Source: Bugula neritina (lineage: Eukaryota; Animalia; Bryozoa). From it: a stretch of DNA of 64,000 bases. The stretch's first letter is position 1, and each line of letters starts with the position of its first letter. Below are positions 1 through 64,000 of the stretch, piece by piece. The stretch is from positions 3,439,751-3,503,750 of the forward strand of contig OZ037773.1 of NCBI GenBank assembly GCA_964035545.1. Direction: 5' to 3'. A program made the position numbers and the translations under genes. The notes below the pieces were generated by a model. It saw only the letters and a list, made by a program, of their open reading frames with translations. It was not told where the DNA came from and did not search any database.

Positions 1-155
1 TATTTTTTTTAATATTGGGAGTTATATCTTTTATGCTCCACCTAGCATAAAACTAATAGGTCTTCGTTATGAGAGGCACATCTGTGTCATATAAGTATGT
101 ATAGCTAAAATTAATGCACAGCGTATATTTATTCTTGGACTTGTTGTTTTTCTAG

Positions 156-3049
156 TTAAGACCTAATGGCTGTCTGCGCTCACCGAAAGGGGTGGTGTAA
201 ATCTCATTGCACATTGCACATTTTTAAACTTACAAAATAATTATGCTTTTCAAGTCCAACATCTAACATCTGTTTTAGTAACCATATTTCAACTGCAATC
301 TACTGATTTTAAGTTGAGAGCTGTATATAGTGTATACCCGGTATTCTTTTAGACTAGAGTTTGAAGTTCCATTAAAACGGGTTTTTAAAAGCAATGAAAT
401 CCCAGTAACACTCCTGGTATGTACTAATTAATATTATCAAATACATGCATTAAATTTATCTTTAATTCTTGAGGACTGTATGAATGGTAAAGCATATGTT
501 TGTAGCTAGCAATCATGTTCCAATGCTCTCTTGTAGAATATCTTCATGCAAATTGCTCTAACTGGCATTTCACAAACAGGAATATTCCGGCAGTCGGGTA
601 GTGCAGGGGAAGTACGCCGTCTCTCAGACTCTCTGTCAGCAGGACAGGAATTCGACCTGCAAAGTGTGGGCATCCACTCACTATGTTCTGTAGTGAAGGT
701 AGGAGAGTTAGTCATATGTAACTCATTGTTTCAATTTATTTATATATAAAACAGTCTAAAAGTTCGCGAATAAAATCTTTCACAAAAGAGGTAGCATTTT
801 CAATTAGTTAGTACCATTACAGTTAAATATGTACAGGACTACGACTGGTATAGGTGTGAAAGGTGTGAATTACAGTTAAATATGTTTGCATTAAAATGTG
901 CTACTTTGTCAAATATTATATTTTCAATTCTCTTCACTCTAAATACCTATGAACCATGTCGGCAATGCAACAGAGCAGTGGCAGTGCTGTACTGTAGTGG
1001 TGTGAGTCTGCTAGTGTATAATATGGTTATGATAATACATTACATTACAGAAGTTTCTTCTCTCCATACCTGGTGGCCTTCTCGGCAAGCAGGTTGAAAA
1101 GAAATTGTTGAACATTGTGAAAACCAGAGAACCAGCAAAGAAGAAAAAGAGAATAAACAAGTAAATTACCAATGCAATGCAGAGTTAGAAAGTTAATAAT
1201 TTCATTTGCTGTGTGCCCTAGTTTGAGCCTTTCTTATTACTTGCATCCAAATAATGTTGCTAATTGGTTTGGGACATCATATGTAATTTCATGTGTTTTT
1301 AACTACTAGTTATTTTGCATCCTTTATAAGTTTATACCATCAGCAGGGCATATTTTGAGCAAAGGAAACTTGGAATCTTATTTTCTTTTGGTAATATTTA
1401 GAATTTGTATTTTTTATTGTTTCTGCTTTTAAATTATATTATAATTTTACAGACTTCTGATGTCTCTCTCAAAGCCGGTCAGACAACTCCTGACACTGAT
1501 GATAGGACTTGCCTTTTGTGTATGTAAGCGTCAAAACCTGCCATTTGAAAGTTTGGCTAAATCTATTGCCGGATCCCTGTTTGGGTGAGTGTTTATTATT
1601 TGATGTGATAAGTTTATTATTCAGTCTGAGTCAATGTAACAAATATTCACATAGTTTTTTACTTATTTGAAAAATTCATCTGCTAGAATCTGCATTTGAG
1701 TATAAAAAGTCTTGCTGTATGCCAAGATATTCAAAACATTTATAGAGCTGCACCTATTATCAAATAACAATATTTATGTAGGACATAAGCTAGCTGTTTA
1801 CAGTGTTTTAATTGATATACAAACTAAACAGTTTGACTGATGTTTTGAAAAGTTTTAGTTAGTTATTGATTTAAATAATTTATTAGGAACAGTAATAATG
1901 ACCAGTGTAAGATCAAGAAAGCAGTTGAAGTAGTGGAGCTCTTGTTGAATTATTTTCCACTCACCTCTGTGTTTGGTCTGGAGAATTTGAATCAGTTTGC
2001 TGATCTGACAAAGACAGGGTCTGTAGAGAAAGATATGTTCCAATTGACAAGATGTGATAGAGGAGATGCTAAACCCATGAAGGTAAGATCCAGATTTTTT
2101 GTATACTATGTAATTTCACCTGCGTAAACAATTTTATAAAAACTGAAGTCGACTTATAGCTGTCTTAGCTCTAACAGCGTTTTTATTTCTTGTTGAACCA
2201 TAAAATATTTTTGCATCTATTACACACTATATATCATAATATAGAACACAGTAATATAATATATTGCAGTGGTATTCTACTATTACATATGCTCCCATAA
2301 CAAGTAATGTAATATCTCTGTATACAGTATACATAGCACTTTCTTGCTATAACCATAACCATTTGTCTTTAGCCTACTCTGCCATTCAATGAATTCATAA
2401 AGTTATATAATGAAGAAGCAGAAAAACTTATGGCTAAAAGTTTGGAGCGACTGAGAAAAGTATGTCATGATTATATAATTTCATGTCTGTTCGGTTTTGC
2501 AACATTCTTTTGACTAAATTATTGCAGTATTGGTTTACCCAAAACATTTTTTCAAATTTCCTCTAATTTAGAAACTGTCTATTATTCATTAGTGATCCAA
2601 CTAAACTTTTTTATGCCTATTATTATTATTGGTTTCCTCAATGTTATATTTTATCACTTTTTGTGTTACAACCTTTATTTTTAGTTTTTCAGTTTTACTC
2701 ATTCAACTGATGCAAACTATGCTAGTCTATTCTATTTCCTATACTCTGTCTTTTCACATTCTTCTAGAGATCCGAATGGTTCCTTGATCAAACCAATCAG
2801 TTTGCTGCAGTATACCAACAAATTGTGGTAAAAGTAATCACCAGCTCTGATAGTCTACCATACAATCCTCCTAAACCAAGCACCATCTCTGTCTCATCTC
2901 CTCTCTTAGAGAAATATCCACCACCTCCGTATCCATTTGCTCTCACCACAACCAACTCTGAACCTGTACTTCCCTCGTATCTACAATTCACATTTCCTGC
3001 TGATTTTCATGGTCCGAGCCGCACAACTTCTGCACCAAGCTGCCTCTAA
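156..3049 (+). CDS. RhoGAP-domain protein, tandem copy 1 (5' end probably upstream of window)
   Basis: Phase-consistent GT-AG exons 353-416 (LEFEVPLKRVF), 537-698 (GIFRQSGS, arginine-finger motif), 1051-1160 (KFLLSIPGGLL), 1453-1584, 1887-2082, 2373-2459 and 2768-3049 (Pro-rich tail, stop). Exon 156-196 is tentative. Confidence 0.85.
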
Positions 3050-3967
3050 CAATCTTGCTATCTCACCTTTGTGCTACTCATACTCCATCTTCTAGAACAT
3101 TCTAGTGGATGTGTTATCCTACTCTACAGTGTAGCCATGTAATGGTATTTAAATTGTTCTTCTATATTCACTGCAAGGATTCGTTCCTTAAAAGCTGCAA
3201 TTCCTGTGATGAAGGAACTTTATTTTTAGTACTTTATTTATTGTCGCAGTGACAGAATGTAAGTAGTCATCTAAGTTTGTGCAATTAGTAATACGCAGCT
3301 ATTTTTTCTTTAGCTTCTAAATATTTAGTTTATTATCATGTATTTATTATATGCATCCTACACGTAGTGGTTGCTCAACTTATTAACACTTATTTTTAAT
3401 GAAACCTATTGAGGGAGCTTAATTCTGTGCATTCTATGTAATTGTTACTTTTCTGCAGATTTATCCACTTCTAATGCTCTGACAACTACAATATTATATC
3501 CTAATTTTAAATAAGAGTTCTATATAAATTATACTAGATGGTGTCTTAAGTCATCTATTCAATGTTTGTTATTATCTGTGCAATAAATGTTACTAGTATA
3601 ATCACAATTCATCAATTTTATTTTAACAACATTAAAATCGAAGTCATATTAACATCTATAATATGTTATTGTTTCATAATTCATTCTCTCCTCATAGTCT
3701 GATTATAGTTCATTGCAGTCTTATATTCACAACTAAGGAAACTAGAAGAATATGTTATGATAAATACTATTAATTATTGAAGTATATATAGCAAATCCAA
3801 TCACAAACAAAAACTATACATATGAAAAAAATTTAATTATGGCCATCTTTTACGTAACAAATATTTGCTTTGAAGCATCACTATTACAAATTGTTACTAC
3901 TGAAGTGATATGAACGACATTGTTACTGAAAAAAATGTTCTGTCTCATCTCCTTTGAGAGTTGCTGC

Positions 3968-4912
3968 CTATATTGAAGGGGTCACGGCAGCAGTTTTTTT
4001 ACCTAACACGACTTTCCTCACTTGTTTCAAATAAACAGGGTGTAGGTAGACAAACAGAAGCACATTGAAGATGCCGTAGAGTGACTGATAGATGTAAAAT
4101 ACACCAATTCCAGCTTCTTTCTGCTCTACAGTTAGTTTGGAGTGTTGCTTGATTAGAATGGCGATATTCCCTATGGCATAGGAAGAGTAGAACAGGATGC
4201 TAGTGAACAGTACGTACTTACTAGCTGTTTTCACCAAATCATCTCCAGCTGGCTGAAGCGCTCTGTGACTCATTCGCCTCAACTCTAACCCCACTTTGCT
4301 GAGACATACCATTGTTGCTACTGTCGGAATAAAATACAAGAAAAACACAATTACCGTTTTAGCTGCTGTTTGAACCTTAAATTCTGAAATTGTGAAACAC
4401 TTTTCAGTTCCTTCAAAGAACCCAATTTGTAAAATTGTCATGACCGCCAGACAACCAACCCAACAACCACCAAAGAAGCGTCCAATGTTTTGAACAACTT
4501 TATTCGTCTCATAGTTGAAGGAATCGCAAAGCGAAACATATCTTTCGTAGCTAGAAATCCCAATCAGATAAGTACGGAGCAATGAGACTGTTTGTATTAT
4601 TGCTTCCATAGCAGAGTTTGCAATGCTGATTACATGTTGGCTCTGTTCATTTATTGTATCTTCTAAGGCACACGTAGCGATAACAGCAAATCCAATACCC
4701 GAAACAACATCTGAGGCTCCACCATGCACCAGCACTTGATAGTATTTACTCGACCTTAACGATTGAATAGTCCTCAGCACAATGAGATGTAGAATGTTTA
4801 TTAGAATACCAATACAGTTGATAGTCAGGATAAAGCCTGATACCGTGCTTCCATCACATATGTCTGTTACATTAAAACATTCATTGTAAAAAGTGTAATC
4901 TGAGAAATTCAT
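3968..4912 (-). CDS. Intronless class A (rhodopsin-like) orphan GPCR, 314 aa
   Basis: About seven hydrophobic segments, N-terminal NxS/T sequons, TM1 GILIN, TM2 Asp, TM3 SYERYVSLC (DRY-like) and TM7 NVLLFVY (NPxxY-like). Confidence 0.85.
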   Translation of the reverse strand: MNFSDYTFYNECFNVTDICDGSTVSGFILTINCIGILINILHLIVLRTIQSLRSSKYYQVLVHGGASDVVSGIGFAVIATCALEDTINEQSQHVISIANSAMEAIIQTVSLLRTYLIGISSYERYVSLCDSFNYETNKVVQNIGRFFGGCWVGCLAVMTILQIGFFEGTEKCFTISEFKVQTAAKTVIVFFLYFIPTVATMVCLSKVGLELRRMSHRALQPAGDDLVKTASKYVLFTSILFYSSYAIGNIAILIKQHSKLTVEQKEAGIGVFYIYQSLYGIFNVLLFVYLHPVYLKQVRKVVLGKKTAAVTPSI

Positions 4913-5594
4913 TGCTGTTTATATACAGAAAACAGAAATGAGCAACTTGTTACATGAGTTTGAAAATGGAAACTAAAAGCGTTTTAATACTTTACAAATA
5001 GAAGTACGATAACTCAGTTTGCATTGAACATTTACATTTCTTTTGATTATATTTTCAATCAAGTATAACATGTGAACAGTTTCACTTTTAATTAACAGCA
5101 AAGTGATCATTTACACAAAACAAGACAAAGGATAAAAGGCTGCGCGCAAGCCATTACCAACTTTCATCATCATGTTACTGAAAAATAAAACAGCACAGCA
5201 TAATAATATTAAACAAGCTTGTGATGTTTGTCGACTGAAATAAAATGGTAACTATTTTAAAACTTGCTGACATGCATACACTAGACACTTTTTACCTACA
5301 TTAGACACTGTTACCTGAGTCTTTGATATAAAAATTATAAATAATATATCAATAGTTTAAGAAACAAATATTACTGCATAAAATAAAGACTCAATTCACA
5401 TAATGTTAAACATGGGGACATAGTTAATGTTAGTTGGTAACTTTACAATGAATAAACAATTCATTTGAGTTTAGTATTTATGGCAATATTTATGCAGTAT
5501 ACCTCAGCATTAATATTAGGCAGATAAAATCTGTGTGTGTGCGTGCGCGCGTGTGTGCGTGTGCGCGATTATGACATTGTTTTAGTATTTGACT

Positions 5595-6115
5595 TGCTCT
5601 TTCTCTTATAAAGTAAATAAACTATTTTTAATACCCAATGATCGATTTTACACTTGGTACGTGATGAATACTATTGATTGAAAGATCTTTGATTTTTTGT
5701 AATATTTACCAATGCTTCGGTGATATCACAAAAAAATCTAAGGCCAGATATCATAATATAGAGGTGATACATATGCTTTATTTACTGCATAATCAAATAC
5801 AGCTTTTTAATTCAAGCAAAATCTGACATTTTTTCTGCTAAATCTGTTATCATCTTATATATCTCATCTAAACCCATTTTTTAGATCTTGCTGTAACTAC
5901 ACTTCCTTAGGCTATCAGGAAATACAAAACAAAATTATCTGCCTTCTCTTGTAGTCTTTAGTTGCCATCTTGTCTAACACTACTTGACACCCACTATATT
6001 ATATATAGCTGTGATTCAATACAATTATTCACAGATAATTTATTTTTTTTAATATTATACCAATATACTCTCTGGAATTGTGTTCTCAACTAGTTGGTTG
6101 AGGCCTTAGCAATGC
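5595..6115 (+). repeat. Downstream non-coding block duplicated at about 12355-12845 (part of the RhoGAP tandem duplication)
   Basis: Shared sequences such as ggtgatatcaca...gccagatatcataatatagaggtgatac, attatctgccttctcttgtag and gttgaggccttagcaatg occur in both blocks. Confidence 0.75.
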
Positions 6116-8329
6116 AGATGAAGCATAAAACCATAACACTATAATATACTGCCAATGCATTGTAAGTTTATACACTCAAACTTTATGTTTCTCTTTACCA
6201 CATTCTATTTTATTTCCAGCACATGACTATTTACCCATCATATAATTTAAATAACCACACAGGCCACACATACATCATATGTACTTCATATTGGTATGGC
6301 TAAATACACTCAGTTGGTAGTTGTGCTCTCTCTGTATGACAAGCCCCCCCCCCCACTTGCAGATTCGAATGCAATACAATCCATTGTAGGAGCTACATAA
6401 CAAACAATGCGTTGTCGGCAGGAACAAAATTTTAATTTATTTAATGCACAAATCAGGACAAAAAGTTAAAAGTTGCTCAAAATTCATAAAAATGTATTAT
6501 ATATGGGGTAAATTTATGTGCTGATTCTCAATATTCACAGCAAACAAAGTCTAGAAATGGTCATGTAGCATTAGAATGCAAAGTCATTGTCAAATTAGCT
6601 AAATATATTCAAATAAAAACATAGGTAAATAATATATATGAACAGTGATATATTTACGCATTTAGAAATGTGTTTGAACTGCATTCTACTCATTAGGAAC
6701 AAACTCCTTAATTTGAAACAAAAGTTTATTTCTCCATCTCTTCATGCATGTGACTTTACCAAGCTAGGCATGTGTTTGTCTCAATCTGTAGCCAGAGCTA
6801 CTATATTCTTTTGTGCAACTAATACAAATAACAATACGTTTTCCTCAAAAACATATAGCAATAAACTTTCAACGGGACTCAAGACATAAACAATATTTTA
6901 TTTAGCCTTATTCCTATGAATGTGGAAGAGCTATATAGTAGCTAGAGCATAAAAGTAATTTTCTATTCCTTATAATATCTGCTAGGATATGCTAGCCCTA
7001 GAAGCTAAATACACTTGTACTGGAGTTATCCCTCTTAGATGAATTATTGAGAATGGTAATTTTATTGTGCCTGCTAATATAATTTAGCTTTATGACTATG
7101 TTTGTCTGTAAAATAATGCTATAAGCTTTATTATTTGTAACTTTCACCTGCTAATTTTTAATTCTTTTAATATTCACTGCTGAATTATAACCAGCCTTCA
7201 GATAACACCAAAACCATATAGGTACATTAGTTAGGTAAAATCATAATGCTATTTATGGTCTATAATATTTAGTATATTAGAAAGTTTATTGAATCTTTAT
7301 ATTATGATTCAACAGATTCAATCAATTATTTTAAAAAAATAGCTTTTTTAGGGTAAATATAAATAGTGTATGTACATATTTTTACTAATAAAATTAGTGA
7401 ACACTCTTAATTTAGAATTCATATGTGTGGAATTGGCAAACAATAATAAGAAATTGTATTTTTAATTTAAGCTATAAGAATCTGAGATGAAATATTATAA
7501 CTTACTTTATTTAGTTTTATAAAATTAAACTGAATTGCTTCACAACCAAAATTATAAGGCAACCTCATTTCATTTAGGAGGAATAAAAATATTACTTAAA
7601 ATTGTTTAAAATGTTTTGAGATTTGAACTCACGAAAACAAATGAGAGCAGCATTAAAAAACATTGCTGAAAAGTTCATCAACATTATATTAAGGTTTTGC
7701 ATCATTTATTTGTTTTTATTATTTAACTACAGTAACAATCCTTTTGTAGTCACAATGAAAACTAATAGTTTACTAACCATACTAGTTAGGAATTCATGAG
7801 TTATGTGGCATTGATCAAACAATGAGAAAGACATCATGTCATGACTCTGTGTAGTTTGATTCGCTCTGCCTCAGAATACGGATGCTTCTATCTTTTATTC
7901 TGCTATAACCATATAGAATCAGTGTTTAAAGTTTTTACTTTATTTAATTATACTTTGTGCTTAAATCACATTTCTGTAACAATTAATTGTCAAGTCTGTG
8001 TACTACTTGACATTGCAGTCAACTCGGTTCCTTTTCTGCTACATATTTTCTGTCTCGGATAGCCAGGTTAGTGGACAAAAAGTTACTGTACATAGCCTAA
8101 TGTTTTCATAAACCAAATTGTAAAAAAATGCAGTATTGCCTAACTATAATACAGTATATGAAATATATTTGCATTTTTTTCAGTATATATTTTTTGTATC
8201 AGCTAAATTAGAGCATAAAATATTCATCGCTTTTTTGTGTGTTGAGTCTATGGTAGCGTTATTTGTTGTGATTTTGTATGAATAGCATATCATAAATGGC
8301 TGATTATTGTCATGTGTTTATTTTTAGCC

Positions 8330-11300
8330 ATGGGCTTCTTTAGCAGACTATTTTCTAGACGAGCTTCCACAGCCTCCGCCAATGAAAGTGTTGATAATGC
8401 AGCTATTGAGAGGTTAGTCTGAAAATTGCATCTTTAACAGTTTTCAAAGCATTGTCTTAGTAAAGAACCCTTAGTAGTCATGACTATATGTGCCTTCAAA
8501 AGTGGCAGTAATATGTTTTTTTGTTTACAATAACATAAGTTTCTAATTGGTCATCATTATGAGAGTTGTGCAATGGAAGTATTTAGTGAAGATTATTATT
8601 TACACTTGGACCTCCCGTTTTGAGTCAAGACCTATACCTGCATGCTGTTTTTACGTGTGGAAATTGCATTGGAAAGTTTGGCAAATATAGTTCATTACAC
8701 ATTGTACAATTTTGAATTTTCAAAACTTCTCTATTCGTCATGGTATTTGTTAAGCAGCAATTTTTATTAACTATATTTCAACTGTAATCAGCTGGTATTA
8801 CGTTTATAGCTATAATAGACCTATGTATAATCAATAATCGGAAATGTTTTAGACTAGAGTTTGGAGTTCCATTGAAACGAGTCTTTAGAAGCAATGAGAT
8901 TCCAGTAACACTCCTGGTATGTCATCCTTTACTAGCAACTCTTCGAGGCTAATAAATAATATATTAAATACTATATACTAAATACTAAATACTAAATATA
9001 TTAATACTTGAAGACTGTATGATTGATAAAGCATTTAGGTTTGTAGCTACTATACATAGCAATCATGTTCCAATGCTCTCTTGTAGAATATCTTCATGCA
9101 AATCGCCCTGACTGGTCTTTCACAAACAGGAATATTCCGGCAGCCAGGTAGTGCAGGGGAAGTACGCCGCCTCTCAGACTCTCTGTCAGCAGGACAGGAA
9201 TTCGACCTGCAAAGTGTGGGCATTCACTCACTATGTTCTGTGGTTAAGGTAAATTACTAAAAATAACAATATAGAAAGGCGTTCACCCATTCAGCTAATT
9301 AATAGCTATTTTTTCATAAAACTAACTTATATTTTTCAAGTTTTTCTTTATTCCAAGTGCTTAATAAAATTGGGATTACTTAAATAAAATATACACATTA
9401 TATGCTTAACAAAATATATTTAAATTATTTATTAAATTTCCTTATATGTGTCTACCCTAAACTTTATGTCCTTTTCAATATATCAACTTTAAACTTTAGG
9501 CAACTGATATATATGTTAAATGATACAACTAAACTTTTTGTGGTACCAGTTAATATGTTAGACTTAATTTTTTACCACTGGTTACTTTATTTTATTTCAG
9601 AAATTTTTGCTTGCCATACCAAATGGTCTGCTTGGGAAACAAGCTGAGAAAAAATTTCTGAGTGTCATAAAAACTCAAGACTTGGAAAAACGAAAAAAGA
9701 TGGTTCATAAGTGAGTGGATCAGTTTATCACAATATAGACAATTTTCCAACAATTTACTGTTCTTGAACTTGAAACCCCTCTGTTTCAAAGAACATTATA
9801 GTCCATGACCTTTTGTATAGCACACTAAATAAAACTGTATTGCCTGGTATAAACTGTTATAACTAATTATGTCATTTACTTACATGCCTGTTACAAGTTT
9901 AGCATATCTGGCTTTTAAAATGTACAAGTAATTTGATGAAAAATGGTATACTGAGTCTATAACCTTTTTAAATTATAGATTTTTAATGTTGTAACTGCTT
10001 AAAGTCATTTTGAAGATTATTTTGTATTTCACAAGTCACAAATAAGTCTTATGAAAACTTTCTTTGTCACTCTACAGACTTCTCATGTCTCTCTCAAAGC
10101 CGGTCAGACAACTCCTGACACTGATGATAGGACTTGCCTTTTGTGTATGTAAGCGTCAAAACCTGCCATTTGAAAGTTTGGCTAAATCTATTGCGGGATC
10201 TCTGTTTGGGTGAGTGTTTCTAAGTTTAGGTATTTCTTTCTCTTTGTCTTGGTCAATGTAAAACATTCATACCCCCTAGATACACTTTTCCACTTTGAGA
10301 ATGTCTCTTTGCCCAATAGGAGCCAGACGTAAGTTTTTGAATCAAGCACTGTTTGATCATTGCCACAATGTATACCGTGGTATGATTCGGCCAGGATGTT
10401 TTAAAAACTGGCTGAAATTTTACGTTGCGACCTATAACGGTATGGCAAAGTGTGTCTATAGGTGTTAGTTTTTAATTATTAATTTATAAATTCATCTGCT
10501 AGAATATATGCATTTGAGTATGAAGTTATACTATATGCCACAATATTCAAAACATTTATAAATCTGCACCTATTATCAAAAAACAATATTTATTGTATTA
10601 CATGAGCTAGCTGCTTACAGTGTTTTAATTGACATACAAACTAAATAGTTTGCTTGTTGTTTTGAAAAGTTTTAATTAATTACTGGTTTAAATCATTTAA
10701 TAGGAACAGCAATAATGACCCGTGTAAGATCAAGAAAGCAGTTGAAGTAGTGGAGCTCTTGCTGAATTATTTTCCACTCACCTCTGTGTTTGGTCTGGAG
10801 AATTTGAATCAGTTTGCTGATCTGACAAAGACAGGGTCTGTAGAGAATGACATGTTCCAATTGACAACATGTGATAATGGAGATGCTAGACCCATGAAGG
10901 TAATATAACATTTCAATTATACCTATAAACATTTCTCATATACTGTTATATATTCCCTATAAACATTTTTATGAAATAATGAAGTTAGCTTATAACTATC
11001 CTAGTCCGTTAGCTTGTTTTTCATTGATCTAACCCTTAGCAGCATTTTAATTTCTTATATGGTATTGAAACATAATATAATATATTATTGCATATTTTGC
11101 AAAATGTCCATGCTTTATTGTAATATGCAATACTGCAATCGCATATTCTACTGTTACATATGCTCCCATAACAAATAATGTAATGTCTCTGTGCAGTAAG
11201 TATATTTGTAGTAGTTTCAATTGCTATAACCTGAATAATTTATTTTTAGCCTACTCTGCCATTCCATGAATTCATAAAGTTATATAATGAAGAAGCAGAA

Positions 11301-11957
11301 AAACTTATAGCTAAAAGTTTGGAGCGTCTGAGAAAAGTATGTCATGAATATTCAAATTCATGTCTGTTTAACTTTGCAGTGTTCTTTTGACTAAATTATT
11401 GCAATAATATATAACCCAAAATAAATTTTCATTTTCTCAAAAACACGCGAACTGTCTGTTATTTATTAGTTTTCCAGCTACACTTTTTCCATGTTTATGT
11501 TCATTGTTTTCGGTATAAACATTTCTCCAATGTTGTATTTCATCACTTCATTTTATAGCATTCTTTTGCTGTAAACCTTGCATTGTGTTTTAATCTATTC
11601 AGTTTTACTCATTCAACTGATGCAAACTATGCTAGTCTATTCTTTTTCCTACTCTGTCTTTTCACACTCTTCTAAAGATCCGAATGGTTCCTCGATCAAA
11701 CCAATCAGTTTGCTGTAGTATATCAGCAAATTGTGGTAAAAGTAATCTCCAGCTCTGATACTCTACCATACAATCCTCCTAAACCAACTACCAACTCCGT
11801 CTCATCTCCTCTCTTAGAGAAATATCCACCTCCTCCTTATCCATTTGCTCTCACCACAACCAACTCTGAACCTATACTTCCCTCGTATCTACAATTCACA
11901 TTTCCTGCTGATTTCCATGGTCCAACCAAAACTATATCTGCACCAAGCTGCCTCTAA
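8330..11957 (+). CDS. RhoGAP-domain protein, tandem copy 2
   Basis: Exons 8330-8412 (MGFFSRLFSRRAS), 8853-8916 (LEFGVPL), 9087-9248 (GIFRQPGS), 9601-9710, 10078-10209, 10704-10899, 11250-11336 and a last exon at about 11676-11957. Exon sizes match copy 1, but the last acceptor is altered. Confidence 0.85.
10271..10464. mobile_element. MITE inserted in a RhoGAP copy 2 intron
   Basis: Imperfect TIRs accccctagatacacttttcca / tggcaaagtgtgtctataggtgt. The equivalent intron of copy 1 has an empty site (attcacatagttttt at about 1645). Confidence 0.65.
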
Positions 11958-13346
11958 CAATCTTTACAAACTCTCCAAAGTCTGTGCTCTTTGCCACTTA
12001 TTGATAAATTGTGACAATGTTCTATAAAGCTTGCTACAATCACAGCCTTTCTCTTGTTTTACATAATAAATATATTTATTGATTGGATTATGACCAGCCA
12101 TAATATTTTCATGGTTAGTTTTACTACTTTAGTTCCTCATCAGCTGATATCTTATTTAATTTTCTCTCAATGGACAATCATCAATGTATACTATTGCGTT
12201 GAATTGCTAATGACATGTTCTGTTATAGTCAACACCTTTATTTATTCTCTGCCACACAATCTCTTTCATGTATCTATTAATGTGCAGCAACCTCTGCAAC
12301 TTTGTCATTGTTCCAATAAAACAACATATTGTTCTCATATATAATATTATTATATACTCTTTTTCTCCTGTAAACTAGAAAAACTACTTTACACTCTAAT
12401 CTTGATAAATGCTAGTGATTAAGAAGAGGTTTTCAATTTCTAGATATCACCTATATATCTTGGTGATATCACAGAAAATATAGAGCCAGATATCATAATA
12501 TAGAGGTGATACATGCTTTGTTTACTGTAAAATCAAATAATGTTGTTAATTCAAGTAAAGCTTGATATTTTTCCAGCCAAATAATATGTTATATCATGTT
12601 ATATTCAGTCTCATCTCAACTCAATTATTTAAATTTGTTGTAACTATACACTTCCTTAGGCTGTCACATGATTATCTGCCTTCTCTTGTAGCCTTTAGTT
12701 GCCGTCTTGCCCATCACTATACTTGGACCTACTATATATAGCTGTGATTCAATAAAATGATTCACAGACATTTTATTTTTGAATAATATAACAATATCCC
12801 CTGGAACTGTGTTCTTAACTAGCGAGTTGAGGCCTTAGCAATGGCAAAGAGGCAAATAATAATAAAATAACAATATTATGCCAATACTCTCGGGTTGCCC
12901 TAAAATATTATATGTTTAAAACTTCCTGCGTATAGATTGCTCAGCAAAACTTCATTACCGAATATAAATTAGCAAAAAGTATACACAAGACTGTACTAAG
13001 ATGGAAAACAAAAAAGTACACAAACAAAGAGAGGTAGTAAACAAGTAAAAGAACAAAAGTAGTCATGCATACATGACACACATTAGTTGTTTTCACAAGT
13101 AGATTATTGGCTATTTATAGCCCAATGCAGAAAAGCAAGTGCGGCCACATCTGCTCTGGTTTGGTTTGACTCAGTAGCCATGACTTCCTGCTTTACAAGT
13201 ATATCTCGGAACTCATATTGTGTCAGATAAGTTGTTGTGAATCATTGAGCTGAGCAGCTGCTGAGGAAGTAACTGAGAGTTAAAAATATAGACTCACTCT
13301 GTCAGGTCAATGACATGTTCCACAGGAAATAGAGATATAAAACCTT

Positions 13347-13418
13347 TACCCCCACTTGAATTCGAACCCGAGACCTGCAGCTTGCAAGCAGGCGCACTAA
13401 CCATTACACCACGGGACT
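13347..13418 (-). repeat. tRNA-derived repeat (SINE head or tRNA pseudogene)
   Basis: Reverse strand has A-box tggtgtaatggtta and B-box ggttcgaattc, with a poorly paired anticodon stem. Related copies lie at 14042 and 51097. Confidence 0.6.
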
Positions 13419-14041
13419 ACTTGGTAAGCGCAACATTACAAGAGATAATTAATACATTGCACCAAGTATTGTCACTTTTTTGTAGTTCTAGATAATGTCG
13501 TACATGGCTAATTGTTAACAAAAGAAAACAGCTTTGACATAAAAAACCAATAGTTTATATTTTCATACACTTACTGTTTACTGCATGATACAAAACTTTG
13601 TAATATTTTATAATAATCATTGTCATTTCTATAGAAATACAACATATTTTCATGTTATTTGACTTGAAGTATGCATAACTCTCTCCTTTCCTGCTCATCG
13701 CCTCACACTTTATATCAGCCGGCTGACATCTTCCAGTCATGTATTTAGTGTGTTACCAATCTACTATAGTATCATTGAGTTTATGCGTATGTCACAGGCT
13801 AATTATAAACATCATAATTGAGAAAAACATTCTTATGTGATATAATTTATAATGCCTAGAGTTTTATCACATGACTCAGCTATTTCTGCAACACTTAGCT
13901 TGGGTGAGTCACCTGCATGATAGCCTAGGCGTATCTAAACTACAACATAATATGCTGTAGGAACCCGGAAACAACTGAAGCAGTCATATATGTCTCCCTC
14001 ACACTGCTAGAGAGTGTTTGACTTCCCTTTATAAAACTTTT

Positions 14042-14115
14042 GCCCCCACTGCATGGGATTCGAACCTGAGACTTCCGGTTTGCTAGCAGGCGCACTAATC
14101 ATTACACCACAGGAC
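14042..14115 (-). repeat. tRNA-derived repeat, same family as 13347
   Basis: Reverse strand reads gtcctgtggtgtaatgattagtgcgcctgctagc...caggttcgaatccc...gggggc. Confidence 0.55.
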
Positions 14116-15004
14116 TAATGGGTAAACTCAGCACTACACCCTCAGTTAGAGCTGTAGTATAAATGTGAGCTGCCTTATAATTCTAGTGTTATAGGTATAT
14201 ATTATGTAACGATTTTAAAGGGGTGAGTATTCAAAGTAACCAGACATTCAACATGGTTTGGGGTGTTCTGTATGAAGCAGCTTCAAGAGATACACAACAT
14301 GCATGTACAGCTTTAGCTCTCATCCAATCCTATCACCCCTCTGAGTTCAATGTAAAAATACATGAAAACAGAAAAACAGTACTGCGATATAATAATATTA
14401 CATAAAACAGTTCAAACTAATAACTATGGTGTTCATAAAATAGTTTATTTTAGTTGTTTATTATAATTATAATATTTGCCGATTCAATCCATAAAGTGAA
14501 CCAAAAACTTCTCAAGAGATACATTTCAAGAAGATGTACGTTATTATACATGTCACTTGTTTAAATTAGGTGAAATTAACTGATTGTTTCATAACTGGGG
14601 AGAAAGTCACCATTTTCTATTGCAAATTATCTCGATGTTGGATTTATAATATTATAAAGGCTGTGATTGGCTGTGATGCGGACGTTTTGTTAACCTCTAT
14701 TCAAGTTCGCTGAACCAATTAATGTTATTTATTAAGTCATGCGGCTCAACACACACATGTGACTCAACGCATGACTTTTCCGCAGTAAACATAACATCTT
14801 CGAAGCCCCTGCTTTTGACAGCCAGTGTCCAGTAGCGCCTCAGAGCTAAATGTGAAACTAGCAGGTTAGTAGATTATTCTATGCTTAGATTTGATTTGTA
14901 AGCTCAATTTGAATTGTTTGAATAATCAATCAATAAATCCTTTGAAATTGATTTATAATCATAATCATAATGTACTAACAGACAACAGTATAAGTATTAA
15001 CAAT

Positions 15005-15157
15005 AAGTGAATAACTATTACTATTAGTATTACTATTAGTATTACTATTAGTATTACTATTAGTATTACTATTAGTATTAGACTTCGTATTACTATTAGT
15101 ATTAGTATTGCTCTATTAGTATTAGTACTAGTTATAGACTAAGGCTATAGTAGTACT
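15005..15157. repeat. (TATTACTATTAG)-like AT-rich satellite, continuing at 19633-19740 beyond the LTR insertion
   Basis: Visible tandem repeats on both sides of the LTR element. Confidence 0.8.
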
Positions 15158-18100
15158 TGTTTTATGTTGATTTGTGATATTATTTCAGCTATCGTGAAAA
15201 GAGAGAACGTGCTCGAGTTAGTTGATAAACGTAAGAGGCCGAAGCCGTGATTTATTACCACAATATATATACAAGAAAATACTAAAACTATTACAATAAG
15301 TGAGACAATTAATTATTAAGATTATGACAAAAAATAGTAAAATAATAAAATAACAAATTACAAATAAATGTTTACATGAACACCGAACATCTCCCACAGA
15401 ATAGAAAAAAGCTATTTAGATATGATTGTTTTAAGAGGGCACATAGTCTGCCATCCAACTAGGTGGCTTCCGTTCTCTGGTTGAACGTCTTAGGTTGTCG
15501 CTATGATTGGCGCTCTCGGTGGTGTCAACCTGGGTACTACTAGCGTTTTGTTTAGGATCTTTTGGTGTCTCAGGACTCGCTGGCTCCGTGACGAGTGGTC
15601 TGATGTCTCGCCGGTTTCTCCGAAAGAGGTTGTTGTTAAGTTGTATGGCATAGGCTCTGCTACTCAATTGTCTGTTAATTTGCGCCTCCTGCCATTTTCT
15701 CCGGTGCTGACTCCAGTCTCGAACCAAAACTGGTTGCCCTTCTTTCAGCACTGCCAAATCTCTTGCACCGTCATTGCATCTCTGCTGCAGTTTTTCATTG
15801 CGGCCCTGCTTTTCCCACCAACCTTGGTTGTTCTCTGTTTCTGGCCGAACTTTCCGATAAGTTGCTGAATTGGGCTGGCCGTCAGGCCTTCTTTGGTGGT
15901 GTTGAGATGTTCCAGTAACGCAAGTTCGGGCTCTTCACATCTGCGGAGTATACGTTTGGCTATCTTCACAGCAGACTCTGCCTTCCCATTGGACTGAGAA
16001 TGATATGGAGAGCTGGTGGTGTGTGTGAAATTCCATGATTGGCTGAAAGTGGAAAACTGGTGCGAGGTAAACTGTGGTCCGTTGTCAGTGTGAACCTGTC
16101 TGGGTATTCCCAGGCGTCCAAAACAGCGCTTTATGGAGTTGATAACAGCCTCTGCTGTTTGGTTGTCCAGTCGGTCGTATTCAAGGTAGTCAGTCGTATA
16201 GTCAACAATAGTAATGTAGTGAGTGTGATTGTATTCAAACAAGTCAATTCCTACTTTGGTCCAGGGTTGTTGGGGAACTGTGTGGAGTAAAAGTGTTTCC
16301 TTCTGTTGCCGGGGAGCATCCAGTTGACATTGTCGACAGTTAGCAATATTGTTTTTGATGTCATTGGTGATGCCAAGCCAAAACACTGTGTGGCGGGCAC
16401 GTCTTAGTGTGGAGTTAATCCCATTATGGCCAGTGTGAAGTAGTTGGAGAAACTTTCTCTGGAGTGTCTTTGGAATAATGGCTCTTAGTCCTTTGTAAAC
16501 AATGCCATTGTCAATAGATAGTTCGTCCTGAAAGTGTTTGTACTTGTCATGAGTTGTGCAGTTGGCAATGTTCCAGTCATGTTTAATAAGGTTTGTCAGT
16601 GTCATAAGTTCATTGTCCTGTGCAGTAGCAGTCCTAATGTTGTCAATTAAGTCGTCACAAACAGGAGCATCATTATTTTGAGAGTCAATGTGAAAAATGT
16701 GTTCTGGTAGTTGTTGATAGTTGGGGGAGTCAAAGTATGAGTCTCTTGAGAGTAAGTCAGCCGTGATCTGTTCAGCACCCTTTTGCCAAGTTACCTTAAT
16801 GTTGGGGTATCTTTGTAAGTGAAGAAGCATAGCTTGCAACCTCCGAGATGCCTTATGAATGGATTTCCTGAAAATAGATACAAGGGGTTTGTGGTCAGTT
16901 TGGATAGTGACAGCATGGTGACCAAAGATATACTGGTCAAAGCGTTCAGTGCCAAACACTATGGCAAGGCACTCAAGCTCTAGTGGTACATAGTTCTGTT
17001 CCGATTTTGTTAAACTGCGAGATGCATATGCTACAGGCTTGCCTCCTTGCATGAGTGTTGCACCCACACCAGCATTTGAAGCGTCAGTTTGTATAGTTAC
17101 TGGCTTGTTGCAGTCAAAGTATTGTAGAGTTTCTGAGTCAGTTAGTAAGGTCTTCAGTCTATTAAAAGCGTTCATTTGGTCGTCAGTCCAGTGAAAGTCT
17201 TGAGCATTGTCTTGTGTCAGTAAACGTCGTAATGGTTCAGATTCCGATGCTAGGTTGCTAATAAATTTTGACATGTATGTGATGTGACCAAGGAACCGTT
17301 TTACTCCCTGTGGAGATGAGGGAGGTTTCATCTTAAGAATGGCTTTTACTTTGTTAGGATCTGGTTTAAGTCCATTAGTTGTCAGTATGTGTCCAATGTA
17401 AGGTAGTTCGTCCTGAAGGAAGCGGGATTTTTCCTTGTTCAGTCTCAGTCCTGTCTGTCGAGCACGTTTGAAGAGCGCTTCAAGGTTTCTATCATGCTCT
17501 TTCCTTGTGCTTCCGAAAATTAGGATGTCATCTGCAACTATGGTGATGCCATCAAGACCAGCAAGATTTTCCGTGAGCCTTCTCTGAAACTCCTCCGGCG
17601 CTGATGCAATTCCGAAGGGTAGCCTTAGGTACTTGTACTTTCCTATGGGAGTCCAGAAAGTTGTCAAGTCTGTAGATTCCTCAGCTAGGGGAATTTGATA
17701 GAAACCTTCTTTGGCGTCACACAAGGAGAAAAACTTGGCACCGTTGAGTTGTGGCAAAACATCTTCCAATGTTGGCATGACAGCGTGGTTTCGTTTAATT
17801 GCTTGATTGAGATTTTGCGGATCTATGCAGATGCGTATCTTTCCATTAGGCTTGCGCACTGGTTGTAGATGGCTTATCCAGTCTGTAGGTGCTTCTACCT
17901 TAGTGATAATTTGACGTTGTTCTAGTTCAAGAATAGTCTTGATGAGATCTGATTTCATCGACAAGGGCACCTTCCGCGGTCGGACTTGCACTGGTACAGC
18001 TTCAGGTCTTAGCTCTATCCTATATTCCTGTTCAAACTTTCCAAGTCCGGTAAATATGTCATCAAAGTTAGTCAGTAAAGTCTGAAGGTCTGGGTCAGTA

Positions 18101-19632
18101 GTGGCAAAGTTTACATTCTCGCTTTTGGTGCTGGGCATTTGTAATAAATCCAGGTGCAAACATGATTTCCATGACAGCAAGCTATGTTGGGTGGTTTCCA
18201 CAACTAGGAATTTTAATGTAGTGTAACATCCTTGCTTGTTTAGTATCTGTATCCGTGTCCACCCTAGTGGTGCACACTTGCTCTGGTCATATAAAGTTAG
18301 TACAGTATCAGTCGGTGTAAGTTTCGGTCTACCTAGCTTGTCGTAGTCGATCGTATTCAAAGTATTGCATGATGCACCAGTGTCAAGTTGGAATTCAATG
18401 TCATAAATAGTATCTGCTTGCTTAGCAGTGAGCATCGCTAATAATTTACGATCTCGTACAGTAGTGGAGATAGTACTTACATGTTGAGAGTCACTGTCTG
18501 AAGAGTAATTCCAGGTGACTTGATTGGCTGTTTCGGTTGAGTCGCGATAATGATGCATGCGTGACCTGCAGTATGCAGCAAAGTGGTTAAATTTCTTGCA
18601 ATGATTGCACTGTTTCCCATATGCTGGGCATGCTCGAGGTGGGTGATTGCCTCCACAGTTTCCACACCTAGAAGCACCAACTGATCTTCTGACGTTGGGC
18701 TGAGAGTGAGTATGTGAAAGTTGTCCTCTGTGTTTATCAGTGTTACGAGTGTCATTAGAGTGATATTGATGAGTCGGAGGTCTATGTTTTACCAAGTTCA
18801 CTTGTTCGAGTCCATATGTGTTATCCTTAGTCATAGTCTTGTAGTCAATAGCCGATGCTTCTTCTCGTCTGCAGAGTTCAATTGCTTTGTCAAAGTCAGT
18901 CAAGTCAAACAGTTTCTTTCTAATCTTGTCACTTTCAATTCCCAGTATCAGTGCTTGTAGTATCAGTCGGTTGTACATGTCTCTTAAGTCACATAGTCCT
19001 GCAATGGTATGTAGTTCAGTCAAAAATTCGTCAATAGTTCTATTTCCTTGCTTACAAGTCAGTAGTGAGTGAGTCTTAGCCACTAAGTTTATTCTTGGTT
19101 TGCAGTAGTCATCAAACTGCGTCACAACTTTGTCATAGTCAGTTTTGTCATTGTTGTCAGTCCAGTTGAAAGAGTCGTATATTTGGTTGCCTCGGCGACC
19201 GATAGTTCTAAGTAGGTATGCAGTTTTCACTTTGCCTTCGGCTGTATCTTTCGATGTGGCAGTTAAAAAAAGTTCGAAGTCACGTTTAAAAATCTTCCAT
19301 TCCTCAGGTAAATTCGGTCCATCTGCTAATGGTTTTGGCGCTAGTAATTGCTCCATGTTATTTCAGTGTAATATTAATAATAATTAGACTCGGGGCACCA
19401 TGTTTTATGTTGATTTGTGATATTATTTCAGCTATCGTGAAAAGAGAGAACGTGCTCGAGTTAGTTGATAAACGTAAGAGGCCGAAGCCGTGATTTATTA
19501 CCACAATATATATACAAGAAAATACTAAAACTATTACAATAAGTGAGACAATTAATTATTAAGATTATGACAAAAAATAGTAAAATAATAAAATAACAAA
19601 TTACAAATAAATGTTTACATGAACACCGAACA
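15158..19632 (-). mobile_element. Ty3/Gypsy LTR retrotransposon 1, near full length
   Basis: 232-bp TG...CA LTRs at 15158-15389 and 19401-19632, identical by eye. TSD is GTACT (5 bp). PBS TGGTGCCCCG matches the 3' end of elongator tRNA-Met (...CGGGGCACCA). A purine-rich tract (gtgggaga) precedes the 3' LTR. Confidence 0.97.
15745..19356 (-). CDS. Gag-Pol polyprotein (gag with Zn knuckles, protease, RT, RNase H, integrase)
   Basis: Motifs CGNCGGNH..C and CNHCKKFNH..C, LDTGASC, VADD, TDAS, HTGH..CRQC, IDLF/TDNGPQF/GKAE. The integrase C-terminal tail is shifted into ORF 15431-15757. Confidence 0.95.
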   Translation of the reverse strand: MEQLLAPKPLADGPNLPEEWKIFKRDFELFLTATSKDTAEGKVKTAYLLRTIGRRGNQIYDSFNWTDNNDKTDYDKVVTQFDDYCKPRINLVAKTHSLLTCKQGNRTIDEFLTELHTIAGLCDLRDMYNRLILQALILGIESDKIRKKLFDLTDFDKAIELCRREEASAIDYKTMTKDNTYGLEQVNLVKHRPPTHQYHSNDTRNTDKHRGQLSHTHSQPNVRRSVGASRCGNCGGNHPPRACPAYGKQCNHCKKFNHFAAYCRSRMHHYRDSTETANQVTWNYSSDSDSQHVSTISTTVRDRKLLAMLTAKQADTIYDIEFQLDTGASCNTLNTIDYDKLGRPKLTPTDTVLTLYDQSKCAPLGWTRIQILNKQGCYTTLKFLVVETTQHSLLSWKSCLHLDLLQMPSTKSENVNFATTDPDLQTLLTNFDDIFTGLGKFEQEYRIELRPEAVPVQVRPRKVPLSMKSDLIKTILELEQRQIITKVEAPTDWISHLQPVRKPNGKIRICIDPQNLNQAIKRNHAVMPTLEDVLPQLNGAKFFSLCDAKEGFYQIPLAEESTDLTTFWTPIGKYKYLRLPFGIASAPEEFQRRLTENLAGLDGITIVADDILIFGSTRKEHDRNLEALFKRARQTGLRLNKEKSRFLQDELPYIGHILTTNGLKPDPNKVKAILKMKPPSSPQGVKRFLGHITYMSKFISNLASESEPLRRLLTQDNAQDFHWTDDQMNAFNRLKTLLTDSETLQYFDCNKPVTIQTDASNAGVGATLMQGGKPVAYASRSLTKSEQNYVPLELECLAIVFGTERFDQYIFGHHAVTIQTDHKPLVSIFRKSIHKASRRLQAMLLHLQRYPNIKVTWQKGAEQITADLLSRDSYFDSPNYQQLPEHIFHIDSQNNDAPVCDDLIDNIRTATAQDNELMTLTNLIKHDWNIANCTTHDKYKHFQDELSIDNGIVYKGLRAIIPKTLQRKFLQLLHTGHNGINSTLRRARHTVFWLGITNDIKNNIANCRQCQLDAPRQQKETLLLHTVPQQPWTKVGIDLFEYNHTHYITIVDYTTDYLEYDRLDNQTAEAVINSIKRCFGRLGIPRQVHTDNGPQFTSHQFSTFSQSWNFTHTTSSPYHSQSNGKAESAVKIAKRILRRCEEPELALLEHLNTTKEGLTASPIQQLIGKFGQKQRTTKVGGKSRAAMKNCSRDAMTVQEIWQC

Positions 19633-20033
19633 GTACTAGTACAGTAGTACGAGTAATAGTAATACTAATACTAATAGTAATACTAATAGTACTAATACTA
19701 ATACTAATAGTAATTCTAATAGTGATACTAATAGATTATAGACAATAGACATGTATAGTTACTAGTAATAATAATAATTATATTTCATAATATTAATTAT
19801 TATTATTAATTATTTAATATAGCATGAAAGTTGAAACTAATTGAAAAAGCAGATAATAATTATATAATTAGTACTACTAAATCTAATACTTGTAATTTAT
19901 TAGATTAGTGAACCTTTCAGATTCTATCACTATAGAACTGGGTGCTTATAGTTATATTTATTTCTCATTTATCAAATGATTAAAATATTGACTGAATTTT
20001 GTTTAGAATTCTTTAACTCAAATCAAATTCGGA

Positions 20034-23000
20034 ATGGCAGATTCTAAAATAGTGAAAAAAAGGCTCAACAACTCCTATAGATGTGGCTACTGCCTACACT
20101 ATTTTAATGAACTGGGAGATCCCAGAACTCTGCCCTGCTTGCACGTCTACTGTATGAAGTGTCTCAAAACAGACATTGGCTACAAAAAGACTCACATTGA
20201 GTGCGCGTACTGCAGGTGAGTTGTACCAAGTTAGTGACCAACGGATATGATATCTTTTTGTGTGAGTGCATATTAGTTTTATTTTCTACCACTCATAGTG
20301 ACTTGTGTATCTTAAAAATGTTACTGGTTACTAGCTATTTGATCATCAGGAAAATGTCTGATTATGAAAGTTAAAGGTTACTGACTAACTAATACTATAT
20401 TTTAGGAAAAAATACTATGACATCACCGATCCTACTACTTTACCTGAAGCTAGGTTTGGTGATCCTTTGGAATATGAAGCTCTGCCCAAACCTGTAGGCA
20501 TTCCCTGTGATGTGTGTGAAGATGGAACAGGTGCTGTAGTGTTCTGTGTGGAGAGTGAGAAGAAGTTGTGTGAACAGCATCAGCAGGTGAGTTATGTGTT
20601 GACTGTAACCACTAGTCAGGGACATACTGATCAGTTATACTGAAGAATTCCGCTGTAGTATTAGGGAAAACATGTTGTGGCTGTATTTTTTTAGTGTATA
20701 ATACAGTCTTCTATGCTGCTGTTCTTACAATATATTATATATTCATGATCTAATATCGGTAATAAAATTAACTGTATTTTATAAGGAAGCATCAGTCAAT
20801 ATTCTCGTGTAGGGAGCAGCCGTGGTCTAGGGGCTAGAGCTTTTACCTAGTAAGCACAAAGTAATTGGTTCGAGCCCGACAAAGGCCATTGGTGACGTTA
20901 GGAAGAGCATCCAGTTTTAAATGCTCCTATGCTTCATCTAAATAAGTCCTTAGCCTGATTTAACAAAAAAAAACTTATATCAGGGGTTTTATCACAGGGT
21001 TATTGACTATAAACTTGAGTGAGTGAGTGAGTGAGTGAGTGAGTGAGTGAGTGAGTGAGTGAGTGAGTGAGTGAGTGAGTGAGTGAGTGAGTGAGTGAGT
21101 GAGTGAGTGAGTGAGTGAGTGAGTGAGTGAGTGAGTGAGTGAGTGAGTGAGTGAGTGAGTGAGTGAGTGAGTGAGTGAGTGAGTGAGTGAGTGAGTGAGT
21201 GAGTGAGTGAGTGAGTGAGTGAGTGAGTGAGTGAGTGAGTGAGTGAGTGAGTGAGTGAGTGAGTGAGTGAGTGAGTGAGTGAGTGAGTGGGTGAGTGAGT
21301 CAATATTTTCATGTGAATAACAACTCATTCTTATCCTACTAGCTGTGATTCAACTGTATTTCCTGTTGTCAGAACCATGACACACACATGAAGATCTACA
21401 GCAACATCACACATCACTTTATTCCAATTGACCTCTACACATCATTTCCACAGCGTTACTCCAGTATGAAATGCGAACATCATGAACAACATCAGCTGAT
21501 GGAGGCGTGTACCAAGTGTCACCAGAGATTCTGTATTCGGTGTGACTCTAAGAGTGGATGTAGCAAAGCAACAGGTAATTTCATTCTTTTATTTTCAGAA
21601 TTTTTTCATTTTGTAGAAGCTCTATTTAGTCTTGGAAAACACAATTATTTATACTGAGAATAGCCTGTATTCAGGTCTGGTCACAGAATAGAGCTTAGTC
21701 TAAAATAGCTGATGCAATGTATTTCTTGAGATAAACTGGTGAGTGTTATTTCAAAAGGAAAAGCAGCTTCTCACAACGTGACATCGATGGGCGATTTATC
21801 CCGTGAACTAAGAGACAAGCTGACTGAAGAAATGAAGATTCTGTCTGAGAAGATTTCAGAGTTGAATGACATATCAAAGGATGCCTGGAGACAGCTCAGT
21901 AAAATAGAAGATGATGTGAAGAAGATGTTTGCCAGAGTATATGCTACAGCTAATGCAAAGGTTGGCAGACATGTTTGTAAATAATATAGAGAACTATTAT
22001 GTAAATTCACAGCATGATTTACTCTATAAAACTGTAGTGACTGAAACTTTACTCACAGAACTTTGAAAGTTTTATATTCACTCTGCATGGTCTGTACAGT
22101 CGCTAAAGTAAAGCTGTGTAGTTTTTTTGCTGTTTGAATAGAACTTTCTGAAACTTTGCAGTAATATGTATGAAATTACGTGTTTACTATGCATATCAGT
22201 TAGACTACGGTCCCTATGCTATGTGATTAATATCTAATGTTAGGCTGCACATTCTTGTTGTTTATCCAAATTAATTGTGCAGTACGATATTTTATTTGTA
22301 CTCAGAAATCAGCAGCCGTTAACCCACACCATCTTGTGTGCAAGTAGCAGTAGCCATTCATCACGTGTCAGTTTGTGCAGGAGAACCTGTCAATACAGGC
22401 AACACACTCATCCTTCTGCAACTGTCAATTACTCAACCAGGGAGGTTAGCTGTGTTAGTGATTGACAGGTTGCAGAAAGTGACTCGTCACGTGGTGTGTC
22501 ACATGACTGAGTGCCTACTCAGTCATGCACTGTCACTGTAGAGGTTGTGAGTGCCAATGTGGTTATAATGTGTTACTATTTATTAGATAGAGGAGATTAG
22601 AAAGAGTGCTGAGGAACTGAAGGATGAATTATCGGAATATTTGAGAAGCAGCACAGAGATGGTGGTTAATTTTAGATATGACCTGGCAGTGAAACATGGT
22701 GTTGATAAGTTGTCTCTGGTGGACGGAGTACAACATGCAGTTGATAAGTTCAATGATGCAGAGATTGTGAGAGACTACAAAGAGATGAGTGAGAAGATGG
22801 AAAAGGTGTTAAATATCAGAATGATAGAGAAATGCTCCGTTCCCTGCAAATTCTGGGCACCTGCAGGTATGTAGCATTGATAGACAGATTCCTTAACCAC
22901 AAATTTATTCAGAATGTCATAAGAATTTATTCACAACTTTTCACTTGAAACTTTTATTGATATATACAGCAATTTTTATTATATTTGTAGCAACTGTGGG

Positions 23001-24423
23001 CCTCATTTTCTTATAATTATATCATTTAAGTTATTCTTTTATTTAGCAAAAGTTCTCGTAAAAATCTGAGGCATATATTTTATTTTGAGTGTGTGTCGGC
23101 TCTGCTACACGTTTTCTTTATTTGTATTTGAAAAGCTGTTCTCCACCTCCTCGGGAGATGAGATTCTCAAATTAGAGAATGTTATTTTGTTGTTGCAGAC
23201 AGTGAAGACTGTCTGGGACTAAAGCTAGTGAACGTTGGTACAGCACCAGCTTCTCTACAGTTTGATGGACTTGTTGTACATGGCTCGCATTACATAGTAA
23301 ATGTCACAGCTGATGAGGCTCTGATGTGTCGAACTGTGGAAGGTATAGAAGTAAGAAATAGACACACTCTGGATACCATCAGCTCAGTGAGGAACACCAA
23401 CGCTACAGAGTGGGAAAAGATCATTTATTCTGGAGGGGTGGTGGTTGGCAGTTGTTATAATAAGAAAGAAAAAACAGCTGAAGTCACACTTCTTGATCCG
23501 AACTCTTTAAATAAGTCTCGCTCTCTGTATAAACAGTCAGTAGGCGCACCGACCATCTATAGTTTAGCCCAGCAACTGTCTCTAGTCTACATTCTAGACT
23601 GGAGAAAGAAACAGCTGCTAGTTTATAATCTGATAGATGATAAAATACAGATGTTCCCAGTTCCTAGGATAAAGAACCCTCATTCTGTGTGCATCCTCCC
23701 AGACTCAACTCTACTCATAAAAGACTTCACTGCAGATGGTGGAGTGAGTAGATATAAATTGGAGAATACAACTCTAACTCTAATGTGGGAGTTTCCCCAC
23801 ATCTCACAGCCAACTGGTATTTCCTTTGATCCAACATCAGAACTGATTCACATTTGTACACTGCGTGGGCCTCTCCTCATTCTCTCGCTTGAAGGTAACT
23901 AAATAATGTGCCTGTTATAGTTAGTTGAGTAGCTTTAATAAAATATGGTGAAAATTAGTTTTTAATAGTTATCTGTCAACAACTTCCACTCATAGGCTAT
24001 ATTATGATATTGTTGAATTGTTTTATAAGCAGCTCCGAGTTGGTGGTGAATGAGTGCAGTAGTTTGGGTGGTCTCGAGTTTGAAGTTATGTCCCCAACTC
24101 CAAACGTCCCGAACTACTGCACTCATTCACCACCAACTCGGAGCTGCTTATATAACCATTCAATATTGTTAGCAAGTACTTGGCTCTGAGGCTAGTTTAT
24201 AATAATTAGTATTTCATGGAAATGTTTTCCAGTAATTTTAGAAGTGCCCAGTTCAACAACTGTACAGTCTTGTGTTATTTTATTTACAGGTAAACTGTTG
24301 AAAACAATTACCAGAGAAAGTTTTAGGGTGAGGAGTTATGTGTATGACATTGCTGTGTACAACGGAGGCAAAATGTTTCTAGCATGTAGAGATGGACTAA
24401 GAAGATACACATTAAAATACTAA
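20034..24423 (+). CDS. TRIM-like protein: RING, two B-boxes, coiled coil and C-terminal NHL-like beta-propeller
   Basis: Exons 20034-20215 (C3HC4 RING), 20406-20586 (B-box1 CDVC...), 21373-21574 (B-box2 CEHH..CTKC..CIRC), 21758-21960 and 22587-22867 (coiled coil), 23199-23894 (NPHSVC, QPTGISFD) and 24290-24423. Phases are consistent. Confidence 0.88.
20812..20915 (+). repeat. tRNA-derived SINE fragment (intronic)
   Basis: gcagccgtggtctagggg (A-box) and ggttcgagccc (B-box), followed by cattggtgacgttaggaagagcatccag. Confidence 0.55.
21016..21300. repeat. (GAGT)n microsatellite in a TRIM intron
   Basis: About 70 near-perfect units. Confidence 0.99.
24015..24161. mobile_element. Hairpin MITE, Mutator-like (same family as 49158)
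   Basis: Long inverted arms (tataagcagctccgagttggtggtgaatgagtgcagtagt) and flanking 9-mers gatattgtt / aatattgtt. Confidence 0.8.
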
Positions 24424-24827
24424 ACATCTCAGCTACAGTTCACTTATATATGTCATGGTATAACTACTTCACATTATTGGTATTTTTAAATTTTATTGTA
24501 TATAGACTCAATGGCAAACAAAGTCATAAGATAATTTTAAAGTTATAGCGGCCATTAATTTCTTAATCAATATTCCAACATAAACTATACGTCCTTGTTT
24601 TAAATGATTTAGTTGTTTTACCATATCAGTTTAGGACTAGAGTCAAATTTTTAGACAAAAATAAATAGCCAATTTATTATGCTATATTAACACAGTTTAA
24701 ATTTTAAAACAATTGTAACAAATCGGATGTCTGTATTAAAAATAAATAAATATATGTATATATTAAAACTATGCACATATATGGCTGTTTTTTAATCATA
24801 AAAACAATGGATAAATCATGTGTATTT

Positions 24828-27216
24828 TCATGCGGAAGAAACAAGTGGCTGTGACTGCAGATTGCCAGCACTCATTGACCGTCTATACACTGATTTCCAT
24901 TGCTTAGGCGTACATCTGCAGCAAAATGAGTAAATATTAGCACAGTATCCGAGATGGAAGGGATTGTCATCGTCCCGTAACCTTTTGAGATATGAAATTC
25001 TACTTCTAGATACGGACTCCCACGTAGTCTGATTAGTAAACATCAGATACGAATGAAAACCAAAGAGAGAGATTGTGCTTAATCCGCCCACAACTAGTAT
25101 TAGCATACTCAAAATGTTCAACAATGTAAAAGCTATGTCTGTGCCAGAGAAATCGTCCTTTTCTTTGTCTTTGGTGGTGAAACTTGGAAAAGAGCGCCTA
25201 AAAGCGTTAAAACCAGTATGAATGAAATAAATTATTTAGTGCAAGTGTTGCTTTAGGGCCACAACAATTTGATCAATATTGATAGGGTTAAAAGTTTGAA
25301 TTTGATATATAATTGATCAATCGGCTAATATGGCTTGTTTACAAGTTATGAGCACACATACGTTAATGAAATGTTACATTCTCAATGAATAGCAAACCGT
25401 TAAGACTTACACTGCCAGCCACATGGAGAAAGCTATAACAATGTTAATGAAGAGCAGAAATAGCCAAAAGTACTTGTGGTTGTTTTCACCAACACAAGTG
25501 GACAGCCATGGACAGTGGTGGTCAAATTTTAGGACACATTTTTTGCAATCTGGGCAATGGCGGCTTCGCAAGGGTTGCTAAAACAGTCAGGTAAAAGGTA
25601 ACATATCATAAAAATCAATATTGACATAATTAGTATTGAAATGTAGCGTAAATATGATGTAATATACCATAAAGATATGTCACATCTTATATAATATATA
25701 CTTTAATACTTATAGTTGCATACTCACTTGTATATTACATACACGACAGAACCTTGTGCCATCTACATCTGTTTCTTGACTTGATCTATTATCTGCAGGG
25801 TTACTTACTGAATCATTAGATGTGTAGGTAGGATCCCTGCTAGAGTGAGCACCTTGATCCCTATGGGTTTGCTGTAATATACAAACAATATAATACAAAT
25901 AGTACAAGAAAAATATAGCATAAATAATATAATACAAATAATATAATACAAATAGACTACTTGTATTATGTTAATTGTATTATATTATTTATGCTATATT
26001 TTTTTCTTATACTATTTGTATTATACTATTTGAAATAGTATAATACAAATAGTATAACAGAAAAATATACCATAAATAAATTAATATAATAAAAATAATA
26101 TACTATAAATGTTGACATGGCTTGGTTCTATGGGTATACTCTAATGTAATACAACCAATATACAATACAAATATTAGAGTACAAATAATATTAGAGTACA
26201 AATAATATAATATTAATAATAAAGTCCGCCAGGCTTGCAAATGTAGAGAAATACAGGCAGCACAAAACAGTCACTCACTGTTATATTTCCGGTATCTAAC
26301 ACAGCTGGAGAATCGATCTCATCCTTTGACGAGATGTCATGAGAGTCATGGTTGAATGGAGCAGATGCATCTGACATCTGTAGAGATGTGTATCCCTGTT
26401 TGTTGGTTGGTCTTTGCACAAATAATTCTTCATCGTCCTTCAATAATAAATACATGGGAAGTAACTATATATAGTATATAGGTGTGTGTGTGCGCATGTG
26501 TGCATGCATGTTTTCATTTACAATCAACATTTTTACCTGACGAGTGCGTTTTTATCATATCTTTTACAATTTCATACAGAAAACGTATGAAACTATTAGC
26601 AGTGGAATATTAACATTAAATTAACCAAATTTGACTTAAAAAATTTCCACAGAGTCCTTTATATTACTACAATCATAGCTACGATGGCAATCGTATTAAT
26701 TACTAACATTATGCTCATGATGGTAGTAACATTGAAACACGGATAATGCTTGCCTTATCAACTTACCTCATCGTTGGCTAAAGAAGCCAAAGTTTTTTGA
26801 TCAACATAGCCTGGATCAGTTAGACACGCACAATAGTAAAATATGAGAGACGCTAACAACAGACCAAAATACAGAAATCCAAATACGTATGAGCCATCAT
26901 AGAGTACAAGCCAGCTGTGGAGATCTGAAAAACAAATGCGTCACTCAAAACTTAAAAGTTAGGTCTATGCTAAATAATTTATTCACCATATAGTAAATCA
27001 TGCTGATTAAAACAAAATGAAACTAACAAAACCTTTACTTGCTACAGTAATAATAACATTACTTGTATACTTACCAGAACGTTTATTGGCAAGAAGTGTG
27101 GATGGTATACCTAAACTAAAGGCTGTGTGTATGAATCTTACAACATACTCCCCACCGCCGCATGTCAGACAATGACACACCTTCTTTATCAAATACGCAC
27201 AACCCCCAGAGCCCAT
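24828..27216 (-). CDS. ZDHHC12: DHHC palmitoyltransferase, ZDHHC12-like
   Basis: About six exons with [39 protein letters not shown] (about 25411-25577) and [20 protein letters not shown]. The C-terminal motif resembles the ZDHHC12 subfamily as I recall it. Confidence 0.85.
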
Positions 27217-28090
27217 ACTGATACTTATGTCCGATTTGATTGCAACATGTATCCCTAAACGATACAACAAAATACATATAACTTATAAGCATTCATTAAG
27301 TTTTAATCTTTTCACAATACTATTAGTATTACTATTACCAATAGTAATACTATTGACTATCAGTATCACTATGATTTATGTTATGACTTATCATCATAAT
27401 TTATAAGTATGACTATGAGTGATCCGAATCGTAACGGTAATGCCAAGCCCAATGGACATGTGTAGTAATTTGTGCAATTACTGAGCGTGAGTTATTTACT
27501 TGCGTATAGTTAGCTGGTTATTCTGTTATCAATTACTAAGGTAGCTGTCGAGTAATTATATTTATTATCCACAATAAAGCATAAACCAAACATCACATCA
27601 AATTATCCTATATAAGAGTCAACTACTAACACATGTTACTACTACAAGCCTCCGCTTACAACAACGTGATATAATGTTAATAACCCGGGAAGTGTCACGT
27701 GACTCGGAAGCATATCTTCCGGAGCTGCTAATTGGTTACTACATAAGAGTCTAAGTATTCCAAGAATAGGGAGAGGGCGATTCCTGTATTTGTACTTGCA
27801 CTACTCACTACACCGTCCCCCCCAGCAGAAAGCCCTACTTTCTGATAACACAATAAAAAAACATAATGAAAAACCATACAATAATCCAAAAAGGAAATAT
27901 TCATAAGTAAACCCACAAAGAGTAAGAAAAGAAATAGTTAAACACGACAACGTTTACATTAGAAGACAACAGGGTGATCGATCACACACATCTAGTCAGC
28001 TATTAAGAGAGAGGGTGCTTACCAATGTCGGAGCGCTCGTCACATCCTAAACGAGCTATAGCTCAACGAAGGTGCCTATCCCAGGCATTC

Positions 28091-29143
28091 TCATTGGTTG
28101 GACTCTGCTTCTTGTAGCGACCGTGCTCTGTGTCGAGCCTGTCGGGCCCGTAGCCGCCTCTTCAGTCGTCCCACTGAGTCCTTCAACTGGTATAGACCTG
28201 TCGTCGTATCCAGCAAGTCAGGGGCAAGTTGTGTGAACTCGGCTTGCAGTCTTAGAAGCCGCTCTTCTACGTTAGCCAGCTGGCTAGGCCTTGGTGGGGT
28301 TATAGGGGTCTCCGTTATACGGGATATGGTTGTTTCTTCTACTTCTGGGGTGTTGCTAGGGTTGACGGGGGTAGGAGGTGGGCCCTGAACCATAGGGGAC
28401 TTATGGCGGGCAGATAGTAACAGTACGTGAAACCCTGACGTTAGTGCGGCCAGGGTAATAGCCTTCCTGATGACTGGCTTGATGTCATCCAGGTATAGGG
28501 GGAAACTGTCTTCATCAACAGTGTGGTTCTCTCCGGCGAAGCAGCTTAGCTTATGTACTGTCACGGGATACGGGTAGACGTCGTGGAACCCGCAGGGACA
28601 GAAGTGGAGTAGGACATGGGCATCTACATGTAAACGCAAGGAGCGGTGCGACGGGCACTCCTCAAAGCAGACCTGGCAGGTTCGGTGTGGTCCACTGGGT
28701 CCCCAGGCTTCTTCAATTCTCCTCTCTGTCGTGGGTGACACCCAACGGTGTCGTCGGCGGAGTACTACTGGTATGCCATTCTCCATTACAGGCTCTTCTT
28801 CCATAGACAGAGAGGTTGGCTGGTCCCGTGACCGGGAGGTGGTCACTCGAGTGTGATCTGAAAGAGTAGCAGTGTTAAAGATTATACACTGAGACACCGT
28901 CGGCGTGTACAGCCTGACCGGTACTCTGTTCAGTTACACTCGTGAGATTCAGGCTAATGAATAGTTGATGGAGAACACACTCGCTATGACAGATTATTTA
29001 AAATCAAAGTCGACGTGTATTCCCACCACTGTTTATCATTATCGAATCTCCAGCTAGCTAGTGTAGCTAAGCTGACTGATGCAGTCTAGTTATCGTACCA
29101 AAAACATAATTAACTCACCCTTCGATCCAGAATAGTAAGACAT
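28091..29143 (-). CDS. Accessory ORF3 of element 2: C2H2 zinc finger, Arg-rich and coiled-coil protein, probably two exons
   Basis: Exon 29143-29119 (ATG..AAG G|GTGAGT) joins in phase to acceptor ctctttcag|AT at 28857. The protein has CQVC-x12-HVDAH then CPCGFH, and a heptad-like tail ending RLKRRLRARQARHRAR. Confidence 0.7.
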
Positions 29144-29166
29144 TTTGGAATGAGAGTGGTAACTGA

Positions 29167-31527
29167 TTACTGTTTACTGGCACGTCTACTCTCGACTGCA
29201 TCAACATAGGAAAAGACCGGACAGCGTGGTTGTGAAACGTGACTAGGGCTTTTCACTTCCAGCGGATGAATCTCGTGTGAGATTCCGCCGAGGCAAAAGT
29301 TGAGATTCTCGTGGTGATCACAACTCCCACGGCTCTTTGCCTGTTTTCCCATGCGAGGCCTCTCTAGACTTTTGTTACTGCCGCTTATACCGCGGTCACG
29401 TACACAGTCTCTGAGACACGCTGGAAGTTGCCTAGTGTGTGGTGCTGGTCCTATGTTGGCATCTCCTTGCGGAGCCCCTCCCACGGGGGGTTTTTGCACT
29501 TCCGGACCTGTTTCTGGTTCCGGAAGTGGTGATGATGGCAGGCTTGACGTTGGGGGCGGTGGGCGCACTTTCAAGGACGGAAGTGGCCTTTCTCGCCTCG
29601 CCAAGTCTTCCTGACGTGTCATGGAGGTGTTTCCGGCCAGGTTGACAGTCTCCGCCTGCCGAGACCTTCTCGCACAATGCGTCTGCCGCCCCGCTTCACC
29701 AGGGAGACGGCTATGCTTGTTGGTCTGGCAGACTTTGCACCGTCTCACTCTGCGTCGGATATCCCGTTCCATGTTAGGCCAGTACCACCGGAGTTGTAGC
29801 TTGGTGACCACCCCTTGGACTCCTCCGTGAGTCTCCTCGTGGGTGTCTTGTATCAACTTCCGGCGGATGGCAACTGGGCAGACAACCCTCTTCCTGGCTG
29901 GCTGTCCGCTGTTGGCGGCCAAGGTCATGGTTAGCAGACCATCTGGCCCGACCCGCAGAGAGCTCCAACGTTGACAGTACAGCCGTAACTTGGCGCATCC
30001 CTGTCGCCGTTGTGTACTACTGGGTCGTCGCCCCTCCTGTTTCGCTCGGTACACGTCGGCTACCACCCCAGGAAGGCATTCCTGGAGCTTCGGCAGCTCC
30101 CTAACGTTACCAGCCCATACAGGTTTGGCGCGGAGGCTCTGGGCAGCCTCCGGGGGCGTGTCAGCCCTCTGTTGAAGTGGCTGAGCAGGGGCGGTCCTCA
30201 CCGCCCGTGGTACCTCACGGCAGCCTGCTCTATTTAGGCGGGCTCCGTGGTCTGTGTGGCTGAACGCCTCACTGTACCCATGTGGCAACCTAGCCATAGC
30301 CTGGCACTTCCCGTTGCCTGTGCAGCCACGCGTCCCTGGAGGAGGGGAGGCGTGGGTTGGGACGGTCCTCCGCCCTCGAGACGGGCTCTGCTGAGGACCT
30401 TCCGTCGTAGCTCCCGACGACGGCCCAATGGCTTCCTCCTGGACAGGATGGAAGCGACCCAGCATGGATCTGGGTGGTAGGTCTACTGTCTCTGAGAAGG
30501 GGTTGACACACTGCACTGAGATCTCTCCTTGCCCCGTGAGCCGGCTAAAACTACGGGCAAGTTGGACTCTCGAGTGCGTACTTTCGACAACTCCCAACTT
30601 AGAGGTTTGGCCACCGTCTACCTTGCAGCGGACGGTAGCCCGGGAGTGGCCTGGTATAGTACAGCTCCGTACTACCTGCACTGCTCCCGCTAGAGGACGA
30701 CCAAACTTATCGACACAAGCGAGCTCCTTGTCGCCCATGATTATCGCAGATTTACTGAAATCGATGCGACAACCGTGTCGTTGTAAGAATGGCATCCCGA
30801 GGATAGCATCCTCGTTGAGCTGCCCGACGATAAACGTCTCTTGGATGGCCTGGTTACGGACGTAACCAGTTAGCTCAATAATGCCGTAGAAGGGAATGCA
30901 CGACCCGTCTGCCAAGGTGCCGTGATCCCCCTCGTACGGTGCCAACCTGTCCTTGACCTTAGCGCTGAGGGTGTCAAAGAACTGACGGCTAAGGAGGTTG
31001 GTGGTGCAGCCGGAGTCCAGGAGGAAGTTGGCAGGCTTGCCGGCTAACTTCCCTGGCAGGAAGTAGCTACTTCCGTGCGGCTGCAATTGAGTGTGCCGTG
31101 GTTGCACCTCCCTCGCTGTGGGTCGAGGGGTCCACGGTTGGCGGCGACTATTGACCAGCTGCCGAGGTTGGGGCGGTACGCCTTGCGGCGCTCGTACCGT
31201 TTCCCTCGCAGGCTCTGTGGTCAACCGTCTGCCGGCTCCGTGTTGGTGCCGGAGTGGCGTAGAGGACCCAGGCGGCGAGTGGCTTGAGCCTACTTGCCGC
31301 GGGGGTCGCCACTTCACAGCATCTCCGCGCGGCGCCCAGCGGGGCGACAGACGCGCGGGCCTCCCTGGGTGATTCACAGACGGCCCGCAGGAGGTGGGAA
31401 CATCTGCGGGCCGGGGTAGTTTAACCCTGGTGGGAGTTGAGGGCAGTTTCTCTGGAAATGTCCTGGCCTTCCGCATTCCCAGCAGAAGTGGTGCCCCATG
31501 TCTGGTGATTGTACCTGCGGCCCGCAA
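29167..31527 (-). CDS. Internally deleted pol of element 2: protease plus integrase H2C2 domain only
   Basis: LLDSGC and ILGMPFL (protease), and THEETHGG..YWPNM..CKVC. No YxDD, RNase H or DDE core. The ORF is in the -1 frame relative to gag. Confidence 0.85.
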   Translation of the reverse strand: MRAAGTITRHGAPLLLGMRKARTFPEKLPSTPTRVKLPRPADVPTSCGPSVNHPGRPARLSPRWAPRGDAVKWRPPRQVGSSHSPPGSSTPLRHQHGAGRRLTTEPARETVRAPQGVPPQPRQLVNSRRQPWTPRPTAREVQPRHTQLQPHGSSYFLPGKLAGKPANFLLDSGCTTNLLSRQFFDTLSAKVKDRLAPYEGDHGTLADGSCIPFYGIIELTGYVRNQAIQETFIVGQLNEDAILGMPFLQRHGCRIDFSKSAIIMGDKELACVDKFGRPLAGAVQVVRSCTIPGHSRATVRCKVDGGQTSKLGVVESTHSRVQLARSFSRLTGQGEISVQCVNPFSETVDLPPRSMLGRFHPVQEEAIGPSSGATTEGPQQSPSRGRRTVPTHASPPPGTRGCTGNGKCQAMARLPHGYSEAFSHTDHGARLNRAGCREVPRAVRTAPAQPLQQRADTPPEAAQSLRAKPVWAGNVRELPKLQECLPGVVADVYRAKQEGRRPSSTQRRQGCAKLRLYCQRWSSLRVGPDGLLTMTLAANSGQPARKRVVCPVAIRRKLIQDTHEETHGGVQGVVTKLQLRWYWPNMERDIRRRVRRCKVCQTNKHSRLPGEAGRQTHCARRSRQAETVNLAGNTSMTRQEDLARRERPLPSLKVRPPPPTSSLPSSPLPEPETGPEVQKPPVGGAPQGDANIGPAPHTRQLPACLRDCVRDRGISGSNKSLERPRMGKQAKSRGSCDHHENLNFCLGGISHEIHPLEVKSPSHVSQPRCPVFSYVDAVESRRASKQ

Positions 31528-32324
31528 GGCTCACGGGCAGTATCTACCTGGCTTGGGGAGGCTAATGTGGTGACCAGTTTATCTAGCATGTCAGTCATCT
31601 GTGAGATTTTTGACGCTAGTGACATCTGGTTCACATTAGCCACCGCGGAGGGTTCCGCATTTACTTCGGTGTGAGCAGTAGAGTGCTCCGTGGTCACCTG
31701 GCGGGAGGCCACGCGGTTGCGGTGCATATGAGTCGCCAAGAGATAGGCTTCTCCCACCGCAAGTGCATCTTCGACTGTGGTGACTCCCCTCGCTTGGAGT
31801 TGATGGTGGAGCCCCAAGTCGTTGATGGACTGCACGAAGGCATCATAGGTATACCTCTCACGGTGTACCGGAGGCAGATCGCGGAATGCGATCTGCGCTA
31901 ATGGGTACACCGTGGCAGCGTGCTCTTCTAGTGACGTGTGAGGATCACGCCGCATCCTCTGCAGACGGGCCCGCGCATCTATGGGAGAGATGCCAAAACG
32001 GGCCCGCAGGGAAGCAAAGATTCCGTCTATGTCAGGTCCAGCTCCGTACGGCTTAGCTTTGCCCGTCAGCGCCATCCTGAGCTTTAGCAACGCCACCCTT
32101 GGCGGCCATTCTGCAATCTCCATCACATCTTGGAATTCTTGAATAAACTGCTCCACTGCTTCTTCGCCAGTGAAGGTGGGCGCCTTCAGCCGGTATCTAT
32201 CTTCACCATGCTCTCTAAGAATTCTCACTTCTTCATCTAACACCACTGGTTCCACAGGTATATCAACATTATCTCTCTCACCTTCATTCAGTGGAATGGG
32301 TAGCTCCGTGCCGTCTTCTGCCAT
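31374..32324 (-). CDS. Gag of element 2
   Basis: Capsid-like region (APTFTGEEAVEQFIQEF) and CCHC knuckle CWECGRPGHFQRNC. First ATG is at 32324. Confidence 0.9.
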   Translation of the reverse strand: MAEDGTELPIPLNEGERDNVDIPVEPVVLDEEVRILREHGEDRYRLKAPTFTGEEAVEQFIQEFQDVMEIAEWPPRVALLKLRMALTGKAKPYGAGPDIDGIFASLRARFGISPIDARARLQRMRRDPHTSLEEHAATVYPLAQIAFRDLPPVHRERYTYDAFVQSINDLGLHHQLQARGVTTVEDALAVGEAYLLATHMHRNRVASRQVTTEHSTAHTEVNAEPSAVANVNQMSLASKISQMTDMLDKLVTTLASPSQVDTAREPCGPQVQSPDMGHHFCWECGRPGHFQRNCPQLPPGLNYPGPQMFPPPAGRL

Positions 32325-33712
32325 GACTGCTATACGCAAGATCCCACCGCTGCCACCACTGTAGTAATTTGTGCAATTACTGAGCGTGAGTTATTTACTT
32401 GCGTATAGTTAGCTGGTTATTCTGTTATCAATTACTAAGGTAGCTGTCGAGTAATTATATTTATTATCCACAATAAAGCATAAACCAAACATCACATCAA
32501 ATTATCCTATATAAGAGTCAACTACTAACACATGTTACTACTACAAGCCTCCGCTTACAACAACGTGATATAATGTTAATAACCCGGGAAGTGTCACGTG
32601 ACTCGGAAGCATATCTTCCGGAGCTGCTAATTGGTTACTACATAAGAGTCTAAGTATTCCAAGAATAGGGAGAGGGCGATTCCTGTATTTGTACTTGCAC
32701 TACTCACTACACATGGTTATGGTTTTAGCAGATCACAACTATTTTATTTCTTTTGCTATTGTTCGTTAATTATTAAATAATAATTTTTAAATTTTTAGTC
32801 ATCACTTATTAAAAACATCTACATAAAGACACGTAGTGAACTATTATACTTACACTCGTATTTATTTATTAATATTGATAATTATTATTATATACTAATA
32901 CTAATAGTAATACTCGCACAGTAAATTTCAGGGCTTGTCAATACAATTATAGCGGAACTATATTAAAGGTATAAAACGGGACTGGTTGTACATTGTGACT
33001 GTTTTGCAAACCTTAGTAGCTCACTATTTTTATTTAAAAAAAATACGAAATGACAGTAATATGTAATAGTCTAAGTAGATTTCTAGCGAGCCTGACTTTA
33101 GCAGATATTCTTCATATCCTAGATCTTTATTGCACATCTGACTGTCCAAGAGTTGAAGTGGAAATTCAACTAGTCACGATATATGAATTTAACTAATACA
33201 GCCCTGATGTCACAGAACTTTTTAACTGATCTGTGAGTAAAGGTAAAGTTATTCATTTGACTTTTACATATACTAAATTTGTTTCTAAGACTTTTTTTAA
33301 AATAATAGATATCATAATCAAATTCAATATCAATAATATTAATAATTAAATTTAATATCAATATGATAATGAATATGAGAGTTCAATATGAATATGAATA
33401 TCATAAATGATAATGATAATTCATAATCGTAATGATAATCAATAATCATACAACTTACTCTTACAGTTACTCTAACTCTTCCTCTTGGTCTTAGACTTAG
33501 AGTTAGCCACTGAGTTGGCCTTATGGCTTATGGTTGCTGGTAGTATTACACTTACAGTACAGTTAGTGTTACACTTTGACTTACAGTTACTGTTACACTT
33601 ACTGAGTGTTAGTGTTACTGTTAGTGTTAGTGAAGTGTTGCATTTATTCATACTGTTTATCATAATTATAATATTATACTAAATTAATACTTGCAGTATT
33701 ACTATAAGTTAA

Positions 33713-34180
33713 GTGTTGTCATCCCAGATAGACGCTTCCCAGTTAGACGTTATTTATTTATATTGGTACAATATATTAATATATTTCATGTGCAATTTAT
33801 TTGAATAATATTTAAATATATGTATATTTAAATAAAGCATATATTGAGCACATAAATAAAAATTTTTTAATCTGCATTAACATATTAATTTTACATATTT
33901 TTTGCTTCTTGTTGGGACAGATATTTTGTTAATGAGTATTCATTAATTAGAGATAATGTTTATTATTAATATAGTACTGTTTTTTGTCTCTAACAAATCT
34001 ATGAAAATTAGAATAATATTCCAGATAATTCATAATTCATTATAGCTATTAACATTTTAGCTATTTAGCAATCAATGCAACAATTATATAGGTATATATA
34101 GACATATTACTTTATAATTATTTGGCACCAAAATAAAAAATACTGTCTAACTGGGAAGTGTTTATCTGGGATGAAACCAC
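33713..34180. mobile_element. Mutator-like MITE
   Basis: TIRs of about 36 bp (gtgttgtcatcccagatagacgcttcccagttagac / gtctaactgggaagtgtttatctgggatgaaaccac), flanking 9-mers ataagttaa / ataagtata, and an AT-rich interior. Confidence 0.8.
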
Positions 34181-35218
34181 ATAAGTATAGCCATAGGTAT
34201 TAGTATAACTATTACTTAGTTTTATAGTTACATCGCTAAAAGGAAATTCATACATTTAATTTTGTTTATTTATTGTCAATCTCATTGTCTGACTCTGTGA
34301 ATGAGGAAATAATAGTAATACAGATACTAGTTGCAATACTATTACTTATAACTCTAGTTATAGTTATACTGATACTTATACTTGTAGTTATAGTTATACT
34401 TATACTTATAGGCTTATGCTTACTCTTATAGTAATAGTAATGAAGTAAATGCAATAACTTATACTCTAAGTATAATTATATTTATAAGTATGGCTATTAC
34501 TATTACTATTACTCTAAGTTGTAGTATTACTATTAGTGTTAGCAATACTATAGTATTATATAATACTTGTATGCTGCTTACTTGCTCTTTCAATAAAATT
34601 CAACCAACTAGTAAACTAAAATAAATAACAGAATGCAAATGTAGCTAACGACTGGAACATTCATCTCAATGCAAAGCAAAACGCATTTGCCTACATAGTA
34701 TTAGTAACTTTGTACATTTGAGCAATACTATAAAATATATAAAAAAATCTTTCAAAACACAATATCTTTAGAAATAAACACGCACAAGTTTATTTTCTAA
34801 TATTTTCTACAAGCATTGTTTAAGCAATAAAACCTGATGGTAATCTTCTAAGGAGTTTCATTCTATTAGTTTTTTAACTGTTGTCATTTGTGAGCTGTAA
34901 GAAATAAATTTTTATTAGGTTCAACACATTGTGAATTAAAGAAAATGGTAATTTGCAATTGAGTTCATATTATTTTCATTAGTTTATTTGTGTTTGTACA
35001 AGTCTTAACACTTGTACTAGTAAGTTTTACTCAAACAAGTTTAGATATCAAAAAAATAACTATTCAAACATTGTTATTCGAAACAAAGTCTACCATGTAA
35101 TGTATTAAGAGCAACATGTTTTATATGCTGTGCTATAATGCTATTAGATAATTACAAAAGAAATTGCACACACATTTCAATGTTTAAAATTTAAATGGTA
35201 TAGCTAGTCTCATATAAC

Positions 35219-35902
35219 CGATACTTTTCAAGTTGAATGTTGTGGACTTTCTTTGATCTTTCAGCTGCCGCATTGTATCTAATGGTACTTTCTTGCCATA
35301 CAAAGTGTTTTGTTCTCCTATTGCTAGCTTTTTGTGCTGCTTGCGCTTTTCCAAAAACATGTGGTTTACAAATATTTCTCTGGCATAAAGTTTGTCGTCA
35401 GCATTTGATCTCACCGGTCGTCGAATAGAATGAAACCTGCAGCATCAGCCAACGGCTCTGTTAATCAAATTTTGATGTTGGGAAATGAACAAATACCCTA
35501 TATTGGAAAAAGGTTGAATAAAAAACTCGTATTTTAATGCAAATGCCGTCATATATTTCATACTGAAATTATAAAAGCTCAACGTCACTCACTTGGTCCA
35601 GGCGTTACTGTGAGGACAATCCCAAACAAGTGAGTCTACTGATTGACCTTTGACCTCTCTTACATTGATTTTGGTACTACCGCCTTGTTGATTGGAAGAA
35701 GTAACTCTAAGAGATGTATAGGATCTTGGTTGCACACAAGGGTAGCTATTGCATAACGTTCTTTCTCTCTATCAACAATAATAACATAGTCTTCCTCACT
35801 GCTCAATATATTCAATACTTCAATAATTTTTGCAACACACAGCATAGTCAGAGTAAAGGAGCTGCTGTGGCTAGTGTTTCAATATTCTGACATGGCCTTC
35901 AC
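35219..35902 (-). pseudogene. Decayed spliced coding fragment of unknown family
   Basis: Two exon-like blocks (about 35902-35593 and 35437-35219) join in phase via AA|gtgagt...cag|G. The first block has in-frame TGA and TAA stops. Confidence 0.3.
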
Positions 35903-36139
35903 CTATTAATCTACTCTGCTGCCCATAGCTAGTGCTAAATATTTGGAGTTACAGATAATGTGACAATATATAAAAATAAATAATATTGTATATAACGTTG
36001 TAAACTTTGTAAATATATAATAGAGAAAATATACTTAAGAAAGTACCCCAACAACAAAAAATACATAGACAAAAAATGTTGAAAAACAAAAAGGTGAATG
36101 AGTGAAAAGTATCGATGTATACATAACACTATGTACAAC

Positions 36140-37927
36140 CAGGGATGTAGTGGCAAAAATATTCTTGGCCATACTCTCAGGCCGGGGGTCCAGGGGGCCG
36201 CCCAGGCCCCCGGCGGGGTCCGGGGCAGTGCCCCGGCCGCCGAAGCCCTCAGAGCGCTTCTGATGCGAATTTATGCAATTTAAAGCCATTGTGAATTCTA
36301 ATTCTTCTGAAAAAAATCTGTGTTGAAATGTGCACCTCACTATTATTTTCATACCATACCAGCTACATGACGACTGGGCATTGCTGCAAACTATATAAAT
36401 ATTCAGTATTGTCCCATACCTGTTGACTGTAATTTTAAATGTAGTCTTACTCAATTGGCACTAAGTCCAACCTGTACAGAAAAATTGCTGAAGATCTCAA
36501 AAAGATGGAAGGATAGAGACAGGTAACAAGTGCTCTCCAAATGTAACCTGATTACTTCAAATATCTAATACACTGACAAGCACAGAAAAAAAATTATAGA
36601 ACAGAACAGAGGAAGATTGCAAATTAGAAAATGTGTGTTGGTTATTTATAAAGAGCAATTTGAATTGATAACTCATTGGCAAGCAGAAATTGGTTGAAAA
36701 CCTAGTTGGAGTTTATTAGAGTATACTAGTCTAATCCATAAGGAGATACCACCGCACCTCCTTGCACACAATAAAGCACACCAAAGAAGAGTATGTTAAC
36801 TTGGTTTTAAAGTAAAACCCCTGAGCTTCCACTAGACACATCAAGGAAATATACCCCAAAAGAACAAATTTGACAGGTTCAATATGTGTTAACCTAGAAG
36901 ATGATTAAATGTAAAGCCAGACGTTAGTACAATCAAACATAAAAGGTTACTTATGGTGGTGTACAGTTTGCAAAACCTCATTGCATTGATAATTAACATG
37001 GAATAACGCAACCAAAATGTGGATATAGTACCTGTAGACCTCGGTGATAAATTTTCATTAACCTCTCCTACACACCTGGTACTGTTTCCTGAAGACATTT
37101 TGATTTTATTTCTGGATTTCATGTTGGTTTTTTTTCCAAATTTCATTGCTTATTGACAAAATGCAAGTCCACACAAGATAAATAATGGCAACTTTCTAGC
37201 TGACACTGCCTTGCTGAGGCCACATTATTGGTATATTATAAGAATTTAGTCCCGCCAAATAAAACCATACTTAATTGTGCTAGAGTTAAAATTTAAAAAC
37301 TATGTTTTAGATCTTCCTGTTCCTCAGAGCACCTGATTTTTCGAATTTTCAATAGTTTTTTTGCAAGGTTATAGACAAAAATCTACTATTTTGGCCAATT
37401 TTACCTGAAAAGTTTATTTTTCAATCCCTGCCAAATATCTCAGCAGGAAAGCATAGTATTCGAATAAAACAAACACTGTCGAAAACCTGAGAAATTTATG
37501 CATAGCAACCTTTTTTATCTTTTCAATAGCCTTCATAGATTTTCTAAAAATTAGTGATTTATACACTGAAAATGAAATATTTTTTCCTTAGTAATCACTA
37601 ATGCGCAGCACTTCGCGCTTCAGTGAATACGTAGAGATGAGAAGATGGAATGTTGATAGCTGCTTATTATTCATAGTGTAATCTCAGGCTAAACAATCAC
37701 AAGTAGGCAACACGCATGCCACCCACATAGCATTAACATAACAAGAACTTAAACTAGATTGTGAGCGAAATTTATGATGTTCTCAGTGAGGATGCCCTAA
37801 CTATCCTGTGCACTAATCAGTAACACTTTCAAAAAATATATGCCCATACGGGCGTATGGCCAAGAACAGCCTATTTTCTTCTAGGCCATACGGCGTATGG
37901 GACCGTATGGGTACCACTACATCCCTG
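36140..37927 (+). mobile_element. Non-autonomous hAT DNA transposon
   Basis: Perfect 14-bp TIR CAGGGATGTAGTGG, perfect 8-bp TSD TGTACAAC, GC-rich subterminal hairpin, and a possible remnant of the hAT C-terminal domain (LSPTCTEKLLKISKDG at about 36460-36510). Confidence 0.92.
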
Positions 37928-38128
37928 TGTACAACTACAAAATAATATAAGATTAAAAAATCATATAAAACTACAATGTAGTATAAAACTGCAAATGTAA
38001 AACTAAAATATAGTACAAGAGTTACTGCTAAAATGTAATATAAAACTGCAACATATAAAATATATACTATGCGTAACTATTATCTCATTGTGATGATTTA
38101 ACTGTAGGTAGCAGAATGCAATCACAAA

Positions 38129-39861
38129 TCACTGCATCGTGTAAGAATCACCCACTGCATGTAAGCATGGTGGCAGTGTATATTTAGCAGTTGTCTCTCC
38201 TCTGTATCTCCATGGTACCTGCTGATACTCTATGATTGGTAAGTAGAGTTGTGTCCCCTCTGTTTCTTCAGCTGTAGAATCAGTACTTTCACTTAGTAAA
38301 GTGTCTGTTTGTCTTCTTCTGAAGTAAAATGTGTGAAATCCATTAGTTTAGTATTGCATATACGATTTCTCTTCATTATATATTATTTGTTTCAGAAGTA
38401 TTAAATGTTGAGTTGTTTTAATAGCGTTTTCTTATAGAAATAGAAAACGAATATTTTGTTGATCACAGACGTAGTTAAACATTTGTTTTTTAAATTCATT
38501 CTTTTAGCAAATTTAGTAAGCAACTTTATTATTTCAAAAAATTTTCATTATAACTTTACTACTTGTTTATATTTTACAGCAAGGATGAAGTTTGCACATA
38601 AGTAAGTATATTCACTTGCTTGTAATAGTCTTCGAATATGGCTTATGTATTTACTTTAAGCTGAAATGCATTTGCTAACATAGTCTCATAATAATAGAAT
38701 AGTAGCAGTAGCAGTAGTAGCAGCAGTATTAGTAGTGGTAGCGGTGGCAGTAGTAGTAGTAGTGGTAGTGGTAGTAGTAGTAGTAGTGGTGGTAGTAGTA
38801 GTGGTGGTAGTAGTAGTAGTGGTAGTAGTAGTGGTAGTAGTAGTAGTGGTAGCAGTAGTAGTAGTAGCAGTGGTAGTAGTGGTAGCGGTAGTAGCAATAG
38901 CAGCAGTAACAGCATCAGCAGTAGTAGTAGTATTTATCAACTTCTGGAGTTGTTGCGCAATTACCTGTCACGTTCGCTGTGGTCAGTCTGTTTTCTAGTT
39001 AGCATACTATCTTCTTGCAATGTAAGTTTATGAGTGTGTAATTTGACCTTTGTAAAAGAACTTACTTTACCTACAAAATCAGCCATTTCAGTTCTATGTT
39101 ATAAGCTTGCTAAGCATCACATACTAACCCATGATGTCTAGTAAACAATACATTGAATGCTGACTGCTGATACCTACTGACACATTTAACGCTAGCTACT
39201 GACACCCCATAACAGCAAATGCTAGTTGCTGATATTTTATAATAGTAAATTACTTCGTATATTGTATTTATAGCAAAATCTTTATGACAACATTTCACCA
39301 TGACTGTCACATCTAATAGTAAACAGCTGCTGTCTGTTGCATTATCAACTTGTATTAACATATTTTCTTTAAAAAGTTCTGCTTGATTTGCACTTCTACA
39401 TTACCAACTGTAAGCAGCTCCAAAATATAACTTGCATGGAAGTATTATTTGGCATTTAAACTCTCATATATTAAACAAACAAGTTATATTACTTTAAGTC
39501 ATCATGTGAACTGGTAATTCAACAAAACAGCAGCTTTGTTAAATTTGCCTCTTCATAGAGACTTTTATTATCATTATTTGCCCCAATGTGGTGGAAAGAG
39601 GTACAATTATTCCCCAGCCCAACCATAATGGTGACAGTCACCTATGTTATAGTTATGGCAGTCACCTATGTTATGCAGGGTGCGTCTCGTATCCTCCACC
39701 TGTCTCTCCACTCTCCTGTGCTCCTCTATTGACTGCTTCAGTTCTCTTCTCCACTTCTGCTCGAGTATCTTGAGAGAATTCTCCCTCTTCCTGTAGAGAG
39801 CGTCTGAAGGACGTTTGAGCACACTTACACCAGCAGCCATCTTTTCTCCGGCCGTCGGCAT
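38129..39861 (-). CDS. Uncharacterised protein of about 163 aa with an N-terminal coiled coil
   Basis: Exons 39861-39666, 39070-38965 and 38318-38129 have canonical, phase-compatible junctions and an uninterrupted frame. Confidence 0.65.
38700..38932. repeat. (GTA/GCA/GTG)n trinucleotide microsatellite, intronic
   Basis: Directly visible. Confidence 0.97.
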
Positions 39862-40119
39862 AGTGCAGTTCGTGTGAGTTCTTTTCAGAATTTCAAGTAT
39901 TGACTTATTTGTTGGTTCATTTGCTTGTTATTTTCTGTGAATCAATATAAATTCCATCACCTAATTGTTGAATACCTTATTCTAGTAAAAATATATATTA
40001 TTATTATTCATGTTCTAATATTATAATGACTATCATAGAAGAGTACATATATAATATCTCATTCAAATAGAAATTAAATTAATAATATTTTTCAATTTAA
40101 GCTAATAAACTGCGTTATA

Positions 40120-43100
40120 TGCTATGTATTGAACTAGCCTTGTCAATACACCACATAGATGCATATTATGACATACCACATTTTATGTGCTCGGTTACTT
40201 TTTTATTCTAATGTCTATTTGTTTAAACTCATTATATACAGTTTTTGCCATATCAATATACAAGCCAGTTGTTATTCTGTCACTGTTTATCTACATGTAT
40301 TTTTATGTCAGTCACTTGTTAGCTTCAATACAATACAGTCATACATTCTACTCTACAGCCAATTTTACTTATACGTGCTTAATCTTACTGTTTACTCTTG
40401 TTTAACATAAATAGCAAGAACACAACAACTGGTGTCAGAACTGGGATAGATACAGCCATATCATTTTGAAATGGAGGAAATTATAAAACAACTTGTAACA
40501 ACAATGCAGCAACAACAGCAGCAGCAGATGGAGCAATTCGCTCAAATACTGGGACAATTTACTACAGCTGTAAAGCCTGGTGAACCTGCACAAAATAAAT
40601 CTGTAACTGTGCCTAGATTCGACTCTTATGACAGAGACAAGGAATCATGGACTCAGTATTTACAGCGGCTCAATCAACACTTTACCGTTTACAACGTAAG
40701 TGACGGTGAACAAAAACGAGCTTGCTTACTTTCATGGATTGGCTCAGAATGTTATGAATTGCTGACAAAACTGTATGGCTCAGAGGACATAACTACCATG
40801 ACGTTCGATAATCTAGCAGGTAAGCTTAGCACACATTTTATTGAAACAAAACATGTGCAAGCAGCTAGATATCAGTTTTATAACTGTAAAATGAAACCTA
40901 ACCAGTCATACTCAGATTGGGCAGCTGATTTACGGGGTTTAGCTCGTAACTGCAATTTTACCTGTAAAAAGGAAGACTGTGGTGAAAGTTATGTTGATGA
41001 TCAAATCCGTGACATAATTATTAAAGAAACTCCACATGCTGATGTACGTAGACAATGCTTATTGGATCCAGATCCTACACTGGAAAATGTGTTAAAGAAG
41101 GCAGCTACATACATTCAAACAGCAGAAACTGATAAAGTTTTGAAGGGTGAGACCTCTACACCTGTTACCACAAATCAAATGTCCTCAACATACAAACGTC
41201 AAAACAAAGGTAGTCAGGGCAAGAGACCACAATTTCACAAGTCTGAAAACCAGACTGCTATGCCAACACAGCCTTCCAAGTTGAAATCGTGTCCACAATG
41301 CTACATTAGCCACGATCGTAAACAATGTCCTCACCGTAACAAACAATGTAAGCTGTGCAACAAAACAGGACATATTTCTAGCGTCTGCAAAACTTCATCA
41401 AAATCAAGTGGGAACAACTCTCACTTCGTAGAAGAATCTTCAAGTAGTGTTTACAATATATATGAACGCAAGGGGAAACAAATATGGATTAACACTACTG
41501 TGAACAACAAACAAACACAATTTCAGTGGGACACAGGCGCTACTTGCTCTATGGTAGGGAACAAAGGCTACGAAGCCCTAGGCTCTCCACCATATCAACA
41601 GACAGACACGACCCTTCATTCATATGGAAATACCGCTATGCAGGTACATGGTGAATGCTATGTAACAGTAACCATTGGTCAGACTACAAAAAACAATCTT
41701 CGATTATTAATAGTAGACTCAGATGAAGGTGTCAACTTACTAGGTGTAGACTGGAGTGACAGTTTTGGACTATCACAACAGGGTCTATCTGCTGTAGACA
41801 GTGACACCGAGGTTACTAACGCAGTACACAATGTTGATACTAAGGTCAAAGTTCTCACAACAAAATATCCCGATGTTTTCAAACCTGGAATGGGACATTG
41901 TAAAACATTCAAAGTACCAATTTACCTCAAATCAGAACATAAACCTTGTTTTTCTAAACCTAGAGAAATCCCCTATTCTCAACATGAGGCCACTAGGGCT
42001 GAATTAAACAGGCTTGAAGCTGAAGGTGTCATACAACGTATTAACTTCAGTAACTGGGCCGCTCCTATAGTAGTGGTTACCAAACCGTCTGGCAAAGTTC
42101 GCATCTGTGGAGATTTCAAGCGACTCAATCAGTGCATCTCCATAGATCAGCATCCACTACCAAAACTGGATGATTTAATGAACAGGCTTAGAGGAGGTAA
42201 ATTCTTCACCAAACTTGACTTGGCTGATGCTTACCTACAACTTGAGCTAGAAGATGATGCCAAACAGCTGTGTGTGATAAACACTCCATTCGGATTATAC
42301 CAATATAATAGAATGTGTTTTGGAATTGCCCCTGGTCCAGCTCAGTTTCAACGGTGTATGGATACCTTGACTCAAAAATTACCAGGAGTTGCTGCATACC
42401 TTGATGATTTAATCATTACTGGTAAAACGGAGGAAGAACACTGGACTAATCTGACAAACCTGCTTTCAACACTTCAAGAGCATGGTTTTCGAATACGATT
42501 AGACAAGTGTGAATTCTTCAAGCACTCTGTTGAGTATCTGGGTCACACCATCGACAAGGATGGCAAACGACCAACAGCTGCTTCCATGGCAGCTCTCTCT
42601 CAATTACCTCGACCACAGGACTTGCACCAACTGCAAGCATTTCTAGGAAAGGTTAACTACTATGGGCGCTTCATCTCTAATCTTGCGGATAAAGCAGCTC
42701 CACTGTACAAGCTCCTCAAGAATGATACCACATTCACATGGTCAAATGAATGTGAACAAGCCTTTACCCAGCTGAAGAATAGCATTATCAATGCTACTAG
42801 TCTGACACACTATGATGAGACAAACCCCCTAATTCTTGCAGCCGATGCGTCATCCTATGGATTAGGAGTTGTTCTCTCGCAGGATACTGATCAGAGAGAA
42901 GTTCCAGTGGCTTACGCTTCAAAAACAAGGAAATGCTATCTACATAGTACAAACAGACAGTGGCAACTGGAAGAGGCATGCTAATCAGCTTCAAATTCGC
43001 CTTCCATCTACAAATATGAACAAATCAGTGGTACCCAACACACCCCAAGCTGATAATAATATTGTCCATCCTCATGAGAGGCGCTATCCAACCAGAGAGT

Positions 43101-43466
43101 GCAGACAGCCAGATTGGTACAAGCCATAACTCTTAAGTCTAAATTTGTGAGGGAGGAGTGCTATGTATTGAACTAGCCTTGTCAATACACCACATAGATG
43201 CATATTATGACATACCACATTTTATGTGCTCGGTTACTTTTTTATTCTAATGTCTATTTGTTTAAACTCATTATATACAGTTTTTGCCATATCAATATAC
43301 AAGCCAGTTGTTATTCTGTCACTGTTTATCTACATGTATTTTTATGTCAGTCACTTGTTAGCTTCAATACAATACAGTCATACATTCTACTCTACAGCCA
43401 ATCTTACTTATACGTGCTTAATCTTACTGTTTACTCTTGTTTAACATAAATAGCAAGAACACAACA
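40120..43466 (+). mobile_element. Ty3/Gypsy LTR retrotransposon 3 with integrase deleted
   Basis: 308-bp LTRs at 40120-40427 and 43159-43466 with one difference seen. TSD is TTATA (5 bp). PBS TGGTGTCAGAACTGGGAT is tRNA-Leu(CAA)-like. PPT is gagggaggag. Confidence 0.97.
40471..42984 (+). CDS. Gag-protease-RT-partial RNase H polyprotein (truncated)
   Basis: Motifs CKLCNKTGH..C, WDTGATC, YLDD and ADASSYG. The ORF breaks after VAYASKT, and only the integrase tail survives in another frame (RHANQL..RYPTR). Confidence 0.92.
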   Translation: MEEIIKQLVTTMQQQQQQQMEQFAQILGQFTTAVKPGEPAQNKSVTVPRFDSYDRDKESWTQYLQRLNQHFTVYNVSDGEQKRACLLSWIGSECYELLTKLYGSEDITTMTFDNLAGKLSTHFIETKHVQAARYQFYNCKMKPNQSYSDWAADLRGLARNCNFTCKKEDCGESYVDDQIRDIIIKETPHADVRRQCLLDPDPTLENVLKKAATYIQTAETDKVLKGETSTPVTTNQMSSTYKRQNKGSQGKRPQFHKSENQTAMPTQPSKLKSCPQCYISHDRKQCPHRNKQCKLCNKTGHISSVCKTSSKSSGNNSHFVEESSSSVYNIYERKGKQIWINTTVNNKQTQFQWDTGATCSMVGNKGYEALGSPPYQQTDTTLHSYGNTAMQVHGECYVTVTIGQTTKNNLRLLIVDSDEGVNLLGVDWSDSFGLSQQGLSAVDSDTEVTNAVHNVDTKVKVLTTKYPDVFKPGMGHCKTFKVPIYLKSEHKPCFSKPREIPYSQHEATRAELNRLEAEGVIQRINFSNWAAPIVVVTKPSGKVRICGDFKRLNQCISIDQHPLPKLDDLMNRLRGGKFFTKLDLADAYLQLELEDDAKQLCVINTPFGLYQYNRMCFGIAPGPAQFQRCMDTLTQKLPGVAAYLDDLIITGKTEEEHWTNLTNLLSTLQEHGFRIRLDKCEFFKHSVEYLGHTIDKDGKRPTAASMAALSQLPRPQDLHQLQAFLGKVNYYGRFISNLADKAAPLYKLLKNDTTFTWSNECEQAFTQLKNSIINATSLTHYDETNPLILAADASSYGLGVVLSQDTDQREVPVAYASKTRKCYLHSTNRQWQLEEAC

Positions 43467-44141
43467 TTATACATGTGTATCACTTTACTTATAATGGTCA
43501 AAGTGATCAGTTTCACAGCACTAAAGGAACTGGATGTTGTAAGGGTGCGTCATAGTTATTAATATGATGGATTGTATAATTGTAGTCATTGGATGTGGTG
43601 TGGAAAGAGAGAGAGGGTAATTCCTGAGACAAACACAATGAATATCTCCCATGCAGGTAGTTATTTTATCTGCTTCTATGTATGTTTTATTTTGAAGGGT
43701 GCATTAAATAGATTTTTTTTCAATTTGCAGAATTATTGGAGATATTTTATACAATTAGATGTAAGTTTTGAAATTAATGCTTGTCCAAGCATTGAAATTT
43801 AAATTAAGGCTATTTTCAACCATCACACTTGACTGAACTCATTTCAAATCATTTGAGGAGAATGTATAAGTTGTCTTCTCAACACAACTGACAGTGACTG
43901 TAGACAATTTTTTGTTGATTCAACTTTATTCACACAAAATAATTCTACTATAAAATATTTATACAACCAATAGACTATATAAAACTACTAAACTATTACA
44001 ACAGATGCACAATCAACTAGAAAAGATAACTCCCAGTTTCATGGTGCATGCACATTGTTATTTTACAGCAAAGAAAACAATAATGATAAATATATTTGGT
44101 AGCGCAGTTACAAAGTGCTACGTCATTCTAAAGTCAACTCC

Positions 44142-44886
44142 TTAGTAGCTGTCTGCCACAACTTTACCTCTAAAACACAAGAGTCAAATAATTTATATGT
44201 TTAATTTTAAATTTTCTGATTTACAAAGTATAGTTGAGCATTCAATTACTGCATATATGTAAACTAAAATCCAAAAATTTGGATATAATTCTTTCAGTTA
44301 ATAAAGTAATGATAGCATGAAGTTTTCAATATTAACCCAACAATACATTATGGTATGTAAAGACTATTGCCCGCAGTGGCTTGTGCAGTGCTACGACATG
44401 TAATAAGGTCCGTGTACTAACCTGGTTTTGATGCACTTGAGGTACACAATGATACCTGCAGTAGCCACACCCAAGACGCAGACGGCTGCAATCACCCCTA
44501 TGGCCCAGTCAGGGAGTATAGCTGGAGCTAAAATAATTCACAGTATCTGAATATCAGCTCTATTATATATACTAGGACACTGTGTTACTCATTAATCTGT
44601 CACTAGCTAGTGTGATGTATTAACTTGTGCATACCTATGACATGCCAACTGGACTGGGAGTGTTCTGGTCTGCAGGTTGGTCTGTTCTCAGAGGTTTGGG
44701 CATCTGGGTGCCCGTCCCCTTCTTTGTAACAGGTTCCTTCTATCAGACACATACCAGCCTACACCATAACAAATATATACTAGAATACTACTACTACTAG
44801 TGCTATGACTACTACTGCTACTGCTACTAATACTATTGCTACTAATACTATTGCTACTAATACTATTGCTACTACTACTACTACCA

Positions 44887-44919
<33 letters not shown>

Positions 44920-47900
44920 AATCTACTACTACTAATTCTACTACTACTAATACTATTGCTGCCGCTGCTGCCTGTAACCACTCACCTTGACCTTGCAATC
45001 TCCTGTCTTGGTGTCACAGTCCTGGCATCTCGAGTCGTATCTCGCATAGAGAATGACGGGGCTAGCTTGGTTTCCTGGGCTGTTGGTCACACCGATAGCG
45101 AACTGGCCGGGGGTGTTGACGGGTCCAGTGGATCTCCTGGTACGGCTCTTGGCCATGTGACATTTGACCTCCGCAAAGTTCTCATACGATGCCTCCACGC
45201 TGTGTCTAACTCCACTCACCTTTAACTTTCCTCCATCTATCTAGAATATGAGACTCATAATGCTATCACTGTTTCTAATGTTAATGGAAGGATATGGAAC
45301 TAACTTCTGTTTTCCTCAATCATATTTAAACTAAAATAACACTTTACAGTCTTTTCAGAAGTAGTGAAAGGGAGGGGAGGGGGGTAAACTATGCTTTGCA
45401 GGCATTTAACCTGATCATGCTTCTATCTTAACATTCACAACTAAGCTGTTACTTCGGTAGAAGATGCATCAGCCTATAAATAAGCTAAGAAACTAGATCA
45501 ATTTCATTATGAATAATATCTAAATTATTATCTTTATAAACTATATACATCAATCACACATGTATTTTACAAGCTTTTCGTTGCAGGTAAACCTATTTAC
45601 ATACACATTATAATGGAAGTTTTACCTGCGCTGGCTGAAAAGAGCAAGTTATCTGGCTGCTGTTGATGAAGCCTTCACCAAAAACATCAGCAGTGTTGCA
45701 CACCTCAGTAGCCACGTCACAGAATGGCGCAAAGTACACGTCTGGTATGGTGCTGATGGACAGACTGCAGTCTTCCGAGACATAACCAGGGTGACACACA
45801 CACTCCCCGTCTTTGCATTGCCCTGAGAAACTCAGACTAATGTATACACAACATTGGCTAAATTTCACGGAACAAAGAGTACCAGTTTTATCTATTTCAC
45901 TTCCAATGATGTTAATCTGTAGAAACTGATCACTGGCTATTTTTACAATACTTTGTTATGAAATAAATCAAAACAAATTACAAATCCACTCATGTTTTAT
46001 CATTACTGCGCTGCAAATTATATAATATATGTAATACTGCAACACCATAGACTTGAGTCAAAGCATATGAAATTGGAGTGAACAATTGATCACATGATCA
46101 CCATTTGTCAAGTGTATGCCTTCTTGTTTTGATCAAGTAACCTTTGAACTGTAGAGGATGTTGCAAGGTTTAAATATTATGGTTTTAGTGTGTTTTGCCT
46201 AAAAGACGGCACAAGTGTTTACATGATTTGTACTCTTGGCTTATAATTTATTTTATTGTATTGGTGCATGAATGTACATGCTTGTGGCTAGGTGACATGA
46301 ACCTTAGGAATTAAATTCTACTGAAGTTATGCCCTCGTGGTGGTATTCTTATCTAACAAGAACTAGTCTGCAGTAGCTTACCATGACCACTGCATTCGTT
46401 GATACAGAAAGCATCTCCTGGTATGGTAGCATTCATCTCTTTTGTCAACTCTGATAGGCATTTCTCCTTGAATGATTCCAAGGCCGTCATAGCAAACTCA
46501 ACGCCATCCGACAGCTGAAAATCGGCAGCAAATTTAAAACTCGATCAAACCCCAAAAGTTCATATATTTTGTATTTACATTACATTTGAAAAATCCGATG
46601 TTTTTATCCAGTTCGTGCATGACACTACTGCTGATGTCTTCAACACACAGACCTATTCATATATACTAACCCTGATGTCTTCAACGCACATGTCTATATC
46701 ATATATACTAACCCTGATGTCTTCAACGCACATGTCTATGTCATCTTGAACCGGAATCTTACAATGTTGAAATGCTTTGGACTTTTTAATAAAGTTTTCA
46801 CAGAATAGAGTGGCGTTGGCCTTAGTCCAACCACTTGGTGTTGGCCATGGCAAGTCCTACAATCACAGCATTATTTTGTAGTGTTCGTATAATATTTGAT
46901 TTCAAGTGGCAGAGTTCACCATTAACCTTCAGTTTAGCTTACCGGAGCTTCCCAGTCAGGGTCAAAAGTGAAGGGTGTGGCCTTTCTTGTTGTTCCGGCA
47001 CTATATTCAAAGTTCTTCTGAGTGATGTCCTCACCTCTCTGATCACACCTGTGATAACGACAAATAGTCAAGTCAAATAAAGTCAGTGAAATTCTAGGAG
47101 TTGACAACTTGAAGGTTCTCATAAAATAAGTTGCAAGTTATTTCTCAGTGAAGCTTAGTTCTCTCTCGTATTATTATAACGCTTAAAACGTAGCTCATTC
47201 TATTCAATATAAAATGAGTAAATGGCATATAGAGAGAACACAACTACAATGTAGATATGCAATATTTGCTTTAATGACAATTTATGATGGCTTTTAGAAT
47301 GTTGAGCCCTTCTATGATGTTGAATCTATTTTTTTAATTACATATGTCTTGTTGCTAGATAGATCGTAATGAAATTCAAGCTTTCTAACGATAACGTTGA
47401 CAGAGTTTATTTTGATATTGTAATTAATAAAAGTTTAGTAGAATTTGCAATGCGAACCTCACAGCGTCGCTGTTGTCGTTACAATCAAGAACGTTGGCAG
47501 CTCCGGGAGTGGTTGCCGCCATGCAACTGCAATACGTCTGCTTGTAGGTGCGTGCAGCTGTGGGCACATTACCATTGTATATCGACTCGTCATCTGTCAC
47601 TCTAAAAAGTTACGGTGGAGGTCAAAAGGTTATGGTAAATGTAAAAAGGTTAAGGTAGAGGTCATAGTGCTTGTCATACAAAGCACTGTTACTGTAGTGG
47701 TACTACAGAAAACCTTTGGTGGTAGTCTGTGTTCCAGTAAGTAATTTTTGTATAAGAAGTTGTCTAGCTCCAAATTTAGCAAATAAAAAACATAGGCTAG
47801 GTAATTGAAAAGTAATATTATTTATATGAGAGGCATGATTAAGCCGTTTTTATAAAGCATATTATTTAATTTGTGTAAACATAGTAATCTTTAAAAAGTT

Positions 47901-50900
47901 TGGATTTTGAAATGTTGGTACGCAACCGTTTGTCTTATTGGAAAGACAACTTCTTTTCACAACAATTTTTAGAACTTGGACTATACTAAAACATCTTATT
48001 GCACCTCCAGTGTTTGCTGAACTCCTTGGGATGCTGGTTGTGTTTACTGCCAGTTCCTGTGAACAGACTTCCATCTTTAAATCTCAAATCATCCGTTTTA
48101 TCCATATTGAAGTTGCCGCACATTCCCTCAGTCTTGCCAAAATCAGCAGGCGATGGTTTCACCCACAGATTCATGAATTGAGCATGACCTCCGCCAGTTA
48201 ACTGAGCTCTAATCATAGTACCGTGTGGAAAGTATATCTACAGATAACAATAATATTATAGAGGTACTTGTAACTATGCTCCAGTCAACACAATATATTC
48301 ACTCTATTCACAGAATCAGACCTTTATAGTTAACTTTCAGATAGGCACAACAGAATGATTCAAACGTTTTTTCTAAAGTAGGATATGAGTTGTTGACACA
48401 CATCTGTATGTATTCCAGTTACTTGACCTAATTATACAAAATCTGGGTCAAAGCGAGCTGCTACTCTGTTTATCAGACTAGCAAAGCTTCATCTCCCTCA
48501 ACATAGCAAATCCTATTCTTTGAACCAATTCATAGTTTTCACAAAACCAAACACTGTTAACGGGATTTTAGCTAACATAACAGCTATATAAAATGGGAGG
48601 AGACTTACGTTATACTCTCTACCACCATTGAGAGCGAAGATCTTGAAATTTGGTGATATGATGTCATCAACGGAGAGAGTTCGAGTTCTTAGAAGGTTGA
48701 ACTCAGCTTTCTTGTTATTTGCACCTGCGGAATTTTGCAAGTGAAAAGATAGAAAATTTGAAACAGATTACTCGAAGGTTATAGAGTAGCAAAAGATTAG
48801 TAAAGGTAAAATAACTGACAAGGACTTTAAGTATTTAAGTACATTACTGAGAGATCAAAGTGAACAGTTCTGTTTAGTAGTCAAGACAAGAAATTGCTTG
48901 AAGCAGCACTGAGTTGATGGTCACTGAGTGCAGTGGTTTGGGAAGAGTCTCCAGTCTGAAGTTTTGACAGCAATGTCTGTACAAATCCTGCACCCAGTCA
49001 CCTCTAATTTGGTGCTGCTTCTAGTCACTTCCATCAAAATATGCATGCTTAGCATTAGCTCTAGCTATTACTGCTTAATCATCGTGGTGTGGATATTACA
49101 TGTGTGTGCAGAACCAGCTAATGTCAGGCTACAAAACTGTATGCAACTCAGTTTCACGAACCAGTCTATAAGCAGCTCCAAGTTAAGGATGACTGAGTGA
49201 AATAGTTTGAGGCTCTCGAGTTTAGAGTTGGAGGCTTAAAGTTCTAACCTAAACCCCCAACTCGCAAACCCTTAACTACTGCACTCAGTCATCTCAAGCT
49301 CAGAGCTGCTTATAGACTAATTCCAGTTTCACAGATCATGAGAAGTACCAACATTGCGTTCATCTCTTACCCCAAATCTTCACATCACCCAGACTGTTAC
49401 ATCTGTCCACAATGATGACATCATCACCGGCTCTGGCAGCGACAGCGCAGTTGCAAGAGGCACCACCGCATCTCTTATAGAAAGCCCTCGCCTAAATGAA
49501 AAAGACGCTATCATGAATTATTAAAAAGGTATATCTGTGGGAATTTTAAATAGAAATGTATCAAATCATTAAATAAATTTGCTACGATTAAATTGTGTAC
49601 GTACTTGAACGAAAATTGACAAGGAAATAGTCAGTTGATGCAATATATAGGAATGATGTGATACACTAAACACTATGAAATAATATAACAAAGTTACAAT
49701 AGGCTGCAACTATATGATACAATATACTACATTTTAATACATTCATCACATGAGCTTGTTGCTAACCTCGAAAGGCAGGTCTCTATGTCTGTAGAGAATA
49801 AATTCACCTTCAAAGTAGTTGTGCCATTTGCTGTAACATACAGAGTGTGAGTGATAACACTTTCAGTTTGTAGTACTAGTAATTACTGTGAGTAGTATTA
49901 GTAGTCACTGTGTGTAGTATTAGTAGGTACTGTGTGTAGTATTAGTATTCACTGTGAGTAGTACTAATAGTTGCTATGAGTAGTACTAGTAGTTACTGTG
50001 TGTGGTACTAATAGGTACTGTGAATAGTACTAGTAGTCACTGTGTGTACTATTACTAGCTACTCACTGTCCATCGAATGTAGTCATATGTGGGTCGTTGA
50101 CAGAGGCACACAGAGCTCTCTTATCTACAAAGTCCTCAGTCACCACCTACAAGGATACCACAATGTAGTCCAGGTAGCCTGAGTAACCTATAATATCTGC
50201 AGTAGGGGAAGGTGAATACATCCCCTCTGAACTCGAAATAGTTTGTTTTAAACTATATACAATAATTTCAGAAACAGAAATGAGGTACAAATTATGTTTA
50301 GCTTGCACTTTTAGGTTGAAATATGGAGCTATGCACAATGAAAAAGAGAATAAATAAATGAAACATTGATTTAAGCAAAAAGATGTCTCAACACTTCTAA
50401 ATAAATATCGAGATTTGAGGTAGGAGCAGTGCTGGAAAAATTGAGAAAAGCCTGTGTTCTAGATTAGAAAGGTAGCAGAAGAAGTTATGCTCTCACGAGA
50501 ATTATAACCCGCGTCCCAAACCAAAATTTGATAATAAAATTAAAGAACTTAGGCTATCCCAATTTTTCTACTACTGCTCCTAAATGGAGCCAAGATTTAG
50601 GGTTACACATACATGGATGGAGTGGGGCGTATACCCATCCCATATACTTCTGCCAGGGCCATCTGTCATGTTGAAGGCTATAACCCTCGGCCTTTCGCCG
50701 TCATACTTGAAGTCTTTAGTAGCACTGATGGCGATAGTCTGGCTGACTGACCAGTTATCTGGAGTCAGCGTAATCTTACACTTTGCCAACTTCAGCTGCT
50801 CAATATTCTCATTCCGGCATCTGAATATATGAAATTGCTTGTTTATTAGCAAAGTGATGAAATATGAAGATATGATTTCAGTTTGTTGAAGTATTAGTAA

Positions 50901-53900
50901 TATTAACTGCAGTAAAGAATAGTTTGGTGACTATAGGAATATTATTCGGAATAAACCAATAAATGGTTTCTAAGATAGTGAAAATGGCTGCTATAAGAAC
51001 AGCTTCTAAAGCTACACCAACCGATTATTACATAACATATACGAGTGCACACTGTTTATACTAAGAAGCCCAACAAGAAGTGTATGTAAAATAATTGCCC
51101 CCATCGGGATTGGAACCACAGACCTCCGGCTTGCAAGCAAGCGCGCTAACCAATTGCGCTACAGGGGATTCAGGATTCCCAACAAGGAGCGTATTCAACA
51201 AAAACTGATATTTTGATACTTCAGCCCTGCATGCAAATAAAATGTTACTAATGTTTGTCAAGTCTTACTTAAGAGGTTGAGAAGTATCCAGGCTGTTATC
51301 ATTGCGAATAGCGATCTCTATTTTACACATAGAAGGGAGGAATCCACTATAAGTACATCTAACAGGCACTGTAGATCTCAATGTGATGGTCTGGTGGTAG
51401 TCACTCTCGGGGAGTACCATGGTGAACGACTGAAGTTGAAGTGGCACTCCATTCACATCTGAAACCTGTAGAATAATACAGAGCTATTGTCAGATGAATA
51501 TAAAGTGAATGTCTTGAAGTTGTTCCCTCACTAAATATATTTGCATGCTGTTCATTGTATTACAGATTACACTAAGGCATTGGCATAGTATAACTATCAT
51601 GCAGTATGATGATAGTTATGTGCTCACATGGCAGCGGTCAATCTATGTGTAAAAAAATATTTTTTCCATTAGAGAAACTAGAAAGGTGACTAATAACATA
51701 AATTTAAAGTATTTTAAACTCTGCCATATTGACTCACAGCAAATTACTATTTTACATTCACCTATCTATGAATTGTGAATGGTAGACTTGAGAAAAGAGA
51801 AAATAATTAGTAAAGTGTTGAGTGTAAAAGATTACCTGAATTCCTAAGAAGTATGGATCACTATATTGAGGGGCTCCCCAGAGCTTGCCCTTACCGGAAG
51901 ACCCTGCAAGGTATCTTCCTTGTACTGAGCAAGTTAGCTAAAGGATAAAAGACAAGGCACTGAAAGTTTCCATAATTTCTAGTCTGCAGCAAGTTTCTAA
52001 ACTATTTATTGTCACTTACTTTGTGAGAGTTTACTTTGTGAGAGTTGGTAGAAATTGATACAAGTTGTCTAATCACAAAATATTTTAATTATTGGGTACC
52101 CCTAACGCACAAGTTAGAAAATAAATCTGCAAAGAATGTGGTCTAAAATAGTATATTAAATTTTAACAGTAGGGTAATGCAGTATTTTTAATAATGTTGA
52201 TGGCTTAATCTGTGTATAACCTTAGGTCAATTCCTAGGAGTTATAAAAAGTAAAGCTTTCTGCTATTGGCAACAGAAAATAAACCTATTTGCTATTGGTC
52301 AAAAGAAAGCAAATTCCTATTTGTTATTGGTCAACAGAAAGTAAACCTAGTTGCTATTGGTCAACAGAAAAGAAACTTAATTGCTATTGGTCACTTACAT
52401 TTTGGCCCATCACAGTTCGACCTGGAATAAACAGGTAGTTTTCTTTCAATTTACTGACAGTTTGGCCAATTTGCAGCTCTTCTTGATGAACTTTAGAGTA
52501 GCCAATTTTCCACGTGACTTTGTACGCAGCACTAAATGTTATAAGTTAAACTAAACTAAACTCCCTAAACACAGTGCAATCTCCAATTTGCTATTAGAGA
52601 TAGAGTAGGTAATATCTGGGCTATACAATGACAAAACTTCTGTGCTTAATTTGCAAGAAATATACACTAGCCAATTTTTAAGCAAACCTTTAAACTTAAT
52701 TAATGTAAAATTGAGTTTATACAACTCTTTTTGTACAGAAAAAACTAGAAAAAATTTGATTGAATTCTGCATTATTACTGCTATTGCACAATTACACACT
52801 GAAGTAAGATAATAGAACAGCAAAGTACAACTAGGTTCACCAACTTACTTCTTGATAGTGCTCATAAGTACGCAGTGGAACTCAAAGGTGCCTGGGTACT
52901 CTACGATGTCAATTATTGGCTGATCGCCAACTGTGGGTGCTGCAAAAGCGTATGTCAAGTTGTGAGGCAAAATTCAAGTTATTTATCAGCTTTTCAATCA
53001 AGCAATCCAAGTAGAAGCAAAGCTGGTTTGAGACTGAACATTTTTTGCTTTCGAAAAAGCATAAAAAATAGAAAAGTCTACACTCTTCAAAAGCAAATAA
53101 ACTGAGATAAATCTTTGTGTGTGATTTGTGTTTAATGGTGCTGGCCGAGAAGGTCTTGTAACCAGAAATTGACTTCAAAACTTCAACAAAATTGGCAAAC
53201 TGTGACATGTTTAGTTGAATGAGCTTGAAACTTATTCTTAATTTTAGCATATAAATATATAAATAGAATTTTAATACAAGGTAATAACAAAAGGAGATTT
53301 TGATTTAATATATAACTTTATTAGAAATCAATTGTGTTGAAAAATTTTTACAACAAAATTTAACTCAAAACTAAGCAAAATCTCCATTTGATATCTTCAA
53401 CACAGACAAAATATAAATCTAAAAATATTTAGGGCATTTCTTGACAGATTGTTGTTTGATGCAGAGTGAAATACTGTTTTACATACTTTGAGATTTGAAT
53501 TCAATGTATGTTGCTATAGAAACCAATGACTGGTTTTAAAAATATAAACTGAAGTCAGTGAGAAGAATAGAATGAATGTCTCACAGTTGATGTTGAAATC
53601 ATGATTACAATCTCACGTTTTCAGCTAAATCAAGTAGTACAGAGAGAGGACAATTACAAGCGACAGAAATATGCCACTAAAAAAACTCAAAGAGGTGCTG
53701 CTGTTAGCAGAAGTCGTACCGTCATAACATTTGGGTGTGAATCCTGTCAAAGAACTTTGTCCAGGAGGACACAACTTTTCAGTTCCTGCAATAAAAGCAA
53801 ATTAAGTTGATTTCCATATGTAAATGAGCTAAGAATTATATTTGATATTTGTATATATCTACATGAGATTAATACTGTATGCACTTCATGTATAATATTT

Positions 53901-55281
53901 CTTTATATATATATATATATATCTACATAAGATTAGTATTTTATATACATTTCATGTTTTGATGTGTAGTTTTGACAGTTACCTGCACAATAAGAGGCTC
54001 CCTGAATCTTCTGAGATGAGTTAGTAGAAGTTGTCGGCACCAACTCATACACCATGTTGTTCAGACAACTCTTACCTCTAATCTTCAACTTTATACCACA
54101 AGGTGATAAATTATTGAGGAAATAGCACAAGTTTAATGTGTGTATTTGCCCATCGCTGGGTGGCTGTGTACCTACAGAAACCATGCAACAATATATCAGC
54201 TTTACCCCCTTGACTATCCACTCCTTTACACAGCCTGCATGATCTGCTTCATACATTTCTTTTTACATAATGCAGCTTCAGGCAAATTTCATAGCTATAG
54301 GGTGCTGAATACATACTTTACCTGCTAAACACTAAATAAATACTCCGACTATACACACAGACTATATACTCAGACTATATACTCAGACTATATACTCAGA
54401 CTATATACTCAGGCTATACACACAAACTATATACTCAGACTATATACTCAGACTATATACTCAGGCTATGTACTCAGACTATACACTCAGACTGTATACT
54501 CAGGCTATATACTCAGACTATACACTCAGACTGTATACACAGACTATATACTCAGACTATCTACACAGAAAATTCAGCTGGTATTACATGGTGACACTAA
54601 CTAGACATGCTGACTCACCGTTGAGCCAGATTGGTTGAATGCTGCTGCAGTCTCCTACTTTTGGCGGAGAAGTTGGTATTTGCCCTCCGGCACCACTTGT
54701 GAACACATACCATCCCTTGGCTAGCTTTTCGTCACTTCTGCTATGGTTAGCTGCAATGTTTAGAGAAATAGTTAGAGCTTCCCTGTTAGAAAATTGATAT
54801 TTGGAGCAGAAATAAAAAAGTTGAATTAGAAGCGTTTGTACCCGGAATATAACAGGCGTACCTCATGTTAACAGCAGCTATTATTATTTACCAAAATCCA
54901 TGATAGTACTTTACCTATTTATATAGTATTATTAAACAGTATTTAAAATAATTTACCTGATCCAATTGAGATAGCCGTGCTCCTATCAGGCTGGTCAAGA
55001 GTTGCGTGGTTTCCTGGTAGACATGGGTCAAATCTGGTAGCTGCGAGATAAATAAGAAGATAATATTTATATGAACTGCTGTATTTTACGTAAAACTGCT
55101 CATTGTTGATTCTATAATATTTTAAGCAATATTTTATTAACTTTTTATCATGATTATTGTGTGTTGAACACATGAAACTATTATAGCAATAAAATGTTTT
55201 AATCAAATTTTATTGTTCATCACTTTTATTCACTTTGCCCTGCACTGCATTAAGCTCTTTTTAGTGGTAAACTATATACAC

Positions 55282-55376
<95 letters not shown>

Positions 55377-55530
55377 TATATATAACAGCAAAAACATTAA
55401 ACCGGTGTTAATTCTAATTTGCTATAATTTAAATATTTCAAAATTATAGTAGGATAGTTAAGATATAAATGCATTTACCTGATGCTAATACAAGAGTACT
55501 TAGCAAACCTACAAGCACCTGTAACGCCAT
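44142..55530 (-). CDS. von Willebrand factor D and EGF domain-containing, type I membrane protein (VWDE-like), more than 20 exons
   Basis: Signal peptide MALQVLVGLLSTLVLAS (ATG 55530), FDPC..GWYVF..PIWL N-terminal domain, VWD (SVNDPHMTTFDG, NYFEGEFILYRH, TEGMCGNFN), WPTPSGWT, EGF (GQCKDGECVCHPGYVSEDC), TM WAIGVIAAVCVLGVATAGIIVYL and a short tail RGKVVADSY*. Confidence 0.88.
44780..44970. repeat. (ACT)n-type microsatellite filling a short VWDE intron
   Basis: Directly visible. Confidence 0.95.
49158..49323. mobile_element. Hairpin MITE, Mutator-like
   Basis: Inverted arms agtctataagcagctc...gagctgcttatagact and a perfect 9-bp TSD CAGTTTCAC. Confidence 0.85.
49870..50070. repeat. Minisatellite of about 22 bp (actgtgtgtagtattagtagtc)
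   Basis: About eight degenerate units abutting a splice donor. Confidence 0.85.
50421..50582. mobile_element. Small inverted-repeat element with a related copy at about 56145-56292
   Basis: Arms taggagcagtgctggaaaaattg / caatttttctactactgctccta. Both copies share the internal aacttaggctatc. Confidence 0.6.
51097..51168 (-). repeat. tRNA-like repeat (Ala-TGC-like loop), pseudogene or SINE head
   Basis: tcccctgtagcgcaattggttagcgcg cttgcttgcaagccgg aggtctgtggttccaatcccgatggggg, with mismatched anticodon and T stems. Confidence 0.6.
52258..52394. repeat. Minisatellite of about 30 bp (tgctattggtcaacagaaagtaaacctagt)
   Basis: Four to five units next to a splice donor. Confidence 0.85.
54342..54568. 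repeat. 13-bp minisatellite (agactatatactc)n
   Basis: Directly visible. Confidence 0.95.
55285..55384. repeat. (TA)n microsatellite
   Basis: Directly visible. Confidence 0.99.
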
Positions 55531-57658
55531 GCTTGTTAATAAAATAGTGTGAAAATAAATAACTGTCACAAAAGTCTCCTTTTTATACAAGAACTTATCA
55601 AAAATATTTCAAGTATCAAGATCAGACATGTCAAAATGTTGTTATCAGACCTGCCAAGTATACAATGTTAAATTCACTATAATTTTGAAGTCTCACTATT
55701 AAATTTACTATATTCTCATTTTCTATTAAAGTCTGTATTCCAATTGAAACAATTTTTTTCAAATGACTTTTTGACTGAAGAAGTTAATATAAATGACATA
55801 TAAGTACCGCTTTACCAAAATTAGAAAAATGAAAAAAAATTGCCATTTTTCTAACTTTTCTCGTCAGTTTTAAAAAATGCCGTAACTGCAGAAGAATAGA
55901 AGATAGATTGCATGTATTTTGTTAGCCAAAATAATAGTAACAATTATTATACGCATAATATCCAGGCTATATGCTATCCAGGCTATATGCTTATAACACC
56001 AATACAACTAGTTTCAGCTACGACAAGCTATGTTTGTTATAACAAAAGAATACTTTGTATGCTTATATATATACACATGAATATACAAGGTAGCTTCTTA
56101 TACAACAGTCTTTATCTGACAATTAGCAGTATATGCTTTTGAGGTAGGTGCAGCAATGGAAAAATTCTAGATTGGAGATGTAGCATAAGAAATTATGTTC
56201 ATACGAGAATTTCAACCTGTACCCAAACAAAAAAATTAATGACATTAAAAAACTTAGGCTATCTCCATTTCTGCACCACTATGCTCCTAAATGATGCTTT
56301 TCAGCCAACTAGAAATCTGAAGCTATAATGCTAAAGCTATGTCCTTCAGATTCAGTTGACAATGTGTGACACGTGTTTACATATTATGGGATTTACTGAG
56401 GTTTAGAGACCATGATTACAATGATCACTTAATGTTTGAAAAGTTGACCACAGAAGCCACATGCAGTTAATACTCAGTTTCTGTTGAAAAACTGACTCCA
56501 CGCCACAGCACTAGGTGTTCCTCAAATACGGTGCTCTTTCTGTATCTCACTAAGCTACCGGTGGAAAGCTCAATTCGTGACCTAGTAGAATACCAGATTT
56601 GACTTACTGATCTATGAAATTCGGCCATTTTGTATCTACACACACATAAATAAGCCAGTAAAAGGGGTCAAAGTCCAAAAAGGGAACTGCAAGATGCAGA
56701 GGCGGCGCTGTATTGGACAAGCTGGCCTAAAAATTCTATTTCCTTTTAAATCTTGTGCAGTAGAAAAGAAAAGAAGTCTTAATTAAATATAGTTTTTGAT
56801 ATTGACAGTTTCCAAGAAGGCACTGTATTATGTAATCACCCTGTCCCAAATTCTGACACAGGATAATCACTTGACTTCAAAGAAAGTTTGAGGTTCATTT
56901 TTGTTATCAGCAATTGTTCTTGTACATGTTTACCAAAAGACAATAGCCATCAGGTGTAAATTTTACAGGTAACTATCGGCAGCAATTGAGGTCAGCTGTA
57001 TGCAAGTACAGAACACTTTGTGGATGCCAATTGGTGGGCCTTGAGATATTGAACTGATTGATTTATTAGTCCGGCTGTCAGAAAGAAAGGCATGGAGTTG
57101 ATGTGATGAAGAGGATTGTACTGACAAGAGTTAAGAAAGGCAGAACAAAAATGGGGGCAACTTTTGTGTTTAAAGAGTAAACAAAAATGCATGCTGCGAT
57201 TTTTAGTCATGGAGGAGCAATGAATTCGAAGTGTGACTTTACTAGATGCAAGGGAATAATAATATGTTGAATGGAAGCATGAATACCAATCAATGAATAT
57301 AAGAGTTCAATATGGAGAATATTTTTGTCTAGAATATCATGGCACTTCAAGATATGAGTTCAATTGTTTTGTCTAATTAAATTGAATATTCGGTGTTAAT
57401 ACCTTGATCTAGAATTGTAAAGCTAGCATAACCAGGCAGTAATACAGGGCTAATTTGTTAGACAAACACACAGAGTTTCTAGCAAATTTATTTTGTACTC
57501 TTTGGACAATATGGCTATTGCAGTATATTCTGGATAAACACCCTACACGCCTACAGCTTCTGTTCTAATAGTATAATAATTGTAGTAGTAGAAAATAAGA
57601 CACAAGTGCTGGTTATGCAACAACTGGTTACATAATGTGTGTATTGGCTTACACATAG

Positions 57659-57824
57659 TCACTGCGTTTCCATTATCGCATTATGCGAATGGATTTTTTC
57701 ATTCGGCTAATGGAAACAGTTACATCGGATGAAACCGCAACTATAAGGTAATGCAAACCACAAACCACAAATAATCCGTACGAAGCATTCATTCGCATTA
57801 TGCGCAGTCATGGAAACGCAGTGA
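57659..57824. mobile_element. MITE
   Basis: TIR tcactgcgtttccat / atggaaacgcagtga, with subterminal cgcattatgcg at both ends. Confidence 0.75.
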
Positions 57825-58729
57825 GTGATAAACAATACTAAGTAATAGGAGCTGTATAAAAGTAGTCTTTTAGTAATACTGTATGGAGAACACAATAGCC
57901 TATCTCTAGAACCAAAAGCATGCATTTACAACTAGCTTCACTTATCTGCTGGATAAATTAATTGCATGATTTTTACTCTAAAACAATCAGATTGCCTGAA
58001 TTTGTACCTAATTGATACAACTATTGTTAGCCAAAATATAACAACTATAATACCTTGCCAGCATTTATTTACCAATAACTGGCTTCAAATAAAGCTGGTA
58101 TTTTGTTGAAAAAATGTTTTTTTTATGTATTGAGTGTAGTGTAATATAAGAAATGTCCAACCCATTATGTAAAGCATTAGCATCCGAAATTCAACTTCTC
58201 AACAAACTACAAACATTATCAACTGATTCCATTCAAAATTATCATATTTGTAACTCACTTCTTGTCAACATGAATAATAATTTAGACTCCAGGTACGGTT
58301 AAGAGAAAATTTGTAGTTGCCTACGCAACATTGTGAAACGAAGACTCAGGCTTTTGATTAGAGAAACTTTGTTCGAGTGTTCAGTCAAATTTTGCATTTA
58401 GGATATTTTTGAGACAGAAACTTTTATTAGAAGATAAATGACACAAATTGTAAGTTACACAGCATATATACAATGCATTTACTGATTAGTCAGAAAAGAA
58501 AACAGTGACTGAAAATATAGTAAATGATGAAAACACATCATCAAATTATAACTTTTGACTACAATGCCACATTATGGTTGTCTCGCTCTCTTCCCCCACT
58601 TGGTGAGCTTAGAGCTAAATTTAGTAGTGAGCTGACAATTCCAAATAAGTTAAACAGAGGGGGGAATAAAATATTGGCATTTTCAGATTGAGGGTTATCC
58701 AAATGGTTCAAATGGGTAATACAAGACTT

Positions 58730-61700
58730 TCACTTCTGAGATGACGAGATCAAGTCGAGAGAGCTCTCTGAAAGAGATGAAGCTTCAACATGTAAGCTAG
58801 GCTCCTTCACAACCAACGCTTCACTCGTAGAAGCAGCAGAAGCCGAGACTTGCGAGCTTATAATTGCACATTTCTCACAGCCATTTGCTACTGTATATTC
58901 AACTTCCGAACTTTTTGTGAAGGTCAGTCTCAAACAGGCCAAACATAGTGTGTATTTATAAATAGGGTCTCTTTTATGCTTGGCAGCATGAAACTTTTTA
59001 TGATGTTCAAAGTTGAATCTTTGTCCACAAATCTCGCATTGAAAAGGGCATTCAGGATGCTTTGTATCACAATGTTTCCGCAAGTTCTCAGTGGGTTTGA
59101 GTACAAGCCAACACAGTGTGCAGTTGTGATTTCTTTTAGCAGATGGAACTTTTTTCATAACCTCATGATTAATATGACAAATACCTTTTGAGCATTCACA
59201 GGCAAGTGTAGACTTGAAGCAATTGTGGCAATTGCTATTAGGATATTGAGTTTGGAAATATCTTCTCAAAGCCCAGGGCGCCAAAAATGGTGTGCCATCT
59301 AGTAAACAGTAATATGATTCATATAAACTAAGTGAATGTTTAAAGAAATGGATCTGCTGTTTCTCTTTATCCTCGGGCAAAATTTTAGAGCAAAAGCTAC
59401 ACTCCAAACTTTTTTCATCATCGTGTTTTTCTAAATGAGCTACAATAGCCTCTGGAAGAATCTGCTTGTCATCGCATTGCATGCAATTAAAAAGCCCACT
59501 GTGAGCATTAACGTGTTGTTGCATGATGTGAGTTTTAACATCCTCGGTAGTTGAACAAGTATGATCACAGGCTAAACAAATAATTTGTTTATGATCATTT
59601 GTAATATGTTCACCTCTTTGTATTCGATTCTTGAAGTACTTTTTGCACAGAGTACACTTTTTATGCATTTTCCGAAGATGGTGAATCATCTCAGCCCATA
59701 GGAGAAAATTCAAGTTGCAAAATTGACACCTGTATGGCTTTGATGAAGGGCTACGAGAATAAAACTCACTCTCAGTAAATTCATCTGCAATATGGTCTCT
59801 TGGCTGTTTGTTTTGAACAGCAATAGCGCTAGCTTGATCACTCAACTCAAAGCATATAGCTGGTTTATTAGCTGGCTGCAAAACACGTTCAACTGGCGAA
59901 AGACTTCCATCTGTATTCGAAACTTCAATTTTTTGAAAATGTCCATATGCCAACTTTTTGGTTGGCTCTGCAGAGTTAGCAAGATGAAACTTTGCCATAT
60001 AAGTTGAAAATTGGGAATGGTGAATGCCATCATTGATTTCAGATAAAGGAAAAGAGTCTTCTTTCAAAGTTTGCATATAACGTGAGTTTGCAACTGGAAA
60101 AAGAGGGGAAACTGAAGGCGATGATGCGAGATTGAAAGAGTAAACCAGGCAGTTCAAGGATGATGGACTAGACAATCGAACAAATCTACTATGCTTGCAA
60201 CTTTCAGCAAGAAAAAGGTTAGTGGACCGAATTTTCTGTGTGGCGCAAACTGCAGAAGAGAAGATTTCTCCACAAAAGCAGCATATTCCAGAGTCTGAAA
60301 GAGTGTCATAACCATTTACAATTTCAATGTTAGGTTTTGTGTCCCAGTCTCGAGATTGAATTCTAGGAACTTTCCTTGCGGAGTAAGGCAGAGTGGCAAT
60401 CTTATTTTCCACCAGCCATTTTAGAAGTTTAGCCACTTGTTCATGACTAACTACCGGTTCAGACAACAAAGCAACCACTAACCAACTACATGAGCTAAAA
60501 TCTTTGTACCAATTCGCAAACTGCCAGAAAAGCAGTTGGGGTGTTTTAGAAAGTAAAATTCGCCTATAAAATGTTGTGGTTCCAACGTCAACAGGAATGA
60601 TGAAGTCCATATTATCGACGATAAATATAGGATATGAAATTTTAAACTGCTCTGTTCTAATACGACTTGAGACGGTTTCGTTGAGAAGAGAAATCGAATA
60701 GGATGTGGTTGGAAGGCTAGGATTATTGGTGGAAACATTGAATGAGCATGGCAAGGGCAAAACATTTTTCGGGGCAGCAGAAAATGGTCGCAAAACGGCT
60801 ACTGGAGGATTCTTATTAGCAATATTGGGTTTCAAATTTGCATTTTCTGACACTCTGTGGCCGTTACTATTAACAAGAAGTACTTCGCCCTCATCTAGAT
60901 CAAGCGACCTAGACGGTTCTGTTATGTTGGAGCCAGTTGGTAATTGAATTACCGGTGAACAATCATCTTCTATAACTATCATTGGCATTGAATTATTGGC
61001 ATCCGACAAAGTAGGCGAGACAGGTGAACTTATCGTAGCTGTAGAAGTTTTATTAGATGAACTGTTTCCATGAGCTTCATTAGATTTAGAGTCATGAGAA
61101 TGAAAAATATCCTGATCTAGGCTTACAATGTTTTTCGGACTAAGTAAAGAATGTTCGACAAATTCCTGTGTTTGTGGCTTAGCTTCAACGCTCTCCACAT
61201 CTATGATGCTCTCATCTTCACTATCATCAGAAGATGAAGATGATGACGAAGACGCACAATTGTTCTTGCCGACATAACTTTTCATGTGATAAATGTCTTC
61301 ATCACTGTCTGTACTACTGTTGCTACTGGAACTAGTTTCAACATCTGTCGGAAGATTAGCCCAATCTTGCTCTTGTGATGCATTTGAAAAAGAATTGCAT
61401 TTCTCTGGGTTTAAAGTTGATGGCGGTGATTGCTGAAAATCATCTGCTGCTTCTGATTGACCCAGTGCATATTTTTGGAGGTATCGTTTTAAAAGCATAT
61501 CAATTTCTATGCTTGAAAAGCCATGAAGATTTCTGTAATGGCGGCGAAGATTAGGAGGATACCGAGACCTGAAATCACATTTGTGGCAACAATAGAAACT
61601 AGGTTTTAAAGTTGATTTTTTTGACTTGTTAGCTTTGGACATGCTAGTTTTTGCTTTGAATCGTTCGGTTGTGCTTTCGGTATTAAATGTCGGAATAGGA

Positions 61701-64000
61701 GTTTTTACTTCCAGATCTTCATCTCTGCTGCAAGTATCAATAGTTGGAGCTTTAGCTTCAATGGGCTTTACTGACTCTTCAGGTGTGATTTCAAAAGATT
61801 GTTTAAGCAAACTAGCTTTCAATGACTGACATTTTTTTGTAGTCATGCGATGATAATTACTTAAATGAGCAAACCAAACTGCTTCTTCCGTAAATTCTTT
61901 TTCACAGAACTCACAAAATATGCAAAATTTAGTATTTGAATCACTAGTTTTGAAGGCCACTTGTGTTTCTTCATCATTTTTCTGTGGCTCAGAGGTTGAA
62001 GCAACATCTGAAATGGGCTGTTGTAAGGAATTTTTCGCACTACAGTGGCGCTTGTGATTATTTAAACAGTTATCATTTCGGAAGGAAAGGCCACATAGAT
62101 TGCAGTAAAACTTATCTAAAGAATTCGATACTTTCGAAGCACGGTAGTGCGTGTTCATGTGACCAGATACAGCGTGCCAATTTTTGAAAACCCGTTGACA
62201 AATTTTGCACTTTGGAATGACTTTCATTTTGCTTTTGGAGATAATTTTGTTCCTATAACTTTTCAAAATATTTCCTTTTGGTGATTCTTTGAGTGCACCT
62301 GCATGTGAATGGTAATATTGCTTATGAAAGTTCAATTGTTTTGAGTCTTGGAATAGCAATGAACACTGAGGACATTTTTGCAAGCTTTTAGACTTTGTTT
62401 GCCAAAGTTTTGCCTTACTACATATTTTTACATGCCGATACAATTCTTGAAAACCAGCATAGGATATGTTACAGTAGACACATTTGGGTTTGATGTGCCA
62501 CTTGGGATGATCTGGTTGCTCTTTCAACGGAATCTTCAACTTAGAAATATTGTGCACAAGCTCCATGTGGTACCATGCACCACTTCTAGATAACACCTTC
62601 CCACAAAGATGACAAGGAAAAACCTTAGTGACAACTTTCGTTTCCTCTACTTGGTCACTCTCCGGTGTAGATTTAGAAATGGAACATTTTGCAGCTTGCT
62701 TCTCAAGTTGACATCGCTTTACATGAAGTTTGAGAGCGTGCTGATTGGCACACCTAATATTACAAACTGAACACTGCAGATTTGAGTCTGTCTGAGCAAA
62801 CCCACTTTTGTTGTGAGTCCGAATGTGACGATAAAGTTTGTTCCAACCAACAAATGCCATGTTGCACTTTGTACAATAAGGGGTAATGCTAGAACTGGCT
62901 CTAGGTTTTACAATTGAAATTTTAGAATTGGTGCTGGCATCCGAAACTTTGTGAGTCCGTTTAAGGTGTCTTTGTGCAAGAGTCTTTTTTCCAAACACTC
63001 TGGTGCATAGAGAACAACGATACATTGAAGCATTTGTTCTTTTATGAATAATGTTTTTTTTACGACTTTCTACGTGGGCTGTGATGCGATTGAGATGGGA
63101 TTTACGCATATGACGCACTAAACTTGCTTTCGACATAAATGATTTCGGACACTCACCACAATTGTGTGTATTAGATGCATCATTCTTGCTTTCATCCTTA
63201 ATATCAGAACTCGGAATTTCATATGAATTATGTTCCTGTCTCATGTGGGCATAAACCCGCTTCCATGTCGAAAAATACTTTTTACAACGGTAACAAGTTG
63301 GAGAGGGTTTTTTTATTTGACTATGTGGTTTCAAAGAGTATATATTTGCAACATTCTCAAATTTGTGAATAAATGAAAAATGCTTTTTGATGTCTTTCCA
63401 ACTTTTGAATACGCGGGGGCATTTCACACAACAGTACATATTTTGAGACTTATCTCCAAGATCAGCATTTACACTTAGCTTGCAGGACTCTTTTTTCTTT
63501 CTGGCATGTCCTTTCTTCGTTTCTTTTGAAGAAGATCTAATGTCAAGTTTGCTTTCTGTCTTGACATCTCCACAGCAACGATGCACATGTTTTCTCAATG
63601 ATCTCACATGGCTAAGTTTAATGCTACAGTTGGGGCAGCCAGCAGACATCTCCAGAATTTTATGTTCAGAAAATTGTTCTTTGTGTACATTTTCGCCATG
63701 CTTCAACAGTTCACTTACACTGATAAACTTCTTTGGACACTTGAAGCAAGCAAACAAACCAAATTTTGCGGGCAATGAGAGTTTTCCATCAACTTTAAAT
63801 AAATTTGAAAGAGAACTTGTTGTTGCAGAAATATCAACATCTGCAAAACCAGTATTTTTTTCCAGTGGCTCTTCAGTGCATGTAATATAGTTGGAGGGGT
63901 TTTGCAACCTTTCTATGTCATGAGGTGACAGTCGGTCAAGTCTTACAATAGCCGAGGCATGCAATTGGTTTGATTGCTTTTCAGCTTTTGACATCAACAC
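58730..64000 (-). CDS. Large multi-C2H2 zinc-finger protein in a single exon of more than 5.2 kb; 5' end at or beyond the window edge
   Basis: 1756-codon ORF with many CxxC-x12-HxxxH/C units in two clusters separated by an acidic/Ser-rich linker. Confidence 0.92.
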   Translation of the reverse strand: MLMSKAEKQSNQLHASAIVRLDRLSPHDIERLQNPSNYITCTEEPLEKNTGFADVDISATTSSLSNLFKVDGKLSLPAKFGLFACFKCPKKFISVSELLKHGENVHKEQFSEHKILEMSAGCPNCSIKLSHVRSLRKHVHRCCGDVKTESKLDIRSSSKETKKGHARKKKESCKLSVNADLGDKSQNMYCCVKCPRVFKSWKDIKKHFSFIHKFENVANIYSLKPHSQIKKPSPTCYRCKKYFSTWKRVYAHMRQEHNSYEIPSSDIKDESKNDASNTHNCGECPKSFMSKASLVRHMRKSHLNRITAHVESRKKNIIHKRTNASMYRCSLCTRVFGKKTLAQRHLKRTHKVSDASTNSKISIVKPRASSSITPYCTKCNMAFVGWNKLYRHIRTHNKSGFAQTDSNLQCSVCNIRCANQHALKLHVKRCQLEKQAAKCSISKSTPESDQVEETKVVTKVFPCHLCGKVLSRSGAWYHMELVHNISKLKIPLKEQPDHPKWHIKPKCVYCNISYAGFQELYRHVKICSKAKLWQTKSKSLQKCPQCSLLFQDSKQLNFHKQYYHSHAGALKESPKGNILKSYRNKIISKSKMKVIPKCKICQRVFKNWHAVSGHMNTHYRASKVSNSLDKFYCNLCGLSFRNDNCLNNHKRHCSAKNSLQQPISDVASTSEPQKNDEETQVAFKTSDSNTKFCIFCEFCEKEFTEEAVWFAHLSNYHRMTTKKCQSLKASLLKQSFEITPEESVKPIEAKAPTIDTCSRDEDLEVKTPIPTFNTESTTERFKAKTSMSKANKSKKSTLKPSFYCCHKCDFRSRYPPNLRRHYRNLHGFSSIEIDMLLKRYLQKYALGQSEAADDFQQSPPSTLNPEKCNSFSNASQEQDWANLPTDVETSSSSNSSTDSDEDIYHMKSYVGKNNCASSSSSSSSDDSEDESIIDVESVEAKPQTQEFVEHSLLSPKNIVSLDQDIFHSHDSKSNEAHGNSSSNKTSTATISSPVSPTLSDANNSMPMIVIEDDCSPVIQLPTGSNITEPSRSLDLDEGEVLLVNSNGHRVSENANLKPNIANKNPPVAVLRPFSAAPKNVLPLPCSFNVSTNNPSLPTTSYSISLLNETVSSRIRTEQFKISYPIFIVDNMDFIIPVDVGTTTFYRRILLSKTPQLLFWQFANWYKDFSSCSWLVVALLSEPVVSHEQVAKLLKWLVENKIATLPYSARKVPRIQSRDWDTKPNIEIVNGYDTLSDSGICCFCGEIFSSAVCATQKIRSTNLFLAESCKHSRFVRLSSPSSLNCLVYSFNLASSPSVSPLFPVANSRYMQTLKEDSFPLSEINDGIHHSQFSTYMAKFHLANSAEPTKKLAYGHFQKIEVSNTDGSLSPVERVLQPANKPAICFELSDQASAIAVQNKQPRDHIADEFTESEFYSRSPSSKPYRCQFCNLNFLLWAEMIHHLRKMHKKCTLCKKYFKNRIQRGEHITNDHKQIICLACDHTCSTTEDVKTHIMQQHVNAHSGLFNCMQCDDKQILPEAIVAHLEKHDDEKSLECSFCSKILPEDKEKQQIHFFKHSLSLYESYYCLLDGTPFLAPWALRRYFQTQYPNSNCHNCFKSTLACECSKGICHINHEVMKKVPSAKRNHNCTLCWLVLKPTENLRKHCDTKHPECPFQCEICGQRFNFEHHKKFHAAKHKRDPIYKYTLCLACLRLTFTKSSEVEYTVANGCEKCAIISSQVSASAASTSEALVVKEPSLHVEASSLSESSLDLISSSQK

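Follow-up and report, generated by a model that had tools for sequence, protein, structure and literature searches.

A zinc-finger accessory gene with a predicted coiled coil in the env slot of a non-autonomous Gypsy-type LTR element of the bryozoan Bugula neritina, and evidence for its splicing from two first exons

The element and its gene content

The window, the whole 64,000-nucleotide stretch of Bugula neritina DNA analyzed here (OZ037773.1, positions 3,439,751 to 3,503,750), carries on its minus strand an LTR element of 5,251 bp (27461-32711; Table 1), whose LTRs are 100% identical with TG...CA ends and which is flanked by a 4-bp target duplication, CATG, with copies at 32715-32712 and 27460-27457. 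Pfam profile searches of pol detected an aspartic protease and a Gypsy-type integrase zinc finger only, the protease matches falling slightly below the curated cut-off, and found no reverse transcriptase (RT), RNase H or integrase core (rve) in the window copy. The paired LTRs, target duplication, primer-binding site, polypurine tract and CCHC-bearing gag are those of a Ty3/Gypsy element, but the PR-RT-RH-IN order is not kept by this copy, and since its pol lacks RT, RNase H and the integrase core, we class the element as a young Gypsy-type derivative that is non-autonomous. RT and integrase would be supplied in trans by an autonomous relative; enzyme-bearing kin exist, since the gag relatives P0247 and P0307 carry RNase H (RT_RNaseH) or integrase-core (rve) domains. 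In run X1 the summed depth over the element body, which is not a copy number, was mostly 8,000-31,000 vs ~107-116 on the flanking contigs, and this points to a repeated family. Past its usual end motif, the deleted pol has a tail (29460-29167, minus strand) that is still open, three of the four variants listed there being synonymous, and a perfect 10-bp palindrome with an E-box core, GTCACGTGAC, is present in both LTRs (32602-32593 and 27703-27694), upstream of the TATA-like box.

The env slot, which separates pol from the 3' LTR, is occupied by a third gene, ORF3, which encodes 263 aa when a micro-exon is joined to its exon 2 and ends in a stop at 28091 (residues are numbered here by exon 2, from the Asp at 28858). 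The first-pass annotation had held that this gene is not env, and we agree: ORF3 has no hydrophobic segment, its maximum 19-residue hydropathy being 1.43, and an Env identity, which calls for a signal peptide and a transmembrane anchor, was therefore rejected. Errantivirus env, which is expressed from a subgenomic RNA spliced from a gag donor, takes the same slot but is a membrane protein. No Pfam family matched exon 2.

Table 1. Coordinates of the LTR element, its genes and the ORF3 features within the window
Feature	Position	Strand	Details or basis
5' LTR	32360..32711	-	352 bp; TATA-like at 32513, AATAAA at 32465; identical to 3' LTR
Primer-binding site	32341..32358	-	18 nt starting TGG, 1 nt past LTR; from sequence
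gag, 316 aa, CCHC knuckle	31374..32324	-	zf-CCHC E 5e-5; 119 homologs
ORF3 first exon A, first 14 Gag codons + 1 nt	32282..32324	-	phase-1 donor AAG/GTGAGA; P0011
pol, internally deleted, Pro-rich tail	29167..31530	-	Asp_protease_2 E 9e-5, Integrase_H2C2 E 1e-14
ORF3 first exon B, micro-exon MSYYSGSK + 1 nt	29119..29143	-	phase-1 donor AGG/GTGAGT; exact X1 joint
Short intron, 261 nt	28858..29118	-	3' end common to the 3424-nt gag-donor intron
Predicted 107-nt RNA hairpin in intron, candidate cis element	28944..29050	-	z -5.2
ORF3 exon 2	28091..28857	-	254 codons + stop; internal Met at 28804
Folded two-finger domain (model)	28379..28783	-	N-terminal Trp-helix, two fingers, C-terminal helices; pLDDT 91, pTM 0.85
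Finger 1, C-x2-C-x12-H-x3-H	28678-28616	-	ligand conservation
Finger 2, C-x-C-x12-H-x3-C	28600-28541	-	ligand conservation
Pro/Thr/Ser linker, predicted disordered	28283..28384	-	modal residue frequency 0.49; pLDDT <50
61-residue coiled-coil-like helix	28100..28282	-	predicted helix 193-253, pLDDT 83-97; modal frequency 0.84
Polypurine tract	27813..27823	-	from sequence
3' LTR	27461..27812	-	352 bp; identity to 5' LTR

Domains, conservation and linkage of ORF3

The C2H2 finger noted in the first-pass annotation stands as finger 1, with conserved ligands, whereas the second cluster, which it read as CPCGFH..H, is incorrect: finger 2 is formed by C87-x-C89 and H102-x3-C106 (CxC-x12-H-x3-C), C87 and C89 being invariant and H102 at least 90% conserved in 36 close and distant sequences. 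Among 120 homologs the ligands are kept in 83/85 (C61), 82/90 (C64), 82/96 (H77) and 90/97 (H81) for finger 1 and in 94/98 (C87), 93/98 (C89), 100/101 (H102) and 111/116 (C106) for finger 2. All eight are kept in only 56 of the 82 homologs that span both fingers, so many of the records are decaying copies. The RRRHRW sequence, taken earlier for a free Arg-rich motif, lies within the predicted folded domain and distant relatives retain only its Trp; a reading as a Rev-type motif was rejected. Of the Pro/Thr linker and the C-terminal heptad region noted in the first-pass annotation, the former is poorly conserved and predicted disordered, the latter a predicted coiled-coil-like helix that is acidic first and then basic (net +8 over the last 25 residues). 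Modal residue frequency outside the linker is 0.72-0.84, finger 2 and the terminal helix being highest (0.84). As for Rev/Rex-type features, ORF3 has this basic tail and a single export-like pattern at 139-148, in a helix of the domain, no classical export signal being found in ORF3 outside the folded domain; six S/T-P sites are also present.

The 135-residue domain, modelled from 83 sequences, resembles the classical tandem C2H2 proteins (SALL, Kaiso/ZBTB, CTCF) in its finger spacing and two-finger geometry. It differs from them in the CxC...HxxxC form of finger 2 and, in the model, in the enclosure of the finger pair by extra helices as one compact domain, for which no full-length match was obtained. 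The window ORF3 does not match Pfam zf-C2H2, 12 of the 83 family members match zf-C2H2_4 weakly, and P0158 passes the curated cut-off of zf-C2H2 (27.7 vs 27). The ESM Atlas returned unnamed clusters and weak C2H2 leads, and no second copy of the domain occurs within the 64-kb window.

It is possible, although we would not put it first, that ORF3 is a dimeric zinc-finger DNA-binding regulator of the LTR or internal DNA, which would activate transcription or block host silencing, foamy-virus Tas and VANC being the role models for such a DNA-level activator or anti-silencer. The classical finger spacing, the profile matches to SALL3 (E 4e-5) and HIC2 (E 7e-4), the R-D that distant relatives keep where the second helix begins and the helix with its basic end all point this way, as do the overlays of the model on DNA-bound finger pairs of SALL4 (residues 32-83; Z 3.5, rmsd 2.9, 51 residues), Kaiso (Z 3.8, rmsd 3.6, 59 residues), ZBTB38 and CTCF. 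However, these overlays (VIA-align) all have Z below 4, with a top Z of 3.9 and none reaching 5, and the C2H2 pairs rank level with unrelated helical proteins; Foldseek of the model against the PDB and viral models gave nothing below E 0.001, a result that says nothing on fold novelty. In addition, the helix of finger 2 carries prolines at positions +1 and +3 in the window lineage, finger 1 is without the usual aromatic core residue and the domain is without net positive charge.

A protein search returned 131 close homologs of ORF3, 45-99% identical among the 120 listed, and an unfiltered search gave 78 representatives with identities down to ~25-35%. Among the 40 best-supported of 89 variants in run X1, 24 fall in exon 2, where 14/24 are synonymous against an expected 25-31% and 0 are stops (p 0.0006-0.006; rough omega 0.24-0.33); the corresponding counts are 10/16 in pol and 4/6 in gag. 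These variants were classed one by one, are non-independent and were drawn from relatives down to 80% identity, so the selection may predate the pol deletion, and the protein collections are biased towards open frames. The synonymous excess supports purifying selection on ORF3, and not the neutral dN/dS that the first-pass annotation had set against its own proposal; with the 131 homologs, it led us to reject a chance ORF.

The earlier view that ORF3 is element-borne, and not a one-off transduction, agrees with indirect evidence of its linkage to gag. Of the 36 ORF3 homologs on contigs of at least 4 kb, a threshold picked after the lists were seen, five lie on a contig whose size exactly equals that of a contig bearing a gag homolog (null mean 0.30; 0/20,000), and over all sizes the match is not significant (5 observed vs 2.2 under the null, p 0.07). 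Two records are themselves joined to element genes, P0096 being fused to the pol tail (E 3e-15) and P0011 carrying the gag start. The equal size (1926) of the distant P0168 and the gag homolog P0317 was set aside, as both genes would barely fit one contig. Locus searches of metagenome contigs and viral contigs found no relative, and a weak search restricted to 1044-2980 aa found no longer fused forms of ORF3.

The only named relatives come from the bryozoan Watersipora subatra (XP_067940964.1 / XP_067940963.1, XP_067944745.1), in which two RefSeq genes with isoforms carry the domain. Host exons do get transduced by LTR elements, and ORF3 could be a captured host zinc-finger gene, a passenger useless to the element. 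We consider this highly improbable, however, given that the Watersipora proteins are ~31% identical to ORF3 and, with other distant homologs, fall outside the clade of the window copy in the domain tree (47 rows, midpoint root), that the purifying signal and gag linkage extend over relatives 45-99% identical, and that a donor in gag appears conserved to serve ORF3; an ancient host origin is possible. RSP-type motifs, which would suit an RNA-level role as do the S/T-P sites, precede the helix in 6/33 distant homologs listed. Two distant homologs, P0130 and P0158, have two tandem copies of the finger domain with one terminal helix, and P0130 is a Watersipora RefSeq gene and a candidate domestication.

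Two first exons and the intron of ORF3

A scan of the whole sense strand gave only two consensus donors, one in gag (after 32282) and one after 29119, each of them phase 1 and each leading in frame into exon 2. The micro-exon has its ATG at 29143, 24 nt past the pol stop, and is 25 nt long with the donor directly after it, and the 261-nt intron is 41% GC (vs 55% in exon 2 and 60% in pol), contains stops in all three frames (6, 6 and 8) and ends with a branch-like TTAAC at 28878 and the acceptor CTCTTTCAG/AT at 28857. The micro-exon, its GTGAGT donor, the AT-rich intron, the acceptor at 28857 and the in-frame join had all been described in the first-pass annotation, and every coordinate is confirmed; a contig of run X1 adds the 29119/28857 joint to this splicing claim, and what had been overlooked is the second, gag-borne first exon with its donor at 32282.

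One of the 12 joints listed for 28000-29300 in run X1 falls exactly at 28857/29119, skipping 29118-28858 with GT..AG ends at a depth of 843 (vs ~107-116 on the flanking contigs), a position that a random joint would match with a chance of about 3e-5, or 1.5e-4 if limited to the intron region. It is carried by one contig whose short side has 29 letters, below the tool's 31-letter mark, and this short side, 30 letters counting an ambiguous base, is probably what a unitig yields at a merge. Run X1, which is possibly the window's own source and whose type is unrecorded, has contigs up to 59 kb and evenly covered non-coding flanks. It is likely DNA rather than RNA, so that the intron-less joints would be copies made from spliced RNA, spliced element RNA being now and then reverse-transcribed and re-inserted under this model. 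Depth at the joint compares with 11,000-21,000 alongside it, and since the joined form is such a small share of the depth, mostly unspliced RNA would have been copied. Apparent intron-less copies of this kind form a record of splicing that is read without RNA data.

For the gag-borne first exon the witness is P0011, 65% identical to ORF3, in which 12/14 of the Gag N-terminal residues run straight into D-H-T-R of exon 2, matching the join expected from the donor at 32282. This one record of the 120 homologs examined attests the join at protein level, and the 15 X1 joints listed, out of 28, do not include it; with the donor it places ORF3, as an env-slot exon spliced to a gag-derived 5' exon, in the manner of CERV. 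Judging from the residues, 21/22 gag homologs with a matching N-terminus are compatible with a GT donor at this spot, and the residue preceding exon 2 is S or L in 32/36 homologs that extend this far, the pattern to be expected from a conserved YAG. Splicing of ORF3 from two donors is supported by these sequence data. Translation through an in-frame intron was rejected, as the stretch upstream of the acceptor changes frame among relatives; unspliced translation from the internal Met at 28804 is possible. In 28850-29110, most other X1 joints have one or both ends within the intron (at depths of 9-1478), which would be expected where length is free to vary.

The Gag N-terminus on one isoform might also suggest that ORF3 acts in the particle or cytoplasm as a packaging chaperone, a Gag partner or a decoy for a host restriction or piRNA factor, with fingers that bind protein. 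The diverged recognition helix would suit such a helper, as would an RT-less family in which gag, protease and ORF3 are all retained and show a comparable excess of synonymous variants (4/6, 10/16 and 14/24). Just 14 Gag residues are held in common, however, and the basic tail and finger type would suggest the nucleus, so we regard this role as improbable.

The intron also contains a predicted RNA hairpin, a candidate cis element that none of 200 shuffles equalled in stability and that is more stable in the sense than in the antisense orientation (-39.8 vs -30.7 kcal/mol). The element as a whole is rich in structure, with 20/86 windows below z -1.8, that of the hairpin among them, and low-depth X1 copies delete parts of the hairpin; an Rfam search gave no match. 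Other strong predicted structures on the minus strand (31931-31812, z -5.0; 31091-30972, z -3.3; 30251-30132, z -4.1) lie in gag and the deleted pol and are packaging-signal candidates.

Possible role, precedents and neighboring features

To our knowledge, the export of intron-containing RNA and the evasion of host silencing are understood for very few LTR elements, and for most env-slot ORFs a role has yet to be assigned. Genome-length RNA of this element has working splice sites yet joined forms are scarce, and the element therefore needs a means to retain and export unspliced RNA. Our preferred reading, which we hold tentatively and at somewhat less than an even chance, is that this Gypsy-type lineage has long carried ORF3 as an accessory gene, spliced to 14 gag codons or to the micro-exon, whose product is likely nuclear and would allow the intron-containing RNA of the element to avoid splicing and leave the nucleus, in the manner of CERV. 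The protein would oligomerise via its terminal helix, be taken into the nucleus by its basic tail and bind element RNA, for which the intron hairpin is a candidate site, and a message spliced by default would yield the regulator first and full-length genome RNA later. Against this RNA-level role, which we rank narrowly ahead of an LTR-binding activator or anti-silencer, stands the finding that the best overlays of the fingers are with tandem C2H2 pairs bound to DNA, which points to DNA.

The closest precedent for the gene plan, which the first-pass annotation had not named, is cerv of the Caenorhabditis elegans Ty3/Gypsy element Cer1, with a different protein; Cer1 is the one Gypsy element that we found for which such export has been worked out. 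According to its description, CERV is needed for export of unspliced RNA and has 517 aa, five exons, a C4-type loop, a G-protein-like domain and no homology outside nematodes (PMC10309623). Both cerv and ORF3 are non-env ORFs that follow pol and precede the 3' LTR, spliced onto gag-derived 5' exon(s), and both proteins combine a Cys finger, a zipper or coiled coil, a basic cluster and S/T-P sites (PMC10309623). In contrast, ORF3 has ~265 aa with a C2H2 + C2HC pair, can begin with either of two first exons and belongs to an RT-less element, and the H, M and G domains of CERV, as far as the published description goes, differ from our model (PMC10309623). The function of CERV is established in that account, whereas that of ORF3 is assigned by analogy (PMC10309623).

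Bdelloid rotifer LTR elements likewise carry varied non-env genes in the env slot, reportedly from spliced messages, and the non-autonomous TelKA2n retains its own ORF3 despite losing most of pol, but these ORF3s are env-like, GDSL lipase or DEDDy nuclease, and the word 'zinc' is absent from the available text of the paper (PMC5408684). The MDG1-group sORF2 is also an extra gene of a Gypsy-type element but, in the accessible portion of the preprint, is a membrane protein with transcripts that lack splicing, unlike ORF3 (bioRxiv 10.1101/2025.03.14.642691). Plant additional ORFs located after pol and before the 3' LTR are, like ORF3, conserved family-wide, and some are nuclear with a proposed retroviral-accessory-like action, but they are env-like or antisense and the portion of the article available mentions no zinc finger (PMC7264820). 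Surveys of metazoan errantiviruses (PMC13524379) and of annelids (PMC8220671) report, in the sections available, no zinc-finger accessory gene. The first-pass annotation had not recognised the gene as described, and our full-text literature search, with subscription papers, Repbase-type annotations and supplements mostly outside its scope, likewise found no C2H2-type env-slot gene, nor anything on Gypsy LTR retrotransposons of bryozoans. ORF3 is thus a known kind of gene with an undescribed protein family, spliced, conserved and element-borne, for which we infer the function. The first-pass interpretation is partly supported, in that ORF3 is no env gene, sits in the element lineage, is spliced and bears a purifying signal; the nucleic-acid-binding regulator that it proposed is a candidate role.

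If our preferred reading is true, the cerv/rev gene plan would have been invented independently in ORF3, on a C2H2-type scaffold. Since ORF3 is small, intact and conserved, its new domain is modelled with confidence and its two junctions are defined, the question is directly testable. A wider scenario, rather unlikely when taken whole, is that of an old, undescribed class of complex-retrovirus-style regulators in invertebrate Gypsy elements, in which a two-finger/coiled-coil protein from two alternative first exons would switch the element from spliced RNA to RNA of genome length, a high-copy family without RT would supply Gag, protease and the regulator to its autonomous partner, fully spliced RNA would give 1.8-kb regulator-only mini-elements, and the domain would have been taken over as host genes in Watersipora.

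Several other features lie in the window. Exons of a DHHC palmitoyltransferase (26926-26767 and 25235-24828, minus strand) lie just downstream of the element on the same strand, and exon 26926-26767 opens in phase 1, as does ORF3 exon 2; if the element sits in an intron of this gene, in-frame capture of a host exon could occur, and an upstream exon of the DHHC gene was looked for in the flank and not found. A 246-aa beta-propeller-like ORF (23162-23902, plus strand) has no Pfam match, and an intronless seven-helix receptor-like ORF (3968-4918, minus strand) lies in a ~8.5-8.9-kb duplication (507-3041 / 9057-11949). A second young LTR element (15158-19632, minus strand) has 232-bp LTRs that are 100% identical, a GTACT duplication and one 1205-aa gag-pol frame in which RT, RNase H and integrase motifs were read by eye; its gag is unrelated and it has no ORF3 domain. 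A third (40120-43466, plus strand) has 308-bp LTRs that are 99.7% identical and an 844-aa gag-pol frame stopping within RNase H.
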